Part shown: one piece after another, positions 1 through 64,000 of the stretch | Layout: every line of letters begins with the position of its first letter | How positions within the stretch are numbered: the stretch's first letter is position 1 | DNA from: Clostridia bacterium | GTDB taxonomy: Bacteria; Bacillota; Clostridia; Oscillospirales; CAG-382 | NCBI GenBank assembly: GCA_017516825.1 | Contig: JAFXBC010000025.1 | Span: 1,328-65,327 of the forward strand | Length of the DNA: 64,000 nt | Reading direction: 5' to 3' | The notes under the pieces: model-generated | What the model was told of the DNA's origin: nothing | Seen by the model: the letters and a program-made list of their open reading frames with translations, nothing else | Database searches by the model: none | Position numbers and translations under genes: made by a program

Positions 1-1023
1 CGAAAGATCGGTTTCGGAATCATCGGTTGCGGTGTTATCGCGGATTTCCATGCCAACGCCTTATTTGAGATCCCCGAGGAGGCCGTTTTGGTGGGCGTGG
101 CCGATGCACGGCCGGAATCCGCACAGCGGTTTGCCCTGGCAAAGCAGGTGCGCGCCTTTGCTTCCGTGGAGGAAATGCTGGCCTGCCCCGAGATCGACGT
201 GGTGACTATCTGCGTCCCCAGCGGCTTCCATGCGGACATTGCCGTCAAGGCCGCCAACGCAGGGAAGCATATCATCGTGGAAAAACCCATGGCCATCACC
301 AAGGAGCAGTTGGATGCCATGGAAGAAGCCTGCGCCCGTAACGGGGTGCTTCTTTCCTCCATCGCCCAGAGCCGCTTCACCAAGGGCGTGAGCATGACCA
401 AGCAGGCGATTGCAGACGGCCTTTTGGGCAAGCTGGTGTGTGCCGACGTTTATATGAAATTCAACCGCACCCAGGAATATTACAACAGCGGCGGCTGGCG
501 GGGCACGAAAGCCATGGACGGCGGCGGCGCCTTGATGAACCAGGGCATCCACGGCGTGGATCTGCTGTTGTACCTGGCAGGGGACGTGAAGAGTGTATAC
601 GCCGTTTCCAAGACTTTGGCAAGACAGATCGAGGTTGAGGACACCCTGTCCGCCGTGCTGGAGTTCAAGTCCGGCGCTACGGGTGTGATCCAGGCCACCA
701 CCTCCGTCTACCCCGGCTATCCCCGCCGCCTGGAGCTGAACGGGGACAAGGGCTCCATCGTCTTGGAGGAGGGCAACGTGGTTCGTTGGGATCTGGAAAA
801 CCCGGGCAAGCAGGACATCGTCCTCCAGCCCACCATGTATTCCTCTGCCGCCACCCCCACAGCCATCGCCGTGGATAACCACACCAAGCAGTTCAAAGAC
901 GTGATCCGCGCCCTGCGTACCGGCACCAAGCCCCTCATCGATATTCACGAGGGCAGACGTCCCGTGGATCTCATCCTGGCTATCTACAAGTCTGCCGAAG
1001 AGCACAGAGTGATCGAGCTTTGA
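1..1023 (+). CDS. Gfo/Idh/MocA-family NAD(P)-dependent oxidoreductase (5' end cut by window edge)
   Basis: Frame 1 is open from nt 1 and reads KIGFGIIGCGVIADFH (Rossmann GxGxxG) ahead of the listed ORF 88..1023. It has the family-typical VEKPMA motif and a hairpin terminator follows. Confidence 0.85.
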   Translation, partial: RKIGFGIIGCGVIADFHANALFEIPEEAVLVGVADARPESAQRFALAKQVRAFASVEEMLACPEIDVVTICVPSGFHADIAVKAANAGKHIIVEKPMAITKEQLDAMEEACARNGVLLSSIAQSRFTKGVSMTKQAIADGLLGKLVCADVYMKFNRTQEYYNSGGWRGTKAMDGGGALMNQGIHGVDLLLYLAGDVKSVYAVSKTLARQIEVEDTLSAVLEFKSGATGVIQATTSVYPGYPRRLELNGDKGSIVLEEGNVVRWDLENPGKQDIVLQPTMYSSAATPTAIAVDNHTKQFKDVIRALRTGTKPLIDIHEGRRPVDLILAIYKSAEEHRVIEL

Positions 1024-1026
1024 TCG

Positions 1027-1065
1027 AAAGAGACCTCGTTTTTTCCATACGGGGTCTCTTTTCTG
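1027..1065 (+). terminator. Rho-independent terminator candidate after the oxidoreductase gene
   Basis: AAAGAGACC (1027-1035) pairs with GGTCTCTTT (1053-1061) and a T-rich tail follows. Confidence 0.55.
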
Positions 1066-1167
1066 TACGAAAAATGCAAAAAGATGTCGCTCGGTCGAAA
1101 ATCGGCAACATCTCGGTGGTATGATAGGAACAGCAGGAGATCTGCAGTAGGAAAAGGAGGGCATATT

Positions 1168-1815
1168 ATGGCAAAAATACTCATCGTCGAGGACGAAAAA
1201 GCCATCAACGACCTTGTGAGGTTCAACCTGGAGCTGGTAGGCCACGAATGCGTCCAGACGTTTGACGGCGGGGAAGGGCTGGAGGAAGCCATGCGCGTTA
1301 AATACGATCTGATCATTCTGGACGTGATGCTCCCGAAGCTTTCCGGCTTTGAGATCATGGAATGTATCGAGGGCACTCCTACCATCTTCGTCACCGCGAA
1401 AACGGGAGCCCAGGATCGGATCAAAGGCCTCCGTCTGGGCGCCGATGACTATATCACCAAGCCCTTCAACATCATTGAGCTGGTGGAGCGCGTCAAGGCA
1501 GTTTTGCGGAGAACGAAAAGCGACGGGGAAGTCTTCGAATTCGACGATATCCGCATTGAGTTTCATACCCGCAGGGTGTACAAAGGCGGGGAAAAGGTGT
1601 CCCTCAAGCCCCGTGAATTCGATCTTCTGGAGGTTTTGGTGAACAATCGCAACCTTGCCCTTTCCAGAGAAAAGCTGTTGAACCTGGTTTGGGAATACGA
1701 CTACGAGGGAGATATCCGTACCGTGGACGCCCATATCCAACGACTGCGCCAAAAGCTGGGCATCTCGGACCGCATCCAAACGGTCTACAAAACGGGGTAT
1801 AGATTTGAAGTTTGA
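1168..1815 (+). CDS. OmpR/PhoB-family response regulator
   Basis: AAAGGAGG RBS lies upstream of ATG 1168. Receiver motifs are ILIVEDE and DLIILDVMLP. The winged-helix output has RTVDAHIQRLRQKL and YKTGYRF. Confidence 0.93.
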   Translation: MAKILIVEDEKAINDLVRFNLELVGHECVQTFDGGEGLEEAMRVKYDLIILDVMLPKLSGFEIMECIEGTPTIFVTAKTGAQDRIKGLRLGADDYITKPFNIIELVERVKAVLRRTKSDGEVFEFDDIRIEFHTRRVYKGGEKVSLKPREFDLLEVLVNNRNLALSREKLLNLVWEYDYEGDIRTVDAHIQRLRQKLGISDRIQTVYKTGYRFEV

Positions 1816-1913
1816 AAAAGGGATCCTTTTTCAAACGTGATTTTGTGGCTCCGCTCACAAAATCTTTTAAGATCGCCCGCGAGACGCGGGCTGCGAAAGG
1901 ACTTGTCATAAAT

Positions 1914-3305
1914 ATGAAAATGAGATTTTGGCAAAAGACCTACATCTTCACCCTGGTGCTGTTTCTCGTCTGCCTGAACGTGGGGGTTCTTTCCCTCACG
2001 GTGTATACCTACCGAAAGAACGTGGAGGCGGCAGAGACCGCTACCGCGGCAGAGCAGTACTACGTGGCAATGTGCTTCGAGCGGGATTATCGGGATATGA
2101 CGGAATCCAACGCTTACAGCAACCCCTCCCTGTTGATGCAATCCTTCGGGGTGTATTACAGGAAGAAAGGGCTGTACCTCGCCTTCGAAGAACAGGGTGA
2201 AGTGATCTATACCGGATTCCCAAGCGATTACGTCATCGGGGAAAACGAATTGCTTCACACCCGCATTGACGGAAAACGCCATATTCTGATTTCTTCCGAT
2301 CTCTGCGACGGGAAATACGAAATGATCTTTGCAAAAAACGTGGAATCCCTGGACACCGAGTTTCAATCGCTGATGGTGACCTACGTTCTCACCGCGGTGG
2401 GGGTATCCCTGCTTCTTGCGATCTGCCTGTATTTTATTTTGAAAAAGCTTTCCGGCCCTCTGGAAAAGCTGCGTAAGACCACCGAGGCCATCCGCGCGGG
2501 GGATTTTTCCGTCACCGCCGAGGAAAAGGGGAGTGATGAATTTACCCTTCTGGCAGAGAGCTTCAACGCCATGCTGGGGAAGATCAATCAGCAAATGGCG
2601 GCTTTGGAGCAGGAGGCGGAGGCAAAAATGCTGGAAGCCGACCGAAAGCAGATGCTGGTGGACAATATGGCTCACGAGCTTCGCACCCCGCTCACCAGCA
2701 TTCACGGCTACGCGGAATACATCGAAAAGGCCAACACCACCGAGGAACGGAGGCTGATCGCGGCGAAGTATATCATGTCCGAGTCCGAGCGCCTCGGGAA
2801 GATCTCCGAGCTCCTGTTGGACGGCGCTTTCATTCGGGAAAACGCCATCGAAATGACTTGGGTGGAGCTTCCCGCCCTTCTTGCCGACGTGGCGGAAAAG
2901 CTACAGCCGAAGGCGGAGCATGGGGAGGTGGAGATCCTCTGTAATACCTCGCCCGCCACCGTTTGGGGCAACGAGACCTTGCTTTCCATGCTGTTCTACA
3001 ACCTGACGGAAAATGCCATCAAGGCGTGTCCTCCGGGCGGCAAGGTGAAGCTTTCCTGCGAAGGCACCCAAGCCACCGTGGAAGACAACGGCAAGGGGAT
3101 GACGGCGGAACAGCTTTTGCATATCACGGAGCCCTTCTACCGCACCGACAGATCCCGCTCCCGTGCGGAAGGGGGCGCAGGATTGGGGCTGGCCCTTTGC
3201 AAGCAGATCATCCGTACCCACGGCGCAGAAATGAAGTTTGCATCCGAAATGGGCGTGGGCACGAAGATTTTTGTGAATTTCTCGGAAACGGTGAAAACTC
3301 GGTGA
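1914..3305 (+). CDS. Sensor histidine kinase (TM-HAMP-HisKA-HATPase)
   Basis: H-box MAHELRTPLTSIHGY, N-box NLTENAIKA, G-boxes DNGKGM and GGAGLGLALC. Start is placed at ATG 1914 just before the first TM helix, although the ORF is open from TTG 1812. Confidence 0.9.
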   Translation: MKMRFWQKTYIFTLVLFLVCLNVGVLSLTVYTYRKNVEAAETATAAEQYYVAMCFERDYRDMTESNAYSNPSLLMQSFGVYYRKKGLYLAFEEQGEVIYTGFPSDYVIGENELLHTRIDGKRHILISSDLCDGKYEMIFAKNVESLDTEFQSLMVTYVLTAVGVSLLLAICLYFILKKLSGPLEKLRKTTEAIRAGDFSVTAEEKGSDEFTLLAESFNAMLGKINQQMAALEQEAEAKMLEADRKQMLVDNMAHELRTPLTSIHGYAEYIEKANTTEERRLIAAKYIMSESERLGKISELLLDGAFIRENAIEMTWVELPALLADVAEKLQPKAEHGEVEILCNTSPATVWGNETLLSMLFYNLTENAIKACPPGGKVKLSCEGTQATVEDNGKGMTAEQLLHITEPFYRTDRSRSRAEGGAGLGLALCKQIIRTHGAEMKFASEMGVGTKIFVNFSETVKTR

Positions 3306-3390
3306 CAAGTTGGAGACATTCCTATGGTACACTCATAGCGCAGAGTAAGGGATCCCCTCTGCAAAATACGACGAAAGGGTGGTTGATACC

Positions 3391-5565
3391 ATGAAAAGAA
3401 ACGTGAAATTTTTTATGACCGTAACCGCGTTGCTTCTGTTGTCCGCCGTGATCCTGACGGGATGCATGTACGCCATCGCCGCAGACAACGGCGCAACGAA
3501 GCCTTACGATCCCGAACAACGACAGGAAACCTCCGACGGCGGTGTAACCCAACCCGGCGAAAAGAATCCGGGAAATTCCATTGTAGAGGATGCGCCGATT
3601 ACTCAAGGCTCTTTGCAAGCAAAGTTTGAATCCATGTACGAGATCAGCGAGGATGGAAAGTCTATCGCTGTCATCTCCAAAGACTACCTCAACAAGTATT
3701 GGCAGAGCAACTATGAAAAAGAAGTAATCCATTCTCTCACAACGGAAGAGGTATACTTCATCATTCAGGATTCCATTCGGATCTATGAAGAGTATGACGA
3801 GGTGGTGCTTATCGGTTTTGCATCTGTTTCGTCTATGATGCAAGTGGCTGAGCGTTTCCCGTTTGTAAAGGACAAGACTATCAAAACGCAGCCGGATGTA
3901 ACTCCGTATTATGATTGGGATGATACGGAAGCGATTTACGAGATTATTCTGTACCGTTTGAAAGCCTTGTCCTCTCCCCAAGCATTCTTTACGGGTGAAG
4001 AAGCAATACTCTCTGTCGGTGAAGAACCGGAGCCCAACAGCACTATGCTTACATGGACTACGTTCTATATTCCCGATTATTCTGAAAGTACGGACAGAAG
4101 CACTATTCTAAAAGCAATTGGTTATGCAGTAATACCTAATATTGATTATCACGTAGATGTGATTTCTGATCTGTTTAGTTTTTGCAATAAAAATGGCGCA
4201 TATATTAATTTCGAATCCAAAACCAACGCACAATCCACCAAAATCTATCCTACCGTAGAACTTGATAATAAAACGAAGCCGTATTTTTCAATCAAACTAC
4301 CCGAACTCAATAACGCCGTTCTTGAACAGAAACAGGATTATAAGCTATACCTTGACGGCGAACTGCTTGTCGGCGGAATGGCTGAGGCCTTTGCAAATCT
4401 TTGCCTCTATGATATAACCGGTGACGGTGTGCCGGAACTCTGCTTCGTGATGGCAACGGGAAGCGGAATGGTAGATTATAATATCGTGATTATGGATCCC
4501 TTGACGAAGGAATGCATCTTCTCATTATCCGATAGATGCGAGCATGATTACAAGCTGTTCTTTAGAGATGGGCTTCTTTGCGTATTGGAAAGAAAATATA
4601 TGTCTATCGAATTCACTCGTACAGGCGTTTTGACCTATGATGGCTTCAAGATCTCTGTCTCTTGGGATGCAGAAGTGAATTATCCCTATGATCTGCCGAC
4701 AGGAATCCCGTTTGATCCCAATTTTAAGATAGAAAGCTTCGAGCCCGACCCCGATTCCCGGCCCCCTGTGAATAACGAAAAGGATCCGGATGAAGACGAT
4801 GAGCGATGGGCATATCTGAAATATGACTCCAACGACAACTATTGCACCTTGATGTCTCCCGATGGGAACTGCGTCCTCGAAGGCAGTTATGCAAAAGAAG
4901 ACGACAAGCTGGTATTTATGTTCAGAACTGCGGAAGGTGTATACACGTATTGCTTCCAATACCGGGGAGGTGTCGTATATACCTACTCCAATGATCTGTC
5001 TTCCCCTGCTCCCGGATATAGATTCGGAGATGGAATGGAGTATTATCTGACGGTGTTTGACGACGGCATTTGCTTCCTGGAGGCCGAGGCACAGGCACCC
5101 ACGGACGTACACGCAGAGGAGTTTGAACGGTATTATCCCGACGAGCTGTATGATATCTACGTTCTGTCCCATCTGGTGAGCTGGGAGGATATCCTGGCAG
5201 GCGAGGTCGAGCAAAAGGAAAACGAGAGCTTCTACAACGAACAGCTTCCTCCTTTGTATCTCATGATCCGCCATTTCGATATCAGCAAGGAAGCATTTTT
5301 AAGCGTGGCAGACCAGTTGAGCAAAGAACAGATCGATTGGTTGTTTTCGGGTGCCGACGAAAATGCGATCATGGAAAACTTGAAAGCAGAGTGGGCGGTG
5401 TACTACGACGGCAGGCTCTACAACGTTTATGAATTGGCAGAGCTTGACAAGGACTTGGTGATCGAGCTGAGAGAAAACGGCGTTTTTGACGAGCTCATCG
5501 CGTATATGGACTCCCTTGGGGTTGAGTCGGAAGCCTTGACCTTCATCAAGGATGCGGGGAGATAA
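3391..5565 (+). CDS. Putative lipoprotein of unknown function
   Basis: RBS plus ATG 3391. Signal peptide with lipobox (AVILTG|C). One FG-GAP-like DITGDGVPEL segment. No catalytic motif recognised. Confidence 0.75.
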   Translation: MKRNVKFFMTVTALLLLSAVILTGCMYAIAADNGATKPYDPEQRQETSDGGVTQPGEKNPGNSIVEDAPITQGSLQAKFESMYEISEDGKSIAVISKDYLNKYWQSNYEKEVIHSLTTEEVYFIIQDSIRIYEEYDEVVLIGFASVSSMMQVAERFPFVKDKTIKTQPDVTPYYDWDDTEAIYEIILYRLKALSSPQAFFTGEEAILSVGEEPEPNSTMLTWTTFYIPDYSESTDRSTILKAIGYAVIPNIDYHVDVISDLFSFCNKNGAYINFESKTNAQSTKIYPTVELDNKTKPYFSIKLPELNNAVLEQKQDYKLYLDGELLVGGMAEAFANLCLYDITGDGVPELCFVMATGSGMVDYNIVIMDPLTKECIFSLSDRCEHDYKLFFRDGLLCVLERKYMSIEFTRTGVLTYDGFKISVSWDAEVNYPYDLPTGIPFDPNFKIESFEPDPDSRPPVNNEKDPDEDDERWAYLKYDSNDNYCTLMSPDGNCVLEGSYAKEDDKLVFMFRTAEGVYTYCFQYRGGVVYTYSNDLSSPAPGYRFGDGMEYYLTVFDDGICFLEAEAQAPTDVHAEEFERYYPDELYDIYVLSHLVSWEDILAGEVEQKENESFYNEQLPPLYLMIRHFDISKEAFLSVADQLSKEQIDWLFSGADENAIMENLKAEWAVYYDGRLYNVYELAELDKDLVIELRENGVFDELIAYMDSLGVESEALTFIKDAGR

Positions 5566-5603
5566 GCCTCGCCACCTATAAAGCTTAATAGTTTGTCAAG
5601 GAA

Positions 5604-5641
5604 CCCTCCTGCCGGAAAACTTTCGGCGGGAGGGCTTTTTT
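5604..5641 (+). terminator. Rho-independent terminator
   Basis: CCCTCCTGCCG / CGGCGGGAGGG stem followed by CTTTTTTT. Confidence 0.8.
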
Positions 5642-5775
5642 GAACTGCTTTCAACCGAAAAAATCACCTATCAAGCAAAAAAACAACCGATTATCCCTGT
5701 TCTTTTCTAAAAAAGTGTGGTAAGATAGGATCATCGAGAGTGCATTCCGAAAAAAACATCGGAGGAACGTGATTT

Positions 5776-6261
5776 ATGAAAGAACACATTGGCGAACACA
5801 TTGCCGTTTACCGCAAGAAGGCGGGGCTGACCCAGGAGCAATTGGCGGAGAAAATGAACGTCACCGCCCAGGCGGTCTCCAAGTGGGAGAACGGGTTGAC
5901 CTGTCCCGATCTGGATTCCGTTGCCAGGCTGGCAGGCTTTCTGGGGGTAACCGTGGAGCAGTTGATCCACGGCGATGCCGCCGTCCCTGCCGTTCAAGTG
6001 GTGGAGACACCCCGGGTGGGGAAACGGGTGCTTTGCATCCGCGTGCAGGCCAAGGGTTCCGTGCCGACCAACGTCATCGTGCGCTTTCCCGTGGAATTGA
6101 TCTTGAGGGCGTACGAGATGGGCTGTCTGGAGTCTCTGGTGGGGGACGGAGCTCCCTTTGTGGAGCAGGCGATCGAAATGATCCGCCAAGGCACCGTTGG
6201 CTCCCTTGTGGACGTGGAAGCGGAGGAAACCGTGGTGAAGATCGAGGTGGTGGAGGTATGA
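5776..6261 (+). CDS. XRE-family HTH transcriptional regulator with C-terminal unknown domain
   Basis: N-terminal LTQEQLAEKMNVTAQAVSKWENG HTH_3 signature. Confidence 0.85.
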   Translation: MKEHIGEHIAVYRKKAGLTQEQLAEKMNVTAQAVSKWENGLTCPDLDSVARLAGFLGVTVEQLIHGDAAVPAVQVVETPRVGKRVLCIRVQAKGSVPTNVIVRFPVELILRAYEMGCLESLVGDGAPFVEQAIEMIRQGTVGSLVDVEAEETVVKIEVVEV

Positions 6262-6557
6262 CGGTATATTTGCAGACCACCGCAGGCAGGGAAGTGATTC
6301 CTTTGCCGGAGGAGACCGTTTTCGTGGGCGTGTATAACAAAGCGGAGGACGGCAGTAATAACATTGAGATCATGACGGGCTTCGAGAAGGTGTTTCCCTG
6401 CGGGAAGATCCGGCGGGTCACCCCTGAGGGCGTGAATATTACCATAGACTGCATGGCCGCAGAGGAATCGGCATTTTATGAAATCTTGCAGCGGTATCGC
6501 GGCATTTCCATGGTGGAGATCGTGGAGCAGGACTTTGAGCTTACCGTGGTGATATAA
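6258..6557 (+). CDS. Hypothetical 99-aa protein, translationally coupled to the XRE gene
   Basis: ATG 6258 overlaps the XRE stop codon (ATGA). It is the 3' part of listed ORF 5769..6557 and a terminator follows. Confidence 0.6.
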   Translation: MTVYLQTTAGREVIPLPEETVFVGVYNKAEDGSNNIEIMTGFEKVFPCGKIRRVTPEGVNITIDCMAAEESAFYEILQRYRGISMVEIVEQDFELTVVI

Positions 6558-6561
6558 AAAT

Positions 6562-6586
6562 AAGGGGTGCTTTTGCGGCACCCCTT
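6562..6586. terminator. Bidirectional hairpin between convergent genes
   Basis: AAGGGGTGC / GCACCCCTT stem between gene ends at 6557 (+) and 6590 (-). Confidence 0.65.
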
Positions 6587-6589
6587 GAC

Positions 6590-8146
6590 TTATTTCTTGC
6601 TGTTCTGCAATATCTCCTCTTTCGTCAAGCCGTAGGCCCTGGCGATGTCCTTGGCGTAGCTTTGTCCGCTACTGCCGGGCAGAATGCGGAACACCCGCCT
6701 GTGGGAGGTCTCCTCCAACTGTGCGGTGAGGTTGTGCAGGGTGGGGATCTCCCCTTCCAGACGGCAAAGGTCGTGGAAATGGGTGGTGAAGATCCCCTTA
6801 GCCCCGATCTCCCCGTAGGCCGCCAGGATCTCACCCGCAATGGCGGTGGCTTCCGTGGCGTCGGTGCTGGAGAGGGCTTCGTCGAACAGGAACAGGCTGT
6901 CCTTGGTAATGACTCGGTTCAGCTCGCTGATCTGCAAGCACTCGTCGGAAAGCCTGCCGTGGACGTAGGATTTCCCCCGCATATCAATGAAATGCACCAG
7001 AATGGCATCCACCGGGGTAACGGCCGCGGTGTTTGCGGGGAGAAGCAACCCCAAATGGAGCATGGCGTACAGGAGCCCCACCGATTGGGTGTAGATGGAC
7101 TTGCCGCCTTGGTTGGGTCCTGTGAGAATATACTGTCTGCGGGTAGCGGAAAAATCCAGATCGTTTTGCACCACGCCGCGTTGCTTTTCCGTAGCAAGGG
7201 CGAGAATGGGATGGTAAAGCCCCGCTACCTTGTCTTCGCTTTCGAAAACAGGCTTGCACAGAGGATAGCCGCCTTCCTTCAGATCCCGCAGGGGAACCAT
7301 GGCGGCGGAGACAAATTTCCATTCCTCAAAGACGGAAAGCAGGCTTTGCAGGTTGCCCAGCATATATTTCTTGATCACGCCCGACCAGGAGCGCAAAGCG
7401 GAGGAGAACACCTTCCCCAAAGCGCTGTTGACGGAGGCACGCAAAGAGCCCAATTCCTCCGCCGTCAGCCTGTGCTGTAAGGGCAGCAGAGGCGCGGAGC
7501 AGGTGAACTCCTTGCTTCCGGGATCCAGCCGCAACAGCCTGTCCAGATAATTTCCGGACACAAAGGGCTCCGTATGCACCTCGATCAGCCCCGCCTCCGT
7601 GGGATGTAGCTGACCGTTCAGGTTGATCCCCACGGAAATGCTCTTGACATCCCGCACCAAATGCACCTGCTCCTCCACGGCGCGGCAAAGCTGTTCAAAG
7701 CCTTCCCCGTCACACAGAGGGGCAAGCAACTCCCGCAGAGTTTGCAAAGCCTTGCTTTGGGGTCGGAAGCGGCCGAACAGCGCCTTCATTTCGGATAAAA
7801 ATTCCACGTAGGATTCCATCTCCTTCACGCTGTAAAGCAAGCGCTCGTTGGAGGTGGCGGAGTCCTTTTCTTTTTGCAGATCGTAAAGATCGGAAAGCTT
7901 CGCAAAGCCCTGCTCCAAGCCTTCAAACAGCGCGGGATGCTCCAAAAGCTCTTCGAAAAGTGCTTCCCGCAACTGCAGAGTTTCCTTGCATACCGAGAAA
8001 TACCCGCGGATCTCCCGTTCCTTTTCCCCGATCTTTCTTCCCTTGCCAATGGGAATCAAGGCGTTCAGATCCAAGGCTTCCACGAAGGAGAACTGCCGAA
8101 AAGAGGTGCGGGAATCCTGCTCATGCCAGATCATGCTTGCGGTCAT
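6590..8146 (-). CDS. MutS-related ATPase (MutS domain V only, no mismatch-binding N-terminus)
   Basis: Walker A GPNQGGKS, Walker B LFLFDEALSSTD, THFHDL motif. Confidence 0.85.
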   Translation of the reverse strand: MTASMIWHEQDSRTSFRQFSFVEALDLNALIPIGKGRKIGEKEREIRGYFSVCKETLQLREALFEELLEHPALFEGLEQGFAKLSDLYDLQKEKDSATSNERLLYSVKEMESYVEFLSEMKALFGRFRPQSKALQTLRELLAPLCDGEGFEQLCRAVEEQVHLVRDVKSISVGINLNGQLHPTEAGLIEVHTEPFVSGNYLDRLLRLDPGSKEFTCSAPLLPLQHRLTAEELGSLRASVNSALGKVFSSALRSWSGVIKKYMLGNLQSLLSVFEEWKFVSAAMVPLRDLKEGGYPLCKPVFESEDKVAGLYHPILALATEKQRGVVQNDLDFSATRRQYILTGPNQGGKSIYTQSVGLLYAMLHLGLLLPANTAAVTPVDAILVHFIDMRGKSYVHGRLSDECLQISELNRVITKDSLFLFDEALSSTDATEATAIAGEILAAYGEIGAKGIFTTHFHDLCRLEGEIPTLHNLTAQLEETSHRRVFRILPGSSGQSYAKDIARAYGLTKEEILQNSKK

Positions 8147-8161
8147 AGGTTGGTGCCTCCT

Positions 8162-8467
8162 TTATAAAAGCCATTGATGGATCCCCATTGCCGCCAGCAA
8201 CGCCAGCAGGGGAAACGCCCCTAAGTAGAGCCCCGAAAAACGGTAGGATCGCCAGACCTTGCAGAAGAAGTAGTAAAAATACCCTTCAAAGGCAAGGATG
8301 GGCAGGGCGACGATCACCCAAGGGGTGAAGACGAACACAAAGAGCAGGGTGGCTACGGCGAAAAAGACCAAAGCCATGGTCAACAGACTTCCCGTGGGGG
8401 AGACGATGAGCGTGCTTTGCTCGCAGAGGTTGAGGATCCTGTTTGCCCATTGGGACAGTACGTGCAT
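8162..8467 (-). CDS. Small integral membrane protein
   Basis: GGAG RBS before ATG at 8467. Three hydrophobic helices. Lies between the ylmH-like and mutS-like genes on the same strand. Confidence 0.6.
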   Translation of the reverse strand: MHVLSQWANRILNLCEQSTLIVSPTGSLLTMALVFFAVATLLFVFVFTPWVIVALPILAFEGYFYYFFCKVWRSYRFSGLYLGAFPLLALLAAMGIHQWLL

Positions 8468-8533
8468 ACCTTGCTCCTTTCGTGTTCTCCAAAAACAGTA
8501 TACCACGGTTTTTTTGCAAAACGCAAGTGCGTG

Positions 8534-9280
8534 TCAGATATACAATTCCGCCTTAACGTTAAGCTTCCCCTTACGGCTGGTGGATACCACGCCCACAAAG
8601 CGGAATTTTCCGTGGTGGCGCACGGAGACCACGCTGTTTTCGTTTACCGTGCCGCTGTTGTTTTCGGTACAGCGCCCGTCAATAAACACCAATCTTTTGC
8701 GGAATAGCTCCAGACTTTCCTCTCTGGAAAGCTTGAACATCCCCGCCACCAGCACGTCCGCCCGCAGGGATGCCACCTGCAAAAGCTTTTCCTCCGTGCG
8801 GGTACAGAGGGAAGCGGGAATTTCTCCGCAGAGCTCACACCGCAGAGAGGTGTGCTTCGCCTTCACCAGCTCCTCCAACAGGATGGGTGCGACGCTTTCC
8901 TTGCAGAAGATATACCCCACGTTGTCCCGCAGGTAGATATCTCCAAGGGTGTCCCTGGCGATGTCCAGGTTCATCATGGCCCCCAGCAGATCTCGGTGGG
9001 TGAGAGCATCTGCAAACTTCTGCTGGGCAGGCTCTACCTTGATGCAAAGGATGGGGAAGGGGTCTTCCCGCTCCCCGAAGCGGGCCATCACCCGCTCACA
9101 GCCCTCCGTGCCCCCGAACAGGGTCAACCCTGCGTATTCCACCTCGCTTTTGCATTGCAAAAGAAGGTCCACCTCGTCCATGGACAGGAAGGGGGTATAA
9201 AGACAGCGCCCCGTGGTGTAAGCACGTTCTGCCAACTCCGCGAAGCGCCGTTTCTTTTGTAATTCCTCGGCAGTGCTCAT
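8534..9280 (-). CDS. ylmH: YlmH-like RNA-binding protein (S4 domain)
   Basis: Length and pattern are typical of YlmH. The C-terminal S4-like segment reads LRADVLVAGMFKLSREESLELFRKRLVFIDG. Confidence 0.75.
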   Translation of the reverse strand: MSTAEELQKKRRFAELAERAYTTGRCLYTPFLSMDEVDLLLQCKSEVEYAGLTLFGGTEGCERVMARFGEREDPFPILCIKVEPAQQKFADALTHRDLLGAMMNLDIARDTLGDIYLRDNVGYIFCKESVAPILLEELVKAKHTSLRCELCGEIPASLCTRTEEKLLQVASLRADVLVAGMFKLSREESLELFRKRLVFIDGRCTENNSGTVNENSVVSVRHHGKFRFVGVVSTSRKGKLNVKAELYI

Positions 9281-9282
9281 GC

Positions 9283-9864
9283 TTAGACGGGCTCCATGGC
9301 GTTGCTGACGTCCTCGGTGGCCTTCAGGCGGAAGATGATCCGCAGCATGATGGCGTTGGCAAAGCTTGCCAAGCCGTCGCAGATCAGCACTACGTAAGTA
9401 AAGATATCCCGTGCCTCGTCCTCAAAAACGGTGGCAATGAGCACGGAGCAAAGCAGGAAGATACAGGACACCACCAATACGGGGATCCACATCACGCTCT
9501 TGATGCATCGCAGCTGAATGGCGTTTTGCACCTTGATGAGGGAGGTGAGCATGATGCACAGGTTCAGCACGATGGTGAGACTGTCGGCAATGGCGTCGGA
9601 TTCCAGCATGATGCAAAAACCGATCACCGCCGCAAAGGCACCCAGGGCGAATCCGTAGGCGTGGACGTCAAGATACTGACGGCGCAGGAAATACTGGATG
9701 ATCAAGGCCGCTCCCAAGACCATGGCGGCCATGCCCAGCAGGTAGGCAAATACCTTGGTATTGATCTCGTCCACCACCAAAAGCAACAGACCGAGAACGA
9801 TATAGATCACGGGGAATAAAAAGGTAAAAACGGCGCTGAGATCCATTGAAAGCTTCTTGTTCAT
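9283..9864 (-). CDS. Multi-pass membrane protein (DUF308/HdeD-like)
   Basis: GGAAGG RBS before ATG 9864. Six predicted hydrophobic helices. Family assignment is from memory only. Confidence 0.65.
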   Translation of the reverse strand: MNKKLSMDLSAVFTFLFPVIYIVLGLLLLVVDEINTKVFAYLLGMAAMVLGAALIIQYFLRRQYLDVHAYGFALGAFAAVIGFCIMLESDAIADSLTIVLNLCIMLTSLIKVQNAIQLRCIKSVMWIPVLVVSCIFLLCSVLIATVFEDEARDIFTYVVLICDGLASFANAIMLRIIFRLKATEDVSNAMEPV

Positions 9865-9936
9865 AGAAACGACCTTCCTTTCGGGCATCTTTTGCTACAG
9901 TATACCGCATTTTCCTACAAATTGCAATATTTTTTC

Positions 9937-9969
9937 AGAAAAAAACACCCCGAAACCGAGGTTTTGGGG
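9937..9969 (-). terminator. Terminator hairpin, second (distal) copy downstream of fba
   Basis: On the minus strand, stem CCCCAAAAC/GTTTCGGGG (one G-U pair) then TGTTTTTTT. Confidence 0.6.
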
Positions 9970-9980
9970 TGAGAGCGAAG
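9941..9980. repeat. Repeat of the fba terminator block (copy 1; copy 2 at 10144-10185)
   Basis: AAAAACACCCCGAAACCGAGGTTTTGGGGTGAGAGCGAAG versus AAAAAGACACCCCGAAACCGAGGTTTCGGGGTGAGAGCGAAG. Confidence 0.8.
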
Positions 9981-10142
9981 CCCTCCCCACCATATAATTA
10001 AAAATGCTCGCTGCCCGAATTCATTTCGGGCAAAAGACACCGATCAAGGTTTTTCTCGCCCCGCAAGGGATCAGCGAGAAAAATCCGCGCATTCTTTTTG
10101 CGCGAACCCCGTAGGGGCTCACACCGCGCGGAAGCGGTGTGG

Positions 10143-10173
10143 AAAAAGACACCCCGAAACCGAGGTTTCGGGG
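10143..10173 (-). terminator. fba terminator (proximal copy)
   Basis: On the minus strand, perfect 9-bp stem CCCCGAAAC/GTTTCGGGG with loop CTCG, then TGTCTTTTT, starting 18 nt after the fba stop codon. Confidence 0.8.
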
Positions 10174-10190
10174 TGAGAGCGAAGCGATAC

Positions 10191-11129
10191 TTATGCCTTG
10201 CCGTTGCAGCCGAGCACGTTGACCAGCTTGTGACGAACCAGCTCTTTGATGTTAGCGCGAGCGGGCTTCAGATATTCTCTGGGGTCGAACTTGTCGGGAT
10301 GCTCGTTGAAGAACTTACGGATGGTACCGGTCATAGCCAGACGGAGGTCAGAGTCGATGTTGATCTTACAAACAGCGGATCTGGAAGCCTCGCGGAGCTG
10401 CTCTTCGGGAACGCCGATAGCGCCGGGCATTGCGCCGCCGTTCTCGTTGATCATCTGCACGTAGTTCTGGGGAACGGAGGAAGAACCGTGGAGAACGATG
10501 GGGAAGCCGGGGAGCTTCTTCTCGCACTCGTGGAGTACGTCGAATCTCAGCTGGGGCTTGGTACCGGGCTTGAACTTGTAAGCGCCGTGAGAAGTACCGA
10601 TAGCGATTGCCAGAGAGTCGCATCCGGTTCTGGAAACGAATTCCTCAACCTCTTCGGGTCTGGTGTAGGAAGCCGCGCCTGCGTCAACCTTAACTTCGTC
10701 CTCGATACCTGCCAGGGTACCCAGCTCAGCCTCAACCACAACGCCGTGAGCGTGAGCGTATTCAACTACCTTCTTGGTGATCTCGATGTTCTCTTCAAAG
10801 GGCTTGGAGGAAGCGTCGATCATAACGGAGGTGAAGCCGCCGTCGATGCAAGCCTTACAGGTCTCGAAGTCGGGACCGTGATCCAGGTGAAGAACAACGG
10901 GGATCTCGGGGCATTCCAGAACTGCAGCCTCAACCAGCTTAACCAGATAGGTGTGGTTAGCGTAAGCGCGTGCGCCCTTGGAAACCTGGAGGATGACGGG
11001 AGCCATCTCTTCCTTGCAAGCCTCGGTGATCGCCTGAACGATCTCCATGTTGTTTACGTTGAAAGCACCGATAGCGTAACCGCCGGCGTATGCCTTCTTA
11101 AACATCTCGGTAGAATTGACAAGTGCCAT
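10191..11129 (-). CDS. fba: Class II fructose-1,6-bisphosphate aldolase
   Basis: AAAGGAGA RBS plus ATG 11129. MALVNSTEMFKKAYAGGYAIGAFNVNN, LHLDHG and SVMIDAS motifs. Confidence 0.95.
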   Translation of the reverse strand: MALVNSTEMFKKAYAGGYAIGAFNVNNMEIVQAITEACKEEMAPVILQVSKGARAYANHTYLVKLVEAAVLECPEIPVVLHLDHGPDFETCKACIDGGFTSVMIDASSKPFEENIEITKKVVEYAHAHGVVVEAELGTLAGIEDEVKVDAGAASYTRPEEVEEFVSRTGCDSLAIAIGTSHGAYKFKPGTKPQLRFDVLHECEKKLPGFPIVLHGSSSVPQNYVQMINENGGAMPGAIGVPEEQLREASRSAVCKINIDSDLRLAMTGTIRKFFNEHPDKFDPREYLKPARANIKELVRHKLVNVLGCNGKA

Positions 11130-11218
11130 AATGTTTGAATCTCCTTTAATAAAATCGCTTTTTAATCCGTATAAGAGTTTACTCCAAAACGCGTGAAATG
11201 TCAATAGTTTTTGACAAA

Positions 11219-12523
11219 TTATTCTTCGGATTCCGTTTCAATATATTCCGCGAAGCAATAGCCTTCGTGCCACATCCCGGAGGCAACGTCGTAACGGACG
11301 AAGTACCAGAGATCACCGTTTTCATCGGTGGCAGAATCCAAAATCTCCACGTGGGTGTTCTCGGGAATGGTGGCGATGATGTTGGAATTGTCGGTGGTAT
11401 CGGGGGATTTACGCATACGGAGACGGGTGGTGGTGCGGGGGAGCTCTGCAGGGGTGTCGTCCACGGATTCCTCGCTCTCGGAGGATTCTTCCGGCTGGGA
11501 GGATTCCTCAGGCTCGGAGGGCTCCTCATCCTGGGAGGATTCTTCCGGTTCGGAGGATGCCTCAACTTCGGAGGATTCCTCCGTCACGGATCCTTCCTCG
11601 GAGCTTTCACCGGGGAGGGAAAGGGTGCTTTCCGTCTGGGATGCGGGGTCGGAGCTTTCCTCACCGGGGGAGGTGGAGAACCAATAGATCACGTAGACCA
11701 GGCCGCACACCAGCATCAACGCCAGCAGGATATACAGCAGGGAAGTAACCTTTTTGGAGATGGTCACAGGCTTTTCCTCGGGTGCGGACTCGTAGGCGGC
11801 GGGAAGCTCTTCTTCCACAGCCTGCAAAGCGGCTGTTACCCGCTGATCCAGCTCGGCAGGCGGATTACAGTTTCTGCCGCAGGTACGTAACAGTCTGCCC
11901 AGGTGAGGACGCAACAACTCACCGAAGCCGGGAGCAGTCTCCTCCATACCGGCGATCAACGCCTCGTTGGCGTAATAGATACGGCATTTTGCGGTGGCAA
12001 CGGAGCAGCCTGCCACGGAAGCCACCTCCTCCGGAGAGAAGGAGGCGTAATCGTAGAGCATCACGCAAAGTCTGTCACTGTCGGGAAGCTTGCCCACCAG
12101 CTTGGTCACAGCCTCCAGATCCGCACGGCGGATGGTGGGCTCGGGGGTGGGAAGCTTGTTATCGGCCAGCATCTGCTCAAAGGCAGAGGTGTCGGGGTCT
12201 TCCACGGGCTCAATGTTGGCAGAGCCGCCCCGCAGGCTTGCCAGAGCGATTTTGGCAAAATAGAAGGCGTTGCCGCAGATCCAATGGTAGAAGGTCTGCT
12301 CTGCGGGAAGCTGGCGGATGTTCCGTCTTGCGTATACGAAGGTGTCCTCCGTTACGTCCAAAGCGACGTCGCTGTCGCCTACCAAGGCCAGGCAGAAATA
12401 ATAGATCCGCTTACCGTAAGCGGTGTAAAGAGAACCGAACGCGGCAGAATCGCCCTTCTTGGCATCCGCCGTAAGTTTTGCAATGCGTTCCGTTTCTGTC
12501 ATGTTTGCGTCCATCCTTTCCAT
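11219..12523 (-). CDS. ECF-type sigma-70 factor fused to TM helix, Glu/Ser-rich linker and SH3-like ectodomain
   Basis: Region 2 is ALDVTEDTFVYARRNI. Region 4 is LPDSDRLCVMLYDYASFSPEEVASVAGCSVATAKCRIYYA. TM helix is LLYILLALMLVCGLVYVIYWF. The C-terminus has an SH3b-like WYFVRYD...GYCFAEYI segment. An alternative start at ATG 12502 has a better RBS. Confidence 0.8.
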   Translation of the reverse strand: MERMDANMTETERIAKLTADAKKGDSAAFGSLYTAYGKRIYYFCLALVGDSDVALDVTEDTFVYARRNIRQLPAEQTFYHWICGNAFYFAKIALASLRGGSANIEPVEDPDTSAFEQMLADNKLPTPEPTIRRADLEAVTKLVGKLPDSDRLCVMLYDYASFSPEEVASVAGCSVATAKCRIYYANEALIAGMEETAPGFGELLRPHLGRLLRTCGRNCNPPAELDQRVTAALQAVEEELPAAYESAPEEKPVTISKKVTSLLYILLALMLVCGLVYVIYWFSTSPGEESSDPASQTESTLSLPGESSEEGSVTEESSEVEASSEPEESSQDEEPSEPEESSQPEESSESEESVDDTPAELPRTTTRLRMRKSPDTTDNSNIIATIPENTHVEILDSATDENGDLWYFVRYDVASGMWHEGYCFAEYIETESEE

Positions 12524-12715
12524 ATTTTAAGTAAGGTGATTTTTTCTTCCGTATTTTATTATACCTATTTTCCCGCCTCTGTCAAGGAGAATGGATAGAA
12601 AGTTTTGTGAACAAATGGGGAATTTTCCCGTCCTTGCACCCGGGGAGGGATGGGTGAGGCAGAAAAAACGTAAAAGGTAGTGGTTTCGCCAAACAAACTC
12701 CACAAGATACGGTAG

Positions 12716-12744
12716 TTGACAAAATCCTATTTTTATGTTATAAT
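12716..12744 (+). promoter_or_regulatory. SigA-type promoter for the wall hydrolase gene
   Basis: TTGACA (12716-12721), 17-nt spacer, TGtTATAAT (12736-12744). Confidence 0.7.
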
Positions 12745-12806
12745 ACCTGCGTATGTCTCCGGGGTGAGACAGTTTTGCTTCTTTTTACTACGATGGAGGT
12801 TGGCTC

Positions 12807-15167
12807 ATGAATCCGAACAAAAAGCACGGAAAGCACTTGCTCAAGCGGTGTCTGTCGTTGATGCTTGCTCTGCTTGTTTTGTCCACCGTGCCGGTGATCC
12901 CCTCTACCACCGTTTCCGCGGGGGTAAAGGAAAATATCGCCAAGCTGAACGAGTGGCAGCAGATCTATATGCGGGTCATCAGCTGCCTGGCATTGAAGGA
13001 TTCCTACGAATCCGGGATCTTCCCCTCCCTGACGGCAGGGCAGGCCATTTACGAAAGCGGCTGGGCCCGTTACGGTCTTTCCGTGGTGGCCCATAACCAG
13101 TACGGTATCAAGGCCTATTCCAGCTGGGACGGTAAGGTCATCGACTATAAGCAATACGTGATCTACGACAGCTACGAGGATCTGGTGCGGATCAAGGGCG
13201 CCTCTTACGCCCGTCACGGCAGTATCTGGCGCGCCTACGACAGCTGGGACGAGAGCATCGCGGACCATTCCGCACTGCTTTCCACGGAACGCTACGAGGG
13301 CGTTCGTAAGGCAAGAAACTACAAAAAAGCCATCCAGGCCATGATCGACGCGGGGTATTCCTCCAACGAAGATTACGTGGATAAGCTGGTAGATATCATC
13401 AAGACCTACGGATTGGACGCTCTGGACGACGTGGAGATCGACGAAAACGGGGTTTTCGGCTTGATCATGAACCAGTCCAAGGTTGCCATTCCGGTAAACG
13501 GAACTCTCGGCCTCACCGCCACCACCTATCCCGAGGTGGTGAACGTGGACGTGGAATGGAAGTCCAGCAACCCCAAGGTGGCCAAGGTGGACGATCAGGG
13601 CAACGTTACCGCGCTGAAGCAGGGCGTGGCGTTGATCACCGCTACTTATAACGGTAAGGAAGCCGCCTGTGCGGTTTGCGTGGGCACCAACGGCTTCGTC
13701 TTTGACGACGACGTGGCCATCCGTTCCGCCCCCGACAGGGATTCCAACTCCCTGGGCAAGGTATACCGCGGTATGCCCATCGCCGTGGTGGACGGCAAGC
13801 TGTACAAATCCTCTGACGGCACCAAGTATTACCGCGTTCGCGCCAACTGTACCAACGGCAAGATCGTTGAGGGCTACGCCGTGGCGGAATGCGTCTACCT
13901 GAACACCCGCGAGGTATCCGTGCTTTCCACGAAGCAGGAATTGAACCTGAACGTGAACGTGGAGTACGAGATCAACGTGGAGATCGCCCCTGCGGACGCC
14001 ATTGATAAGACCCTGGAATGGAGCTCCTCCGACGAATCCATCGTCAGCGTAGACCAGGAGGGATGGATCACCACCCACCAGCCCGGTACGGCTACCATCC
14101 GCATCACCGCCGTCAACGGCATTTATCTGGACGTTGTGGTACACGTGGGCGGCACGGTGAACTATAAGGGTATCACCACCGCAAACCTGTACGTCCGCTC
14201 CAGTCCCGATTCCGGTGCGGCTACCCTGGGTTTGGTTGCCGAGGGTACCGAGATCACCCTGATCGGCGAGCCTGTGAACGGCTGGTATCACGTGGAAGCG
14301 AAGCTGATCAACGGTACCGTGGCGGAAGGCTATTGCTACGAAACCTATATCGAATTGGATTCCAACAGAAACCCCGAGATAGGCCCCTCCCAGCGTGAGC
14401 GCGAGGGCTACATCGCCGTGAATTCCGGCTCATCCCTGAACCTGCGGGCGACCGCAGGCACGGGCGGAAAGAAGCTGATCTCCGTGGACAACGGTACCAC
14501 GGTGCTGATCATCGGGGAAGATATCATCCTCAGCAACGAAAGTACCTACAAGACCTGGTATTACGTCCATCTGTATCTGGACGGCGCCTTCTACGACGGC
14601 TACGTTGCCGCAGACTTTATTAAGATCACCGAGGACAGGCCTCCCGTAGAGGAGCCCGAGGATCCCGAGGAACCGGAGGATCCCTGGGAAGATCCCGGCA
14701 ATAATAACCCCGGCTTCACTCCCATTCCTCCCATCGATCTGCCCAATCCCAACGAGATCCCCGGCTATATTCCCGAGGATTACATCCTTACCGATACGGT
14801 GATCCGCGGCATCAGCCCCGAAACCACCGTGGCTCAGTTGAAGGAGAAGGCAGGCCCTCTGGTGGACGTGTACGATTGTGAGGGTAATCTGATGGCGGAC
14901 GATGCAGAGGTTGCCACCGGTTGCGTGGCCCGCTACGTCATCGGTACCACCGTGATTCGCAGCTTGACGGTGATCGTGCGAGGCGACTTGAATGCCGACG
15001 GCAGAGTCAACTCCGTGGACTATATGATGCTGAAGCGTTACGCCATGCATACCTACGACCTGGATGAAAACGGCGTTTACGCCGCTATGCTCACCGAGAA
15101 GGACGAGCCCACCGCCGTGGACTACATCATGCTGAAGCGTTACGTGCTTGGCAAATTCAAACTGTAA
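12807..15167 (+). CDS. Secreted peptidoglycan hydrolase: glucosaminidase + Big_2 x2 + SH3 x3 + dockerin
   Basis: Signal peptide. Glucosaminidase-like GQAIYESGWARY...YGIKAY. Big_2-like VEWKSSNPKVAKVDDQGNVTALKQG and LEWSSSDESIVSVDQEG. SH3-like repeats. C-terminal dockerin pair GDLNADGRVNSVDYMMLKRY / AVDYIMLKRYVLG. Confidence 0.85.
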   Translation: MNPNKKHGKHLLKRCLSLMLALLVLSTVPVIPSTTVSAGVKENIAKLNEWQQIYMRVISCLALKDSYESGIFPSLTAGQAIYESGWARYGLSVVAHNQYGIKAYSSWDGKVIDYKQYVIYDSYEDLVRIKGASYARHGSIWRAYDSWDESIADHSALLSTERYEGVRKARNYKKAIQAMIDAGYSSNEDYVDKLVDIIKTYGLDALDDVEIDENGVFGLIMNQSKVAIPVNGTLGLTATTYPEVVNVDVEWKSSNPKVAKVDDQGNVTALKQGVALITATYNGKEAACAVCVGTNGFVFDDDVAIRSAPDRDSNSLGKVYRGMPIAVVDGKLYKSSDGTKYYRVRANCTNGKIVEGYAVAECVYLNTREVSVLSTKQELNLNVNVEYEINVEIAPADAIDKTLEWSSSDESIVSVDQEGWITTHQPGTATIRITAVNGIYLDVVVHVGGTVNYKGITTANLYVRSSPDSGAATLGLVAEGTEITLIGEPVNGWYHVEAKLINGTVAEGYCYETYIELDSNRNPEIGPSQREREGYIAVNSGSSLNLRATAGTGGKKLISVDNGTTVLIIGEDIILSNESTYKTWYYVHLYLDGAFYDGYVAADFIKITEDRPPVEEPEDPEEPEDPWEDPGNNNPGFTPIPPIDLPNPNEIPGYIPEDYILTDTVIRGISPETTVAQLKEKAGPLVDVYDCEGNLMADDAEVATGCVARYVIGTTVIRSLTVIVRGDLNADGRVNSVDYMMLKRYAMHTYDLDENGVYAAMLTEKDEPTAVDYIMLKRYVLGKFKL

Positions 15168-15171
15168 AAGC

Positions 15172-15208
15172 AAAAGATCCGAGCTTCGAAAGACTCGGAT
15201 CTTTTTTA
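15172..15208. terminator. Bidirectional terminator between convergent genes
   Basis: AAAGATCCGAG / CTCGGATCTTT stem followed by TTTT. Confidence 0.8.
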
Positions 15209-16216
15209 TTGCTTGTTCGGTTCTTTACGGGAACAACCCGCTCTGCCGCCGCCGGCACAGGCGCAAGCACAGGCGCAGGCACACCCTCTGCCGCCGCCTC
15301 CGCGGCTGTTTTGGGCATCGCGGTAAGCGCGGTAACGGGGATTTACCCGCCCGTAATGATGTACGTGATAGCCTCCGCTTCGGATAAAGCCCCGCCCTCG
15401 GTGATAGGAAACGTAGCTATCCACAATGTAGACCTCCGCAATGATCAGCAAAGCGGCAAAGAGGATCGCCATGATCCGTGTCCCCCACAGGGTATTCTGC
15501 AACTCGTTATAGGCATCATCGTCGTCAAAGGGGTAGAATTCCACCGTTTCGGCGGTGGGGAAGGACCCTTCCCGATAGTGAACCTCTATGGGAACGTACT
15601 CGCCGCAGTCCAAAGAGCCCTGCCAGGTATGCCAGCGGGTGTCGTTGTTCTGGGCGTTGGAGGCGGTGATGTCCGGTGAGACCTTCCAACGGAAAGTGTA
15701 CTGCTCCACGGGGGTGGCGTTAAACCAGCCGGGAACAAAGTAGAAATATCGTTCCTTGCCCTCGCCGTGCAACAGATCCCGCTGATTGATCTTAAAGGAG
15801 AACTGCACCTTGTCCCCGCTGGTATAAGCCCGGGGAAAGTCCATACGGACGTAGCAGTAGCCGTCGTAAACGTCACGGGTGGCGGTGCCGCCTCTTGCGG
15901 AATTGGCGTACAGGGAGAAATTGCTGTTGGCGATACCGATCTCCACCCAGGTGAGAGGTTCTTCCTCATCCAGCGCCGTCCATACGAACTCGTAGGTAAT
16001 ATCCAAAGAGCCGTTTTCCAAGGGCTCCACAGTCACGGTGTAGGAATCGATCTCATCCTGAGGCGCGGGGGCTTTTGCAAAGATGGCAAGGCAGATCAGA
16101 ACGATCTGCGCCGCAATGCAAAGCACCAAAAGAAAGGTCTTCAAAGCGGGGAAGGTGCGGTGCTTGCGGATATATTCCGGGGAGAACTTGTCCTCCGCCG
16201 TCTTTTTCTTAGCCAT
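15206..16216 (-). CDS. DUF2207-like membrane protein with Gly/Cys-Ala repeat C-terminal tail
   Basis: N-terminal TM, beta-rich ectodomain, second TM, then tail GGGGRGCACACACACAGGGRAGCS. Its start overlaps the radical SAM gene end by 8 nt. Confidence 0.75.
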   Translation of the reverse strand: MAKKKTAEDKFSPEYIRKHRTFPALKTFLLVLCIAAQIVLICLAIFAKAPAPQDEIDSYTVTVEPLENGSLDITYEFVWTALDEEEPLTWVEIGIANSNFSLYANSARGGTATRDVYDGYCYVRMDFPRAYTSGDKVQFSFKINQRDLLHGEGKERYFYFVPGWFNATPVEQYTFRWKVSPDITASNAQNNDTRWHTWQGSLDCGEYVPIEVHYREGSFPTAETVEFYPFDDDDAYNELQNTLWGTRIMAILFAALLIIAEVYIVDSYVSYHRGRGFIRSGGYHVHHYGRVNPRYRAYRDAQNSRGGGGRGCACACACACAGGGRAGCSRKEPNKQ

Positions 16217-17582
16217 GGCGTGCCTCCTTTCGGAAGGGGCAGACTTCTGCCTCTTTTTCCGTCATCCCGCGGAGCTTTTTGCACACAGGGCGGTTCCAGA
16301 CGGTTTTCCAATCCTCGGTAAGCAGGTTGCCCAGACCGCTGTCCGCCTTTAGCCAGCTTTGGCAGGGGATCACCGTGCCGTCGGGAGCTATTGCCATGTT
16401 GGAAAGGCAAGCCCCGCAGATGGGAACGTGAAGCCCCAAGGCCTCCAGCTTTTCTCTCTCAATCAGCCCGGGGGAGGTGAAGTCCATCTCCATGCCGTGG
16501 GCGTCGCAGAAGGCTTTTGCCTTTTCCACAATGGCAAAAAGATCTTCCTCGGTGAGCTGTCTTTCCCTGGTTTCCACAGCGCTCCCCGTAAGGATCAGCC
16601 CGCTGAGGGTCACAAACCGCACCCCCAATTCCTTTAAGAAGGAAAGGGTGTTTTCGTAGTCTTGGTTGGCGTGGCAAAGGGGCGTGTTCACACTGACGTC
16701 CAACCCCGCCGCCAGGGCGTTGCGGATGCCCTGTACGGTGTCTGCAAAATGGGTACTGCCCACCAGACGGTTGTGGATGTCTTCGTCATGAGAATACAGG
16801 GTGATCTGCAGGCTGTCCAGACTTGCCTCCTTCAGTTTTTCACAAAGGGACCCGGAAAGCAGAACGCCGTTGGTGTTCACGCGGGTGACGAACCACTTGG
16901 CGTATTCCACCAGCTTCGGCAGATCCTCCCGCAGGGTTGGCTCCCCGCCGGTGAAGGTGACCATGGGCACATGGGATTCCCGCAGAATGTCCAGAATGCG
17001 CTTCCATTCTTGGGTGGAAAGCTCAGGTCTTGCCCCCATGGGCTCTTTTTCCGCATAGCAGAACAGACAGTTTTGGTTGCAACGTCGGTTTCCCTTGTCG
17101 TCGGCCATGGCGGAGATCATCAGATCCATTCTGTGGGGTGCGGACATATGCTTGGCGTATGCCTGCAGGGAAAGGGTTTCGATCATCGCTTCCGTTTTCT
17201 CTCCCCGCGCCACGGCGAACAACACGTTCAGCATTTCCTGCAGGTCATCCTCCAAAACCGCCTTGTCTGCCGAAGGGTAGACTTTCTTCGTTTTGGCAAT
17301 GGTTTGGATGAAGATTTGCTCTTCGTCTGCGGGGGCGATCTCTTTGCCGTCAAAGGCGTTGACCTCGTCCATGAAATGGGAAAGCATCACCGCCCAGGAA
17401 TAGCCTAAGGGCAACAGGTAATACCCGTTCAAGATCACGATATGGCTTGGGTTGCCGAACAGGGAGAACTTGGGCGGGATCAGATGGATCCGCACCACTC
17501 CCGGCCCCATGGGGTCAAAGGTGCAGTGCTTTACGCCCTTTTTCCATTCCCGCCTTTGGGCAAGCTTGTTTTTGAAGCTCAT
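16209..17582 (-). CDS. Radical SAM / SPASM-domain protein with ~160-aa N-terminal extension
   Basis: CNQNCLFCY (CX3CX2C). C-terminal Cys cluster CGACLSNMAIAPDGTVIPCQSW...VCPF. Starts 3 nt after the prfA stop codon. Confidence 0.9.
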   Translation of the reverse strand: MSFKNKLAQRREWKKGVKHCTFDPMGPGVVRIHLIPPKFSLFGNPSHIVILNGYYLLPLGYSWAVMLSHFMDEVNAFDGKEIAPADEEQIFIQTIAKTKKVYPSADKAVLEDDLQEMLNVLFAVARGEKTEAMIETLSLQAYAKHMSAPHRMDLMISAMADDKGNRRCNQNCLFCYAEKEPMGARPELSTQEWKRILDILRESHVPMVTFTGGEPTLREDLPKLVEYAKWFVTRVNTNGVLLSGSLCEKLKEASLDSLQITLYSHDEDIHNRLVGSTHFADTVQGIRNALAAGLDVSVNTPLCHANQDYENTLSFLKELGVRFVTLSGLILTGSAVETRERQLTEEDLFAIVEKAKAFCDAHGMEMDFTSPGLIEREKLEALGLHVPICGACLSNMAIAPDGTVIPCQSWLKADSGLGNLLTEDWKTVWNRPVCKKLRGMTEKEAEVCPFRKEARHG

Positions 17583-17585
17583 GGG

Positions 17586-18656
17586 TTATGCCTCCTCGTT
17601 GCCGGAAAGCTGTGCCGTGCGGTCTGCCATGGAGAGAGCCTGGATCATCTCCTCTAAGTTGCCGTTCAAGAAGCCGTTCAGGTCGTACAGGGAAAGTCCG
17701 ATACGGTGATCGGTGACTCTGCCCTGGGGGTAGTTGTAGGTGCGGATCCGCTCGGAACGATCCCCGGTGCCGATCTGACTGCGGCGCTTGGAGGATTGCG
17801 CCTCCTCCGCCTTCTGCTTCTCCATGGCGGCAAGGCGGGATTTCATGATCTCAATGGCCTTGGCCTTGTTCTGGAGCTGACTGCGCTGATCCTGGCAGTC
17901 CACCACCAACCCCGTGGGCTTGTGGATGATGCGGATGGCGGACTCCGTCTTGTTCACGTGCTGACCGCCTGCGCCGGAGCTTTTGTGGGTGGTGATCTCC
18001 AGATCCTCCATGTTCAGCTGGTAGTCCACCTCCTCCGCCTCGGGAAGCACGGCCACGGTGGCGGTAGAGGTCTGGATCCTGCCCTGGGACTCCGTTTCGG
18101 GAACTCTCTGCACACGGTGAACGCCGCTTTCGTATTTCAGCTTGGCGTAAGCCCCGGTGCCCTTGATGAGGAAGGAGACTTCCTTCATGCCCCCCAGCTC
18201 CGTCTCGTTGCAGTAGGCAAGCTCGAAGGCAAAGCGGTTGGCGTCGGCATACATATGGTACATACGGTAAAGCACGTAGGCGAACAGGCAGGCTTCCTCG
18301 CCCCCTGCCCCTGCGCGGATCTCCACCACCACGTTTTTGTCGTCGTCGGGATCCTTGGGCAACAAGAGCAGCTTCAGCTCCTCCTCCAATTTTTCCATGG
18401 CATCCGTGGCTTCCGCCGCCTGCAGCTCCGCCAGCTCCTTCAGCTCGGGATCGTTTTCCCCCAACAGAAGCTGTGCTTCCTCAAGGTCGGCGTTGGCTTT
18501 TTTATAGGCACCAAAGGCCTCCATGATGGGTGTCAGCTCTTTGTATTCCTTCATCAGTGCCTTGTAGCGCTCCATATCGGAGACCACGTTGGCATCGGAA
18601 AGGCCTGCTTCCACCTCTTGATATCTTTTTTCGATTTGGGTGAGTTTATCTGTCAT
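17586..18656 (-). CDS. prfA: Peptide chain release factor 1
   Basis: GAAGGAG RBS plus ATG 18656. RVPETESQGRIQTS (P-x-T) and GGQHVNKTESA (GGQ) motifs. Confidence 0.95.
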   Translation of the reverse strand: MTDKLTQIEKRYQEVEAGLSDANVVSDMERYKALMKEYKELTPIMEAFGAYKKANADLEEAQLLLGENDPELKELAELQAAEATDAMEKLEEELKLLLLPKDPDDDKNVVVEIRAGAGGEEACLFAYVLYRMYHMYADANRFAFELAYCNETELGGMKEVSFLIKGTGAYAKLKYESGVHRVQRVPETESQGRIQTSTATVAVLPEAEEVDYQLNMEDLEITTHKSSGAGGQHVNKTESAIRIIHKPTGLVVDCQDQRSQLQNKAKAIEIMKSRLAAMEKQKAEEAQSSKRRSQIGTGDRSERIRTYNYPQGRVTDHRIGLSLYDLNGFLNGNLEEMIQALSMADRTAQLSGNEEA

Positions 18657-18717
18657 AGTGAAACTCCTTCGTTCATACAATGAAACAAGAAAAAACTGCA
18701 AAGGAACGTTGTTGAAA

Positions 18718-19644
18718 ATGAAACGAAATACATATTTTCCCGAAGGCGGCCTGTTGCGTACCGAGAGCAACCGCGCCTATACCGCATCGGCAGAGGGGTT
18801 GCGATGCGCCATGGAGGAAGGAATCATCCTGGAGGGACGAAGCTACCTCTGTGACGAGGAGCGGGATCTCCACGTCACCCTGGGGCAGTTCCGCGGGATC
18901 ATGCCCAAGGAGGAATGCCTGTATACGGGCGGGGGAGAGATCAAGGATATCGCCATCATCTCCCGGGTGGGGAAGCCTATCTGCTGTAAAATCATCGATC
19001 TGAAGACCGACGAAAACGGCAAGCCGTACCCCATCCTTTCCCGCAAGGAGGCTCAGCGGGAGTGTATGCACAACATGATCGAAAAGCTTTGCCCCGGAGA
19101 CGTGGTGGACGCAAAGGTCACCCATCTGGACCCCTTCGGCGCCTTCTGTGACATCGGGTGCGGGCTGGTCTCCCTCATGCCCATCGACTGTATGTCCGTC
19201 TCCCGCATAGGCCATCCCAGAGAACGGTTCGTGGTGGGGCAGAGGATTCGCGCGGTGATCAAGCATTCCGCAGATGAGTTTGGGCGGATCACCCTTTCCC
19301 ATCGGGAGCTTCTGGGTACCTGGGAGGAGAATGCAAGCCGCTTTTCTCCCGGGCAGACCGCCGCAGGCATCGTCCGCAGTGTGGAAAGCTACGGCATCTT
19401 CGTGGAGCTTGCCCCCAATCTGGCAGGACTTGCGGAGTGCAAACCCGACGTGCATCCCGGGCAGAACGCCGCGGTGTATATCAAGAGCATCCTCCCGGGG
19501 AAGATGAAAATCAAGCTTGCCATCATCGACGTGTGCGAGGGCGACGGGCTGATGAACGATTACCGTTACCCGGATATCGACCACCTGGACGGCTGGCAGT
19601 ATTCACCCCCGGAATGCGATAAGCTGATCGAAACGGTGTTTTGA
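18718..19644 (+). CDS. S1 RNA-binding domain protein (tandem S1 domains)
   Basis: PGDVVDAKVTHLDPFGAFCDIG and GQTAAGIVRSVESYGIFVELAPNLAGL S1-type motifs. Confidence 0.8.
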   Translation: MKRNTYFPEGGLLRTESNRAYTASAEGLRCAMEEGIILEGRSYLCDEERDLHVTLGQFRGIMPKEECLYTGGGEIKDIAIISRVGKPICCKIIDLKTDENGKPYPILSRKEAQRECMHNMIEKLCPGDVVDAKVTHLDPFGAFCDIGCGLVSLMPIDCMSVSRIGHPRERFVVGQRIRAVIKHSADEFGRITLSHRELLGTWEENASRFSPGQTAAGIVRSVESYGIFVELAPNLAGLAECKPDVHPGQNAAVYIKSILPGKMKIKLAIIDVCEGDGLMNDYRYPDIDHLDGWQYSPPECDKLIETVF

Positions 19645-19657
19645 TGAGGATTTACGC

Positions 19658-19738
19658 ATAAGAACCTTTCTTTGAAAAGAAAGGTTCTTATGAAACTCCA
19701 AAGAAACTTGAATGCCAAAAACTGTCGTTTTTGGAGAA
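19658..19738 (-). repeat. Two-hairpin intergenic repeat, copy A (hairpin Y 19658-19691, hairpin X 19715-19734)
   Basis: ATAAGAACCTTTCTT..AGAAAGGTTCTTAT plus CCAAAAACTGTCGTTTTTGG. Same architecture and flanks as copies at 32845 and 38399. Confidence 0.75.
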
Positions 19739-19815
19739 ACACATACTGAATACGGGATTCTAAAGGGACGAGTCCCTTTAGCGGAGATTCATAAGAGGCG
19801 GCGCCTCTTATGTGT

Positions 19816-21081
19816 TTAAAATAGGAAATCAAATTCTACGTCGTAAATATTGACGGTGTCCCCCTCGTCGATGCCTGCATCCTCCAGGGCCTGAATGACG
19901 CCCTTTTCCCGCAAGAACTTCTGGAAATACTGCAGGGATTCGTAGCTGTCGAAATCCGTGCGCCCGATGAGCTTCAACAGCCATTCGCCCTTCACGAAGA
20001 AGGTATTGCCGTTTCTGGTCACGTCCACGGAGTAGTCTTCCTTCTCGGGCTCGGGAGCGATATACTCCGGCTCGTAAATGCGGATGGGGGGGAGCTTGTC
20101 CAGCAGAGCGGCGGTGGCCTTCATCAGCTCGGAAACACCCTCGTCGATCTCACCGGCGATGAGGAATAACTGCCAGCCCTTTTCTTCCGCAAAGGCTTTG
20201 ATCTCCTCGTACTTCTCCTCGTCGTAACCCAGGTCGATCTTGTTGCCCACCAGGATCTGAGGACGGCTTGCCAGCTCGGGGCTGTATTTTTCCAGTTCCG
20301 CGTTGATCTTCTTGATGTCCTCCAAAGGATCGGGACGCTCCGAACCGGAGATGTCAAAGATGTGCAGGATCAGCCTGCAGCGGTCGATATGCCGCAGAAA
20401 ATCGTGACCCAGCCCCGCACCCTCGGAAGCACCCTCGATAAGCCCGGGAATATCCGCGGCCACGAAGGTCTTGTCGTACACGGAGATCACTCCCAGGTTG
20501 GGGGAGAGGGTGGTGAAATGGTAGTTGGCCACCTTGGGTCGGGCAGAGCTGATGACGGAAAGCAGGGTGGACTTGCCCACGTTGGGGAATCCTGCAAACC
20601 CTACGTCTGCCAGCATTTTCAGCTCCAGCGTCAGGTTCTTTTCTTCACCGGGAGTGCCCTCCTTGGCAAAACGGGGCACCTGGCGGGTAGCCGTGGCGAA
20701 ATGGGTGTTGCCCCAACCGCCTCTGCCGCCCTTTGCAACCACGAAGCGGTCGCAATCCCCCATGTCCTTGATCACAAGACCGGTCTCCGCATCGCGGATC
20801 ACCGTTCCGGGAGGCACGGGGATCTCCAGATCTTTGCCGTATTTCCCCATGAACTTCTTTGCGGCACCGTCGGCACCGTTTTCTGCCACGAACTTGCGGC
20901 GGTACTTAAAGTCCAAAAGGGTGTTCTTTCCCTCGTCGGTAACAAAGACGATGCTGCCGCCCTTGCCACCGTCTCCGCCGTCGGGCCCGCCGTGGGAGAC
21001 GTATTTTTCACGGCGGAAGGAAACGGCACCGTTGCCGCCCTTGCCCGCCTTGACGAAAATATTTACCTTATCAATAAACAT
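19816..21081 (-). CDS. obg: GTPase Obg/CgtA
   Basis: MFIDKVNIFVKAGKGGNGAVSFRREKY, G1 GFPNVGKST, C-terminal OCT-like domain. Confidence 0.95.
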   Translation of the reverse strand: MFIDKVNIFVKAGKGGNGAVSFRREKYVSHGGPDGGDGGKGGSIVFVTDEGKNTLLDFKYRRKFVAENGADGAAKKFMGKYGKDLEIPVPPGTVIRDAETGLVIKDMGDCDRFVVAKGGRGGWGNTHFATATRQVPRFAKEGTPGEEKNLTLELKMLADVGFAGFPNVGKSTLLSVISSARPKVANYHFTTLSPNLGVISVYDKTFVAADIPGLIEGASEGAGLGHDFLRHIDRCRLILHIFDISGSERPDPLEDIKKINAELEKYSPELASRPQILVGNKIDLGYDEEKYEEIKAFAEEKGWQLFLIAGEIDEGVSELMKATAALLDKLPPIRIYEPEYIAPEPEKEDYSVDVTRNGNTFFVKGEWLLKLIGRTDFDSYESLQYFQKFLREKGVIQALEDAGIDEGDTVNIYDVEFDFLF

Positions 21082-21195
21082 ATCGATTCCTCGATTCATG
21101 CCGTTCGGGGCATATCGTGATGAAAAAAGCCCTTTCAGTCTGCTGCGATTGAAAGGGCTGTTCTTCGTTCTTTTTTCGTAAAACCGTTTTTGGAA

Positions 21196-21483
21196 TTACT
21201 GTGCGTCGGCAGAGAGAACGGAAACGCTCTTTCTTCCGCCTGCGATGGGCTTGAATTTGACAACGCCGTCAACCAGAGCAAACAGGGTGTCATCAGAACC
21301 ACGACCAACGCCTTCACCCGGATGGATGGAGGTGCCACGCTGACGAACGATGATGTTGCCGGCGATAACGGACTGGCCGTCCTGCTTCTTCACGCCAAGT
21401 CTCTTGGATTCGCTGTCACGGCCGTTCTTGGTAGAACCAACGCCTTTTTTATGAGCAAAGAACTGCAAAGACAATCTAAGCAT
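21196..21483 (-). CDS. rpmA: 50S ribosomal protein L27 (with N-terminal pro-peptide)
   Basis: MLRLSLQFF|[21 protein letters not shown]. Confidence 0.97.
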
Positions 21484-21496
21484 GATTACGTACTCC

Positions 21497-21805
21497 TTAC
21501 TTTGAATTTTTTTGCACCCGTACGTATGCCGGGTACTGTTTTTGTAGCTGTCTCAGCTCCTCGTAGAACACGGAGATCAGCTTGCTGGCTTCCTCACAAG
21601 GCTTGCACAATCGGTAGGAGACCTGTGCCTCCTCACCCTCGGCAGAAACCTCTGCCTCTGCGCCGAAGGCCTCTGCACCGTTGACCGCAAAGTTGGTCAT
21701 GGCACTCACCGCGGCACATACGATGTCCTCGCCTGCCTCGGCATAGCCTGCGTGCCCCGAAAGGGTAAAGCCGGAAAAATCGCGATCAAAGGTGGCTCGG
21801 ATCAT
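21497..21805 (-). CDS. prp: Ribosomal-processing cysteine protease Prp
   Basis: Lies between rplU and rpm[20 protein letters not shown] motif. Confidence 0.85.
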
Positions 21806-21810
21806 AGATC

Positions 21811-22122
21811 TTAACCGTTGATAGCAACGATCTGCAACTTGGTGTAGGGCTGTCTGTGACCGAGATGTCTCTTCTCGTTCTTCTTGGACTTGTAAGTCAT
21901 CACATGGATCTTCTTGCCCTTGCCGTTCTTCACCACGGTTGCGGTAACGGTTGCGCCTTCCACAACGGGAGCGCCAACCTTAAAGCCGTCTGCGCCGGAA
22001 ACAGCCAGGACCTGGTCGAAGGTGTAGGTGGTGCCTTCCTCAACGCCCAGCTTTTCAACGAAGATGATATCACCTTCGGAGACCTTGTACTGCTTACCGC
22101 CGGTCTGAATTACTGCGTACAT
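21811..22122 (-). CDS. rplU: 50S ribosomal protein L21
   Basis: [18 protein letters not shown]. Confidence 0.97.
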
Positions 22123-22229
22123 TCCAATATAACCTCACTTTCCGTAAGTCTCGCTACCTGAGAGGCACGTGCCCGGGCGTTACCGCCAAAAAGCACGATT
22201 TGAAAAGCCCCATATATGCGGCAATGGAT

Positions 22230-22258
22230 ATGATACCACACTTCTTTTTATTTGTCAA
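22230..22258 (-). promoter_or_regulatory. SigA-type promoter of the rplU-prp-rpmA operon (followed by a ~100-nt leader, possible L21 leader)
   Basis: Minus strand reads TTGACA, 17-nt spacer, TGgTATCAT. The leader at 22123-22225 has GC-rich pairings, but its identity as the L21 leader is not verified. Confidence 0.5.
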
Positions 22259-22314
22259 TAGGATTTTGTACTTTTTCCTAAAAAAATCAGCGCTGATTTG
22301 TATACAATGCCGAG

Positions 22315-22344
22315 TTGACATAATGCATAGGACTGTGGTATACT
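22315..22344 (+). promoter_or_regulatory. SigA-type promoter
   Basis: TTGACA (22315-22320), 18-nt spacer, TGgTATACT (22336-22344). Confidence 0.65.
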
Positions 22345-22373
22345 GAATTGATCTTGACTGGAGGCGAAAGTAG

Positions 22374-24515
22374 ATGAAAAAGAGGATTGTTGCGTGTTTT
22401 TTATCGGTGGTGTTGGTTCTTGCGGCATTGCCCTTGACGGCTTTTGCCTACGGTCACAGCGATACCACACCCTTGCCCGACGGGGCCTATAAGTCCTGGT
22501 CCCAGGAGGATCCCCGCTGGAAAGACGTGAAGATCGGTGTGGATCCCTGGACGGATTCCCAGGGAAAGCGCCACGAGAACGAGACCATCGGTCACGCAGG
22601 CTGTCTCATCAGCTCCATGGCCATTCTTGCCCGTGCTTACGGCCTGACTCTGGCAGACGGCACCGCCATTGACCCCGGCTCGCTGGGAAAGGCAATGTAC
22701 GACGACGGCAGCTGTAAATATCTGAACTATAAGGGTGCCACCAAGTACGAGACGGCCTTCGATGCCCTGATCCCCGGGGTGAAGTTCTACAAGAATATGT
22801 TCCCCTCCAACCCGGTCTCCACCATCCGTACCCTTCTTTCCGATCCGGAAAAGGAGTATATCATCATTGCCGCGGTGAAGAACGGCGGGCATTACGTGGC
22901 GGTGGATTGCGTGGTGGATAACGACGTGGCCATCTGCGATACGGGCTACCCCAAGACCCGTCTTTCGGAATATACCGTCCTCTGTCTGTTGGTGTATACC
23001 GTGGACGAGGCCTACGTGCAGGCGCCCGTTCAGCCCTCCGGCGCACCGATCTGGCTGGTGACGGAGTCCTCCGGCATCAAGATCCGTTCCGGCCCCGGGC
23101 TGGATTTTGAACGGGTAGGTGCCTACAAGGTGAATACCGAGATCGAGGTGACCGAAACGCTGGAAGCGGACGGCTATCTTTGGGGTAAGACGGAAAAAGG
23201 CTGGTGCGCCCTCCGCGCCTTGGATGGCTCCGATGAATTTTGTAAATGCCTCACGGTAATCAAATATCCCGTTTCCTACCACTTGGAAGGGGGTATCGGC
23301 GGGCCCAATTCCCAGGAGAAGGTTGCAGGGGAACCCCTGAAGCTCTCCGACGCCGTCCCCGAAAAGGAAGGACACCTGTTTTTAGGCTGGTCCACGGACC
23401 CCTCTGCCACTTCCGCTACCTATGCACCCGGTGCCGTGTACGGGGTGGACGAGCCCTTGACTCTGTACGCCGTGTGGATGGCGGAAAAGGAGATCTTTGC
23501 CTACGGCATCGACGTGTCTTCTCACCAGAAAACGGTGGACTGGCAGGCGGTGGCCGAAAGCGGTATCCGTTTCGTGATCCTGCGGGCGGGTACCTCCAAC
23601 GGAAAGGACACCGCATTTGAAGAAAATTACCTGGGGGCAAAGGCCGCAGGGCTTTTGGTGGGCAGTTATTTCTTTACCTACGCCGCAACGGAGGAGGAAA
23701 TGCTTGCGGATGCCAAGCTGTTCGAGGAATGGCTTGCAGGCAAGGAGTTTGAACTTCCCGTTTACGTGGACGTGGAGACGGAGGAGCAAAGCAAGCTTCC
23801 CGCGGGAGAGCTGACCCGTCTGACGGCGCTGTTCCGCTCTTACATCCTGGAGGCGGGCTATTATTGCGGTGTTTACGCCAGCTATAACTGGTTCGATTGG
23901 TATCTGGATAAGGAAGCCCTGGGCGGCAAGGATGCCCTTTGGATAGCAAAATGGGCCCCCAGCGGAACTCTGTCCCAGAACCTCAGCGGAGATTGCGGCG
24001 TGTATCAGTATTCCGAGACGGGAAGGGTGCCGGGGATCTCCACCACGGTGGATCTGAACGTTTGCTACGTGGATCTTCCCGCCATCGTGGCTGAGTACTA
24101 TGAATTCGTGAAAAACAACGTTTCTCCCTTGCCGGATTCAGGGTTGACCATCCATGAGGAGGTTCTTGCAGGCGGTAAGGCGGGCATGACCGTGGGGGAA
24201 TGGAAGCTGTTGTTCGATGGGGAAGTGACCTTCGACGACGGCATGGGCAATCTGCTTGCCGACACCGACTTGGTCTGCACGGGATATACCGTCTATTGCG
24301 GTGAGAACGCCTATACCCTTGCGGTGAAGGGGGACCTGGACGGGGACGGTAAGGTCACGGCCATGGACTACATGCTGACGAAGATGTACGTGCTGGGACG
24401 GTATCGCCTTACCCCCGAGGCCTATTACGCCGCACTGGTGCAGGGTGACAAGGTGTCCAGCCTGTGCTATATGCGGATCAAGGGCCACGTGCTGGGAGCC
24501 TTCTCTCTCTATTAA
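22374..24515 (+). CDS. Secreted wall hydrolase: C39-like/papain-fold peptidase + SH3 + Listeria-Bacteroides repeat + GH25 muramidase + dockerin
   Basis: Signal peptide. GHAGCLISSMAI (Cys nucleophile context). SH3-like WLVTESSGIKIRSGP. Repeat LFLGWSTDPSATSATYAPG...LYAVW. GH25 YGIDVSSHQKTVDW..IRFVILRAG. Dockerin GDLDGDGKVTAMDYMLTKMYVLG. Confidence 0.85.
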   Translation: MKKRIVACFLSVVLVLAALPLTAFAYGHSDTTPLPDGAYKSWSQEDPRWKDVKIGVDPWTDSQGKRHENETIGHAGCLISSMAILARAYGLTLADGTAIDPGSLGKAMYDDGSCKYLNYKGATKYETAFDALIPGVKFYKNMFPSNPVSTIRTLLSDPEKEYIIIAAVKNGGHYVAVDCVVDNDVAICDTGYPKTRLSEYTVLCLLVYTVDEAYVQAPVQPSGAPIWLVTESSGIKIRSGPGLDFERVGAYKVNTEIEVTETLEADGYLWGKTEKGWCALRALDGSDEFCKCLTVIKYPVSYHLEGGIGGPNSQEKVAGEPLKLSDAVPEKEGHLFLGWSTDPSATSATYAPGAVYGVDEPLTLYAVWMAEKEIFAYGIDVSSHQKTVDWQAVAESGIRFVILRAGTSNGKDTAFEENYLGAKAAGLLVGSYFFTYAATEEEMLADAKLFEEWLAGKEFELPVYVDVETEEQSKLPAGELTRLTALFRSYILEAGYYCGVYASYNWFDWYLDKEALGGKDALWIAKWAPSGTLSQNLSGDCGVYQYSETGRVPGISTTVDLNVCYVDLPAIVAEYYEFVKNNVSPLPDSGLTIHEEVLAGGKAGMTVGEWKLLFDGEVTFDDGMGNLLADTDLVCTGYTVYCGENAYTLAVKGDLDGDGKVTAMDYMLTKMYVLGRYRLTPEAYYAALVQGDKVSSLCYMRIKGHVLGAFSLY

Positions 24516-24522
24516 AACAAAC

Positions 24523-24558
24523 AACGGACTTTTGCACAACACGCAAAAGTCCGTTTTT
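24523..24558. terminator. Bidirectional terminator
   Basis: AACGGACTTTTGC / GCAAAAGTCCGTT stem followed by TTT. Confidence 0.8.
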
Positions 24559-24765
24559 CTATCTGTTGATCTTGGGGTCGTCCGTTCGCTCCAGAAGATA
24601 ATCCACGGAGACGTCAAAAAAGTCTGCAAGCCTGATGAGCATGGCGTAATCCGCCTCACGTTCTCCCGTTTCGTAACGGCTGATGGTGTGCTGGGAAACA
24701 GAAAGCTCCATGGCCAGCCGCACCTGGGAGATCCCCCGCTCTTTGCGTAATTGCTTCAACCGCAT
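24559..24765 (-). CDS. Small XRE-family HTH regulator
   Basis: LKQLRKERGISQVRLAMELSVSQHTISRYETG. Confidence 0.85.
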   Translation of the reverse strand: MRLKQLRKERGISQVRLAMELSVSQHTISRYETGEREADYAMLIRLADFFDVSVDYLLERTDDPKINR

Positions 24766-24905
24766 ACAAGCTCCTCCTGCTTTTTTAGCATACCTTTTGA
24801 CAATAGTATAACAATATGGTATGATAAATATATCCCGATATGGGATATAAAAGACAAGAGAAAAGCCGCAAGTGAGCGGCTAATCCTCCGGTTTCTTCCT
24901 TCACA

Positions 24906-24985
24906 GGAAAAGTTTTTGAAAATTTTCAAGAAACTTTTTCCAAAAAGTTTCTTGAATGGGGTTTGGGGCAACGCCCCAACGTTCC
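24906..24985 (-). repeat. Intergenic repeat, 'left module' copy E
   Basis: The reverse complement GGGGCGTTGCCCC..CAAGAAACTTTTTGGAAAAAGTTTCTTG..TTTTCAAAAACTTTT aligns along ~80 nt with 37263-37345. Confidence 0.7.
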
Positions 24986-25000
24986 CCCAACGTCCCCCCG

Positions 25001-25777
25001 TTACACAGCGGCGACGGTCTTGTTTTTCAGCCGCAGATTGTCCGCGATCATGGCGATGAACTCGGAGTTGGTGGGCTTCCCGCGGGAGTTCTGTACCGTG
25101 TAACCGAAGAAGCTGTTGAGCACGTCCAGATCGCCCCGATCCCAAGCCACCTCAATGGCATGGCGAATGGCACGCTCCACACGGGAGGAGGTGGTGCCGT
25201 AAGACTTGGCCACGGAGGGATAGAGGATCTTGGTGACGGAATTGATCACGTCGGTGTTCTCCACCACCATGATGATGGCGGTGCGGAGATATTGATATCC
25301 CTTGATGTGGGCAGGCACGCCGATCTGATGGATGATCTTGGTGACCTGTGCCTCCAGATCGCTGTCCTCACGGGAAGGGAGGTGACCGCCAACCCGAGGC
25401 TTACCCTTTTCTCCGATGCGGCGGATGCGGTCGCCTAAGGTGTTGTAATCCAAGGGCACCAGCATACAGTAGGCCGCCCCTGCCTCCACACATTCTTCGA
25501 ACACTCCCGGGTTGTGGAAGGAGGAGATCATGATGAAGGCGGGGTACCCATCTCCCAACTGCTTTTTGGACTCACGGATCAACCCCACACCGTCGATCTT
25601 CCCCAAGTGCATATCCGAGATCACCACCCCGGGCTTCAAGCGGGTGATCTTCACAAGGGCGTCCTGCCCGTCGGCGGCCTCGCCGATGACGTTGATCCCC
25701 TGGCGGCGGAGGATCTGTGTGCATTGGGTTCGCAACTCGTCGTTGCCTTCTGCGATAAGTACTCTGACTTTTTCCAT
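25001..25777 (-). CDS. spo0A: Sporulation master regulator Spo0A
   Basis: Receiver domain plus the diagnostic Spo0A C-terminal domain: [16 protein letters not shown]-like [20 protein letters not shown], ...[15 protein letters not shown]...[13 protein letters not shown]. Confidence 0.97.
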
Positions 25778-25974
25778 GACCTGTATGTTTCTCCTTCAAG
25801 ATAAGATTTGTTGATGGGTATATTCTACCATTTTCCAAGCAGAAATTCAATATTTTGACCGCAAAAAATCCCCGCAAAAGGGCAACTTTCGTATCCTAAT
25901 AATCGACACTCCCGGTCGAAAACGGCGGTTCTTCCTGTATAAATTCCCAATTTCGACGGCAAAAAATGACAATT

Positions 25975-25991
25975 TGTCGAATTTTGTCGAA
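25975..25991. promoter_or_regulatory. Tandem 0A-box-like sites upstream of spo0A
   Basis: TGTCGAA at 25975-25981 and 25985-25991. Related TCGACA/GTCGAA half-sites lie at ~25903-25920 and 25952-25958. Confidence 0.55.
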
Positions 25992-26138
25992 AGACCGCAA
26001 AAAAAGAAAAGAGACCGAAGCGGACACTTTGCGGCACTGCCATGACGAAAAGGTTTTTTATTCATCACCTTTCCCTTATATCTACAATTTTTTTCAAAAA
26101 TAATGGAATAATTGTTGCAGATTTTTGCCGAAACGCCG

Positions 26139-26167
26139 TTGACAAAGGGAGGGGAAAATGCTATACT
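26139..26167 (+). promoter_or_regulatory. SigA-type promoter
   Basis: TTGACA (26139-26144), 17-nt spacer, TGcTATACT (26159-26167). Confidence 0.65.
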
Positions 26168-26209
26168 GCTACACGGAAAAACAAGAGAATCTTTTGGAGT
26201 TTTAGAAGT

Positions 26210-27031
26210 ATGAGCAAACGTTTTTTGATTTGCCTTCTTTTTTTGTGTGTAGCGGTAGGGTGTGTTTCCATTTCCGCGCTGGCAGAGGAGGAGAGTGAAC
26301 AAGAATCCGTATACGTGTTCGTCACCCTTGCAGACGGCGAGGGAAAGACGGTTCTGGCCCATGAGGAGATCACCGTGGAGGATACCGACGGTGACGGCGT
26401 CCTCACCATCCACGATGCCTTGACCTGTGCTCATGCACAGAAGTATACCGGGGAAGGGGAGGGCTACCGTGCGGAGCGTACGGAATACGGCCTTTCCATG
26501 ACCAAGCTTTGGGGCTGTGAAAACGGCGGCAGCTACGGCTACTACCTGAACAACCAATCCCCCCAGAGCCTTGCCGACCCCATCGAAAAGGGAGATTCCG
26601 TCCACGCCTTCGTGTACACCGATCTCACCGCCTGGTCGGACACCTATTGTTATTTTGATAAAGAGCACGTAGCCGTGTCCGGGGACGGGGCCTTGACCCT
26701 CACCCTGTACGCTATGGGCTACGATGCCGATTGGAACCCTGTTTCCCTTCCCGTGGCCGGGGCATCCATTACCATCGACGGAAAAGCCACCCCTTACGTC
26801 ACCGACGAGGAGGGGAAGGTCACCCTCACCTTTGACGGCGCAGGCTATTGCGTGGTCAGCGCGGTGAAGGAGGGGGTCAACCTGGTGCCTCCCGTGTGTG
26901 CCGTGGCTGTGAGCAGCGGCAGTGCGGATGCAGGAGACCGCGGCGGGTTGCTTCCCTGGATCGGGCTGGGCTTTGCCGCCTTGGTGGCGATCCTTCCCTT
27001 AGGGAAGCGGTTTAAGCATGAAACGCTGTAA
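26210..27031 (+). CDS. Secreted, C-terminally anchored protein (DUF4430-like)
   Basis: Signal peptide MSKRFLICLLFLCVAVGCVSISALA. DGDGVLTIHDAL segment. C-terminal TM helix. Family name is from memory. Confidence 0.7.
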   Translation: MSKRFLICLLFLCVAVGCVSISALAEEESEQESVYVFVTLADGEGKTVLAHEEITVEDTDGDGVLTIHDALTCAHAQKYTGEGEGYRAERTEYGLSMTKLWGCENGGSYGYYLNNQSPQSLADPIEKGDSVHAFVYTDLTAWSDTYCYFDKEHVAVSGDGALTLTLYAMGYDADWNPVSLPVAGASITIDGKATPYVTDEEGKVTLTFDGAGYCVVSAVKEGVNLVPPVCAVAVSSGSADAGDRGGLLPWIGLGFAALVAILPLGKRFKHETL

Positions 27032-28121
27032 GCCGCTCTGCGCCCTTCTGCTTGCGATCGTCTTGACGGCGCTTACCCTTCTGCCCGTTTCCGCATCGGA
27101 GGAGGAAAACCTTTCCACCCTGCTGATGGGAGAGGATCTTAACGCCTACGCTCGACAGACCTTGCCTTCCTTGGCAGGGGAAGGGGGCGAATGGCTTGCC
27201 CTCTATCTTGCACTGCAGGAGGAAGCATACGATCTTTCGGAATACGCTGCCGCTTTGGCGGCGTATTTTTCCTCGGAGCCTAGGCTGAACCCAGTGGAAC
27301 GTCAGCGGTGCGCCCTGGCGTGGCTGGCGGCGGGGGGAAGTCGGGAGATCGCCGCAGAAATGGCAAAGGATTCCATAGGCTCCCAGGGGATCATGAGCTG
27401 GATCTTCGGTCTGCACCTGTTGCACAACGGAGTGGAGATGGAAGGATATACCACCGCTTCCGTGGCGGAGACCCTGGTGTCCCTTCAGCTTGCCGACGGC
27501 GGGTTTGCCCTCAGCGGACAGTACGCTGACGTGGACGTCGCCGCCATGGTACTGCAAGCCCTGGCACCCGTCAAGGAAGATTACGCCGATACCATCGAAA
27601 AAGGCATCGCTTGCCTCGCCTCCAAGCAACAGCCGGACGGCGGGTTCAAAAGCTACGGCGTTTCCAACCCGGAAAGCGTGGCGCAAGTGGTGATCGCCCT
27701 GACGGCTCTCGGCGTCGACCCCCGCACCGATCCGCGGTTCTCGGGAGACATGACCGAAGCGTGGAAGCAGTTCCGCCTGGAGGACGGAAGCTATTCCCAT
27801 ATTGCAGGGGGCAAACGGAACGAAAACGCCTGCACCCAAGTGCTGTTGGCTTTGGCGGCCCTTTCCCGCTTTGACGCAGGGAAGGGAAGTCTGTATTTGT
27901 TAGATACCCCTTCGGAAGAACTGCCCGAGATCAGCTTCCCCGCGGAATCCTCCAAAGAGGAGAGCATCCCCGAGGAATCTTCCAAAGAAGAAAGCTCCTC
28001 ACAGCCTCCCGCACCTGCCGAGGAAGAGGGAATGTCCTTCCCCCGCAAAGCAGTTTTGACCGTGGCCATCCTGCTGGCAGTGGTCAGCCTGGGGTATCTG
28101 CTCATCCCCAAACGTAAATAA
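27018..28121 (+). CDS. Prenyltransferase/squalene-cyclase-repeat (alpha-alpha toroid) surface protein
   Basis: Signal peptide. Repeats QLADGGFALSG, QQPDGGFKSYG and RLEDGSYSHIAGG. Glu/Ser linker and C-terminal TM. Overlaps the upstream gene by 14 nt. Confidence 0.75.
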   Translation: MKRCKPLCALLLAIVLTALTLLPVSASEEENLSTLLMGEDLNAYARQTLPSLAGEGGEWLALYLALQEEAYDLSEYAAALAAYFSSEPRLNPVERQRCALAWLAAGGSREIAAEMAKDSIGSQGIMSWIFGLHLLHNGVEMEGYTTASVAETLVSLQLADGGFALSGQYADVDVAAMVLQALAPVKEDYADTIEKGIACLASKQQPDGGFKSYGVSNPESVAQVVIALTALGVDPRTDPRFSGDMTEAWKQFRLEDGSYSHIAGGKRNENACTQVLLALAALSRFDAGKGSLYLLDTPSEELPEISFPAESSKEESIPEESSKEESSSQPPAPAEEEGMSFPRKAVLTVAILLAVVSLGYLLIPKRK

Positions 28122-28127
28122 ACAAGA

Positions 28128-28159
28128 CGCGTGTTTCATGGAGAAGCACGCGTTTTTCT
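28128..28159. terminator. Hairpin between convergent genes
   Basis: ACGCGTG / CACGCGT stem followed by TTTT. Confidence 0.55.
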
Positions 28160-28863
28160 TATACCAATTCTTCCAAAAGCTGCAGTTCTTCTGCCGTCAG
28201 CTCCCGCAGCTTGCCCACGGGCAGGTCGGAAGGCAGGGTCAGGTTCCCCATGGAGACACGGTGGAGCCCCACCACGGTAGCGCCGCAGGAGGCAAACATC
28301 CGCTTGATCTGGTGATACCGCCCCTCCACCAAGGTGACGTAAGCGGTATTGCCCTCCAGAATTTCCATCTCCGCAGGCTTGGTGAGCCCCTCGGAAAGGG
28401 AGATCCCTTCCCGGAAGCGGGAAACCATCTCCTCCGTGGGAGGGATATCCAAGGTGACTAAATACTTCTTCTTCACGTGCTTTTTGGGGGCGAGGATGCG
28501 GTGTGCCATCTGTCCGTCGTCGGTGAGGATCATCATCCCCGTGGTATCCTTGTCCAGCCGCCCCGCAGGGAACAGCCCGTCTCGGTAAAGCTCCTCGGGC
28601 ACCAGCTCCAGCACGTAAGCGCCGTCGTGTCCCTCCGTGGAGGAGACGTAGCATTTTGGCTTATTCAGCATAAGATAAAGGTGCTTTTTGATGGTCAGAG
28701 GAACCCCGTCGATGGCAATGACGGCCGCCGTTTCGTCGATCTTTACGTCCGCGCTTTTCACAGAGACCCCGTCCACCGTGACCCTGCGGCGGGCCACCAG
28801 CTGCTTGACCTCCTTGCGGGAATACTTCCCCTGGGAGGCAATGAGCTTATCCAACCGTTCCAT
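28159..28863 (-). CDS. RsuA/RluB-family pseudouridine synthase (S4 + PseudoU_synth_2)
   Basis: MERLDKLIA..SRKEVKQLV S4 domain and catalytic GRLDKDTTG motif. Confidence 0.9.
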   Translation of the reverse strand: MERLDKLIASQGKYSRKEVKQLVARRRVTVDGVSVKSADVKIDETAAVIAIDGVPLTIKKHLYLMLNKPKCYVSSTEGHDGAYVLELVPEELYRDGLFPAGRLDKDTTGMMILTDDGQMAHRILAPKKHVKKKYLVTLDIPPTEEMVSRFREGISLSEGLTKPAEMEILEGNTAYVTLVEGRYHQIKRMFASCGATVVGLHRVSMGNLTLPSDLPVGKLRELTAEELQLLEELV

Positions 28864-29010
28864 ACGACACCGTCCTTTCCCGTTTCCTTTGGGTAGTCTA
28901 CCATAAATTCCATCTTTTTTCAAGGCAAAATGAAAAAAACTCTTGCATTTTCACGGGGAATAAGGTATCATATACCTATACGAAAGACTTGAAAACAAAG
29001 GAGATCAATT

Positions 29011-29976
29011 ATGCAGAAACCCATCACCGGAACCTGGTTTGAATTTTGGCATCATAACATCCCCGAGGGTAAGTATTGGAACCCCATCTGCCGTCACTTC
29101 TCTGCAGAGCAGTGGGAGGCAAAGGTAGACGAGCTTGCTTCCGTTGGCATGAAGTACATCGTGCTTATGGCAACCGCTCTGGGCTATGAGGAATATGCGG
29201 AAAGCTATTTTGACACCGATATCTTCTCCTTTGCGGAAATGGATTGCAAGGATCCCATGAGCGCACTTTTGAACGCCGCCGACAGAAACGGCATGAAGGT
29301 GTTCGTCTCCTGCGGCTTCTACGGTGTCTGGACCCACACCATGGAGAACATGACCTCCCCCGTGATCACCGAGCGTGCCTTCAAGGCTATGGAACAGCTT
29401 TGGGAGAAATACGGCCACCACGAGTCCTTCTACGGCTGGTACTTCCCGGACGAGACCTGCATCGAGGGTCACTTCCATCCCGCATTCATCGAATACGTCA
29501 ACCGTTACTCCGCTCACGCGCATAAGATCGCTCCCGGCACCAAGACCTTGATCGCCCCCTACGGTACCAACATCCTGGTCGCCGACGACGAGTACGTTGA
29601 GCAGCTGAAGGCTCTGGACGTGGATATCATCGCTTACCAGGATGAGATCGGCGTGCAGAAGTCCAAGCCCGAGGATACCGCAGAATACTATAAGAATCTT
29701 CGCAAGGCACACGACGCCGCAGGCAGAGCCGCGCTCTGGGCAGATATGGAAGCCTTTGAGTTCGAGGGCAAGGTTTACAGCTCCGCTCTGATCCCCGCTA
29801 CCATTGAGCGTCTGGAGCGTCAGATCGAGTCCATCGCCCCCTACGTTGACGAGATCCTGATCTATCAGTACCAGGGTATGTTCAACAAGCCCGGCACCAT
29901 CGCTTACTGCGGCCATCCCGATTCCGTCCGTTATTACAACGAGCTGGCAGAGCATAACGCAAAATACAAAGCGTAA
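29011..29976 (+). CDS. DUF4434-like glycoside-hydrolase-fold protein
   Basis: ITGTWFEFWHHN..EGKYWN start is typical of this family (recollection). TIM-barrel-like length. Confidence 0.7.
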   Translation: MQKPITGTWFEFWHHNIPEGKYWNPICRHFSAEQWEAKVDELASVGMKYIVLMATALGYEEYAESYFDTDIFSFAEMDCKDPMSALLNAADRNGMKVFVSCGFYGVWTHTMENMTSPVITERAFKAMEQLWEKYGHHESFYGWYFPDETCIEGHFHPAFIEYVNRYSAHAHKIAPGTKTLIAPYGTNILVADDEYVEQLKALDVDIIAYQDEIGVQKSKPEDTAEYYKNLRKAHDAAGRAALWADMEAFEFEGKVYSSALIPATIERLERQIESIAPYVDEILIYQYQGMFNKPGTIAYCGHPDSVRYYNELAEHNAKYKA

Positions 29977-29979
29977 CCC

Positions 29980-31557
29980 ATGCTTCGCATCAATCTCAAG
30001 CTCCCCGTGGGTACAACCGGGGAGCTTTTTCAAAAGGTCGCCTCCCTTTTGGGGATGGGGGAGGAGGACTTCACCCTGATCCCCCGCAAGCGTTCCGTGG
30101 ACGCCCGTGAGACCCCCGTCTTCGTCTGGACGGCGGATCTGGCCTTTCGCGACCCAAAAAAGGAAAAGCAACTTCTGAAAAAGCATGGCAAGCTGCTGTC
30201 CGTGGCCCCGGAGGAGACGCCCTACGTCTTTCCCGCTGCACGTTCCCTGCCCGCCAAGCGCCCCATCGTGGTGGGCTTTGGCCCTGCGGGGATCTTCTGC
30301 GCCCTGTTGCTGGCAAGAAGTGGCTTCCGCCCCATGGTTTTGGAGCGGGGAGACTCTATGGAATCCCGGGTGGAGGCGGTGGACACCTTCTTTCGGGAAG
30401 GCAAACTGCAACCGGAGAGCAACCTTCAGTTCGGTGAAGGGGGCGCAGGTGCATTTTCCGACGGAAAACTGAACACACTGGTAAAGGACAAGTCCTTCCG
30501 CGGCTACTTCGCCTTAGAGCAATTGGTGAAGGCAGGGGCTCCCGAGGAGCTTTTGTGGCTGAACAAGCCCCACGTGGGCACGGATCTTCTGCGGCAGGTG
30601 ATCGTGAACCTGCGGGAGGAGATCCATTCTCTAGGCGGGGAGGTACGCTTTTGTTGCCGTGTGGCGCAGGTGCTTTCCGAAGGCGGTCACGTCACGGGGG
30701 TACGCTTGGCTGACGGTACCGTTTTGGAAAGCGATACCGTAATCCTTGCCATTGGGCATTCCGCCAGGGACACCTTCCGTATGCTTCGCGATCTCGGCGT
30801 TCCCATGGAGAAAAAGCCCTTTTCCGTGGGGGTGCGGATCGAGCATCCCCAGACCCTTATCGACCAAGCCCAATACGGCAGAGAGCGGGGCAACTTCCCT
30901 CCTGCGGACTATAAATTGGTTTGCCATACCGAAAACGGCCGCACGGTATACAGCTTCTGTATGTGCCCCGGCGGGGAAGTGGTTGCCGCCGCCTCCGACG
31001 AGGACGGCGTGGTGACCAACGGGATGAGCTACCACGCCCGCGACGGCAAAAACGCCAACAGCGCCCTGCTTTGCGAGATCTTTCCCCATGACGTGGGAGA
31101 GGATCTGTTTGCGGGCATGGCCTTCCAGAAAGAGCTGGAGAAAGCCGCTTACCGTGCGGGAGGGGGGAACCACAAGGCCCCTGCCCAGCGGGTTGGCGAC
31201 TTTCTGGAAAACAGACCCACCACCGCCTTTGGCAGTATCGAGCCCACCTATTCCCGCGGGGTGACTCCCTCCGACCTACGCACCGTTCTGCCGGATTACG
31301 TTTGCGATGCTTTAGCGGAGGCTTTGCCCTATTTCGGGAGAAAGATCAAGGGCTTCGACACCCCCGACGGGGTGCTGACGGCGGTGGAAAGCCGCAGTAC
31401 CTGCCCCGTGCGTATCCTGCGGGATGAAGGCATGGAATCTCTCCCCGGGCTTTACCCCATCGGAGAGGGTGCAGGCTATGCAGGCGGCATCATCTCCGCC
31501 GCCATCGACGGCATCAAATGTGCCGAAACCATCGTTACCAAACAAAAACAAAAATAG
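29980..31557 (+). CDS. FAD-dependent oxidoreductase (COG2509-like)
   Basis: Dinucleotide-binding VVGFGPAGIFCALLLARSG..VLERG. C-terminal PIGEGAGYAGGI. Confidence 0.85.
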   Translation: MLRINLKLPVGTTGELFQKVASLLGMGEEDFTLIPRKRSVDARETPVFVWTADLAFRDPKKEKQLLKKHGKLLSVAPEETPYVFPAARSLPAKRPIVVGFGPAGIFCALLLARSGFRPMVLERGDSMESRVEAVDTFFREGKLQPESNLQFGEGGAGAFSDGKLNTLVKDKSFRGYFALEQLVKAGAPEELLWLNKPHVGTDLLRQVIVNLREEIHSLGGEVRFCCRVAQVLSEGGHVTGVRLADGTVLESDTVILAIGHSARDTFRMLRDLGVPMEKKPFSVGVRIEHPQTLIDQAQYGRERGNFPPADYKLVCHTENGRTVYSFCMCPGGEVVAAASDEDGVVTNGMSYHARDGKNANSALLCEIFPHDVGEDLFAGMAFQKELEKAAYRAGGGNHKAPAQRVGDFLENRPTTAFGSIEPTYSRGVTPSDLRTVLPDYVCDALAEALPYFGRKIKGFDTPDGVLTAVESRSTCPVRILRDEGMESLPGLYPIGEGAGYAGGIISAAIDGIKCAETIVTKQKQK

Positions 31558-31573
31558 AGAAAGGACACCCATT

Positions 31574-32719
31574 ATGAACAGATTCGTACTCAACGAGACC
31601 TCTTACCATGGCAAGGGCGCCATCTCCGCCGTTGCCGACGAGATCAAAGCCCGCGGCTTTGCAAAAGCCTTCGTGGCATCCGACCCCGATCTGGTGAAGT
31701 TCGGCGTGACCGGCAAGGTGCTGGCCGTGCTGGATGCCGATCAGATCCCCTACACCCTGTTCTCCGAGATCAAGCCCAACCCCACCATCGAAAACGTACA
31801 GGCAGGCGTGGAAGCCTATAAGGCTTGCGGCGCAGACTGCATCGTTGCCATCGGCGGCGGCTCCTCTATGGATACCGCAAAGGCTGTGGGCATCATCATC
31901 AACAACCCCGAGTTTGCAGACGTCCGTTCTCTTGAGGGCGTTGCTCCCACCAAGAATAAGTGCGTTCCCATCATCGCCGTTCCCACCACCGCCGGTACCG
32001 CCGCAGAGGTGACCATCAACTACGTGATCACCGACGTGGAAAAGAACCGCAAGATGGTTTGCGTAGACGTACACGATATCCCTGTGGTAGCCGTAGTCGA
32101 TCCCGACATGATGGCCACCATGCCCAAGGGCCTCACCGCCGCTACCGGTATGGACGCTCTCACCCACGCCATCGAGGGCTATATCACCAAGGGCGCCTGG
32201 ACCCTCTCCGATATGTTCCACATCGAGGCCATCCGCATCATCGCTGCTTCTCTCCGCGGCGCCGTGGCAGGCACCGACGAGGGCAGAGAGGGCATGGCTT
32301 TGGGTCAGTACGTGGCAGGCATGGGCTTCTCCAACGTAGGTCTTGGCATCGTGCACTCCATGGCACACCCCTTGGGCGCTCTGTACGACACTCCCCACGG
32401 CGTGGCAAACGCCATCATCCTGCCCACCGTTATGGAATATAACGCTCCCGCCACCGGTGACAAGTATAAGTATATCGCCGCCGCCATGGGCGTGGAAGGC
32501 ACCGAGAGCATGACCGTAGAGGAATACCGCAAGGCGGCCATCGATGCGGTGAAGCAGCTTTCCCTGGACGTTGGCATCCCCGCTGACCTGAAGGAGATCG
32601 TCAAAGCTGAGGACATCCCCTTCCTGGCACAGTCCGCTTACGACGACGCCTGCCGTCCCGGCAACCCCAGAGACACCTCCGTGGAGGAGATCACCCAGCT
32701 GTATAAGAGCTTGATCTAA
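31574..32719 (+). CDS. Iron-containing (group III) alcohol dehydrogenase, lactaldehyde reductase-like
   Basis: IVAIGGGSSMDTAKA, PTTAGTAAEVT and His cluster HSMAHPLG..PHG. Confidence 0.92.
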   Translation: MNRFVLNETSYHGKGAISAVADEIKARGFAKAFVASDPDLVKFGVTGKVLAVLDADQIPYTLFSEIKPNPTIENVQAGVEAYKACGADCIVAIGGGSSMDTAKAVGIIINNPEFADVRSLEGVAPTKNKCVPIIAVPTTAGTAAEVTINYVITDVEKNRKMVCVDVHDIPVVAVVDPDMMATMPKGLTAATGMDALTHAIEGYITKGAWTLSDMFHIEAIRIIAASLRGAVAGTDEGREGMALGQYVAGMGFSNVGLGIVHSMAHPLGALYDTPHGVANAIILPTVMEYNAPATGDKYKYIAAAMGVEGTESMTVEEYRKAAIDAVKQLSLDVGIPADLKEIVKAEDIPFLAQSAYDDACRPGNPRDTSVEEITQLYKSLI

Positions 32720-32728
32720 GGGGGCGCA

Positions 32729-32760
32729 CTTAAGGGGCTTTTTGAAAAAAGCCCCTTAAG
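32729..32760 (+). terminator. 14-bp hairpin after the ADH gene (also part of the repeat family)
   Basis: CTTAAGGGGCTTTT / AAAAGCCCCTTAAG. No clean U-tract follows. Confidence 0.5.
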
Positions 32761-32844
32761 AATCCCCAAAAACTTTTCATGCCGCAAGCTGTTGCTTGCG
32801 AAAAAAAGATAAAGGATTGTTCATAGCGAACAGTCCTTTTTTTC

Positions 32845-32923
32845 TCCCGAAAACGCAAGTTTTCGGCAGGTAGGTTTTCTTTGGAGTTTAAGAACCTTTC
32901 TTTTTTCGAAAAGAAAGGTTCTT
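32845..32923 (+). repeat. Two-hairpin intergenic repeat, copy B
   Basis: Hairpin X CCGAAAACGCAAGTTTTCGG (32847-32866), spacer ..TTTCTTTGGAGTTT, hairpin Y AAGAACCTTTCTTTT-TTCG-AAAAGAAAGGTTCTT (32890-32923). Confidence 0.75.
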
Positions 32924-33014
32924 CCGTTCTCTCGGTAAAAATTCAAAAAATCCTATTGATAGCCATGGAAAAAAGTGGTATAATAAGAAAAACGTTTTTT
33001 GGAGTGAATCCCCC

Positions 33015-33482
33015 ATGACCATCCGCAGAGCCGCCCCCGCCGACCTGGGCGCGATCAATCGTTTGCTGTTGCAGGTGCTGACGGTGCACCACGAAAGCCG
33101 CCCCGACCTGTTCAAGGCGGGCACCAAGAAATATACGGATCCGGAGCTTCTTGCCATCATCTCCGACGACACCCGCCCCATCTTCGTGGCGGAGGAGAAC
33201 GGCGAGGTGCTGGGCTACGCCTTCTGCATCTTTCAGCAATATTTGGATAACAACATCCTCACCGACGTGAAGACCTTGTATATCGACGACCTCTGCGTGG
33301 ACGAGACAAAACGGGGGATGCACGTGGGAAGCGCCCTCTACCGCCACGTGTTGGCGTACGCAAAGGATAGCGGATGTTACAACGTTACCCTGAACGTCTG
33401 GGCCTGTAACGATAGCGCTATGAAGTTCTACCAAAACATGGGGCTGGTTCCCCAGAAGATCGGTATGGAGCAGATCTTATGA
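33015..33482 (+). CDS. GNAT-family N-acetyltransferase
   Basis: Acetyl-CoA motif A-like region LCVDETKRGMHVGSALY; NVTLNVWACNDSAMKFYQNMG. Confidence 0.85.
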   Translation: MTIRRAAPADLGAINRLLLQVLTVHHESRPDLFKAGTKKYTDPELLAIISDDTRPIFVAEENGEVLGYAFCIFQQYLDNNILTDVKTLYIDDLCVDETKRGMHVGSALYRHVLAYAKDSGCYNVTLNVWACNDSAMKFYQNMGLVPQKIGMEQIL

Positions 33483-34519
33483 GAAAGTTGCTTTGCCTCC
33501 TTGCCTGCTTACTGCTGGCCTCCTGTACCCTTCCTCCCTTGGAGGAAAGCGCCCTACCTGCGGTTTCCGTGGCGGAAAGTCTGCCCCAGACCTCTTATGA
33601 AGAAAGCTCCCTTGAAGCTTCCTCCGTACCGGAAACGGAGATCTCCCTCCCTGCCGATATCTCCTTAGAAAACTTTCCCGAGGAATCTGATGAGGAATCC
33701 TCCGAGGAAGAAAGCGCCCTACCCGTCCACAAACTCCAATCTGCCGTGGGGGCAAAAAGCGCCTTCTTGTACGATTCTTCTCTGAACGTTGTTTTCGCCA
33801 AAGGGGACTTGAACGAGAAGATCTACCCCGCATCCATCACCAAATTGTATACCGCCTACGTGGCCTTGCAGTATCTGGAGCCCTCCGACGTGATCACCGC
33901 AGGGGAGGAGCTTTCCTTCGTAGGGAAAGGCTCCACCATCGCGTATATCGCAAGAGGCCACCGCCTTACTGCGGAAATGCTGGTGCAGGGGATGCTGCTC
34001 CCCAGCGGAAACGATGCCGCCTACGTCCTGGCCGCAGGTGCAGGACGGGTGATCCTGGAGGACGAGAACGCCTCCGCCACCGATGCGGTTGCCGCCTTTA
34101 TGTCCGCGGTGAATCACCACGCCCGGGCGGACGGGCTGGCGGGAACCCACTTTTCCGTCCCCGACGGCTACCACAGGGACGACCACTACACCACCATGGC
34201 GGATCTTTTGAAGATCGCTTTGCTGGTGTCGGAAAACGAGACCATCACCCGCTATACGGGAATGCTGTCCGCGCGGGTGACCTACCACAGCGGCGAAACC
34301 AACAACTGGACCAACACCAACCGTCTGCTGGATCCCGCCTCTAGGTATTACCGTGAAGGCGTCATCGGGCTGAAAACGGGGCACACCTCCCAATCGGGGT
34401 ATTGCCTCCTTGCCGCCGAGATGCGGGGCGACCGTTTGATCGTCACCGGCGTGTTCGGCTGTCAGACCGCCGACGGGCGGTTTGCCGACACCGTCACCCT
34501 TTTGGAATCTTTGATCTGA
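33479..34519 (+). CDS. D-alanyl-D-alanine carboxypeptidase (S11), lipoprotein
   Basis: Lipobox LLLAS|C. SxxK (ASITK), SxN (PSGND) and KTG (LKTGHT). ATGA overlap with the upstream gene. Confidence 0.9.
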   Translation: MRKLLCLLACLLLASCTLPPLEESALPAVSVAESLPQTSYEESSLEASSVPETEISLPADISLENFPEESDEESSEEESALPVHKLQSAVGAKSAFLYDSSLNVVFAKGDLNEKIYPASITKLYTAYVALQYLEPSDVITAGEELSFVGKGSTIAYIARGHRLTAEMLVQGMLLPSGNDAAYVLAAGAGRVILEDENASATDAVAAFMSAVNHHARADGLAGTHFSVPDGYHRDDHYTTMADLLKIALLVSENETITRYTGMLSARVTYHSGETNNWTNTNRLLDPASRYYREGVIGLKTGHTSQSGYCLLAAEMRGDRLIVTGVFGCQTADGRFADTVTLLESLI

Positions 34520-34530
34520 ACGAGGTTTTT

Positions 34531-35283
34531 ATGAAATTTATTTCTTGGAACGTCAACGGCTTCCGCTCCTGCCTGGGGAAGGGCTTTGCCGATTTCTTTG
34601 CCCAAGCGGATGCAGACTTCTTCTGCCTGCAGGAGACCAAAATGCAGCCGGGGCAGGCGGAATTTACCCCGGAGGGCTATTTTCAGTATTGGTACAGCGC
34701 CGAAAAGAAGGGCTATTCCGGTACGGCTGTCTTTGCCAAACGGGAGCCCCTTTCCGTGTCCTACGGCTTGGGAATTCCCGAGCATGATACCGAGGGACGG
34801 ACCATCACCTTGGAATACGAGGATTTTTACCTGGTGTGCGTCTACACCCCCAACGCCCAGCGGGAGCTGGCAAGGCTGGACTACCGTATGGCCTGGGAGG
34901 ACGCCCTACGGGAATACCTCTGCGCCCTGGATGCAAAGAAGCCCGTGATCTATTGCGGCGATCTGAACGTGGCTCACATGGAGATCGACCTGAAGAACCC
35001 CAAGACCAACCACTTCAGCGCAGGCTTTTCCGACGAGGAGCGGGAGAAATTTACCCGGCTGTTAAACAGCGGCTTTGCGGACACCTTCCGCACCCTGTAC
35101 CCCGATAAGGTGCAGTATTCCTGGTGGAGCTATATGTACCACGCCAGGGAGAAGAACGTGGGCTGGCGGATCGACTATTTCGTGGTGTCAAGCCGTCTGA
35201 TGCCCAAGGTAAAGGACAGCTACTTATTGAACGATGTTGTGGGAAGCGACCATTGCCCTGCAGGGCTGGAGCTTGACCTATGA
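34531..35283 (+). CDS. xth: Exodeoxyribonuclease III
   Basis: MKFISWNVNG, FCLQETK, GDLNVAH and C-terminal SDHCP. Confidence 0.93.
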   Translation: MKFISWNVNGFRSCLGKGFADFFAQADADFFCLQETKMQPGQAEFTPEGYFQYWYSAEKKGYSGTAVFAKREPLSVSYGLGIPEHDTEGRTITLEYEDFYLVCVYTPNAQRELARLDYRMAWEDALREYLCALDAKKPVIYCGDLNVAHMEIDLKNPKTNHFSAGFSDEEREKFTRLLNSGFADTFRTLYPDKVQYSWWSYMYHAREKNVGWRIDYFVVSSRLMPKVKDSYLLNDVVGSDHCPAGLELDL

Positions 35284-36245
35284 TCCGCCTTGCAAGAGAG
35301 GGGGATCTTCCCCGTATTCTGGAGATTTACGCTACTGCCCGCAGTTTTATGCAGGCAAACGGCAATCCTGACCAATGGAAGGACGGATATCCTGCTCAAG
35401 AGGTCTTGGAGGCTGATATCGCCGCCGAAAAGCTATACGTGGGAGAGGAAAAGGGCGTTCCCTTCGGTGTGTTTTTCCTGTCGGAAGGGCCCGACCCCAC
35501 TTATAGCCGTATCGACGGGGAAGGGTGGCGTTCCGAGGCACCCTACGGCGTGATCCACAGGATCGCCTCCGACGGCACCCGCAAGGGCTTTTTACATACC
35601 GCCGTAACCTTTGCAAAAGAGCGGTTTTCTCATCTCCGCATCGATACTCACAAGGACAACCTGCCCATGCAGAACGCCCTTGCCAAGGAGGGGTTTTCCC
35701 ACAGAGGGACGATTTACCTGGCAAACGGGGATCCCCGCTTGGCGTACGACCTTCTCGGTATGGAAAAGGTGCTGGTCATCGGTTGCCCCGGGGGCGGAAA
35801 ATCCACCTTCGCCAGAGCCCTGCGGGACAAAACGGGGCTTCCCTTGTACTGCCTGGATATGATCTGGCACAAGGCGGACAGAACCACCGTCACCCGCGAG
35901 GAGTTCGACACCCGCCTGGAGGCCATTCTGAAAGAGCCCCGTTTCCTCATCGACGGGAATTACAACCGCACCCTGGAGACCCGCCTTGCCGCCTGCGACA
36001 CGGTGTTTTTACTGGATCTCCCCCCGGAGGTGTGCCTTGCCGGGGTGGAATCCCGCATCGGTAAAAAGCGGGAAGATATGCCCTGGGTGGAAGAAGAATT
36101 CGACCCGGAATTCAGAGACTGGATCATCAATTTCGGAAAAGATAATCTTCCCTACATCTACGAATGCCTGAAAAACACCCGCGGCAAACGGGTGGTGATC
36201 TTCCATAGCAGGGAGGAAGCGGGGCGCTTTTTGGAGACCTTATGA
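35280..36245 (+). CDS. GNAT acetyltransferase fused to P-loop kinase-like (topology-modulation/adenylate-kinase-like) domain
   Basis: The N-terminal half is GNAT-like. The C-terminal half starts KVLVIGCPGGGKSTFARAL (Walker A). Confidence 0.75.
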   Translation: MIRLAREGDLPRILEIYATARSFMQANGNPDQWKDGYPAQEVLEADIAAEKLYVGEEKGVPFGVFFLSEGPDPTYSRIDGEGWRSEAPYGVIHRIASDGTRKGFLHTAVTFAKERFSHLRIDTHKDNLPMQNALAKEGFSHRGTIYLANGDPRLAYDLLGMEKVLVIGCPGGGKSTFARALRDKTGLPLYCLDMIWHKADRTTVTREEFDTRLEAILKEPRFLIDGNYNRTLETRLAACDTVFLLDLPPEVCLAGVESRIGKKREDMPWVEEEFDPEFRDWIINFGKDNLPYIYECLKNTRGKRVVIFHSREEAGRFLETL

Positions 36246-36700
36246 CACGAATCTTATTTGTCTGCCACGGGAACATCTGCCGTTCCCCCATGGCGGAGTT
36301 TATCTTCAAGGATATGGTGGAAAAGCAGGGGAGAGCAAAAGAGTTTTTCGTTGCCTCCTGTGCCACCTCCACGGAGGAGATTTGGAACGGTATCGGCAAC
36401 CTCGTGTACCCGCCTGCCAAGGCAGAGCTGGCAAAGCACGGCATCTCCTGCGAGGGAAAACGGGCCGTGCAATTGAGAAAAACAGATTATGTAAACTACG
36501 ATCTGCTGATCGCCATGGATAGCAACAACCTCCGCAATATCCACCGTATGCTTGGGGGAGACCCTCAGCAGAAGGTGCGTAAGCTTATGGACTACACGCC
36601 CCGCGGCGGGGATGTGGCAGATCCCTGGTATACCGACCGCTTTGATATCGCCTATCGGGATATTGAAGAAGGCTGTCGGTGTCTTTTGGAACAACTTTGA
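36242..36700 (+). CDS. Low-molecular-weight protein-tyrosine phosphatase
   Basis: ILFVCHGNICRSPMAE (CX5R P-loop) and DPWY. Confidence 0.9.
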   Translation: MTRILFVCHGNICRSPMAEFIFKDMVEKQGRAKEFFVASCATSTEEIWNGIGNLVYPPAKAELAKHGISCEGKRAVQLRKTDYVNYDLLIAMDSNNLRNIHRMLGGDPQQKVRKLMDYTPRGGDVADPWYTDRFDIAYRDIEEGCRCLLEQL

Positions 36701-36716
36701 AAGAGAGGCTTTCAGT

Positions 36717-37259
36717 ATGTCTGAATTTTTGGATTCTTTGCACCCGGTTGCGGTGTGCTTGATCGTTTGTTGTGCCAAGATCGTCGAGATCACCATCCAA
36801 TCCCTGAAGACCTGTATGATGGTAAAGGGACAGCGCTTGAAGGCCGCAGGGCTGGGCTTTGTGGAATGTACCATTTGGGGCTTGGTGATCTCCACCATCA
36901 TCGGCACGTTGGGAGATAACCTGTTCCTGTTGGCCTTCTATTGCGTGGGCTACGCCACGGGCTTGTTCCTGGGTTCTACCTTGGAAAACAAGATCGCCCT
37001 GGGCACCTCCAACTTAGAGCTGATCGCAAGCGACGACAGCACCGAGAAGATCACCGCCTACCTGGAATCCCGCGGGATGGGATACACCGTTTTTGCAGGC
37101 CACGGCTCTGCGGAAAAAATGAATATGATCTTCATCGTCCTGCCCCGCAAGGAGACGCCCAAGACGCTGAAGGCCATCCGCAAGGTATGCGACAACAAGG
37201 TCTTCGTGGTTGCCTCCGAGGTCAGCAAGTACGCCGGCGGCTACGGTATGATGAAGTGA
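36717..37259 (+). CDS. UPF0316/DUF2179-family membrane protein
   Basis: Three N-terminal TM helices plus a C-terminal soluble domain ending GGYG. Pattern recalled from the YebE-like family. Confidence 0.75.
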   Translation: MSEFLDSLHPVAVCLIVCCAKIVEITIQSLKTCMMVKGQRLKAAGLGFVECTIWGLVISTIIGTLGDNLFLLAFYCVGYATGLFLGSTLENKIALGTSNLELIASDDSTEKITAYLESRGMGYTVFAGHGSAEKMNMIFIVLPRKETPKTLKAIRKVCDNKVFVVASEVSKYAGGYGMMK

Positions 37260-37261
37260 CT

Positions 37262-37387
37262 TAGAGGGCGTTGCCCTCTAAAACACCCGCCAAAGAAACT
37301 TTTTAGGGAAAAAAGCTTCTTTGGAATCTTCAAAAACCTTAATAGTTTTTTGTGAAAGAACCTTTCTTCTAAAAAGAAGGGTTCTTA
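37262..37387 (+). repeat. Intergenic repeat copy C (left module 37263-37345 + hairpin Y 37357-37387)
   Basis: AGGGCGTTGCCCT, CCAAAGAAACTTTTTAGGGAAAAAAGCTTCTTTGG, TCTTCAAAAACCTT, then AAGAACCTTTCTTCTAAAAAGAAGGGTTCTT plus a T-run. Confidence 0.75.
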
Positions 37388-37475
37388 CGTTTTTATATAC
37401 CGTTGGTTGATTCTCATTGCAATTCTTCTTTTTGCCGTTATACTGAGGGTACACAAAGTTATTTTCAGGAGACCT

Positions 37476-38393
37476 ATGACGAAGACCATCACCCTTCAAA
37501 TCAGCTCGTATCTGTCCCACGCCCTTGCAGAAAAGATCGCATGGGCGCAGTGGCATACCACCGACCCCGCTTGGGTCAACAGCGTCCGCCAATCATTATT
37601 CGACGAAGAAGACCCTGCCGCCTGCTTTGACGTGGTGGCAACCCACCAAAACGGGGAAGTGGCGGGGCGATTGCATTGCATCCGTAACCAAACAGACCCT
37701 ACCCTTTGGTATTACGGCGACCTGTTCGTCGTCCCCGCTTACCGCCGTATGGGGATCGCTACGGGGCTGGTAAACGCCGCCAAGACCCGCCTTGGGGAAT
37801 TGGGCGCCACCCGCCTTTGGTGCTATGTGGAGCCGGAAAATACCGCCAGCATCGCTTTGCAACGTTCCTTGGGCTTTACGGAACGCACTTTTGAACCCTT
37901 CAATTCTTTGATCAACGACGGACAGATCCTGTTTGAATGCCCCATCTCTTCTCCCTTTAATCTATTGCCTGCTACGGTTGCGGAAGCCTACTTCGTCTGC
38001 ATTCTGTACGCCCAAAATCGGGAAGCCTTGCACGGCGAGAAGCTTTCGCTCCCCGGGTGGAGAGAGCTTTTGTCGGCAAACGACCCCGACGAAGCCCACT
38101 TTTTGATCTGTAAGGGTGCCCTCCCCGTGGGGTATCTGAAGCTGAACGGCTTGCAAGGGCGGGAAAAGGCTTGGATCAGTATGCTTTGCGTGGCACGGGC
38201 GCATCACCGTACGGGGGTGGGAAGCTACGCCGTCACCCGGGCGGAAGCCATCCTGCGGGAAAAGGGCTTCACCAAGGCAGGCATCCAAACCGCAAAGGAC
38301 AACTACCCCGCCCGTAATCTGTACCGCAAGCTGGGCTATACCGAGACTTTGTCTCCCGACACGGATCGGTGCTTTTACGAGAAATCCATATAA
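37476..38393 (+). CDS. Tandem-GNAT acetyltransferase
   Basis: Two acetyl-CoA-binding stretches, VPAYRRMGIATGL and VARAHHRTGVGSYA. AGGAG RBS before ATG 37476. Confidence 0.8.
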   Translation: MTKTITLQISSYLSHALAEKIAWAQWHTTDPAWVNSVRQSLFDEEDPAACFDVVATHQNGEVAGRLHCIRNQTDPTLWYYGDLFVVPAYRRMGIATGLVNAAKTRLGELGATRLWCYVEPENTASIALQRSLGFTERTFEPFNSLINDGQILFECPISSPFNLLPATVAEAYFVCILYAQNREALHGEKLSLPGWRELLSANDPDEAHFLICKGALPVGYLKLNGLQGREKAWISMLCVARAHHRTGVGSYAVTRAEAILREKGFTKAGIQTAKDNYPARNLYRKLGYTETLSPDTDRCFYEKSI

Positions 38394-38398
38394 CCTCC

Positions 38399-38477
38399 CC
38401 GGAAACGACAGTTTCCGGCAATGGATTTTCCCCGGAGATTCTTAAGAACCTTTCTTCTGAAAAGAAGGGTTCTTAAG
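38399..38477 (+). repeat. Two-hairpin intergenic repeat, copy D
   Basis: Hairpin X CCGGAAACGACAGTTTCCGG (38399-38418), spacer, hairpin Y CTTAAGAACCTTTCTTCTGAAAAGAAGGGTTCTTAAG (38441-38477) plus a T-run. Confidence 0.75.
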
Positions 38478-38545
38478 TTTTTCTCTCTTGACTTCCTTCC
38501 CGGAATGGGGTATACTACCTTCAGAACGAAACAAGAGGTGCTTTT

Positions 38546-39745
38546 ATGCAGTCTTTGCGCTATTTATATCGTATCGGAAGAGGCCCCTCCTCCTCCCACA
38601 CCATGGGCCCCTTGGCGGCGGCAGAACGGTTTTTGAAGGAACACCCCTCCGCAGACGCCTACCGCGTGATCCTCTACGGCTCCCTTGCCAAAACGGGAAG
38701 AGGCCATATGACGGACTTCATCCTGAAGGAGACCTTCGGGGAGCGTGAGTTGGACATCGTCCTGGATTGCGATACCCCCACGGACTTCCACCCCAACACC
38801 ATGGATATCATCGCATACAGCCGCGGTGAGGAGACCGCCCGTGTCCGCTATTACAGCGTTGGCGGCGGCGAGATCCTTGCGGAAGGGGAGCAGTTTGCGG
38901 AGCACGACGAGGTGTATCAATTGAACTCCTTTTCCGAGATCTCCCGCTATTGCCGCGAGAAGGATATCCGCATCTGGCAGTACGTGGAGGAGTGTGAGGG
39001 CAAGGAGATCTGGGAGTACCTTTCCCAAGTGTGGGACGTGATGCAAAACGCCATCAAGGAAGGCCTGGAAGCCCAGGGCATCCTTCATGGCGGCATCGGC
39101 ATCCAGCGGAAGGCACGGTACCTCTACCGCCAGAAGCACATCGACGAAAGCGAGGAGACCAAGACCAACCGCCTTATCTGCGCCTACGCCTACGCGGTGA
39201 GTGAGCAGAACGCCTCCGGCGGACAGATCGTCACGGCTCCCACCTGCGGTGCCTGCGGCGTCGTCCCTGCGGTGTTGAAATTTCTCCAGCCCAAGCGGAA
39301 TTTCACCGGAGAGCAAATTTTGCACGCCCTTGCCACGGCAGGGGTGGTGGGCAATCTGATCAAGACCAACGCCTCCATCAGCGGTGCGGAATGCGGCTGT
39401 CAGGCGGAGATCGGCACGGCCTGCTCCATGGCCGCGGCCGCGGCGGCAGAGCTTTACGAGCTGGATCTTGACCAGATCGAATACGCCGCGGAAATGTCCA
39501 TCGAGCATCACTTGGGGCTTACCTGTGACCCCATTCTGGGTCTGGTGCAGATCCCCTGCATCGAGCGGAACGCCATCGCCGCTATGCGTGCCTTGAACGC
39601 GGTGAATCTGGCGGATTTCTTAGCGGATTCCCGTATGATCAGCTTCGACATGATCGTGAAGACCATGTACGAAACGGGCAAGGATCTGAAGGTCATTTAC
39701 CGCGAGACCTCCGAGGGTGGCTTGGCAAAGCAATTCAAAAAGTAA
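38546..39745 (+). CDS. sdaA: Iron-sulfur-dependent L-serine dehydratase (single chain)
   Basis: N-terminal IGRGPSSSHTMGP and Cys motif CGCQAEIGTACSMAAAA. Confidence 0.9.
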   Translation: MQSLRYLYRIGRGPSSSHTMGPLAAAERFLKEHPSADAYRVILYGSLAKTGRGHMTDFILKETFGERELDIVLDCDTPTDFHPNTMDIIAYSRGEETARVRYYSVGGGEILAEGEQFAEHDEVYQLNSFSEISRYCREKDIRIWQYVEECEGKEIWEYLSQVWDVMQNAIKEGLEAQGILHGGIGIQRKARYLYRQKHIDESEETKTNRLICAYAYAVSEQNASGGQIVTAPTCGACGVVPAVLKFLQPKRNFTGEQILHALATAGVVGNLIKTNASISGAECGCQAEIGTACSMAAAAAAELYELDLDQIEYAAEMSIEHHLGLTCDPILGLVQIPCIERNAIAAMRALNAVNLADFLADSRMISFDMIVKTMYETGKDLKVIYRETSEGGLAKQFKK

Positions 39746-39760
39746 AGAGAGGAGCTTCCT

Positions 39761-41365
39761 ATGGAACAATGGCATAAAGAAGCGGTGGTCTACCAGATCT
39801 ACCCCAAAAGCTACCTGGATACCAACGGGGACGGCATCGGGGATCTGCGGGGCATCATTGATAAACTGGATTATATCAAATCTCTTGGGGTGAATACCGT
39901 CTGGCTTTCCCCCTGTTACCCCTCCCCGGGGGACGATAACGGCTACGACATCTCCGATTATCGGGGCATCGCGGCGGAATACGGCACCCTGGATGAATTC
40001 AAGGAGCTGCTGGAGGGGATGCACTCCCGCGGGATCCGTCTGCTGATGGACCTGGTGGTGAACCACACCTCCGACGAGCATGAGTGGTTTGTAGAGAGCC
40101 GTAAGAGCCGTGACAACCCCTACCGTGACTATTACATCTGGCGGGATCCCGTTGACGGCAAGGAGCCCAACGGCTGGACGGCGGCCTTCGGCGGATCTGC
40201 CTGGGAATACGACGAGACCACCGGGCAGTATTACCTCCACCTGTTCTCCAAGAAACAGCCCGACCTGAACTGGGAAAACCCCAAGGTGCGTCAAGAGATC
40301 GCGGACATGATCAACTATTGGCTGGACATGGGTGTGGACGGCTTCCGTTGCGATGTGATCAACAACATCTCCAAGGATTTTACCCGCCCCTATGCGGGAG
40401 GAAACGGGCCTCGCCTCCACGAGTTTTTGCACGAGCTCCACGTGAAGGCGTTGGAGCCCCACAAAGCCCTTACCGTGGGTGAGACATGGGGACTCTCTCC
40501 CAAACAGGCTCTCGAACTCACGGGAGAAGCCCGCGGGGAATTGACCATGACCTTCCAGTTCGAGCATCTGCTGTTGGGCCGTGTGGGCGGTGATAAGTTC
40601 GACCCCGAGCCCTTGGATAAAAAAGCCTTCGTGGACATCCTCGCCAAATGGGAGGAAGGCCTGAAGGAAGACAGCTATCCCGTGCTGGTGATGGAAAACC
40701 ACGACCAGCCCCGTGCTCTTTCCCGCTTTGGGGACAGGGAGAACTACCCCTACGAAAGCGCTACCATGCTGGCAGCTCTGCTGTACGGTATGCGGGGCGT
40801 GCCCTTTATCTACCAGGGGCAGGAGCTTGGTCTCCACGACCCCACCTTTAACACGCTGGAGGAGTATCGGGACATCGAGACCCTGAACGCCTACGCCGAG
40901 TTGAAGTCCACGGGCAAATGGACCGACGAGGAGCTGCTTGCCAAAATGCAGTACGGCAGCCGTGACTGCGGGCGTGTTCCCATGCCCTGGAACAACGAAA
41001 AAGAGGGCGGCTTCACCACCGGAACCCCCTGGATCAAGACCCAGGCGGACCCGGGCTATACCGTGGCGGAGCAGGAAAATGATCCCAAGTCCGTTTTGAA
41101 CTTCTACCGCAAGCTGTTTGAACTGCGGAAAAACATCCCCGCCCTTGCCGACGGGGAATTCAAGCTCCTTTGGAATGAGGACGACGTCTCCGTCTATACC
41201 CGCACCGCAGAGGGTATTACCGTGTACGTGGTATGCAACTTCAGCGCCGAAAAGAAGGATCTGCCCGATTGCTTCCCCCGCGGCGGCGCCATTTTGCTGA
41301 ACAACTACGACAACGAAAAAGAATGGCTCCGACCCTACCAGGCACTCTGGATCAAAACGAAGTAA
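39761..41365 (+). CDS. GH13 alpha-glucosidase / oligo-1,6-glucosidase-like
   Basis: VVYQIYPKSY..DTNGDGIGDLRGI, DLVVNHTSDEH, GVDGFRCDVIN, VGETW and ENHDQPR. Confidence 0.92.
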   Translation: MEQWHKEAVVYQIYPKSYLDTNGDGIGDLRGIIDKLDYIKSLGVNTVWLSPCYPSPGDDNGYDISDYRGIAAEYGTLDEFKELLEGMHSRGIRLLMDLVVNHTSDEHEWFVESRKSRDNPYRDYYIWRDPVDGKEPNGWTAAFGGSAWEYDETTGQYYLHLFSKKQPDLNWENPKVRQEIADMINYWLDMGVDGFRCDVINNISKDFTRPYAGGNGPRLHEFLHELHVKALEPHKALTVGETWGLSPKQALELTGEARGELTMTFQFEHLLLGRVGGDKFDPEPLDKKAFVDILAKWEEGLKEDSYPVLVMENHDQPRALSRFGDRENYPYESATMLAALLYGMRGVPFIYQGQELGLHDPTFNTLEEYRDIETLNAYAELKSTGKWTDEELLAKMQYGSRDCGRVPMPWNNEKEGGFTTGTPWIKTQADPGYTVAEQENDPKSVLNFYRKLFELRKNIPALADGEFKLLWNEDDVSVYTRTAEGITVYVVCNFSAEKKDLPDCFPRGGAILLNNYDNEKEWLRPYQALWIKTK

Positions 41366-41377
41366 AACGTTGAAACG

Positions 41378-41412
41378 AAAAAATCCTTGCTCATTACGGG
41401 CAAGGATTTTTT
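41378..41412 (+). terminator. Rho-independent terminator
   Basis: ATCCTTGC / GCAAGGAT stem (A/T-extended) followed by TTTTT. Confidence 0.75.
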
Positions 41413-41514
41413 GCGAAAATATCTAAACGAAAACCGCTTTTCCGACATAATATAAGTGAAGGGGTACGAACAAGGCGATTTTTTGAACGAATGGTAAAAT
41501 TTTCTTGTGAAGTA

Positions 41515-41543
41515 TTGACACGAAAAACGGTATTTGCTATATT
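41515..41543 (+). promoter_or_regulatory. SigA-type promoter
   Basis: TTGACA (41515-41520), 17-nt spacer, TGcTATATT (41535-41543). Confidence 0.65.
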
Positions 41544-41674
41544 AAAACTGTAAAAATGCCCAAAACCGTAAGGAGGGGAGTCCAATGGCTCATACAACGG
41601 ATCAGTAAAGCAGGCCCCGTTCTGCTTCCGCACGGATGGAATGTAAATTTCATCCCACCCGAAAGGAGAACCCC

Positions 41675-44600
41675 ATGAAAAGGATCTTATCCGTTTTACT
41701 TGCCGTTTGCACGGTGCTGGCGGCACTGTGCATCCCTCCCGCGCCCGCCGTGGCGCAAAGCACGGAACCTCTTGCTTCCGCTCAAATTGAAGAAGCAATC
41801 ACCCTTCCCGTAGAGGAAGAGCCCATTACCCTTGAAACATTGACGGAAGATTGCAAGATCCTGCAGTACGTGGACGAAGAAGCCTTCGCGGCAGCTGACC
41901 ACGCTTTCCGTCTACCGTATCTGGAAGAATTGGACACTTATGTATTCCAGAATACGGACGGAACACGCAGTATCTACTACCTGTACGAAAACGTAAAATA
42001 TATCGACGAACAGGGCAATATCCGGGAAAAGGATAACACCCTGCAACGGGAGACCAAGGGCTTCCGGATCACGGAAAACGAGTTTGACCTGTTGCTTCCC
42101 CATGCTATCACCGACGGGGTGGAGCTGACCTACCAAGGCTACGACGTGAAGCTGATCCCCGCTACGGAAGGAAAGCTCACTGCAACAGCACTCGGTGCAC
42201 TGCGGGATAACTCCGTGGTGTATGAAAGCTTCTTCGGTGCAGGAACCTCCTTGGTGTATACGCCAATACTTTCCGGTGTGAAGGAAGAGATCATTCTGGA
42301 AGAATACCTCCCGAACAAATCCTTTTCCTTCCTGCTGTATACCGACGGTCTGTTCTTGAACAACACCGACGGAAGCTATATCCTTACCGAGAGCAAAGCT
42401 TCTGCGGAAGCGGTGCTGTACTTAGGCAATATCGTGGTATACGACGCTGTCGGCAGACCCAGCCTTGGCAACCTGACCGTGGAAACGGTAAAGGACGGAA
42501 ACATCTACGCCCTGACCGTTTCGGCAGACGAAGCTTTCTTATCCGATCCCGCTACGGTATACCCCGTTACCATCGACCCGGATATCACCATCTCCGATGC
42601 CAACAACGGCTCCGGTGCCATCGAAGATACGACCTTGTTTAGCGGCACCCCAAACCTGAACACCGGGAACTGGGTGTATAATACTGCCGGCTACGTGGAC
42701 GAAACCTACGGCGCAGGACGTATCCTTGTGCGCCTGCCGGGGCTGTATAACGATGAAGCCTATCAAGGTTTAACCGCAGACCGTATCCTGTCTGCAACCT
42801 TTTATACCACCAAATCCTCCTCCAAGACACCGGATTACGTAAATCTGTATCGTTGTACCGATTATACATGGGGAGAAACCACTGCAACCTGGAATAATGC
42901 CGCGAACCTGTATGCGACAGATGGAAATTTGGGAACGTCTTCCGCATCTTCCTCCGTTGTCGCATTCAACATTACTTCGTTAGCGAAAGCATGGAGAAAT
43001 TATTACTTGGCTCCTTCGGCGGGTTTCATGCTGATCAACCAAAACGAAACGAACGTTAATAAGAAGTTTGGTATCTATGCATCCGAATATAGCGTCACCG
43101 AGAAGCGACCGTACGTTGTATTGAATTATTCCGGAACGATTTGGCTTGATGAGTCTGAAATATCTATAGCCCAAGGGAATACAAGAACTCTCATCGCTAC
43201 CACGGACCCTGCCGGTGGAACGGTGACATGGACTTCCAGCAATGAGGCTGTGGCTACCGTAACTGCCGGTGTGGTAACCGCCAACGCCCCCGGATTTACC
43301 ACGATCACCGCAACATACGTGGATGGCAACGGGCAACCCCATACCGCGGAATGTGTGGTTTTGGTATGGCTACCGAGTGACACTTATACGATCAACAACG
43401 GTTCCCAAAGCAAGCTTCTTCAATTGCCCGTTAACGCCTATACGGAGGGTTCTGCCGTATATGGCACAAACGGCGTTTATAGCGAACAAAATAGGTGGAC
43501 TTATTTTAAGATCAATCATTTGGGCAACGGTGTATACAGCATTCGCTCTATGCTGGACAATTCCATGGGATTGAAACGAAGCGGAAACAGTGTTGTGTGC
43601 GGCTCTATCGGAACAAGCAACAACACCGTTCCGGCTGAAGCCAAATGGGCTTTCGGAACCGATTCCGGCGGGACTTATATTTACAGTTATAACGGCAGTC
43701 ATACCGACGCTCCGCAATATACGTTGATTTGTGCTCCTGTCGAAGCTATGAGTAGCGATTTGTGGTTAGAGAACTATTGTGCGGGAGAGGTTCTGCAATA
43801 TTGGGCAATCACCCCTGTTGCCGCAGATTGCGAAGGCGTGACAATTTGGGAAAAAGTCGACGAGCTTTTGGTAGGCAGATCCTATACGTTTGAAGCTGCC
43901 GTGTATAGCACGAATTTCCACGAGCACGGCGGTAACCCCATTACATGGTCTTTGAAAAGCGGAACGCAATATGCCTCTCTTTCTTCCACAGGAACATTAA
44001 CCGCCACCTCTGCCGGAACTGTAACCGTAAAAGCGACTTACGACCGAGGCGTTGGAGATCCGTACGAGGCCGAGCATACTGTCTACATACTTCCGTTTGC
44101 GGATGGAACTTACCTTATAAAAAACCGCCAGAACAGCATGTATGCGGATGTGGAGCTGGCTTCTAATGAGAGCATTACCTCTGGCAGCGTTGTATGCCAA
44201 TGGGAACGAAATGCCGGCTCAATGCAGGAGTGGTTTGTCTCCTACCATGGAGCAGGATACCATACGATTTCCAAAACGGTCGGTTCTACTGTGTATTATT
44301 GGGGCGTTGCAAACAATTCCCAGAATACGGATACTACCATTGTATTGCGAACTGGTCCGGTTGACGACGGTGCTCTTTGGCGGTTTATACCCACAAACGG
44401 TGCATATAGAGTTGTGCCGAAGCTGGCGGAAGCTCAGACGGGAGAGAGAGCATTGGTAGCCACAACGTCAGATGCCGAAAACGGGCATAGATTAGCTTAT
44501 GGCTACTATGTCGGAAACAACAATAGTTACCGAGATGAATGGTATGTTGTTCTTCCCACGAGAATGGTAGAATCTCGATTGATAGCGCTGGATGAAGGAA

Positions 44601-45187
44601 GTGAATATGCCGACGGCGAAGAATATACAAACAAAGATTTTTTTGAAGCGGTTGGGCAGTACATTTCCACATACGGAGATGTCGCCGTAGATGACGATTA
44701 TCAATCGAGCTTTTCCAAAACGCAAATGAAGAACTATATGTACAATAGTGACGTCTTTGTTTTGCAGACCCATGGGCAAAAAGATGGAATACAGCTTGAT
44801 ACTATACAGAGTTTTTTGCTCATGGAGGATATTGCTCAGCTTGATTTAAGTGAGATGAAGTTGGCAGTACTGCTGACTTGTTACAATGGACAGGATTTTA
44901 ATGCCGCAAATGTTACAAACAATGATCCGCAAAATTTCATGGAGCAAATGTTGTGTTGCGGGGCCGAAACAGTTATTGCTTTTAATGACCCGATTTATGT
45001 CTGGGACTCCAACCCCTTTGTCGTCGAACTATTTAGGTGTATGCTGGAAGAAGAAATGACGGTGCAGGATGCCATTCGCAGAATTGGGGAAAGCGATGAC
45101 TTTACTGCTTTGGCAGATCTGCTTGCAGTTTGTGAGGTTGGCGGAAACGGAAATTTGAACTTGTACGATTACTACTGGGAGGATTGA
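41675..45187 (+). CDS. Large secreted multidomain protein: DNRLRE-like + Big_2 + ricin-B-like + Big_2 + ricin-B-like + C-terminal CHAT/caspase-like domain
   Basis: AAGGAGA RBS plus signal peptide (..APAVA|QS). Big_2-like TWTSSNEAVATVTAGVVTA and ITWSLKSG..GTLTATSAGTVTV. QxW-type repeats (AKWAF, LQYWAI, MQEWFV, ALWRFI). C-terminus has FVLQTHGQKDG (His codon 44771) and LAVLLTCYNG (Cys codon 44879), then GAETVIAFNDPI. Confidence 0.8.
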   Translation: MKRILSVLLAVCTVLAALCIPPAPAVAQSTEPLASAQIEEAITLPVEEEPITLETLTEDCKILQYVDEEAFAAADHAFRLPYLEELDTYVFQNTDGTRSIYYLYENVKYIDEQGNIREKDNTLQRETKGFRITENEFDLLLPHAITDGVELTYQGYDVKLIPATEGKLTATALGALRDNSVVYESFFGAGTSLVYTPILSGVKEEIILEEYLPNKSFSFLLYTDGLFLNNTDGSYILTESKASAEAVLYLGNIVVYDAVGRPSLGNLTVETVKDGNIYALTVSADEAFLSDPATVYPVTIDPDITISDANNGSGAIEDTTLFSGTPNLNTGNWVYNTAGYVDETYGAGRILVRLPGLYNDEAYQGLTADRILSATFYTTKSSSKTPDYVNLYRCTDYTWGETTATWNNAANLYATDGNLGTSSASSSVVAFNITSLAKAWRNYYLAPSAGFMLINQNETNVNKKFGIYASEYSVTEKRPYVVLNYSGTIWLDESEISIAQGNTRTLIATTDPAGGTVTWTSSNEAVATVTAGVVTANAPGFTTITATYVDGNGQPHTAECVVLVWLPSDTYTINNGSQSKLLQLPVNAYTEGSAVYGTNGVYSEQNRWTYFKINHLGNGVYSIRSMLDNSMGLKRSGNSVVCGSIGTSNNTVPAEAKWAFGTDSGGTYIYSYNGSHTDAPQYTLICAPVEAMSSDLWLENYCAGEVLQYWAITPVAADCEGVTIWEKVDELLVGRSYTFEAAVYSTNFHEHGGNPITWSLKSGTQYASLSSTGTLTATSAGTVTVKATYDRGVGDPYEAEHTVYILPFADGTYLIKNRQNSMYADVELASNESITSGSVVCQWERNAGSMQEWFVSYHGAGYHTISKTVGSTVYYWGVANNSQNTDTTIVLRTGPVDDGALWRFIPTNGAYRVVPKLAEAQTGERALVATTSDAENGHRLAYGYYVGNNNSYRDEWYVVLPTRMVESRLIALDEGSEYADGEEYTNKDFFEAVGQYISTYGDVAVDDDYQSSFSKTQMKNYMYNSDVFVLQTHGQKDGIQLDTIQSFLLMEDIAQLDLSEMKLAVLLTCYNGQDFNAANVTNNDPQNFMEQMLCCGAETVIAFNDPIYVWDSNPFVVELFRCMLEEEMTVQDAIRRIGESDDFTALADLLAVCEVGGNGNLNLYDYYWED

Positions 45188-45191
45188 GATT

Positions 45192-46151
45192 ATGAGAAAA
45201 TATTTACTGTGCCTTTTCGTTGTTCTTTTGGCTATTTTGCTTGCCGGTTGTCAAGTAGAGGAAGCGGGCAATAGCGATGCGCCCAACGAAGAAGTCTCCT
45301 ACCCCGTGATCCCCGGGCTGTATGAATGTTACCTGACAGACGAAACCTTGGGATTAGCTTCTAACGAGAATCTTCCCTTGGCTACCAAGCGCCTTTATCC
45401 CGAAGCTTCACGGATCGAGGAATATGCCAAGATTACAGAACTGACCATAAACGGTGTTACCTATCCTTGTGAGTACAAGGATTCACGTTATATGCGTGAT
45501 TTTCGTTCTCCGTATAGGACGCATCGGTATCGTATTGATTGTGCCGGACTTAGGGTTGATGTCACGGTGCGAGATGATATGAGTATTGTGCATTGGTATC
45601 GGTCTGATCAATTCTTGCGAGGGAATTTGCCGGATGTGATGACTTTTGAGCAGGCGGAAAAGCTTGCTTTGGAATACGCCTCACAGGTGATCGATGTGCA
45701 GAAATATGAGTATACTACGTCTATTGGTGAATACGCACCAAGGGAAGGCGAACCATATGAATTATATCGTTTTGCTTTTGACTCAACAGATGATCTAACG
45801 CGTGGAAAAGATCGAGTTTCTATTCATATTACCGCTAAAGGCGATGTATCGCAAGTGTATATCGGTCCAATCGATGTCTACAGCAATGTTCCCGATGACC
45901 TCATTGACGAGGAAAAGCTGGAAAAGACCATGCTGTATTATTTGGAAAAACTCTATCCCTTGTATTACGGGAAAGAGCTTGACGGGCAGTATGAATTTAT
46001 CGAGAGAGATCTTCTGCTTACTCCGGAAGGGGAGTGGGTGCTTCGTAACCGATATGCGTTGGTGAACGGCGCCGAGAAAAAGGGCGTCGAGCTTACAGTC
46101 GTTTTGTTGGATACCAACGCTTCGGGAGATGAATCGTTAGACGTGTCGTAA
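45192..46151 (+). CDS. Lipoprotein of unknown function
   Basis: Lipobox LLAG|C. Starts 4 nt after the upstream stop codon and its RBS GGAGGA lies inside the upstream gene's end. Confidence 0.7.
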   Translation: MRKYLLCLFVVLLAILLAGCQVEEAGNSDAPNEEVSYPVIPGLYECYLTDETLGLASNENLPLATKRLYPEASRIEEYAKITELTINGVTYPCEYKDSRYMRDFRSPYRTHRYRIDCAGLRVDVTVRDDMSIVHWYRSDQFLRGNLPDVMTFEQAEKLALEYASQVIDVQKYEYTTSIGEYAPREGEPYELYRFAFDSTDDLTRGKDRVSIHITAKGDVSQVYIGPIDVYSNVPDDLIDEEKLEKTMLYYLEKLYPLYYGKELDGQYEFIERDLLLTPEGEWVLRNRYALVNGAEKKGVELTVVLLDTNASGDESLDVS

Positions 46152-46198
46152 TCATCTTTGCTTGGCTTTATCAAAAACAGTTAATTCCATAACACACA

Positions 46199-46231
46199 AA
46201 ACCACCGAGTTGCCTCGGTGGTTTGCTTTTT
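46199..46231 (+). terminator. Rho-independent terminator
   Basis: AAACCACCGAG / CTCGGTGGTTT stem followed by GCTTTTT. Confidence 0.8.
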
Positions 46232-46259
46232 GTCATATGCCTTTTTATAAACGAGCCCT

Positions 46260-46928
46260 TCACCCATATATCTCCCCGGAAAGCAGTTCTTCTTCCGTTT
46301 TTTCGGCGCGGCGGGTATGGCTGAGAAGCCAACCGTAGTTTTCCTCGGTGGTATACACCGTGTCCCAGCAGTTGTGATCCAAGTGGGGGTAGAGGATCAG
46401 CTCGCAATGACCGCCCCGCATATTGACGGCCTTTGCCATCTGCAGGCTGTCGATGGGATCCACCACCGTGTCGCAAAGCCCGTGAAAGGTACGTATGGGA
46501 ATCTCCGTCAGACGGGAGGTAAACCAGCAGATCCCGCCGCCGCACACCGGCATAATGGCGGCAAACCACTCCGGGTGAATGCAGGCCAGCTCCCAGGTGC
46601 CGTAGCCGCCCATGCTGTTCCCTGTGAGGTACACCCGCTCCACGTCCACGTAGGGAAGCTCCCGCAAGCTATCGATCCAAGCGATGACAGTTTCCATCAC
46701 CTCGTTCCAATCGTGTACCTGGCAAAGGGGTGCCGCCAAAAGGTAGCCCCTGTCCTGATGCAGCCGCAGGTTGGTGAAGCAGGCGTTCCGCTTCAAAACC
46801 TCAAGATCATTACACCGCGTACCCGCCCCGTGGAGGAACACCACAAGGGGGTATTTTTTAGTCTCCTCAAAGCCTTCGGGGTAAGAGACCACCGTCTGCA
46901 GGCCCTGGAATACTTTTTCTTGATACAT
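46260..46928 (-). CDS. Alpha/beta-hydrolase esterase
   Basis: PLVVFLHGAG, nucleophile elbow GNSMGG, C-terminal HxxW region. Confidence 0.8.
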   Translation of the reverse strand: MYQEKVFQGLQTVVSYPEGFEETKKYPLVVFLHGAGTRCNDLEVLKRNACFTNLRLHQDRGYLLAAPLCQVHDWNEVMETVIAWIDSLRELPYVDVERVYLTGNSMGGYGTWELACIHPEWFAAIMPVCGGGICWFTSRLTEIPIRTFHGLCDTVVDPIDSLQMAKAVNMRGGHCELILYPHLDHNCWDTVYTTEENYGWLLSHTRRAEKTEEELLSGEIYG

Positions 46929-46929
46929 A

Positions 46930-48123
46930 TTATTCTCCCTTCAAAAATGCCAACGCGTAGCTTGCCGCCGCGGCAGACCCCTGCCACAAAACGTCCTCGT
47001 CAATGTCAAATGCAGGACTGTGATGCTCTGCACCCACACCTTTTTCCTCGTTTCGGATCCCGATGAAGGCGAACACCCCCGGCCATCTGTGGAGGAACTT
47101 GGCAAAGGATTCCGAAGCCATCCAAGGCTCCGCCTCGGTGAGACAGTCTATCCCCAAGGTCTCTCCGATGGCCTGTCGTGCCAAAACGGCACAGGCTTTG
47201 TGGTTGATGACGGGGAACCCCGGCGGGTTGTAGCGGGTATACACCGCCTCACAGCCGTGGAGCGCACAAACGCTGTCGATGAGCTTTTTGAATTCGTGAT
47301 AGAAGGTCATCCCCGCACCCTCGCGGTCAAAGGTACGCATAGTGCCCTTGAAGGTCAATTTCTCCGGGATCACGTTCTGGCAGTTCCCTGCGGTGACCTC
47401 CCCGATAGAGATGGTCAGCGGGGTAAAGGGATCGATCTTGGTCATCCGCAAATTCCCCACACGGCCGTAGATCTCCACGAAGGCGTCGATGGGATTGCAT
47501 GCCCGATCGGGACGGCTTCCGTGACCGCCCTTCCCGCGGATGGTCACGTGGAAGGGGAGATTGCTTGCCATCATGGCACCGTCATTCACGGCGATCTTCC
47601 CGCTTTCCGCCCCTGCGTAGAGATGGGCGGCGTAGACGGAGTCGATGTGAACCTGCTCTTTTTCCAGATATTCCAGAAGGTAGCGGATGTTTCCGCCCCC
47701 TTCCTCCCCGCGTTCAAAGCAGAGGTAGATCCTGCCATCAAGCTCGTCTTTCTTTTCTATGAGAATCTTCGCCGCGCCCAACAGCATGGCGATATGTCCG
47801 TCGTGTCCGCAGGCGTGCATCACCCCCGGGTTCCCACTGATACAGATCCGTTTACGGCACAGATTCTCCTCCGCTTCCCGAATGGCAAGGGCGTCCACGT
47901 CGGCGCGAAGCAAAACGGCTTTGCCCTTCGCTTTCCCTTCCAAGGTGGCGAGGATCCCGCCCTCGGGAACCTCCACGTAGGGGATGCCCATGGCTTCCAG
48001 TTCTTCCTTGATTTTTGAAAGGGTTTGAAATTCTTTCCCCGTCAGCTCGGGGTGGGTGTGGAAATACCGCCGTAACCCAACGATATACCCTTCCTGCTCT
48101 TTTGCAAGCTCTGCGACGTGCAT
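46930..48123 (-). CDS. M20-family amidohydrolase (N-acyl-amino-acid amidohydrolase-like)
   Basis: FHTHPE, MHACGHDGH and the dimerisation-domain pattern. Confidence 0.9.
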   Translation of the reverse strand: MHVAELAKEQEGYIVGLRRYFHTHPELTGKEFQTLSKIKEELEAMGIPYVEVPEGGILATLEGKAKGKAVLLRADVDALAIREAEENLCRKRICISGNPGVMHACGHDGHIAMLLGAAKILIEKKDELDGRIYLCFERGEEGGGNIRYLLEYLEKEQVHIDSVYAAHLYAGAESGKIAVNDGAMMASNLPFHVTIRGKGGHGSRPDRACNPIDAFVEIYGRVGNLRMTKIDPFTPLTISIGEVTAGNCQNVIPEKLTFKGTMRTFDREGAGMTFYHEFKKLIDSVCALHGCEAVYTRYNPPGFPVINHKACAVLARQAIGETLGIDCLTEAEPWMASESFAKFLHRWPGVFAFIGIRNEEKGVGAEHHSPAFDIDEDVLWQGSAAAASYALAFLKGE

Positions 48124-48237
48124 ACAATCGCCTCCCGCTTCGTTTCATAAGCCCATTATATACCCCCGCACTCTATTTTTCAAGAGCCTCCCGAAAAAAA
48201 GGCCGCACCGTTACGGTACGACCTTTGGTATGGTTCT

Positions 48238-49011
48238 TTACTTCGATTCCGTATGCTTGATCAGCTTCCGCACAAGGGCCAGGTCTTTCTTTGCGATCTC
48301 CGCAGTGTAGGGTGCTTTTTCTTCTTGGGTCAGGATGCGTTCTCCCACGAAATATTCCAGACATTCCGCCATGGCTTCGCCGAAAAGACGGATGTTTGCC
48401 CGCAGACGCACCGCCATAGCTTCCCCTGCGTAGAGATTTCCCCGCACGGTGTTGTATTCTTGACAGCAGTCGAAGGGAGGCAGAGCTTCTCCCAGCTCCC
48501 ATGCCTTGGGGTAGTCCTCCTTGGTGACGTAGCGGTACATTAGATCCCGGGTCACCTTGGTGCGCATGGCGGTGTCCGTGCTGATCTCCAAGATCTTGTG
48601 ATAAAGCAAAATGGCTTCCTCGTAGTTTTCGGGAGATTCCCTGAGGGTGCCGGATAAAGCCCACGCCAAGGCATACATCAGCTCTTCGTTCCCGGGATGG
48701 CGGATCAATGCTTCCCGCAGAAGGGGAATCGCCTCGCTGTGGCAGTCCTTGTCAAACAGCGCCGTTGCTTCTTGGCACACAGCTTGGATCTCCTCTTTCA
48801 GCTTACAGGTGTCGTGTCCCAGCAGATGATCCACGGACACCCCGAAAAGATCCGCAATTCCCGGCAACAGGGAAATATCGGGGCAGGAGAACCCTGTTTC
48901 CCATTTGCTCACCGCTTGGCAGGAAACGCCCAGAACTTCGGCAACCTGTTCTTGGGTAAGATTCAGCCTCTTGCGTAGTGTCTTGAAAGTTTCGGAAAAT
49001 AAATGACTCAT
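48238..49011 (-). CDS. XRE-HTH regulator with TPR-like C-terminal domain
   Basis: LTQEQVAEVLGVSCQAVSKWETGFSCPDISLLPGIADLFGVSVDHLL. Confidence 0.85.
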   Translation of the reverse strand: MSHLFSETFKTLRKRLNLTQEQVAEVLGVSCQAVSKWETGFSCPDISLLPGIADLFGVSVDHLLGHDTCKLKEEIQAVCQEATALFDKDCHSEAIPLLREALIRHPGNEELMYALAWALSGTLRESPENYEEAILLYHKILEISTDTAMRTKVTRDLMYRYVTKEDYPKAWELGEALPPFDCCQEYNTVRGNLYAGEAMAVRLRANIRLFGEAMAECLEYFVGERILTQEEKAPYTAEIAKKDLALVRKLIKHTESK

Positions 49012-49128
49012 GTGTTACCTCTGTTTGGTTTGTATTGGAACCGGTTCTGCATACATCATAACAGAGGAACGGGGGAAAGTCCATATACAACTTGTAGGAT
49101 TTTTTTCTACCGTCGGTTGTATTCTTTT

Positions 49129-49656
49129 TCACCCCACGCCGTAGGTGCCCGTCACGGGGTCACGGAACAAGGGGATCTCCGGGGTGGCGAAGGTAAAGAT
49201 GGCAAAGGCCAAGGCCAGCACGCCAAGGACGAGAATGCCCCAGCCTTGGTGCTTACACTTGGGCAATTCTTTCATGAACAGCCAGTATTCCAAAAGGAAC
49301 GCCAACCCGGCGGACACGAAGAACAGGGAAATGTTTACCCAGTCGGGAGTCCTCCCAAAAGCGCCGTTCACCGTGTAGAACAAAAAGGGGATGGAGAGAA
49401 TCCCGACAACAGCGCCTATGGCCTTCACGCACCAGAAGGTCTTGCACTCCCGCAGGTAATACCCCTGGATCAACGCAAATACCAGCATGGGGAAGAACAA
49501 CAGCTTCATGTGCTCCCAGGTGGATTCGTTTACCCCGGAAAAAGGTGCGGCAAACACGCTTTCTCCCGTCCATTCGTACACGTAATGCAACGCCGTCCCT
49601 GCCACGGAGACGAACAAAAAGCCCAGCCATTGCCAGACTGCTAAGGATTTCTTCAT
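49129..49656 (-). CDS. DUF6512-like membrane protein
   Basis: Five hydrophobic helices. HYVYEW...VNESTWEHMKLLFFP motif recalled for this family. Confidence 0.7.
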   Translation of the reverse strand: MKKSLAVWQWLGFLFVSVAGTALHYVYEWTGESVFAAPFSGVNESTWEHMKLLFFPMLVFALIQGYYLRECKTFWCVKAIGAVVGILSIPFLFYTVNGAFGRTPDWVNISLFFVSAGLAFLLEYWLFMKELPKCKHQGWGILVLGVLALAFAIFTFATPEIPLFRDPVTGTYGVG

Positions 49657-49732
49657 AAAAAAACACCTTCCGCTTTTTCATTTCATCGGTTTTAGTGTAT
49701 GAAAAAACGGAAGGTACTATTCGTTTGTGGAA

Positions 49733-50866
49733 TCACAACAGCTTTTTCTTGATGTTCTTCAAAGTCTTTTCAAGGGTCTTGCCTTCGTACTCCTCGTAGA
49801 GGTTGAAATTGCTGAAGGTGCCGCCCTCGTCGTTAGCCCAGCCGATCAGCCAACGGCCCTTGAGCTCGTCGCCCAGGTTATCGCTTTGGGAGGTGTAGCG
49901 GAAGACGTAGTAGTCCTCTCCCTTCTTATCCACCACGCCCAGGAATTCGATCTCATCCGGCACTCTCCCCAGCTCTGTGGGATAGGTCAACCAATGTACC
50001 AGATCGCTCTTGGCCAGATATTCCTTGTCGGCATACTTTGCGGGGAAAAGGGAGGTCAAACCGTATTTTCTCAAAAGACCGTAGGTCATATGGGCGTATT
50101 TCAAGTCCTCGGCCAGGGCTTCCACGGCCTCCGTGGGAATGGGTTGCTTGGCGGTCAACAGAGTTGCCACGGCAAAATGGGAAATATTGTTCTTGCCAAG
50201 CTTCAGAACCTCGTACAGCAGGGGAATGGTGGATTCCTCCATGAAGTACTGCACCGCATCGCAGAGAAGCTCCAGAACGCTGACGATCACGTCGTCAAGG
50301 GGCGTCTCCAGATACCGCTTCAGCTCGGAATTGAGGTGGCGGGCGAACAAGGCCTTGGAGTCTGCGGGCAGGTTCCCGATCTCCTTGGTGTAATGCAAAA
50401 GGCCTTGGTACACCATGCCCTTGTGGTATTCGTCCTTCAAGGCGTTTACCGCGGAGATCAGCTGTGCAACGGCAATCTTGTCGTTGTGTCCCTCCTTGAA
50501 AATGTTGTCAATAGCGTTTTCCACAAACCGCTCTTTGTTCACCAGCTCCATCAGCGTCTGGATATCCTGCAGGTGGTCTGCACCGATCTCCATGGGGGAA
50601 CCGTGGCAAAGCATAATGAGCCCCAGCAGATTGTCCTCGTATGCAAAGATCTCATCCTTTTTGCGGTAGCTTTCTACGGTGGGGATCAGATCGATCAACG
50701 CCTTGACCTCCCCAAAGGCAAAGCCCGCCAGCTCCTTTTTATCAACTGCGGTGATCTTCACCTTCTTTTGCTGAAAGGCGTGGAGAATGTATCTCAAAAT
50801 GTTGTTTTTTTCTTCATAGCTTGAAAGTCTTTGAACCTCTTCAAGAATGGGAGTAAACGTTGCCAT
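49733..50866 (-). CDS. Hypothetical helical-repeat protein
   Basis: AAAGGAGG RBS plus ATG 50866. No recognisable catalytic motif. Confidence 0.65.
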   Translation of the reverse strand: MATFTPILEEVQRLSSYEEKNNILRYILHAFQQKKVKITAVDKKELAGFAFGEVKALIDLIPTVESYRKKDEIFAYEDNLLGLIMLCHGSPMEIGADHLQDIQTLMELVNKERFVENAIDNIFKEGHNDKIAVAQLISAVNALKDEYHKGMVYQGLLHYTKEIGNLPADSKALFARHLNSELKRYLETPLDDVIVSVLELLCDAVQYFMEESTIPLLYEVLKLGKNNISHFAVATLLTAKQPIPTEAVEALAEDLKYAHMTYGLLRKYGLTSLFPAKYADKEYLAKSDLVHWLTYPTELGRVPDEIEFLGVVDKKGEDYYVFRYTSQSDNLGDELKGRWLIGWANDEGGTFSNFNLYEEYEGKTLEKTLKNIKKKLL

Positions 50867-51106
50867 GGAAGCCTCCTTTGGGGGTGTGGGATAGATTGCC
50901 TTCAGTATACCATACGATCCTCGGAAAGTCAATGCACAGACCGACATCGGCATAACAAGTGCCGAAAAAACGCAGAAACGCGAAGCTCCTTCTATCGGTT
51001 TGGTTGAGCTTATCTCAAACGAATAGAAATTTCGGTTATTGCTTTTCCCGGGCGGTTTGCTATAATAAAGGCGTAGCTACAAAAAATCAAGAAAGGAATA
51101 ACCTAT

Positions 51107-52183
51107 ATGATGAATCTTGCAGATAAACTAAAAGAACTTCGTAAAGCAAAAAAGATATCCCAAGAAAAGCTTGCCGACTATCTCGGCGTATCCTATCAGG
51201 CGGTGAGCAAATGGGAGAACGGTATTACTTGTCCCGATGTTATGTTGCTACCGGAGATCGCCCGCTATTACGGCATCACCGTGGATGAACTGTTACAGGT
51301 GGAACAGATCGACGCCGACAAATACTTTGAAGAAGTTTGTTCAAATGCCGAAAAACTCTTCCGGGATGGAAAGCGGGCGGAGATCATTCCTCTGTGGCGT
51401 GAAGCGCACAAGAAGCTTCCCAACGATATTCGCGTCAAGGAAATGCTGATGTCAACCTATTTTGATACGGACAGAGTGAAGTATCAAAACGAGATCATCG
51501 AGCTTGGAACGGAAATTTACAATGCCGATCCCTCCGAAGGCGGGAACAGCTATTACCAAGGACAGGCGATCCTCCAGATCGCAAGTACCTACTCTGCTAA
51601 CGGCAATTCGGAAAAGGCAGACGCATGGGCGCGCCGCGCACATCAGATCAATCATTGTCAGGAAATGCTGTTTATGATGATCCACGATGAGGAGGATTGG
51701 CTTACCGAAACCTTCAGCTTTGCCAACCATTGGTACCTGAATACGCTGTTCTATATGGCGGCGCGGCTGAATATGTGTAACGTAAAATGCTTCGGGGAGG
51801 ATTACGTTCAAAAAGTCAGCATGGCCGTAGCAAATATGTTCGAGACGGCGTATCCCAACGACGACATGAGCTATGAATCGTTGGAACAGCTTTGTATTTT
51901 GCACCGCCTTGTTGCCGAGGAGGAAGTATCTCTTGGAAAAGAGGAAGTGGTTATCAGAAAGCATCTTTCCCGTGCAGTGGAATGTGCCGTTAGGTCATCG
52001 ACCGTAAAAGCGCATACGCTCACGCATCCGTTGTTGTACGGTTGGCAGGTCGCAGACGCTCCTTCCGATCACAAGCAGCTTGTGCGAACCTTGAAGGCCG
52101 AATTGGCGTGGAACTGCTTCGACGAGTACCGAAACAAAGATTGGTTTTTGGATCTGGTTGCCCGGCTTGAAAACGTTGAGTGA
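51107..52183 (+). CDS. XRE-HTH regulator with TPR-like C-terminal domain
   Basis: ISQEKLADYLGVSYQAVSKWENGITCPDVMLLPEIARYYGITVDELL. Paralogue of 48238..49011 and 5776..6261. Confidence 0.85.
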   Translation: MMNLADKLKELRKAKKISQEKLADYLGVSYQAVSKWENGITCPDVMLLPEIARYYGITVDELLQVEQIDADKYFEEVCSNAEKLFRDGKRAEIIPLWREAHKKLPNDIRVKEMLMSTYFDTDRVKYQNEIIELGTEIYNADPSEGGNSYYQGQAILQIASTYSANGNSEKADAWARRAHQINHCQEMLFMMIHDEEDWLTETFSFANHWYLNTLFYMAARLNMCNVKCFGEDYVQKVSMAVANMFETAYPNDDMSYESLEQLCILHRLVAEEEVSLGKEEVVIRKHLSRAVECAVRSSTVKAHTLTHPLLYGWQVADAPSDHKQLVRTLKAELAWNCFDEYRNKDWFLDLVARLENVE

Positions 52184-52277
52184 TCAAGCCGGCATACGCC
52201 ACCTCGACGCCGTGACAAAGGCATACACCGACGCCGCGATGAGTAAGGCGTTAGGGTAAAAGCATAATCGCAAAAGC

Positions 52278-52305
52278 AAAGCCCGAAGCACACGCTTCGG
52301 GCTTT
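52278..52305. terminator. Bidirectional terminator at the left edge of the AT-rich island
   Basis: AAAGCCCGAAGC-ACAC-GCTTCGGGCTTT. Confidence 0.8.
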
Positions 52306-52309
52306 ATCC

Positions 52310-53083
52310 TTATTCAAATGAAATATCTGCTACAATAATTGCATGATCACTTCCTGCTGCGACGGCTTCGTCGTAGTTGTATGTTAGTGATTCTACTCTA
52401 CAATTATTTTTCACGAAAAGAAAGTCGTATCGAACAGCACCCTTCCTGCGAATGTTATGTGACTTAGTTAATGGCTTTCCTTCTTCGTATCCTTCGATGC
52501 CATTGAAACGCACATAAGCATCTGTGAGGCCAATGTCAACCATTTCGTCAAAGAAATGCTTTGCACCAGGACCGTTATCAAAGAATTGCATTTGCGTCAT
52601 ATCATAATGATCGACTTGCGGTTCGTTAGCATCTATTCCAATAATATCGGGACGATATTCATCAATAAATTCTGCAAAAGAATCATACTGCACCGATTTC
52701 GAACGATAATATCCGCAACCAGTCAATGAATGCAGCGCTAATATCTTTATAGTTTTATCGTTCTTCTTCAAGGTTACATATACAGTCCTATCAGGAAAAG
52801 GACTGCGTTCAATGACTCCGGCTTCCAGTATTTCGAAATTCTTGCTCACCATTACCAAGACTCCCAACCTTCGAGCGTCTGAGTCAAATTTGCTCGGCTT
52901 ACGATACTCCAGCGAATAAAACAATTCATACTTATTGGAAAGCGTGGCTTTAATGTATTCGTATGCGTGCGGTTTTACTTCCTGCAAAATAACGCAAGTA
53001 TCATCTTCGATTTGAGTCTGCAAGTACTTTATTTTGCGCTCGGTGTCTCCTGCATAACTTATATTCCAGTCAATTATTTTCAA
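52310..53083 (-). CDS. Endonuclease/exonuclease/phosphatase (EEP, DNase I-like fold) family protein
   Basis: AAAGGAG RBS plus TTG start. KIIDWN, VILQEV, IIGIDANE and C-terminal GSDHAII match the EEP motif order. Confidence 0.75.
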   Translation of the reverse strand: MKIIDWNISYAGDTERKIKYLQTQIEDDTCVILQEVKPHAYEYIKATLSNKYELFYSLEYRKPSKFDSDARRLGVLVMVSKNFEILEAGVIERSPFPDRTVYVTLKKNDKTIKILALHSLTGCGYYRSKSVQYDSFAEFIDEYRPDIIGIDANEPQVDHYDMTQMQFFDNGPGAKHFFDEMVDIGLTDAYVRFNGIEGYEEGKPLTKSHNIRRKGAVRYDFLFVKNNCRVESLTYNYDEAVAAGSDHAIIVADISFE

Positions 53084-53832
53084 AGCTTTAACTCCTTTAC
53101 AGCTTGCTTTATTCGTTGATTTCGCTTTTCAACGAAGTCCAGTTCTTTTTCAATCCATGATAAATATTCTTCTACGGTCTTGGGCAATGGATTATACTCA
53201 AATGCGCCACTTCCTAACCAAAAGTTAACGTGGTTATAGTCATCGGTAACGCAATCTTGCAAAAAGAAGAAATCAACATATCCTTTGAAATCTACAAACA
53301 AATCGAAAAAGTTTTTGTTCTGTAAAAGTGTATTGTATAAAGGGCTCTCTTCGTTTTGATAAAATTTTCGGATACACTCTAAGGTTAAATCCCAGCGGTC
53401 TTTAATGAATGGATTACAACCGCGAGATTGATTTATGCCACCTTGCTTTTTTGGAAATATAATTTCACCGCCAATGGTATATGATTTGTGTATATAATTT
53501 TCCATGTAGGCGTGATAGTCAGGCAAAGCGTTTGCCACCTGTTCTATCATTCCGCGATAACGACTATATCTGAAACTGGCAACGATAGAATCGCTTCCAA
53601 AACGAAAGTCTTTCCAAGTCAGATAATTCGCGCCACTACCGATTTGCAAATCCATCGTTTCACCGTTGGGCAAGGGTCTGCTATATAGCAATTTGTGATA
53701 TAACTGCATTGTTTTGCTTGCACTATCAGGATCGCAGTTGAAGCAACCCAATAGTGAGTCTTTATCCCAATAATTATTCCAGTATCTTGGTGTATCGGTA
53801 GTGAAATCGAATTCGACATCAATAGAGTTCAC
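53080..53832 (-). CDS. Conserved-looking hypothetical protein (250 aa), first gene of the pair with the EEP nuclease
   Basis: GTG start with AGAAGG RBS. Its stop codon overlaps the EEP start (TTGA). Motif-rich (YTIGGEIIFP, RGCNPFIKDRWDLTLECIRKFY, FKGYVDFFFLQD) but the domain is not recognised. Confidence 0.65.
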   Translation of the reverse strand: MNSIDVEFDFTTDTPRYWNNYWDKDSLLGCFNCDPDSASKTMQLYHKLLYSRPLPNGETMDLQIGSGANYLTWKDFRFGSDSIVASFRYSRYRGMIEQVANALPDYHAYMENYIHKSYTIGGEIIFPKKQGGINQSRGCNPFIKDRWDLTLECIRKFYQNEESPLYNTLLQNKNFFDLFVDFKGYVDFFFLQDCVTDDYNHVNFWLGSGAFEYNPLPKTVEEYLSWIEKELDFVEKRNQRIKQAVKELKL

Positions 53833-54116
53833 GTTTCTTTACCTTCTTTTAATGATTAATCGCAGTAATTATATCAGAAAACATATAGTTAAAGTTATAT
53901 AATTTTTCTTATTTCCAATTCGAACTCTCTCGTAGTTACGGACAAGATGATACCTGCTCAGTTTATTTGCGTACCTACCCGTATCTATCCGTCCCTAAAA
54001 ATAGGGTGTTTTTGAACAGCCTTGCATAGCCTTGCAGAAAATTGATAGGCAACCGAAAGACTGTAAAAGGCGTTTATCTCGAAAGTGGGGAATGAGCACC
54101 AAAAATCAAGCAATTA

Positions 54117-54195
54117 GTGACCGCTTTCTTGCCCCTTCCGAGAAAAATGCACGGCTAATGCAGGGCCGAAGGGACGGGCGGTCACTTTTGTTTGC
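54117..54195 (+). other. Orphan GC-rich long hairpin + U-tract (terminator-like or small-RNA 3' end)
   Basis: GTGACCGC (54117-54124) pairs with GCGGTCAC (54178-54185), with inner CCCTTC/GAAGGG pairing, followed by TTTTGTTTG. No + strand gene lies upstream. Confidence 0.4.
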
Positions 54196-54260
54196 CGCAT
54201 AACTACTATGAATTATAGCATATTTTTCTTCAGATTACAAGTCGACAGCCCGTGAAGCTA

Positions 54261-54289
54261 TTGAAAAATTCGAAAATATGTGATATAAT
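54261..54289 (+). promoter_or_regulatory. Consensus SigA promoter of the HNH gene
   Basis: TTGAAA (54261-54266), 17-nt spacer, TGaTATAAT (54281-54289). Confidence 0.7.
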
Positions 54290-54482
54290 ATGAACAGGCA
54301 AATCTTATCCCTTTTGTATCAGCAAAAGATGATCGGCAAATCCTTAGTCAAGCTGTTATAAGGATTACCCTTTGAGGTTTCAGCAATAGGTTGCCCTATG
54401 TGTCGTTCAGAGCATTTGCCAAAACGATAAGGAGGTTAATGCAAGTATACTTCTGTTTCACTTACGAAAGGAAGTATGACAC

Positions 54483-55424
54483 ATGAAACAATCTATGGAC
54501 TTGAACAAAGAAACCGCAAGCCGACTCTGGGTAAAGCAGTTCGGCAAGAAACAAAAGGCGGTTGACTTTTCCGGACGTACCATTGCTCGAGCTGCCTACA
54601 ATGACAGAAACAGCGAATACGGCTGGAACGTTGACCACATCCTGCCTGAATCAAGAGGCGGGAAAACCGCAGATCATAATTTGATCTGTTGTCACATTCT
54701 GACCAACGATGAGAAGGCAGACAAATTCCCCTGCTTCAAAGCAAATGGGAAGGAATTTGAAATTCAAAACAGGCAAAACCATTATGAGATCATTGCAAGA
54801 TCTGCCGAAAAGGACGATCCGCAAGAAGAGGCGATAAACTTCTTGGATGCTGCGCAAGGCTTGGAATGCTGGAAGCAATGCCGAGTCGACGGAAAGGATG
54901 TTTTTGTTGGATATGTTAAGATCAAGGTTGAAACAGAAAACGAATCCGACCAACTCCTTGAACGCTATCGCAATTTTCTATCTGAGCTGTTTGATACGGA
55001 TTTGATCTTTGTTGAACAACAGCTATCCGGTTTTTATCCGCTTTTCGGCTATGCGAAACGCACGTTTGTGTATACCGTAATAATTGACAGTATACCAACC
55101 AAAGAAGACACGCAGAATCTCCTTGATAATTGCGTGATCTTGAATACGTATAGCCTTTATTTTACCAACAAAACAGGATTTGATAATATTCAAATCGTTT
55201 GCGGTATGGAGCAATACGATAGCCGTTTTGATGCAACCCTTAAATGCAAAAACAGCATTTTAGAAAAACGGGTTTATTTCAGCGAAGATTTAGCAATTGA
55301 TGAGCTTGTGAAGATCAATACAAGTGCTGAAAAAGAACTCAAGGACACTTATCCGCAAAACGGTTTTTATTGCTATGATCGCGTTTATACACAATTGGAA
55401 AAAGATCTCGAAAAACGAATCTGA
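54483..55424 (+). CDS. HNH endonuclease fused to ~230-aa unknown C-terminal domain
   Basis: HNH core YGWNVDHILPESRGGKTADHNLICCHILTNDEKADKFP (nt 54621-54731). AAAGGAAG RBS. Confidence 0.8.
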   Translation: MKQSMDLNKETASRLWVKQFGKKQKAVDFSGRTIARAAYNDRNSEYGWNVDHILPESRGGKTADHNLICCHILTNDEKADKFPCFKANGKEFEIQNRQNHYEIIARSAEKDDPQEEAINFLDAAQGLECWKQCRVDGKDVFVGYVKIKVETENESDQLLERYRNFLSELFDTDLIFVEQQLSGFYPLFGYAKRTFVYTVIIDSIPTKEDTQNLLDNCVILNTYSLYFTNKTGFDNIQIVCGMEQYDSRFDATLKCKNSILEKRVYFSEDLAIDELVKINTSAEKELKDTYPQNGFYCYDRVYTQLEKDLEKRI

Positions 55425-55455
55425 GCTTTAGAAGAAGCATATTTGTAAACCTCTG

Positions 55456-55495
55456 AAAGAGATGTCGGGCAACAGGCATCTCTTTTTTGTTTTAT
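55456..55495 (+). terminator. Rho-independent terminator
   Basis: AAAGAGATG / CATCTCTTT stem followed by TTTGTTTTATTT. Confidence 0.8.
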
Positions 55496-55568
55496 TTCCG
55501 ATTCTCTCTGGACTTTGCGTTTCTTTGTGATATCCTTTGTGCTGACAAAACGGAAAGGAGTCGCAACA

Positions 55569-55835
55569 ATGACAACCGAAGAAAAGATAAAAGGGCTGGA
55601 GCACCTACTCCGCAAATGCCCCGACGTGATCACCGCGCTCCAAGCGTCAAGACTGATCCACGTGAGCAAGAACAGCATCCACGCGGCAATCAACGAAGGC
55701 AAGCTCATCGCATATGCCTACCGAGGCAAGCGGCTGATCAGCAAAGCCGACTTCATCGATTACCTCGCCGCCACCACCGACGACGAAACCGCATGGCAAA
55801 GGCGGCAGCGGGAGAGGATGAGCCATGACGAATAA
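55569..55835 (+). CDS. Excisionase/MerR-type HTH DNA-binding protein
   Basis: ITALQASRLIHVSKNSIHAAINEGKLIAYAYRGKRLISKADFIDYL. GGAAAGGAG RBS. Confidence 0.75.
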   Translation: MTTEEKIKGLEHLLRKCPDVITALQASRLIHVSKNSIHAAINEGKLIAYAYRGKRLISKADFIDYLAATTDDETAWQRRQRERMSHDE

Positions 55836-56373
55836 AACAAAGAAAAGCGAAAAGTTCTCCGCCGAAGAGATCTGCAAGATCTTACATATCAGCAAGCGAA
55901 AATGCGCCTGGATGCTCCAAAACGGAATGATCCCCTGCAAGGACTCCGGCAAGAAAACCCGCCGTTACACCGTCCTGCGAAAAGACCTCGACGCATACAT
56001 AAAAGACAGCACCGAGCACCCCGAGAAGTATTTTATCCCCGTCACCTTTACCTCAAATAACCCCGGTAAACGGGAGCCCGATAAATACTACCTCTACCCG
56101 CATCAGGTCCCCGAAGACTTCCGCCCCTGGCTTGACGATCAGTGGTACGACCTGCCCGACGTAATCACCCCAAAGGACGTGGAAACCATCCTCGGTTACG
56201 AGCACGAGTCTGTCCGCCGTTGGATCAACCGCGGCTGGCTTCAAATCACCAAAGCCCATAACTTTGAAATTGTCCCACGCGAATGGCTCATCGACTTCAC
56301 CTGCGACTATGCCTTCCAAATCATCAAGAAAAGCGAGAAGCATAGAAAACTGCTGTATAAGTATTTCAATTAA
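55825..56373 (+). CDS. Protein with two excisionase-type HTH modules
   Basis: SAEEICKILHISKRKCAWMLQNGMIPC..YTVLRKDLDAYI and ITPKDVETILGYEHESVRRWINRGWL. Overlaps the upstream gene by 11 nt. Confidence 0.7.
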   Translation: MTNKTKKSEKFSAEEICKILHISKRKCAWMLQNGMIPCKDSGKKTRRYTVLRKDLDAYIKDSTEHPEKYFIPVTFTSNNPGKREPDKYYLYPHQVPEDFRPWLDDQWYDLPDVITPKDVETILGYEHESVRRWINRGWLQITKAHNFEIVPREWLIDFTCDYAFQIIKKSEKHRKLLYKYFN

Positions 56374-56501
56374 TGAACACCACGCCTTCGAGAGTCCCGC
56401 TCCCGAAGATTTTTCTTCAGTTTATATCATTACAAATTCGTGAATACGCCCGATTTCTGCAAATTTTTTATGAAATATTGTAAATTAGGCGACTGCCGTA
56501 A

Positions 56502-56530
56502 TTGACAAATCACCTATCATAGTATATAAT
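56502..56530 (+). promoter_or_regulatory. Perfect-consensus SigA promoter of the island operon
   Basis: TTGACA (56502-56507), 17-nt spacer, TATAAT (56525-56530). Confidence 0.75.
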
Positions 56531-56555
56531 AATATATGACTACAAATGATAGGTG
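56511..56555 (+). promoter_or_regulatory. 10-bp perfect inverted repeat bracketing the -10 box (candidate operator)
   Basis: CACCTATCAT (56511-56520, inside the promoter spacer) and ATGATAGGTG (56546-56555, overlapping the RBS) are separated by 25 nt. Confidence 0.5.
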
Positions 56556-56562
56556 GTATATC

Positions 56563-57408
56563 ATGAAAGAACTGATCAAAGCTATACGCTCTGCGGCGAA
56601 TATGAATCAGGAACAGTTTGCAAGTGCCCTCGGCACGACTCCGCTTTCCATTAACCGCTGGGAAAACGGCAAAACTCTGCCCAACCGTATGGCACAGACT
56701 CAATTATATAATTTTTGCAAGGAGCGTGCAATCGATGTTGTGCAGCTCATTATAGATACCAAAGCATACGAGAATACTGATGATAAGCTTGTCCTCTACC
56801 ACGGCTCAAAGAAAGGCATAAACGGAGACATCGCTCCTATCAGCCGTAACGAATGTGACTTCGGCAAGGGATTTTATATGGGTACAACGACGCTCCAGCC
56901 ATTGACCTTGGTGTGCAACGAGGATAAGCCCAAGCTCTATACCGTCGAGCTTGATATGACCGGATTGAAGGTATTGACCGTTGAGATCGGTATGGATTGG
57001 GCTATGCTGATTGCTTACTACCGCAAGGAGATGGAGAGTGCCAAAGGTACGCCAATTTATGAAAAGTACGCGCACATGGCAGACGGTTATGATGTGATCA
57101 TCGGCTACATCGCCAATGACCGTATGTATACCGAGCTGTCCCGCTTCTTTAACAGAACACTCACCGATGTAGCTCTGATTAACTGTCTCTCCGCACTTGA
57201 CCTCGGCAAGCAGTATGTTGCTGTCAGCGAAAAGGCGTGCATGCAAATCAAAGTAATAAAAGAAGATTCTCTGTCTCAACTTGAGCTTGCGTTGCTCAAG
57301 GATATGAGCGCCGAACGAAGAAAAGAAGGAATCGCTTTGGCTGAGGAAATTGAAGTGAAATACCGTCGAGAAGGCAAATTCTTCGACGAGATATTGAAGG
57401 GTGAATGA
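56563..57408 (+). CDS. XRE-HTH fused to DUF3990-like domain
   Basis: HTH is MNQEQFASALGTTPLSINRWENG. The C-terminal domain has LVLYHGSKKG, CDFGKGFYMG, YDVIIGYIANDRM and LDLGKQYV, the motif order I recall for DUF3990. Confidence 0.8.
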   Translation: MKELIKAIRSAANMNQEQFASALGTTPLSINRWENGKTLPNRMAQTQLYNFCKERAIDVVQLIIDTKAYENTDDKLVLYHGSKKGINGDIAPISRNECDFGKGFYMGTTTLQPLTLVCNEDKPKLYTVELDMTGLKVLTVEIGMDWAMLIAYYRKEMESAKGTPIYEKYAHMADGYDVIIGYIANDRMYTELSRFFNRTLTDVALINCLSALDLGKQYVAVSEKACMQIKVIKEDSLSQLELALLKDMSAERRKEGIALAEEIEVKYRREGKFFDEILKGE

Positions 57409-57409
57409 T

Positions 57410-57832
57410 ATGTGTAAATCATTACAACTCACGCTCTGTGATACACAAGGGCAGCTTTTCGAGCTTGCCGCAGAGCGAGGATATAGCAGCGAAGCCTTTA
57501 TCAAGGCGTTTATGACCTCGCAGGTTGCCGCCGATATGGATAAAGATTTTCACCACGTTCAATGGGCAGGCAAGGCGTACATCCTATCCAGGATGGAGGA
57601 TGAACTTGCAGATCAGCTTACCAAGGATGGTGAGATCTACGATAAGGAAACGCTCTATTGGGCGGGCTACCTTTACCGCTATTGGAACTTCTACACCGGT
57701 GAAAACAGTCGAGAGATTTATAAACAAGCTTCCGCAAAGACAATGAACATCGTCTATCTCATGTACCACACAATGAGCCCCGAAATGGCGATCGATAGGC
57801 TGAAGGAAGCGTACAACGAAACAAAAGAATGA
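57410..57832 (+). CDS. Small helical partner protein (DUF3791-like?)
   Basis: ATG 57410 with GAAGGGTG RBS (the ORF is open from GTG 57401 and overlaps the upstream stop codon). The C-terminal YLMYHTMSPEMAIDRL resembles the recalled DUF3791 pattern only weakly. Confidence 0.6.
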   Translation: MCKSLQLTLCDTQGQLFELAAERGYSSEAFIKAFMTSQVAADMDKDFHHVQWAGKAYILSRMEDELADQLTKDGEIYDKETLYWAGYLYRYWNFYTGENSREIYKQASAKTMNIVYLMYHTMSPEMAIDRLKEAYNETKE

Positions 57833-57841
57833 GGAATAAAA

Positions 57842-58630
57842 ATGAAAAGTGCTGAAAACTTTGATAAAAAAACTTCGAAGCGAAAGATAATAAGAAAATG
57901 GTTGGCAGATCATTTTATCTTTGTGTGGATAGTTAGTAGTGCAATATTTGCATTTATTATACACTGGCTCTTTTCCACCCCTGCTCCTAACGATTGGATT
58001 GCTGCGAAATGGGGAGCAGGAGATATTCTTACTTTTGTAAGCACGGTTGCGCTTGGATTGTTGGCTGTATGGCAAAATAAGAGATTTGAAGAAGAAAATG
58101 ACGAATCGCAACTCCGAATGGAGAAACTAACAAAAGACGCTAACGAAATATCGATTGTTCAAAAGATTGTCGAGCATGAAAGCAATAAATTACTTAGGTT
58201 AAGAACAAAAATGCAGATGTTTATTGATGCTTGCAACACTCAAGAAACAGTTGATGATGTGTCTGATGTTGCACAACAGCCACCTGATTTTATGAAAATA
58301 TACATAAAAATCAAAATGGATAGTAGGGACAAACAAATAAGATTGGCGACCGTTGAACTTTTATCTGAATTGAAAACGTATCCAAACAATGATTCAACTC
58401 GTGAATTGATATCTCTTATCTCAGATTATTGTAATTCTTCAACAGAAGTTGCAAAATGTATAAGGGAGTGTTCAGATGCTACTCAAGCGTACACGATAAA
58501 AGCGGCTAAGGAAAAAGAATTTATTCAAAAGAGTTCAAACTTTATTGCCGAGCGCGAAGTTTTACTTGACAAAACGATATATGGCAACTTATCACTTGAC
58601 GAAATACGAGGATTGTATTGTCAAGAATAA
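57842..58630 (+). CDS. Two-TM membrane protein with coiled-coil cytoplasmic domain
   Basis: TM helices FIFVWIVSSAIFAFIIHWLF and ILTFVSTVALGLLAVW, followed by a charged helical region. GAGGAA RBS. Very AT-rich. Confidence 0.65.
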   Translation: MKSAENFDKKTSKRKIIRKWLADHFIFVWIVSSAIFAFIIHWLFSTPAPNDWIAAKWGAGDILTFVSTVALGLLAVWQNKRFEEENDESQLRMEKLTKDANEISIVQKIVEHESNKLLRLRTKMQMFIDACNTQETVDDVSDVAQQPPDFMKIYIKIKMDSRDKQIRLATVELLSELKTYPNNDSTRELISLISDYCNSSTEVAKCIRECSDATQAYTIKAAKEKEFIQKSSNFIAEREVLLDKTIYGNLSLDEIRGLYCQE

Positions 58631-58648
58631 TAATAGCAGGATAAGCAA

Positions 58649-59626
58649 ATGGAAAAGAACAAAATTGACATAAAAGAAAACTATATTTATCGCTTGGATA
58701 ACGAGCTTCTGACCATCTTTCTGCGAGATAGATCGTCAGGCAAGAACATTATTTGGGCAACCGATAACTATAGTTCGCGTGGCTGTGGATATCAAAGTTA
58801 CGATTATATAACCGTCGAAGCCATAACAGGCTATCACGGAAATATCATAAAGCCGAGAACGGAAAAATCCAAAAAGGAGCAGACAGACCGTATACGTGAT
58901 AAAGCGGAGGTGTTCACCCCTTCTTGGATCTGCAACAAACAGAACAATCTCGTAGATAATGCATGGTTCGGTACGGACTTCGTCTTCAACGAGGAAACCG
59001 AAAAGACTTGGATTGCAACCACCGAGCCGATTGCCTTTCCAACCGTAACAGGCAAGACATGGCAAGATTACATTAACGATGTTCGCTTGGAGATTACCTG
59101 CGGCGAAGCTCCGTACCTTGTCAGCCGTTACGATACCGTCAGCGGATATATGATAGAGCTTTCACAACGCATTGGATTGCTTGACAGAAAGCTCCGTGTT
59201 GTAAGCGAGAACACACAGACAGAAAAAGAATGGCTGAAATGGGCAATCAAGTCCTTTCAGAATACCTATGGCTACGATTGGCAGGGCGATAATGTGCTTC
59301 TGGCACGAGAAAATCTGCTCTTCACCTTCATCGATTACTACAAGGCAAAGTTTGATAAAGAACCCGATATCGATATTCTCAAGAAGATTGCCGAAATCCT
59401 CTCTTGGAACATATGGCAGATGGACGGCTTGAAATTCGTAATTCCCGAAAGCTGTAAAGCAGTCGAAGAAGTTCAGTTGTCCCTGTTTGACGACGAGCTT
59501 GAAAAGCAGCCTTGTCCCGGATGTGCCAAGAACGACCCCTACGCTCATACTGGTGTTTACTGCATTATAAAAGACTGGAAAGAGAACAAAAAGATAAAGT
59601 TTGTATCGTTGTTAAAGGAGAAATAA
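58649..59626 (+). CDS. Methyltransferase-fold-like protein lacking the (D/N)PPY motif
   Basis: DKAEVFTPSWICNKQNN (motif X-like) and LEITCGEAPYLVSRYD (motif I-like). No NPPY/DPPY/DPPH anywhere in the protein. Confidence 0.65.
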   Translation: MEKNKIDIKENYIYRLDNELLTIFLRDRSSGKNIIWATDNYSSRGCGYQSYDYITVEAITGYHGNIIKPRTEKSKKEQTDRIRDKAEVFTPSWICNKQNNLVDNAWFGTDFVFNEETEKTWIATTEPIAFPTVTGKTWQDYINDVRLEITCGEAPYLVSRYDTVSGYMIELSQRIGLLDRKLRVVSENTQTEKEWLKWAIKSFQNTYGYDWQGDNVLLARENLLFTFIDYYKAKFDKEPDIDILKKIAEILSWNIWQMDGLKFVIPESCKAVEEVQLSLFDDELEKQPCPGCAKNDPYAHTGVYCIIKDWKENKKIKFVSLLKEK

Positions 59627-59628
59627 TT

Positions 59629-60606
59629 ATGGCAAATAATTTCAATATAGATGATACAATCATTGCAAAAGTGATTTTGGGTAGAATTGAACCGAAGATC
59701 TATGCTTTTGAAACTGAGACTATTCCTAGCTACCTCAAGGTAGGAGATACTTTTCGTTCGGTTGACGAACGTTTGAGCGAATGGAAGAAAGCGGGTTTTA
59801 GTGATTTAAAACACGTTGGAGATTGGTCATCTGAAATAGCGGGAAAAGATATTTATTTTAGAGATTATGCTGTCCATAGTTATCTTGAAGAAAATGGTAA
59901 AACGAGATTAACAAGGGATGTTTATCCGGGCAAACCGTATTCCAAAGAGTTTTTTAAGAATGCGTCTAAAGAAGATGTAGAAAAAGCTATTGCAGATATC
60001 GTTGATTCAAGCGAGAAAGATTATACAAGGTACATATATTATGCAATTGGCAATCGAACTACAGTCGAAACAGAATATAAAAGAGATAGTTTTGACTGGG
60101 AGCCTCGTAGACCTCTTCAAACAGATACTATCGATAGATTTCAACAAGCCCAAGCGAACGGTAGAAATAATTTGCTAATGTATGCGGTGATGCGTTTCGG
60201 TAAATCTTTCACCTCTTTGTGTTGTGCTAAAGCGATGAACGCAAGTTTTGTTTTAGTGGTGTCGGGTAAAGCGGATGTTGCCGATGAGTGGCAGCGAAAT
60301 GTTCAAAAGCCGGGGCAGTTTGAAAGCTTTGTGTTTTTGAATTCTAAAAAATTAAAAAGAAACGATAAAGCTATTACTGATGCACAAGCCGACGGAAAAT
60401 GTATCGTCTTATTCCTCACTTTACAGGATTTATCCAAAGAGAAAAAACGCTTTTCCGAACTGTTTTCGTCCAAAATCGATTTAATGATTATTGACGAAAC
60501 TCATTTTGGTGCAAGAGCTGAAACACTCGGAAAAGTAATTTCTGATGCTCATTACAAAGAAGATGCTGCATTAAAACAGATTGAAAAAAGCAGATGGAAT
60601 CAATAG
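59629..60606 (+). CDS. GIY-YIG/T5orf172-like domain + SF2 helicase motifs I-II (N-terminal part of a split gene)
   Basis: AAAGGAG RBS. KIYAFETE..YLKVGDTFRSVDERLSEW...HSYLE...SKEFF (GIY-YIG superfamily pattern). Walker A MRFGKSFT (nt 60199-60207). DExH IIDETH (60493-60504). Confidence 0.75.
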   Translation: MANNFNIDDTIIAKVILGRIEPKIYAFETETIPSYLKVGDTFRSVDERLSEWKKAGFSDLKHVGDWSSEIAGKDIYFRDYAVHSYLEENGKTRLTRDVYPGKPYSKEFFKNASKEDVEKAIADIVDSSEKDYTRYIYYAIGNRTTVETEYKRDSFDWEPRRPLQTDTIDRFQQAQANGRNNLLMYAVMRFGKSFTSLCCAKAMNASFVLVVSGKADVADEWQRNVQKPGQFESFVFLNSKKLKRNDKAITDAQADGKCIVLFLTLQDLSKEKKRFSELFSSKIDLMIIDETHFGARAETLGKVISDAHYKEDAALKQIEKSRWNQ

Positions 60607-63600
60607 CGAAGCATTGGGCAGCCTGCAACCTGATAGAGCCGAAAAGGAACTCGTAAAAGAAACAAAAGGATTAGATGTAAAAGTAAAACTTCATTTATCA
60701 GGCACGCCTTATCGTATATTGTTAGGTAGTGAGTTTGAAAAAGAAGATGTAATATCTTTTTGCCAATATTCTGACATAATTAGCGAAAAAGAAAAATGGT
60801 ATAAAGAAAATATCGCTGGAGGAAGACAGGAAGAAACCGGTAAAGAAGAATGGGATAACCCTTATTATGGCTTCCCGCAAATGGTTCGATTTGCGTTTAA
60901 TTTGAACGAGTCTTCCATGAGCAAGATAAAGGAATTGGCAGAGCAAGGATATTCATATCATTTGTCTGCGCTTTTTGCTCCTCAGTCGATTGAAAAAGAT
61001 GACGAAGGCAAATATCAAAAGTTTGAATATGAAAACGAAGTATTAGAATTTCTTCAAAGTATCGAGGGAACTAAAAACGACAAAAACGTTTTAGCGTTCC
61101 TTGACAATCAGCGTATTAAAGAAGGAAAACTTTGCCGCCATATGCTAATGGTTATGCCTTATTGTGCCGCTTGTGACGCAATGGAGAAATTGATTAGTGA
61201 CAATAAAGGACTTTTGAAAAATCTGTCGGAATACGAAATAATAAATATTTCCGGTCTTAATTCTCAATATACGAAGATTCAAGAAGTAAAATCCAAGATT
61301 GCCTCCTGCGAATCAGAAGACAAAAAGACGATAACTTTAACCGTGAATCGTATGCTTACAGGTTGCACTGTACCTCAGTGGGATACGATGATTTTCTTGA
61401 AAGATACAGCATCACCGCAGGATTATGACCAAGCACTTTTCAGACTTCAAAGCCAATATGTGGTTGAATACGAAGGCAAAGAAATTGTTGATGGTCAAGA
61501 GGTTAAGAAGGTTATCAAAAAAGATATGAAGCCTCAAACACTCCTGGTGGACTTCAATCCGCAAAGAATGTTTTACCTACAAGAAACCAAATCAAGAATT
61601 AATAATATCAATACGGCTGATGGCGGTAATGACGAAAGCGAGAAACGAATCAAGCGAGACCTTGAAGTTTCACCCATTATTCATATATCAGAGAATAAAT
61701 TGGTCGAAGTCACACCTACCGATATACTGAAAGCAGTTAGTGAATATTCAACCAATCGTGGCATTACCGAAGCCGCAAATGATATTATTGTCGATGAAAA
61801 CCTAATAAATTTCGAGAACGTAAAAAAGGTAATTGATAAGGAATTTGAAATAGGTTCAGGTAAAGGGTTTGCAGAACAAGCTTATTCAGGTGATGAAACC
61901 GATCTGGGCGATGACGATATCCACACTGGCGGAGAGACTGATGAAACTCCCGATGAAGATCATGAAGCAAAACAAGACGATAACACCGGCACTGGAGAAA
62001 CGCAAGAAAAAGAAACCGATATAAAAGTCTTTGTCAAAAAATGCCGTTCATATTATCGTAGAATTCTCTTTTATGCTTTTCTTAGCAAAGGCGAGAAAGA
62101 GATTAAGAACCTAAATGCGGTAATTGAGAGCCTAAGTGATGCTGAGAACGAGAGAATTTTCAACAATCTTGGTATGAATAAAGATTTTGTTGAATTTCTC
62201 AAGAACAATATGTCCGGTGCTGCGTTGCGTTCTTTGGATAACAAAATCTATGATTTATATCGTTTGTCTCATGAATACGAAAATAGCGACGACGATCCCA
62301 TTAAACGCGCAACAACAGCTATCCAGAGGTTTGGTAAAATCAGTGATTCCGAAGTGGTAACTCCGCAAAGAATTGCAAAAGAAATGGTCGATTTGATACC
62401 CGAAGAAGATTTCAAAAAAGTCTTTGAAAATGGCAATAAGTTCTTGGATATTGCCTCTAAAATGGGTGAATTTGCTGTGGCTATTTATAGACGTGCGGAA
62501 TCTTTGGGCATACCTAAGGAATCAATAAAAAACAGTATTTATTCAATTCCTACTTCAAGTATAGCGTACGAATTCACCAGATTTGTATATGAAAAATTAG
62601 ACTTAAACGAAGAAAATTTAGCAAAATATTTTAATACTTATGATTTGCTCTCTTTAGGTGATGGTAAAGTTGAGTATGAATATATTTCTAAATTTATCAA
62701 ACAAAACAAGCCGTTTAATAGAATAAAACAAGATGATGAAATTACAGAAGGAGATGAGATAGTGAATTTTGATGTAGTATTAGGTAATCCTCCGTATCAC
62801 GAAATAATTAGCAACAATACAGCTAATAAATCATTGGGAAAAGAATTGTTCCCTGGATTTATGATGTTATCTAATGTGGTTTCAGGCAGATACACTTCAC
62901 TTATAACCCCCTCAAAATGGTTTACGGGCGACGGACAAGACCATTCTTTTCCGCCTTTAAGAGAGCATTATAAAGAAAACTCTCATTTTAAGAAGTACTA
63001 TCACTTTGGAAACGGAGAGGAGATATTCCCTGATATAACTGTAGGAGCAGTTAGTTATTTCTTGTATGATGAGGAATATACGGGCGATGTAGAGTTTCAC
63101 AATTGTGGACGAACGCCCTCTGTTCGAAATCGTCCATTGTTCGAGGAAGGATTTGATGTAATTCTTTCTATGAATGAAATGGTTGACATCATAAAGAAAA
63201 TAACTGATGCACCGGATTTTGAATCTTTACAAACAATTACCTATGGACGAAATGCTTTTGGCGTTTTAGGAAAAGACATTGAAAAAGATCAATTCTCTTC
63301 AGAGGACTACTTCGAAGGCGCTGTTGAAATCAGATGCAAATATGAAAATTTACGCTATGTTTCACTTGATAAAATAATCAAGAATAAAGAATTGGTTAAT
63401 AAGTGGAAAGTGTTCACATCTAAAGGTAATGGTGCAGCCGGAACATTATCTGATGGAATCCCCGTTTCGATAATTGGAAAAGCATTTGTAGGCAAGCCCG
63501 GAAGTGGATGTTCCGACTCGTTGTTTCCCATAGGATCTTTTGATACGGAAGAAGAAGCCTTGAATCTGCAAAAGTATTTTGCGACCAAATTCCTTCGCTT

Positions 63601-63799
63601 TATGGTTGGAATTATGAAAGTATCGAGAAATATAACTCAGTTGGTTTATAAGTATGTTCCTATGCAGAATTTCACTAATGTTTCTGATATTGATTGGAGC
63701 AAGCCTGTTGCTGAATTGGACAAGCAGTTATATGCAAAATACGGACTATCACAAGAAGAAATCGCATTTATCGAATCTATGATTAAGCCGATGGAGTGA
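60581..63799 (+). CDS. SF2 helicase motifs III-VI + acidic linker + gamma-class N6-adenine DNA methyltransferase + TRD (C-terminal part of a split gene)
   Basis: LSGTPY (60698-60709), VNRMLTGCTVPQWDT and QALFRLQS. Acidic tract at 61886-62020. MTase motif X VVTPQRIAKEMV, motif I FLDIASKMGEF, motif IV VVLGNPPYHE (NPPY at 62786-62797). C-terminal LYAKYGLSQEEIAFIESMIKPM. Confidence 0.75.
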   Translation: MKKADGINSEALGSLQPDRAEKELVKETKGLDVKVKLHLSGTPYRILLGSEFEKEDVISFCQYSDIISEKEKWYKENIAGGRQEETGKEEWDNPYYGFPQMVRFAFNLNESSMSKIKELAEQGYSYHLSALFAPQSIEKDDEGKYQKFEYENEVLEFLQSIEGTKNDKNVLAFLDNQRIKEGKLCRHMLMVMPYCAACDAMEKLISDNKGLLKNLSEYEIINISGLNSQYTKIQEVKSKIASCESEDKKTITLTVNRMLTGCTVPQWDTMIFLKDTASPQDYDQALFRLQSQYVVEYEGKEIVDGQEVKKVIKKDMKPQTLLVDFNPQRMFYLQETKSRINNINTADGGNDESEKRIKRDLEVSPIIHISENKLVEVTPTDILKAVSEYSTNRGITEAANDIIVDENLINFENVKKVIDKEFEIGSGKGFAEQAYSGDETDLGDDDIHTGGETDETPDEDHEAKQDDNTGTGETQEKETDIKVFVKKCRSYYRRILFYAFLSKGEKEIKNLNAVIESLSDAENERIFNNLGMNKDFVEFLKNNMSGAALRSLDNKIYDLYRLSHEYENSDDDPIKRATTAIQRFGKISDSEVVTPQRIAKEMVDLIPEEDFKKVFENGNKFLDIASKMGEFAVAIYRRAESLGIPKESIKNSIYSIPTSSIAYEFTRFVYEKLDLNEENLAKYFNTYDLLSLGDGKVEYEYISKFIKQNKPFNRIKQDDEITEGDEIVNFDVVLGNPPYHEIISNNTANKSLGKELFPGFMMLSNVVSGRYTSLITPSKWFTGDGQDHSFPPLREHYKENSHFKKYYHFGNGEEIFPDITVGAVSYFLYDEEYTGDVEFHNCGRTPSVRNRPLFEEGFDVILSMNEMVDIIKKITDAPDFESLQTITYGRNAFGVLGKDIEKDQFSSEDYFEGAVEIRCKYENLRYVSLDKIIKNKELVNKWKVFTSKGNGAAGTLSDGIPVSIIGKAFVGKPGSGCSDSLFPIGSFDTEEEALNLQKYFATKFLRFMVGIMKVSRNITQLVYKYVPMQNFTNVSDIDWSKPVAELDKQLYAKYGLSQEEIAFIESMIKPME

Positions 63800-63811
63800 G
63801 TATGACAGATT

Positions 63812-64000
63812 ACTTAAAGATATACGAAAAATTCAAAGATGTCAAAGAGGCTAAGGATTACATCGACGATGTAATCCTCCTCCGACATTATTATGCAACA
63901 CAGCAGTATTCTCAAATGCAGGATCATATTCGCAAGCTAATGAATAAGTATCTTGTTGAAACTCTTGTTTGGAATACTGTGAATACATCTCAGCCAACAA
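63812..64000 (+). CDS. Hypothetical protein (3' end beyond window)
   Basis: GGAGTG RBS plus ATG 63812, 12 nt after the upstream stop codon. Open to the window end (MTDYLKIYEKFKDVKEAKDY...). Confidence 0.5.

Follow-up and report, generated by a model that had tools for sequence, protein, structure and literature searches.

Seven co-directional open reading frames follow a sigma-70-type promoter at the right-hand end of the window, that is, of the whole 64,000-nt stretch of a Clostridia bacterium genome that was analysed (Table 1). Read directly, the promoter consists of TTGACA (56502–56507), a 17-nt spacer and TATAAT (56525–56530), as a preliminary description of this DNA had it, and it is the single 12/12 match between positions 54000 and 64000. 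Behind it lie a gene pair (g1, g2), a gene for a protein with two hydrophobic segments (g3), a half-methylase gene (g4), a large enzyme split over two reading frames, and g7. The gaps along the unit are −8 or +1, 9, 18, 2 and 2 nt; the proposed operon-like cluster of tightly packed genes therefore stands, as do all gaps listed for it except the last, for which 12 nt had been given, which is wrong because g7 starts with the ATG at 63802. When internal signals were scanned against shuffled sequence, no convincing + strand terminator emerged within the unit, as had been claimed; both terminator-like (9 versus 9.0 in shuffles) and promoter-like signals (30 versus 22.6 ± 5) are at expectation. Spacing and terminator absence suggest co-transcription from 56502, and cryptic promoters may be present within g2 or g3. 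As the cargo genes behind g1–g2 have no promoter of their own, it is proposed that they are read from that of g1.

Table 1. Genes and features of the locus, with their positions in the window
Feature	Position	Strand	Remarks
Promoter, sigma-70-type TTGACA-17-TATAAT	56502–56530	+	12/12 match; left edge of the g1–g2 cassette
Operator, inverted repeat CACCTATCAT (56511–56520) and ATGATAGGTG (56546–56555)	56511–56555	.	flanks the −10 box
g1, XRE-type HTH (aa 3–51) fused to DUF3990 (aa 77–230)	56563–57408	+	Pfam, PADLOC
g2, 140–143 aa partner of g1	57401–57832	+	start GTG 57401 or ATG 57410
g3, 262 aa, two N-terminal hydrophobic segments and helical tail	57842–58630	+	hydropathy
g4, 325-aa partner subunit of the enzyme	58649–59626	+	PADLOC MTase_II PDLC03390, 3.3e-129
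Enzyme 5′ ORF, T5orf172/GIY-YIG nuclease and first helicase lobe	59629–60606	+	
Frameshift site, A6 run	60584–60589	+	aligned to L011, L002–L007 and P0001 (intact relatives A5)
Enzyme 3′ ORF, second helicase lobe, linker, methylase, TRD	60581–63799	+	
g7, start of a 111–130 aa protein, cut by the window end	63802–64000	+	ATG 63802

The g1–g2 cassette and its operator

Together with the promoter, g1 and g2 make up a first module (56502–57841). Pfam identifies DUF3990 (2.4e-27) and HTH_3 (2.8e-8) in g1 (HTH_3 plus DUF3990, 95.9 bits, cut-off 32.2); among PADLOC families, g1 does better on PDC-M13B (2.9e-17) than on PDC-M42A (2e-13), and g2, for which the Pfam profile search returned no family, matches PDC-M42B (3.1e-9). 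Conservation across 81 unique homologues is 95% or higher in the g1 motifs LYHGS, GxGFY and IANDRM, and H, Y and D of the DUF3990 domain are conserved as putative catalytic residues. DUF3990 is placed in the Pfam ADP-ribosyltransferase (ART) clan (PMC7955679) and is also known as an Rhs toxin tip with an immunity gene downstream (PMC4524185). In all 80 of the closest metagenomic g1 relatives with enough downstream sequence (scans were confined to the best 80 loci), g2 follows g1, and g3, g4 and the enzyme are absent. Most likely, g1–g2 would represent a toxin/immunity-like or abortive-infection pair.

The inverted repeat had been taken for a plausible operator, and both of its 10-bp arms are present; a perfect repeat of this length arose in 70 of 20,000 shuffles of the 86-nt stretch. 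Comparison of homologous promoters revealed that the −35/−10 architecture is kept across the g1 family and that both half-site positions are retained, with letters that are compensating or wholly different (CGCCTATCAT/ATGATAGGCG, ATATAACAT/ATGTTATAT, CTTAACA/TGTTAAG and GTATCTTT/AAAGATAC); judged by this co-variation, the repeat is a genuine operator. The g1 HTH would bind it around the −10 box and repress its own transcription, and g1 would double as controller of the cargo genes.

In these respects the cassette is reminiscent of the controller (C) proteins that regulate restriction-modification operons: the operator overlaps the promoter, the g1 HTH clusters with the stand-alone HTH of locus L052, and in about 27 of 85 enzyme loci the gene immediately before g4, in place of g1–g2, encodes a small stand-alone XRE-type HTH; however, the g1 HTH shares its chain with an ART-like domain, and g1 has a partner gene. 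In Xre–RES toxin–antitoxin pairs, an HTH protein is paired with a NAD-utilising toxin of the ART clan, whereas g1 carries HTH and ART-like domain on the same chain. A latent toxin genetically tied to a restriction system is PrrC of the EcoprrI Type I system; g1–g2 have no homology to PrrC or RES. PDC candidates, for which PrrC served as paradigm, were defined by guilt-by-embedding in restriction and BREX systems (Payne et al., bioRxiv 10.1101/2024.01.29.577857), and PDC-M42 is a candidate phage defence only. The adjacent g1 and g2 correspond to M42A and M42B, and as in the defining cases of PDC-M42, PDC-M13 and PDC-M10 the cassette adjoins restriction systems, but it precedes the restriction genes on their 5′ side and provides the promoter, while PDC genes are nested between them.

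In other genomes, going by the sequences of the neighbours, the cassette is often followed by different genes of restriction or defence. Encoded 20–60 nt after g2, in the same orientation, are HsdM (4 loci), a UvrD-nuclease, an SNF2/DrmD-like helicase, PDC-M60A and GmrSD, and Type II, Type III and C5 methylases occur among the first three downstream genes of further loci. The cargo start codon lies 9 nt past the g2 stop here and 14 nt past it in L093, with a ribosome-binding site; thus the arrangement is recurrent. It is possible that the pair functions as a guard of restriction systems, or as their backup, in analogy to PrrC/EcoprrI; g2 or the restriction enzyme would keep the ART-like domain inactive until a phage blocks restriction, and the HTH would set the timing of cargo expression. 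The position upstream of many unrelated restriction and defence genes, the way PDC candidates were defined, the toxin–immunity arrangement known for DUF3990 and the conserved putative catalytic residues all speak for such a role. However, the downstream neighbour is convergent or distant in about 40% of g1–g2 loci with room, so the pair also stands alone; 9 of 20 cargo proteins, from as many sampled loci, have no defence match; and here the enzyme is frameshifted while g1–g2 are intact. As one joint claim, the guard function appears unlikely.

The half-methylase g4 and the large enzyme

Judged by its motifs, g4 represents the N-terminal part of a gamma-class N6A methylase, the half on the AdoMet side. 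Its sequence contains motif X (AEVFTP), motif I (LEITCGEAPY), SRYD, WNIWQMDGL and a Cys-rich insert but no NPPY half, which bears out the lack of NPPY noticed earlier. Fused relatives of 650–711 aa run on into KFDFVIGNPPYQ plus TRD; hhalign pairs g4 with a lactococcal 230-aa N6_Mtase fragment bearing the canonical FLEPAAGDGNF (probability 98.4%). The AF2 model (pLDDT 92.5) gave Foldseek E values of 0.2–4, each non-significant, against BrxX/PglX, LlaGI, LlaBIII, DrdV and MmeI. In 82 of the 85 enzyme loci g4 is the gene immediately before the enzyme, in many with translational coupling, and it would act as its half-methylase subunit.

The enzyme 5′ ORF matches T5orf172 at its N-terminus (23.8 bits, cut-off 20; IYAF 59698, YLKVGDT 59731) and ResIII (7.9e-10; GKS 60193–60213, DETH 60493–60504), and covers positions 11–311 of the 1359 in PADLOC REase_MTase_IIG (1.3e-90); the 3′ ORF covers positions 329–1359 (1.9e-239) and matches Eco57I (6.3e-14), with EVVTP at 62351, LDIASKMGEF at 62444, GNPPY at 62783–62797 and a variable TRD at ~62800–63720. 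The domains that had been named before (HTH-DUF3990-like, GIY-YIG/T5orf172-like, DExH helicase and N6A-MTase) were thus all matched, by HTH_3 plus DUF3990, T5orf172, ResIII (GKS, DETH) and Eco57I (GNPPY); GKS, DETH and NPPY are invariant in the family alignment. Among the species-representative genomes, 528 stretches carry this REBASE-derived family. With g4, the enzyme would constitute a widespread two-gene, ATP-dependent restriction-modification system in which an asymmetric site is the target of TRD and NPPY methylase, for recognition and hemimethylation, translocation falls to the DExH motor, and cleavage to the GIY-YIG/T5orf172 nuclease.

Type ISP enzymes (LlaGI, LlaBIII) are single polypeptides that begin with a nuclease and continue with an SF2 helicase-like motor, an N6-adenine methylase of the gamma class with NPPY, and a TRD (PMC3553950); relatives with GIY-YIG nucleases were foreseen in 2012. 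The enzyme has the same order on one chain, and TRDs are swapped among its near-identical alleles, as between LlaGI and LlaBIII. In contrast to Type ISP, its nuclease is T5orf172/GIY-YIG instead of Mrr/PD-(D/E)xK, g4 would be an additional, obligate subunit, and the family includes a permuted two-subunit form. In a PDB search no resemblance in sequence to the chains of LlaGI or LlaBIII was detected; that the enzyme should work like Type ISP is therefore an analogy from domain order. PADLOC REase_MTase_IIG (PDLC03626) and MTase_II (PDLC03390, PDLC03375) match enzyme and g4 over their full lengths, but the Type IIG label misses the helicase motor and the PDLC03390 "methyltransferase" is only the AdoMet-side half, without the catalytic NPPY. 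In the permuted form (architecture B; L173, L180, L181), a 669–711 aa methylase with TRD precedes a ~1120-aa nuclease-helicase protein, which resembles the Mod plus Res of Type III; unlike there, the methylase belongs to the gamma class of Eco57I instead of N6_N4, the nuclease is a GIY-YIG domain at the N-terminus, and the Res-like protein terminates in a lone half-methylase. The locus in the window has architecture A, not B.

Recombination breakpoints lie in the enzyme at 62799 and ~63720, and enzyme bodies and TRDs are swapped between g4 and g7 as conserved flanks. In 12 of the 85 loci, the first or second gene after the enzyme is a homologue of g7, for which profile searches returned no family; DNA identity is 84–92% in L038, L046 and L061. 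The frameshift described before is real in the given sequence: the A6 run at its site contrasts with A5 in intact relatives. Since this extra A splits the enzyme in its helicase region, restriction is probably off in the source genome, unless the base is a sequencing error; the change could be an assembly error. The 1389-codon frame is otherwise unbroken and shares 92% identity with P0001, an intact protein of 1389 aa, so any inactivation is either very recent or an artefact.

One promoter, several modules

Between cassette and restriction genes lies g3, the second module, which would be an orphan passenger membrane protein; its hydropathy peaks at aa 20–48 and 58–77 agree with the two transmembrane segments assigned earlier. 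No family match was found in Pfam, NCBIfam or PADLOC. The g3 family comprises 88 proteins, and homologues sit in other restriction and mobile-element contexts. GC content steps from 46.5% (g1–g2) to 35% (g3), 43% and 36.5% across the modules, and that of the island overall is below that of the flanking genome. DNA homology breaks exactly at the module borders: with L093, the closest relative, it spans 54232–57841 and ends at the g3 ATG; with L094–L101 it begins exactly at 56502, in the −35 box, and runs to ~57810; with L086 it comprises the g3+g4 block, followed there by a different enzyme allele.

The preliminary description had proposed a candidate composite defence system of at least seven genes. 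In a single integrated system of this kind the products would act jointly and the combination would be selected as a unit. The one strong promoter, gaps of at most 18 nt, the absence of an internal terminator and the recurrence of g1–g2 upstream of g4 and enzyme in L001, L038, L046 and L061 fit this, but elsewhere the seven families do not keep synteny: g1–g2 are missing from 81 of the 85 enzyme loci and g3 from all 85, just as nothing else of the cluster accompanies g1–g2 in the 80 closest g1 relatives. PADLOC, too, files the parts under separate entries (PDC-M42A/B, MTase_II PDLC03390, REase_MTase_IIG PDLC03626), and the homology breakpoints fall between them. An integrated system is thus largely refuted and now exceedingly improbable. 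What survives of the proposal is a restriction-modification core, Type ISP-like, with g1–g2 and g3 attached; that its layout fits no canonical type was only partly right, as the core follows the Type ISP order and belongs to a known PADLOC family.

Chance juxtaposition in a decaying defence hotspot, with an accidental shared transcript, a dead restriction pseudogene and no regulatory link, would account for the enzyme frameshift, for the different cargo of L093, for the low-GC setting and for L086, the only other g3–g4 locus, where the enzyme has a nonsense codon at W52 and g3 is broken. Yet an enzyme frame disrupted by one base and the close, ribosome-binding-site-equipped cargo starts after g2 here and in L093 argue against it, and we regard it as very unlikely. 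The region is probably a mosaic operon within a low-GC acquired island, built of independently mobile modules. The locus would accordingly combine, behind one promoter, a toxin-like self-regulating pair, a membrane protein and a two-gene restriction enzyme, each separately mobile.

Separate modules in one tightly packed gene cluster

The seven open reading frames of the cluster run in one direction, with intergenic gaps of −8 or +1, 9, 18, 2 and 2 nt: g1 encodes an HTH-DUF3990 protein, g2 its partner of 140–143 aa, g3 a 262-aa protein with two hydrophobic segments in its hydropathy profile, g4 a 325-aa half-methylase, the next two frames a restriction enzyme, and g7 a member of a family of 111–130 aa proteins found downstream in 12 of 85 enzyme loci. 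A preliminary description had noted the packing of these co-directional genes, which the measured gaps (at most 18 nt) bear out, except that the final one is 2 nt and not 12. Promoter-like and terminator-like matches within the unit showed no excess over shuffled sequence.

Features of the gene cluster and its surroundings in the window
Feature	Position	Strand	Remark
XRE-HTH protein	48238–49011	−	
XRE-HTH protein	51107–52183	+	
DUF6994 protein and weak Exo_endo_phos-like protein	52310–53832	−	DUF6994 1.2e-76
Promoter of HNH gene	54261–54289		11/12, extended −10
HNH-domain protein	54483–55424		
Terminator-like hairpin	55455–55486		
HTH_17 gene	55515–55835		excisionase-like
HTH_17 gene	55825–56373		excisionase-like
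Promoter	TTGACA 56502–56507, TATAAT 56525–56530	+	17-nt spacer; sequence match
Inverted repeat, 10 bp	CACCTATCAT at 56511, ATGATAGGTG at 56546		flanks −10 box on both sides
g1	56563–57408	+	
g2	57401 or 57410 to 57832	+	
g3	57842–58630	+	
g4	58649–59626	+	
Enzyme, 5′ ORF	59629–60606	+	
Enzyme, 3′ ORF	60581–63799	+	
g7	63802 onward	+	

The same description proposed 56502–64000 as a candidate composite defence system of at least seven genes. Its observations stood, and its interpretation stood in part, though not as a single system. PADLOC files the genes under separate, catalogued entries (PDC-M42, MTase_II and REase_MTase_IIG), one of the outcomes which the description had itself named as refuting it, and the seven families do not keep together: g1 and g2 occur in four of the 85 enzyme loci (L001, L038, L046 and L061), g3 in none, and of the 80 metagenomic relatives closest to g1 (47–90% identity to it) none is accompanied by g3, g4 or the enzyme. 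Instead of a new system of seven genes, the locus is a mosaic whose modules are catalogued or candidates. By module, the GC content is 46.5% (g1–g2), 35% (g3), 43% (g4) and 36.5% (enzyme).

The GC content is 34–46% over the stretch from ~52 kb to the end of the window, as against 51–58% before (50500–64000 examined), which places the whole defence cluster within an acquired low-GC island. Its higher-GC neighbours upstream are amylase and peptidase M20 genes; the DUF6994 and Exo_endo_phos-like proteins stand at the island edge, and two longer XRE-HTH proteins are encoded on opposite strands. An HNH-domain gene with its own promoter is followed by the hairpin and next by the two HTH_17 genes; this block (54232–56373) is 91% identical to locus L093, the closest relative of the window's element, and thus travels together with the g1–g2 cassette.

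No family was found for g3 in Pfam, NCBIfam or PADLOC, and its own family is small (88 proteins). The only other locus found with g3 directly upstream of g4 is L086 (4522–9591), where the g3–g4 block is 89% identical to 57854–59607 of the window and is joined to a different enzyme allele; there a nonsense codon replaces the invariant W52 of the enzyme and the 5′ end of g3 is disrupted, and the locus is a second decayed copy. Further g3 homologues are found in SNF2-helicase/Res-type systems with DUF4391 on one side and an N6_N4 methylase on the other (L090–L092 8001–8801; L174/L175), alone in a conjugative element, beside an RHS toxin, and beside an integrase; the SNF2/Res systems also contain an embedded OLD-type ATPase, a RelB-PIN pair or a SieB-domain gene. 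Here, g3 is treated as a passenger membrane protein with no role assigned. In L002–L007, L009, L046 and L064 the enzyme and the g7 homologue have between them a gene for another protein, of 253 aa and with two N-terminal hydrophobic segments (~14140–14901 in L002); conserved uncharacterised proteins of 275 and ~200 aa are encoded downstream. The idea that g3 is this protein relocated was dropped, as comparison detected no similarity.

The g1–g2 cassette, its operator and its cargo

The g1 product combines HTH_3 with DUF3990 (Pfam; DUF3990 95.9 bits, cut-off 32.2) and matches PDC-M13B (2.9e-17) and PDC-M42A (2e-13) among the PADLOC phage defence candidates (PDC), and the g2 product matches PDC-M42B (3.1e-9); adjacent and with an 8-nt overlap, the two genes make up PDC-M42. 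DUF3990 belongs to the ADP-ribosyltransferase clan of Pfam (PMC7955679) and is known as an Rhs toxin tip with its immunity gene downstream (PMC4524185). The motifs LYHGS, GxGFY and IANDRM of g1 are at least 95% conserved among 81 unique homologues; so are H80, Y105 and D186, which conform to the clan and may form an H-Y-acid catalytic set. PDB sequence searches with g1 and with g2 returned nothing useful, and no paper on PDC-M42 came up in searches of the literature.

Wherever there was room, g2 lies directly downstream of g1 in all of the 80 closest relatives, and the two would most likely be a toxin/immunity-like or abortive-infection pair. Set against a type II toxin-antitoxin pair, the two show adjacency and a co-varying operator; the HTH sits on the putative toxin, g1, which is atypical. 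The borders of the cassette follow from DNA comparison. Homology to L094–L101 begins exactly at 56502, in the −35 box, and reaches ~57810; homology to L093, which holds the same element as the window (upstream genes 95–99% identical), spans 54232–57841 and ends at the g3 start codon, a different gene lying beyond it in L093. From these limits the cassette is 56502–57841.

The promoter at its head is the only 12/12 match in 54000–64000. Both this promoter and the inverted repeat, already pointed out in the preliminary description, are read in the sequence, and an equally long perfect repeat arose in 70 of 20,000 shuffles of the 86-nt stretch. Throughout the g1 family the order is kept as −35, half-site 1 (in the spacer), −10, half-site 2, ribosome-binding site and ATG, and both half-sites co-vary: CACCTATCAT / ATGATAGGTG in the window become CGCCTATCAT / ATGATAGGCG in L094–L099, ATATAACAT(T) / (A)ATGTTATAT in relatives of ~50% identity, CTTAACA / TGTTAAG in L109 and GTATCTTT / AAAGATAC in L128. 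This co-variation gives comparative support to the g1 HTH as an autorepressor, which would bind the repeat and repress its own promoter, and agrees with the earlier suggestion that the repeat is an operator for that HTH. For a C-protein-controlled R-M operon, position and operator would fit: an HTH gene heads the window operon with a putative operator in its promoter. Small stand-alone HTH genes (HTH_26 or HTH_3, 60–90 aa), the commonest genes upstream of g4, fill the same slot in ~27 of the 85 enzyme loci and stand where a controller protein would. Cargo genes would be read from the g1 promoter, so that g1 would act as their controller.

A co-directional gene lies within some 170 nt of the g2 stop codon in about half the loci that leave room for one. 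Ten such genes, 20–63 nt after the stop, encode Type I HsdM (four), a UvrD helicase-PD-(D/E)xK nuclease fusion, an SNF2/DrmD-like helicase, PDC-M60A and GmrSD (one each); the remaining two genes have no match. A second sample of ten contained three methylases (one Type III, one C5, one Type II) and seven genes without a convincing defence match, one of them with a weak partial match to a CARF model. L093 carries different cargo at the same junction after g2. There (3627–4804), a 278-aa uncharacterised protein is encoded together with a product whose D...EYK motif recalls PD-(D/E)xK nucleases. PDC candidates are predictions only, defined via “guilt-by-embedding” in BREX, DISARM and Type I restriction (bioRxiv 10.1101/2024.01.29.577857), so their association with restriction systems was already known in outline; for PDC-M42, the borders, the co-varying operator and the position at the head of operons are added here.

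A half-methylase paired with a helicase-methylase enzyme

Over its full length g4 matches the PADLOC entry MTase_II PDLC03390 (3.3e-129), and its relatives appear in NCBI sources as “restriction endonuclease subunit M”; it has no Pfam family, and 47 homologues at E ≤ 5 show no consistent one. There are 2185 relatives in 1.84 billion cluster representatives, and ~35 of the best 150 are 590–1125 aa long; in these longer proteins the g4-like 320 residues lead directly into KFDFVIGNPPYQ, the second half of an Eco57I domain, and the end is homologous to the enzyme's own C-terminus. A 230-aa “N-6 DNA methylase” of a lactococcal plasmid, whose gene lies 2 nt ahead of that for a 1461-aa helicase-Eco57I protein and which is above the Pfam N6_Mtase threshold, matches the g4 family with an hhalign probability of 98.4%; its canonical FLEPAAGDGNF lies opposite LEITCGEAPY of g4, and its GEVFTP opposite AEVFTP. 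This alignment identifies AEVFTP as motif X and LEITCGEAPY as motif I, as in gamma-class methylases; SRYD and WNIWQMDGL are probably motifs II and III. Neither g4 nor any of the 47 aligned homologues contains motif IV, (N/D)PP(Y/F), or the half-fold following it, both of which are present solely in fused relatives of 650–711 aa. The earlier label of g4 as a methyltransferase-fold protein without NPPY was apt. A distant version of the two-gene layout, with a half N6 methylase and a 1461-aa DUF4145-helicase-Eco57I protein (24% identity across 98% of the enzyme), is found on dairy lactococcal and enterococcal plasmids, for example at 1952–7031 of L182 (Lactococcus cremoris plasmid pUC047G).

An AF2 model of g4 from a shallow alignment (76–95% identity) had a pLDDT of 60.5 and meaningless Foldseek matches; from representatives of 50% clusters, the pLDDT was 92.5. 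Foldseek found no significant match of this better model in the PDB; the weak top matches, BrxX/PglX, LlaGI, LlaBIII, DrdV, BsaXI and MmeI, are restriction or BREX methylases and are consistent with the sequence evidence. Sequence searches of the PDB with g4 and with the enzyme gave nothing useful, and profile-profile comparison of g4 with the enzyme's own methylase matched the motif X segment alone. A PD-(D/E)xK nuclease (D162, D179-x-K181) was also considered for g4 and rejected, because the model shows this segment as a helix and the alignment places it in the methylase motif I–III region.

The two enzyme frames cover positions 11–311 and 329–1359 of the 1359 of REase_MTase_IIG PDLC03626 (1.3e-90 and 1.9e-239). 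The N-terminus is above the Pfam threshold for T5orf172, ResIII and Eco57I domains then follow, and 19 aligned relatives all keep GKS, DETH and GNPPY unchanged. The frameshift noted in the preliminary description is present as one extra A, a run of six (60584–60589) where L011, L002–L007 and P0001, an intact relative of 1389 aa, have five; the restriction gene is thus interrupted in the window. Relatives form >4600 protein clusters, intact members being 1345–1405 aa long. With one genome scanned per species, 528 enzyme-encoding stretches came to light, in Clostridia, Bacilli, Negativicutes, Bacteroidota, Proteobacteria, Campylobacterota, Spirochaetota, Saccharibacteria and others. A g4 homologue, often overlapping the enzyme start codon, lies immediately upstream in 82 of the 85 loci; the rest are cut by contig ends. 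Literature searches found no characterised GIY-YIG-helicase-methylase enzyme.

Nuclease, helicase-like ATPase, N6A methylase and a variable C-terminal TRD follow one another as in Type ISP enzymes, in one (here frame-interrupted) polypeptide. However, the N-terminus is T5orf172/MUG113 of the GIY-YIG superfamily and not an Mrr PD-(D/E)xK domain (domain searches found no Mrr match), Type ISP systems are single-gene whereas this enzyme is obligately paired with g4, and neither phmmer nor the family profile, run against all PDB chains, detected homology to LlaGI (5FFJ) or LlaBIII (4XQK) at E ≤ 1. On these three grounds the enzyme is filed outside Type ISP, whose members translocate at the cost of ATP, cut when they collide and hemimethylate an asymmetric site. 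By analogy it may work like one: it would recognise and methylate one strand of an asymmetric site and translocate in an ATP-driven manner, the GIY-YIG domain would cut the DNA, and g4 would act as a subunit.

Permuted architectures and the exchange of modules

The same restriction family also occurs in a permuted two-gene architecture (L173 237–5608, L181 640–6116, L180 658–4635). There, the first gene encodes a complete methylase of 669–711 aa, made of a g4-type half, an NPPY half and a TRD; the product of the second (~1120 aa) consists of T5orf172 and helicase and ends in a lone half-methylase of a second type (QIFTP...FIDLYMKSGLY) from which NPPY is absent. Both architectures thus combine one catalytic-TRD module with two AdoMet-side halves of different type, and they differ solely in which gene holds that module.

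DNA comparison identifies the NPPY-TRD module as a recombination unit in the window's lineage. L011 and L002 share 58662–62799 with the window, up to the NPPY codons (62786–62797), and differ from 62800 to ~63720, that is, in the TRD; L009 shares g4 and 62699–63807 and differs in the motor; L061, L038, L074 and L079 share nothing more than g4, the final 70 nt of the enzyme gene and g7, and differ in the enzyme body. Breakpoints thus lie at 62786–62799 and at ~63720, just ahead of the last 70–80 nt, and TRD or motor alone has been swapped between conserved g4 and g7 flanks. Szczelkun and colleagues foresaw domain shuffling in Type ISP relatives, GIY-YIG nucleases included (PMC3553950), and the swaps are this shuffling.

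The wider interest lies in the half-methylase partner with its two architectures and in the portable, putatively autoregulated PDC-M42 cassette that heads diverse restriction operons. It is conceivable, if improbable, that two linked ideas hold. The HTH-DUF3990/partner cassette may be a portable driver and guard for restriction systems, its autoregulated promoter being lent to restriction or defence cargo recombined just past its stop codon and its ART-like domain serving as a backup killer or NAD-linked sensor once the cargo is blocked. In the restriction enzyme, as the permuted architectures suggest, two alternative AdoMet-side half-domains, g4-type and built-in, may serve one NPPY-TRD module, and which of them pairs with the catalytic half could choose between modification and restriction.

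For the reading of operons, the locus marks a limit: behind a perfect promoter, and with next to no gaps between them, there can be modules that move independently of one another. The candidate PDC-M42 heads restriction operons of many kinds, and with its borders defined and its operator seen to co-vary, regulator and operator lend themselves readily to testing. The enzyme represents a very widespread, uncharacterised, predicted ATP-dependent restriction family with a GIY-YIG nuclease and always a spare half-methylase; if the latter is a working subunit, it would be a new way to build and control a DNA methylase and the family a new branch beside the Type ISP and Type III enzymes.

Follow-up and report, generated by a model that had tools for sequence, protein, structure and literature searches.

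The analysed window, a 64,000-nucleotide stretch of a Clostridia bacterium contig, carries near its 3′ end a gene pair resembling a restriction-modification (R-M) system (Table 1). Gene X is followed on the same strand by a large R-M gene that is split into two open reading frames, ORF1 and ORF2. The open frame of ORF1 extends from position 59512 to position 60606, where a premature TAG is reached after the frameshift. Translation most likely begins at the ATG at 59629, 2 nt past the stop codon of gene X, with a GGAG Shine-Dalgarno sequence 8 nt in front of it. ORF2 occupies the +1 frame and overlaps ORF1 at an A6 run inside the SF2 helicase region, between motifs II and III. The candidate TTG starts of ORF2 (60581 and 60614) have no obvious Shine-Dalgarno sequence in front of them; in two homologous loci (L093 and L094; loci are designated by L numbers), the gene callers chose the TTG equivalent to 60614. 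Deletion of one A from the A6 run generates a single 1389-residue ORF without internal stops, in agreement with the ~1390-residue product that the original prediction had read through the frameshift.

Table 1. Features of the R-M locus, in window positions
Feature	Positions	Strand	Description or basis
Gene X, conserved partner	58649–59626	+	325 aa; intact in window; PADLOC, synteny
ORF1 of disrupted R-M gene	59629–60606	+	T5orf172 domain and helicase N-lobe through motif II
T5orf172/GIY-YIG-superfamily domain, putative nuclease	59680–60018	+	Residues ~18–130; Pfam, conserved residues, predicted fold
SF2 helicase-like ATPase	60106–61699	+	Residues ~160–690; Pfam ResIII, invariant motifs
ORF2 of disrupted gene	60581–63799	+	Helicase C-lobe, acidic linker, complete methylase, TRD
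A6 homopolymer, +1 A insertion splitting gene	60584–60589	+	Comparison with intact relatives
Acidic low-complexity linker	61889–62008	+	Residues 754–793; 42% D+E
Methylase N-half	62345–62770	+	Residues 906–1047; motifs X, I, putative II and III
NPPY-TRD cassette, motif IV and target-recognition domain	62771–63799	+	Residues 1048–1389; PADLOC, identity breaks
Start of lineage-specific downstream gene	63802–64000	+	~114 aa in relatives; outside conserved core

Intact relatives contain A5 or GAAAATG where the window has A6. A5 is found in L089, L009, L014 and L095, relative to which the window has one extra A, and the tract is absent from more distant relatives (GAAAATGCG in L001). Near-identical islands from other metagenomes, each with ≥99.86% identity to the window, carry A6 (L093 and L094, with 4 and 14 SNPs relative to the window, respectively) or the intact A5 (L095, where this A is the sole gap to the window). 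The A5/A6 difference is a genuine polymorphism, with A6 found repeatedly in assemblies made independently. No further lesions are present in ORF2 or gene X. The large gene in the window is a disrupted copy of an R-M gene, probably switched off by the one-base insertion. The copy from which the earlier reading was made is itself broken, by a recurrent allele.

The repaired protein contains, from the N-terminus to the C-terminus, a GIY-YIG-superfamily domain, an SF2 helicase-like region, an acidic linker, an N6-adenine methylase and a target-recognition domain (TRD). This order is the one originally predicted, and the motifs quoted for it are all present, most of them invariant in 36 homologues. 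The N-terminal domain matches Pfam T5orf172 (PF10544; E=6.5e-5, 23.8 bits, cut-off 20) when residues 1–164 are scanned alone, as do 11 of 21 diverse N-termini of the family (best E=3.3e-8). Residues Y25, K37-V38-G39, R43, R48, E51, H83 and E107 are invariant in the 36 homologues, down to 48% identity, and Y35 is kept in at least 90% of them. The AF2 model of the domain exhibits a β-β-α-β-α-β-α topology (pLDDT 82–97), for which T5 Orf172 domain proteins account for 13 of the top 50 Foldseek matches in BFVD; GIY-YIG nucleases are also among the matches. T5orf172 domains are frequently annotated as DNA-binding. Profile match, conserved residues and predicted fold support the predicted assignment of the domain to T5orf172/GIY-YIG, as a putative nuclease.

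The helicase-like region matches ResIII (PF04851) at residues 161–303 and, weakly, Helicase_C at residues 520–605. Its motifs comprise Q164, GKS (191–193), DETH (289–292), SGT (357–359), TG (577–578) and QxxFRLQ (601–607), and GKS, DExH, SGT and Q601/R605 are invariant in the 36 homologues. The modelled N-lobe resembles Snf2/ISWI/Chd1/SsoRad54-type ATPases with a probability of up to 0.98. The following linker is the most acidic 40-residue stretch of the protein and lies where the protein body is least conserved (27–37% identity in distant homologues). In the methylase, which matches Eco57I (PF07669) at residues 968–1133, motifs X (VVTPQRIAKEM) and I (FLDIASKMGEF) are conserved among homologues, NPP (1053–1055) is invariant in the 36 and Y1056 is present in at least 90%.

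The NPPY codons (62786–62797) lie near the start of a C-terminal cassette that ends at the stop codon (63797–63799) and matches PADLOC PDLC03375 at residues 1042–1388. Body and cassette differ in their identity to relatives: L009 is 90–96% identical to the window in the body and 32% in the cassette, and L012 is 43–55% identical in the body and 92% in the cassette. Identity between the window and L094 ends between IVNFD and VVLGNPPYH, and the L094 cassette is 92–97% identical to those of L070, L057 and L079. These breaks in the aligned sequences show that the NPPY-TRD cassette is swapped between relatives, with the boundary exactly at NPPY.

Gene X lies directly 5′ of the large gene in 79 of 80 loci, with a junction of 2 nt or an overlap, and the pairing is essentially obligate. 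Because of this partner, the large gene does not constitute the single-polypeptide system that had been proposed. Gene X matches PADLOC MTase_II (PDLC03390) over its full length (428.6 bits) and is named ‘restriction endonuclease subunit M’ in NCBI. It has invariant sequence blocks and contains a motif X (FTPSW) and a motif I-like sequence (LEITCGEAPYL) without NPPY; in this it resembles the N-terminal half of a gamma-class methylase of the Eco57I/TaqI-like kind. Pfam and PDB searches with gene X returned no match, its AF2 model is poor (pLDDT 60) and gave no fold match, and its similarity to the methylase N-half of the large protein is not significant. In relatives of 650–717 residues, X is fused directly to an NPPY and TRD module. 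Such X::NPPY-TRD fusions adjoin NPPY-less T5orf172-helicase-N-half proteins in L091, L098/L099 and L100, and the R proteins of L091, L098 and L100 terminate in the methylase N-half module.

The repaired protein matches the REBASE-derived PADLOC profile REase_MTase_IIG (PDLC03626) at residues 11–1388 with 1096.9 bits, covering profile positions 11 to 1359 of 1359, which is far beyond chance. More than 100 proteins of 1350–1405 residues align over 99–100% of the repaired query with 47–92% identity, and a relative is encoded in 517 species-representative genomes. A single ORF of at least 1300 residues is found in 77 of the 80 species-representative loci examined, and the gene is truncated or broken in L013, L033 and L079; the fused form is the normal state, as had been anticipated. 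The large gene is shown by these matches to belong to a widespread, already catalogued ‘Type IIG’ family, and PDLC03626, with the partner profiles PDLC03390 and PDLC03375, describes the family of the window's genes. The architecture, once expected to define a new variant, represents a catalogued family rather than a new single-protein system, because the half-methylase partner gene accompanies it. Literature searches found no characterised member of the fused family. Helicase-linked R-M relatives with GIY-YIG nucleases were already noted in 2009 and 2012 (PMC2731913; PMC3553950).

The closest parallels are drawn from several known systems. The Type ISP enzymes LlaGI and LlaBIII of Lactococcus lactis share the N-to-C order of nuclease, SF2 ATPase, gamma N6-adenine methylase and TRD, with all modules on one polypeptide and an exchanged C-terminal specificity region; their first two-thirds are >95% identical to each other (PMC3553950). 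Their nuclease is an Mrr-type PD-(D/E)xK domain (PMC2790908), in contrast to the T5orf172/GIY-YIG domain here, the methylase here matches Pfam Eco57I, and LlaGI works as a single polypeptide, whereas the large gene has the obligate partner X. No sequence relationship to any PDB chain, LlaGI and LlaBIII included, was detectable, also with a family profile, and the earlier ‘Type ISP-like’ label is not borne out at this level. Cleavage by translocation and collision, a feature of LlaGI and LlaBIII, would apply here by analogy.

DnmA(YeeA)-YeeB-YeeC of B. subtilis contains the same three modules, an MmeI-like methylase, an SF2 helicase and a T5orf172/GIY-YIG protein, likewise in low-GC defence islands. 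Morgan et al. (2009) predicted that these proteins form a joint R-M system (PMC2731913), R-M-like with single-strand modification (PMC2731913; PMC9973331). Vibrio homologues of DnmA/YeeB influence sensitivity to phage (PMC9973331). In the DnmA-YeeB-YeeC cluster the modules are three genes in methylase/helicase/T5orf172 order, with an MmeI-like methylase; in the present system they are fused as T5orf172/helicase/methylase, with the extra half-methylase partner X. Type III enzymes (EcoP15I, Mod2Res) are mirrored by the sister arrangement of M (X::NPPY-TRD) with R (nuclease and SF2 helicase, TRD-less) immediately after it, and a similar logic, in which inverted, hemimethylated asymmetric sites communicate with the help of ATP, may be expected by analogy. 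The Type III Res nuclease is a C-terminal PD-(D/E)xK domain (PMC2790908), whereas the GIY-YIG-type domain here is N-terminal; moreover, the sister R proteins end in a methylase N-half, and in the window R itself carries the methylase and TRD. The GIY-YIG fold is established among restriction nucleases (PMC2790908). The GIY-YIG Type II restriction endonucleases Eco29kI, Cfr42I and Hpy188I and phage T5orf172 proteins belong to the same nuclease superfamily, with the conserved Tyr/Tyr/Arg/Glu pattern, and viral T5 Orf172 domains match the predicted fold of the N-terminal domain. These proteins are small and stand-alone, without motor or methylase, and their sequence similarity to the present family is limited to the T5orf172 profile.

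We favour the interpretation that the locus is a two-gene, ATP-dependent R-M system whose large gene is off through the one-base insertion. Gene X encodes a methylase-N-half-like protein, and the large gene, read through the frameshift, a putative T5orf172/GIY-YIG nuclease, an SF2 DNA motor, an acidic linker, a complete gamma-class N6-adenine methylase and a C-terminal TRD. A short, probably asymmetric site would be read by the TRD and methylase, and its adenine methylated. At unmodified sites the motor would be allowed to communicate over long distances at the expense of ATP, as do Type ISP and Type III enzymes, and the GIY-YIG domain would then nick or cut the DNA, probably with two enzymes or two sites. 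Translocation, hemimethylation and the two-site requirement are features that we infer by analogy; the MANTIS preprint reviews how site orientation works in hemimethylating Type III/ISP systems. X may bind the large protein and may serve as a half-domain for docking or AdoMet binding, and in the permuted sister systems the TRD-less nuclease-helicase protein would have to obtain its specificity from X::NPPY-TRD. The A6 allele places the nuclease and RecA1 lobe on ORF1, apart from the RecA2 lobe, methylase and TRD on ORF2, so that restriction is most likely off; the lack of an evident ribosome-binding site for ORF2 also makes methylation doubtful.

An unlikely alternative is that the protein is a conventional Type IIG or Type III-like enzyme whose helicase-like domain serves as an accessory or as an ATP-triggered switch for one-dimensional sliding. 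Such an enzyme would cleave near its site, or at a fixed distance from it, without processive translocation. This would be consistent with the PADLOC/REBASE label, the Type III mod-res resemblance of the sister genes, and the existence of ATP-dependent Type II-like enzymes such as CglI (PMC5737866). The label denotes a catalogue class, fused R and M. A helicase domain is atypical for characterised Type IIG enzymes, Eco57I and MmeI among them, which are not known to contain one. This counts against the alternative, as do the invariant SF2 motifs and an N-lobe modelled as similar to Snf2-type dsDNA translocases; sliding and translocation are not separable by sequence alone. It is improbable that the locus has no defence role, as a decaying relic with the frameshift as pseudogenisation or as an epigenetic methylase like DnmA-YeeB-YeeC, which in B. 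subtilis provides neither phage protection nor restriction of transformation (PMC9973331). The broken allele occurs in three of four near-identical lineage sequences, the window included, and L013, L033 and L079 are also damaged, but the gene is intact in 77 of the 80 species-level loci, its catalytic motifs do not vary across phyla, ORF2 and X are free of further lesions, and other defence-type genes share the low-GC island. Active TRD-cassette exchange also implies ongoing selection on specificity.

The A5/A6 tract could be a reversible phase-variation switch or a site of +1 ribosomal or transcriptional slippage that leaves the gene functional in part of the population. Both alleles occur among nearly identical sequences, and A6 is associated with two different TRD cassettes (window/L093 versus L094), a pattern that would require either repeated slippage or exchange of the cassette while the gene was off; Type IIG and Type III R-M genes subject to phase variation are well known (reference 45 of PMC9881135). 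We nevertheless give this explanation little weight: a tract of five or six A's is short by the standard of classical phase variation, the same gene contains a further seven A6 runs and a T6 run, and the zero-frame GAA-AAA-AGC is not a canonical slippery heptamer. The tract is missing from more distant relatives and is therefore no conserved recoding site. It is very improbable that the gene is intact and the frameshift a sequencing or assembly error. Homopolymer errors of one base are common, and no other indel breaks the frame of the gene in comparison with close relatives, but A6 recurs in L093 and L094 from other samples and assemblers, with A5 in a fourth assembly, and the other long ORFs of the window are intact.

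Accessory genes had also been proposed. This holds for X, which is universal, but not for the flanking genes: only 10 of the 80 loci have the downstream gene (114 residues in L001 and L093), and none has the upstream 262-residue gene. A small HTH_26 controller-like gene, in line with R-M-style regulation, lies 5′ of X in approximately one-quarter of loci. The locus lies in a low-GC island alongside other defence-type genes.

The large gene of the window consists of two overlapping ORFs whose frames meet at a run of six adenines (A6), and removal of one A yields a single stop-free ORF of 1389 residues. The true start of ORF1 is almost certainly the ATG at position 59629, which lies 2 nt past the stop codon of the partner gene X and is preceded by AAAGGAG. 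The original prediction of a two-ORF gene is borne out, with all of its listed motifs present in the repaired product. Its helicase and methylase regions are matched in Pfam by ResIII (residues 161–303) and Eco57I (residues 968–1133), respectively, and MmeI_Mtase is not matched. The SF2 motif set is complete, and it is invariant in the family alignment (36 sequences, down to 48% identity). A putative nuclease domain, a helicase-like ATPase, an N6A methylase and a target-recognition domain (TRD) follow each other in this order on one chain, both in the repaired ORF and in intact homologues. PHROGs returned generic helicase and methylase matches only, and NCBIfam returned no match for any gene tested.

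The assignment of the N-terminal domain to the T5orf172/GIY-YIG superfamily is supported by Pfam, conserved residues and the predicted fold, although its cleavage activity is putative. In a separate scan of the first 164 residues, T5orf172 (PF10544) matches residues 24–124 with 23.8 bits (cut-off 20; E=6.5e-5), and MUG113 gives a weaker match. T5orf172 is the sole recurrent Pfam family among 21 diverse family N-termini, 11 of which match it (best E=3.3e-8). The Y25, K37-V38-G39, R43, R48, E51, H83 and E107 residues are invariant in the 36-sequence alignment, and Y35 is conserved in at least 90% of the sequences. Y25 occupies the GIY position of the GIY-YIG pattern, and K37-V38-G39 falls in the YIG region; the conserved Asn of classical GIY-YIG enzymes was not identified by the conserved-residue comparison. 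In an AlphaFold2 model of ORF1, residues 21–135 adopt a β-β-α-β-α-β-α arrangement (pLDDT 82–97). A Foldseek search of this model against the PDB is dominated by the helicase lobe, which matches Snf2/ISWI/Chd1/SsoRad54-type SF2 ATPases, and does not show the small N-terminal domain; its fold was settled by BFVD, a library of viral predicted structures. Bacteriophage T5 Orf172 DNA-binding domain proteins compose 13 of the top 50 BFVD matches (probability 1.0, TM up to 0.67, targets of 99–116 residues), alongside entries named 'GIY-YIG nuclease'. The best two viral fold matches to the ORF1 model (59629–60603) are uncharacterised proteins from Synechococcus phages (319 aa, E=4.8e-12; 691 aa, E=6.2e-10). 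Both span the T5orf172 domain and the helicase N-lobe, and T5orf172-helicase fusions therefore exist in cyanophages, too. A tblastn search with the N-terminal domain also matched Prevotella Lak megaphages (E=1e-5).

The window gene is a disrupted member of a widespread, catalogued and biochemically uncharacterised two-gene R-M family. The PADLOC profile REase_MTase_IIG (PDLC03626), which like the other PADLOC R-M profiles is presumably derived from REBASE, aligns end to end with the repaired protein (residues 11–1388 to profile positions 11–1359 of 1359; 1096.9 bits, E=0). The protein database contains more than 100 full-length relatives (1350–1405 aa, 47–92% identity, 99–100% coverage). A one-genome-per-species scan found a relative in 517 genomes, and the taxa represented include Bacillota, Bacteroidota, Pseudomonadota, Campylobacter, Spirochaetota, Saccharibacteria, Lentisphaeria and Actinomycetota, among others. 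An uninterrupted ORF of at least 1300 aa is found in 77 of the best 80 loci, indicating that the fused gene is the normal state and that the two ORFs are not always separate in homologous loci. The claim that this gene defines a variant architecture was not upheld, because the architecture is already a catalogue entry and the idea has also been published. Morgan et al. 2009 (PMC2731913) described MmeI-like methylases flanked by the helicase YeeB and the GIY-YIG protein YeeC and predicted their joint action, and GIY-YIG is mentioned among helicase-linked R-M relatives in PMC3553950. The combination of a GIY-YIG-type nuclease, a motor and a methylase was thus foreseen in 2009–2012. No paper characterising any member of the fused family was found in the literature searched. 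MANTIS (Gao_RL) is a different system of four genes, and a programmed-inversion survey likewise describes different systems. By itself, the window provides a modest result: its R-M gene is of a catalogued 'Type IIG' kind, bears a frameshift and sits in a low-GC defence island within a gut Clostridia-like genome. The family, with its 517 species representatives in many phyla, is of note to R-M specialists. Most interest resides at the family level, where a half-methylase partner is obligate, the cassette is permuted and its exchange breaks at NPPY, and the earlier interpretation is partly supported overall.

The partner gene X encodes a 325-residue protein. In 79 of the 80 loci, an X homologue directly precedes the large gene, the lone exception being cut by a contig end. 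X matches the PADLOC profile MTase_II (PDLC03390) over its full length and is named 'restriction endonuclease subunit M' by NCBI; Pfam, NCBIfam, PHROG and PDB gave no match. Its invariant blocks include AEVFTPsW.CN, which is methylase motif X-like, and RlEi.CGEAPYl, which we take to resemble motif I of M.TaqI-type enzymes, and NPPY is absent from the invariant-block alignment of X. In an exhaustive HMMER search, 93 of the 150 best cluster representatives are stand-alone proteins of at most 430 aa without NPPY, and 29 are longer than 580 aa and contain NPPY ∼180 residues past the CGEAPY motif. In the scanned forms of 650–717 aa, most clearly in P0243, P0248, P0251 and P0262, the X module is directly followed by PDLC03375, a unit of NPPY and TRD that also forms residues 1042–1388 of the window's large protein. 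This arrangement puts X in the position that an Eco57I/TaqI-like methylase gives to its N-terminal, AdoMet-binding half. That X is a paralogue of the methylase N-terminal half (N-half) of the large protein was not demonstrated, as hhalign aligned a 24-residue motif-X stretch alone (1.4% probability). The AlphaFold2 model of X is poor (pLDDT 60, from an alignment short on diversity), and its Foldseek matches in the PDB were noise. X is 87–93% identical to its homologues in loci such as L038, L047 and L057 (91–93% in these three), whose large proteins are 42–43% identical to that of the window. X may be under exceptionally strong constraint, or recombination may have separated it from the gene beside it.

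The C-terminal part of the large protein, which comprises methylase motif IV and the TRD (NPPY-TRD cassette), is exchanged between family members as a unit. The window protein and that of locus L009 exhibit 90–96% identity over the first five segments but 32% over the last ∼330 residues, whereas the protein of L012 displays the reverse pattern, with 43–55% identity in the body and 92% in the last ∼330 residues. A near-identical island from another metagenome assembly (L094) matches the window at 99.86% identity as far as position 62799. The L094 and window proteins are the same through ...ITEGDEIVNFD and split from VVLGNPPYH / IAVGNPPYQ onward. The L094 cassette is 92–97% identical to those of L070, L057 and L079, the bodies of which are ∼42% identical to that of the window. 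The breakpoint lies where PDLC03375 starts, within the methylase catalytic domain, and the family offers an unusually clear case of specificity-cassette exchange. Diversifying selection acting on a specificity module would be expected to produce such a pattern.

The exchange breakpoint is also the boundary at which modules are permuted. In three independent loci (L091, L098/L099 and L100), X is joined to NPPY-TRD in a protein of 669–717 aa, which is directly followed by a protein of 1116–1138 aa. The latter carries the T5orf172 signature and the helicase, ends with a methylase N-half (IFTPKKVVKEMV, FIDLYMKSGLY, FDSL) and has neither NPPY nor TRD. As read from the sequences, the set of predicted modules is constant (X, T5orf172, helicase, linker, second N-half and NPPY-TRD), and NPPY-TRD is joined either to X or, as in the window, to the helicase protein. 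In the permuted layout, the nuclease-motor protein could not read DNA sequence alone, so that both proteins would have to form a complex; by extension, X may also bind the large protein in the layout of the window. The description as a single-polypeptide system is therefore probably incorrect, given the adjoining X gene and the permuted sisters, which split the modules between X and the helicase protein. Candidate roles for the spare N-half are docking of the partners, AdoMet sensing and a contribution to a pseudo-dimeric methylase core. We tentatively consider, at somewhat below even chances, that the whole family represents an uncharacterised two-component motor-driven R-M class in which a GIY-YIG nuclease-helicase and X share a single mobile NPPY-TRD cassette attachable to either. 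If so, specificity and the identity of 'the methylase' would be re-wired by recombination at NPPY inside the catalytic fold, and off-state alleles such as the A6 allele of the window could let a new TRD cassette arrive without self-restriction. A further arrangement is observed in L092 (126–4900), where X and the helicase protein form one in-frame fusion (1125 aa). The similarity of this fusion to the large protein begins only at residue 77 of the latter, leaving part of the T5orf172 region unaligned, and the methylase-TRD part is a separate 455-aa ORF that starts inside the N-half. L092 may represent another permutation, or else a full fusion that has broken.

In the proposed mechanism, the TRD and the gamma-class methylase would recognise the site and methylate its adenine, unmodified sites would activate the SF2 motor, and the GIY-YIG domain would then cut. 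A two-site, ATP-dependent reaction is expected by analogy with Type ISP and Type III enzymes. These enzymes hemimethylate asymmetric sites, and their inverted-site communication requirement avoids post-replication self-cleavage (summarised in the MANTIS preprint). The observations on the motor comprise motif conservation and a Snf2-like fold of the N-lobe, and ATP-driven dsDNA translocation with collision-dependent cleavage between head-to-head sites may be its mode of action. One characterised member of the family would reveal whether translocation-coupled restriction can make use of GIY-YIG nucleases, as well as the role of the spare AdoMet-binding half-domain.

Mrr-family nucleases are of the PD-(D/E)xK type. 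The large protein has its domain order in common with the Type ISP enzymes LlaGI and LlaBIII, but the LlaGI nuclease is Mrr-type (PMC2790908), a different superfamily from the T5orf172/GIY-YIG domain observed here. PDB chains gave no meaningful match to the whole protein or to profiles built for the family, its N-terminal domain and X, and thus no solved relative can be named by sequence. Homology to LlaGI and LlaBIII was not detected, as phmmer and the 36-sequence profile gave no helicase or methylase match at E≤1 against all PDB chain sequences, among which we take the LlaGI and LlaBIII structures to be included. Both structures are reported to have been solved (PMC4872093). It is reasonable, by analogy, to expect that the protein works like Type ISP enzymes, but its classification as a Type ISP enzyme is supported neither by the homology searches nor by the nuclease superfamily. 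The looser term 'Type ISP-like' fits the domain order and fits neither the non-Mrr nuclease, the homology searches nor the presence of X. The characterised Type IIG enzymes Eco57I and MmeI have no motor domain and cleave at a fixed distance independently of ATP, whereas the large protein contains a complete SF2 set. DnmA/YeeA-YeeB-YeeC has one gene each for its MmeI-like methylase, SF2 helicase and T5orf172 protein; here, a single gene joins the modules in another order, and Eco57I is matched without MmeI_Mtase. The functional parallel with DnmA/YeeA-YeeB-YeeC nonetheless stands as an analogy. Cassette exchange parallels the difference between LlaGI and LlaBIII, and the layout of X::NPPY-TRD plus helicase protein is Mod/Res-like.

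The nearest intact relatives (L089, L009 and L014) contain GAAAAAGCAGATGG at the ORF junction, where the window contains GAAAAAAGCAGATGG and locus L001 contains GAAAATGCGGATGG. The same island was found in other metagenome assemblies via an exact look-up of the X protein. A6 is present in L093 (99.965% identical to the window, 4 SNPs) and in L094 (14 SNPs), whereas L095 (99.957% identical) has five adenines (A5) and an open gene, that A being the sole gap relative to the window. The occurrence of A6 in separate assemblies and A5 in L095 indicates that the lesion is a real polymorphism and not a one-assembly error. Because A6 occurs with two different TRD cassettes, either the cassette was swapped in an off-state background or the slip recurred. 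Reversible on/off switching between A5 and A6 could account for the presence of both tract lengths among sequences that are at least 99.86% identical, but it seems the less likely reading: the tract is short for classical phase variation, 6-nt homopolymers occur at eight other places in the same gene, and the tract is not conserved in more distant relatives. A simple inactivating mutation, common within the lineage of the window, is therefore preferred. Programmed −1 frameshifting was rejected, as +1 is needed, no canonical slippery-heptamer register is present and the tract is missing in more distant relatives. No evident Shine-Dalgarno sequence precedes the candidate TTG starts of ORF2, which suggests that the off allele probably loses methylation in addition to restriction. 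A junction scan of JGI metagenomes did not find the immediate lineage and gave a sole relative (87.6%, A5), and no called protein on record is identical to the ORF1 product.

The system resides in a region whose GC content drops from ∼55% to 35–45% at ∼52 kb, which sets the left boundary of an island acquired by horizontal transfer. Ordinary chromosomal genes (alpha-amylase, Big_2/ricin surface protein and peptidases) are located upstream, and neither a tRNA nor an integrase was found in the 64-kb window.

Features of the island and of the R-M locus in the window
Feature	Position	Strand	Description
GC transition	~52000-52300		Left edge of the island
Endonuclease/exonuclease/phosphatase-like gene and DUF6994 gene	52310-53832	-	Overlapping pair at island edge; 257 aa (weak Pfam match) and 250 aa (E=1.2e-76)
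HNH protein	54483-55424	+	313 aa; N-terminal HNH_4 nuclease motif (Pfam), uncharacterised C-terminal region
Two HTH_17 genes	55515-56373		Excisionase-like
HTH_3 + DUF3990 gene and overlapping gene	56536-57832	+	290 and 143 aa; PADLOC PDC-M13B/PDC-M42A and PDC-M42B
Membrane/coiled-coil gene			262 aa; in island, before X
X	58649-59626	+	Partner gene
ORF1 of R-M gene	59512-60606	+	Open frame
ORF2 of R-M gene	60581-63799	+	Open frame
A6 run	60584-60589		Junction of the two frames
~114-aa gene			Downstream of R-M gene; start only in window

The HNH protein has no PADLOC match. The HTH_3/DUF3990 gene and its overlapping neighbour, which are kept in L093–L095, appear to form a two-gene module of their own, of a candidate defence or toxin-antitoxin-like kind. 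The suggestion that accessory genes belong to the system holds for X, the only island gene conserved with the R-M gene across the 80 loci, and not for the 114-aa gene (10 of 80 loci) or the 262-aa gene (none of 80), both of which were rejected as core components. A small HTH_26 controller-like gene precedes X in approximately one-fourth of the loci but not in the window. Just past the right end of the window, L093 encodes a protein of at least 996 aa after the 114-aa gene (11539–12978) with N6_Mtase, MmeI_Mtase and Eco57I matches, suggesting that a second, MmeI/BREX-PglX-like methylase gene adjoins the system there. At the same position, L094 contains different genes (a DUF6414 protein). Outside the R-M gene, the SNPs between the window and L093/L094 are clustered inside the HTH_17 genes, with three in 10 nt (55754–55763) and seven in 53 nt (55854–55906), which suggests small recombination patches over scattered point mutation.
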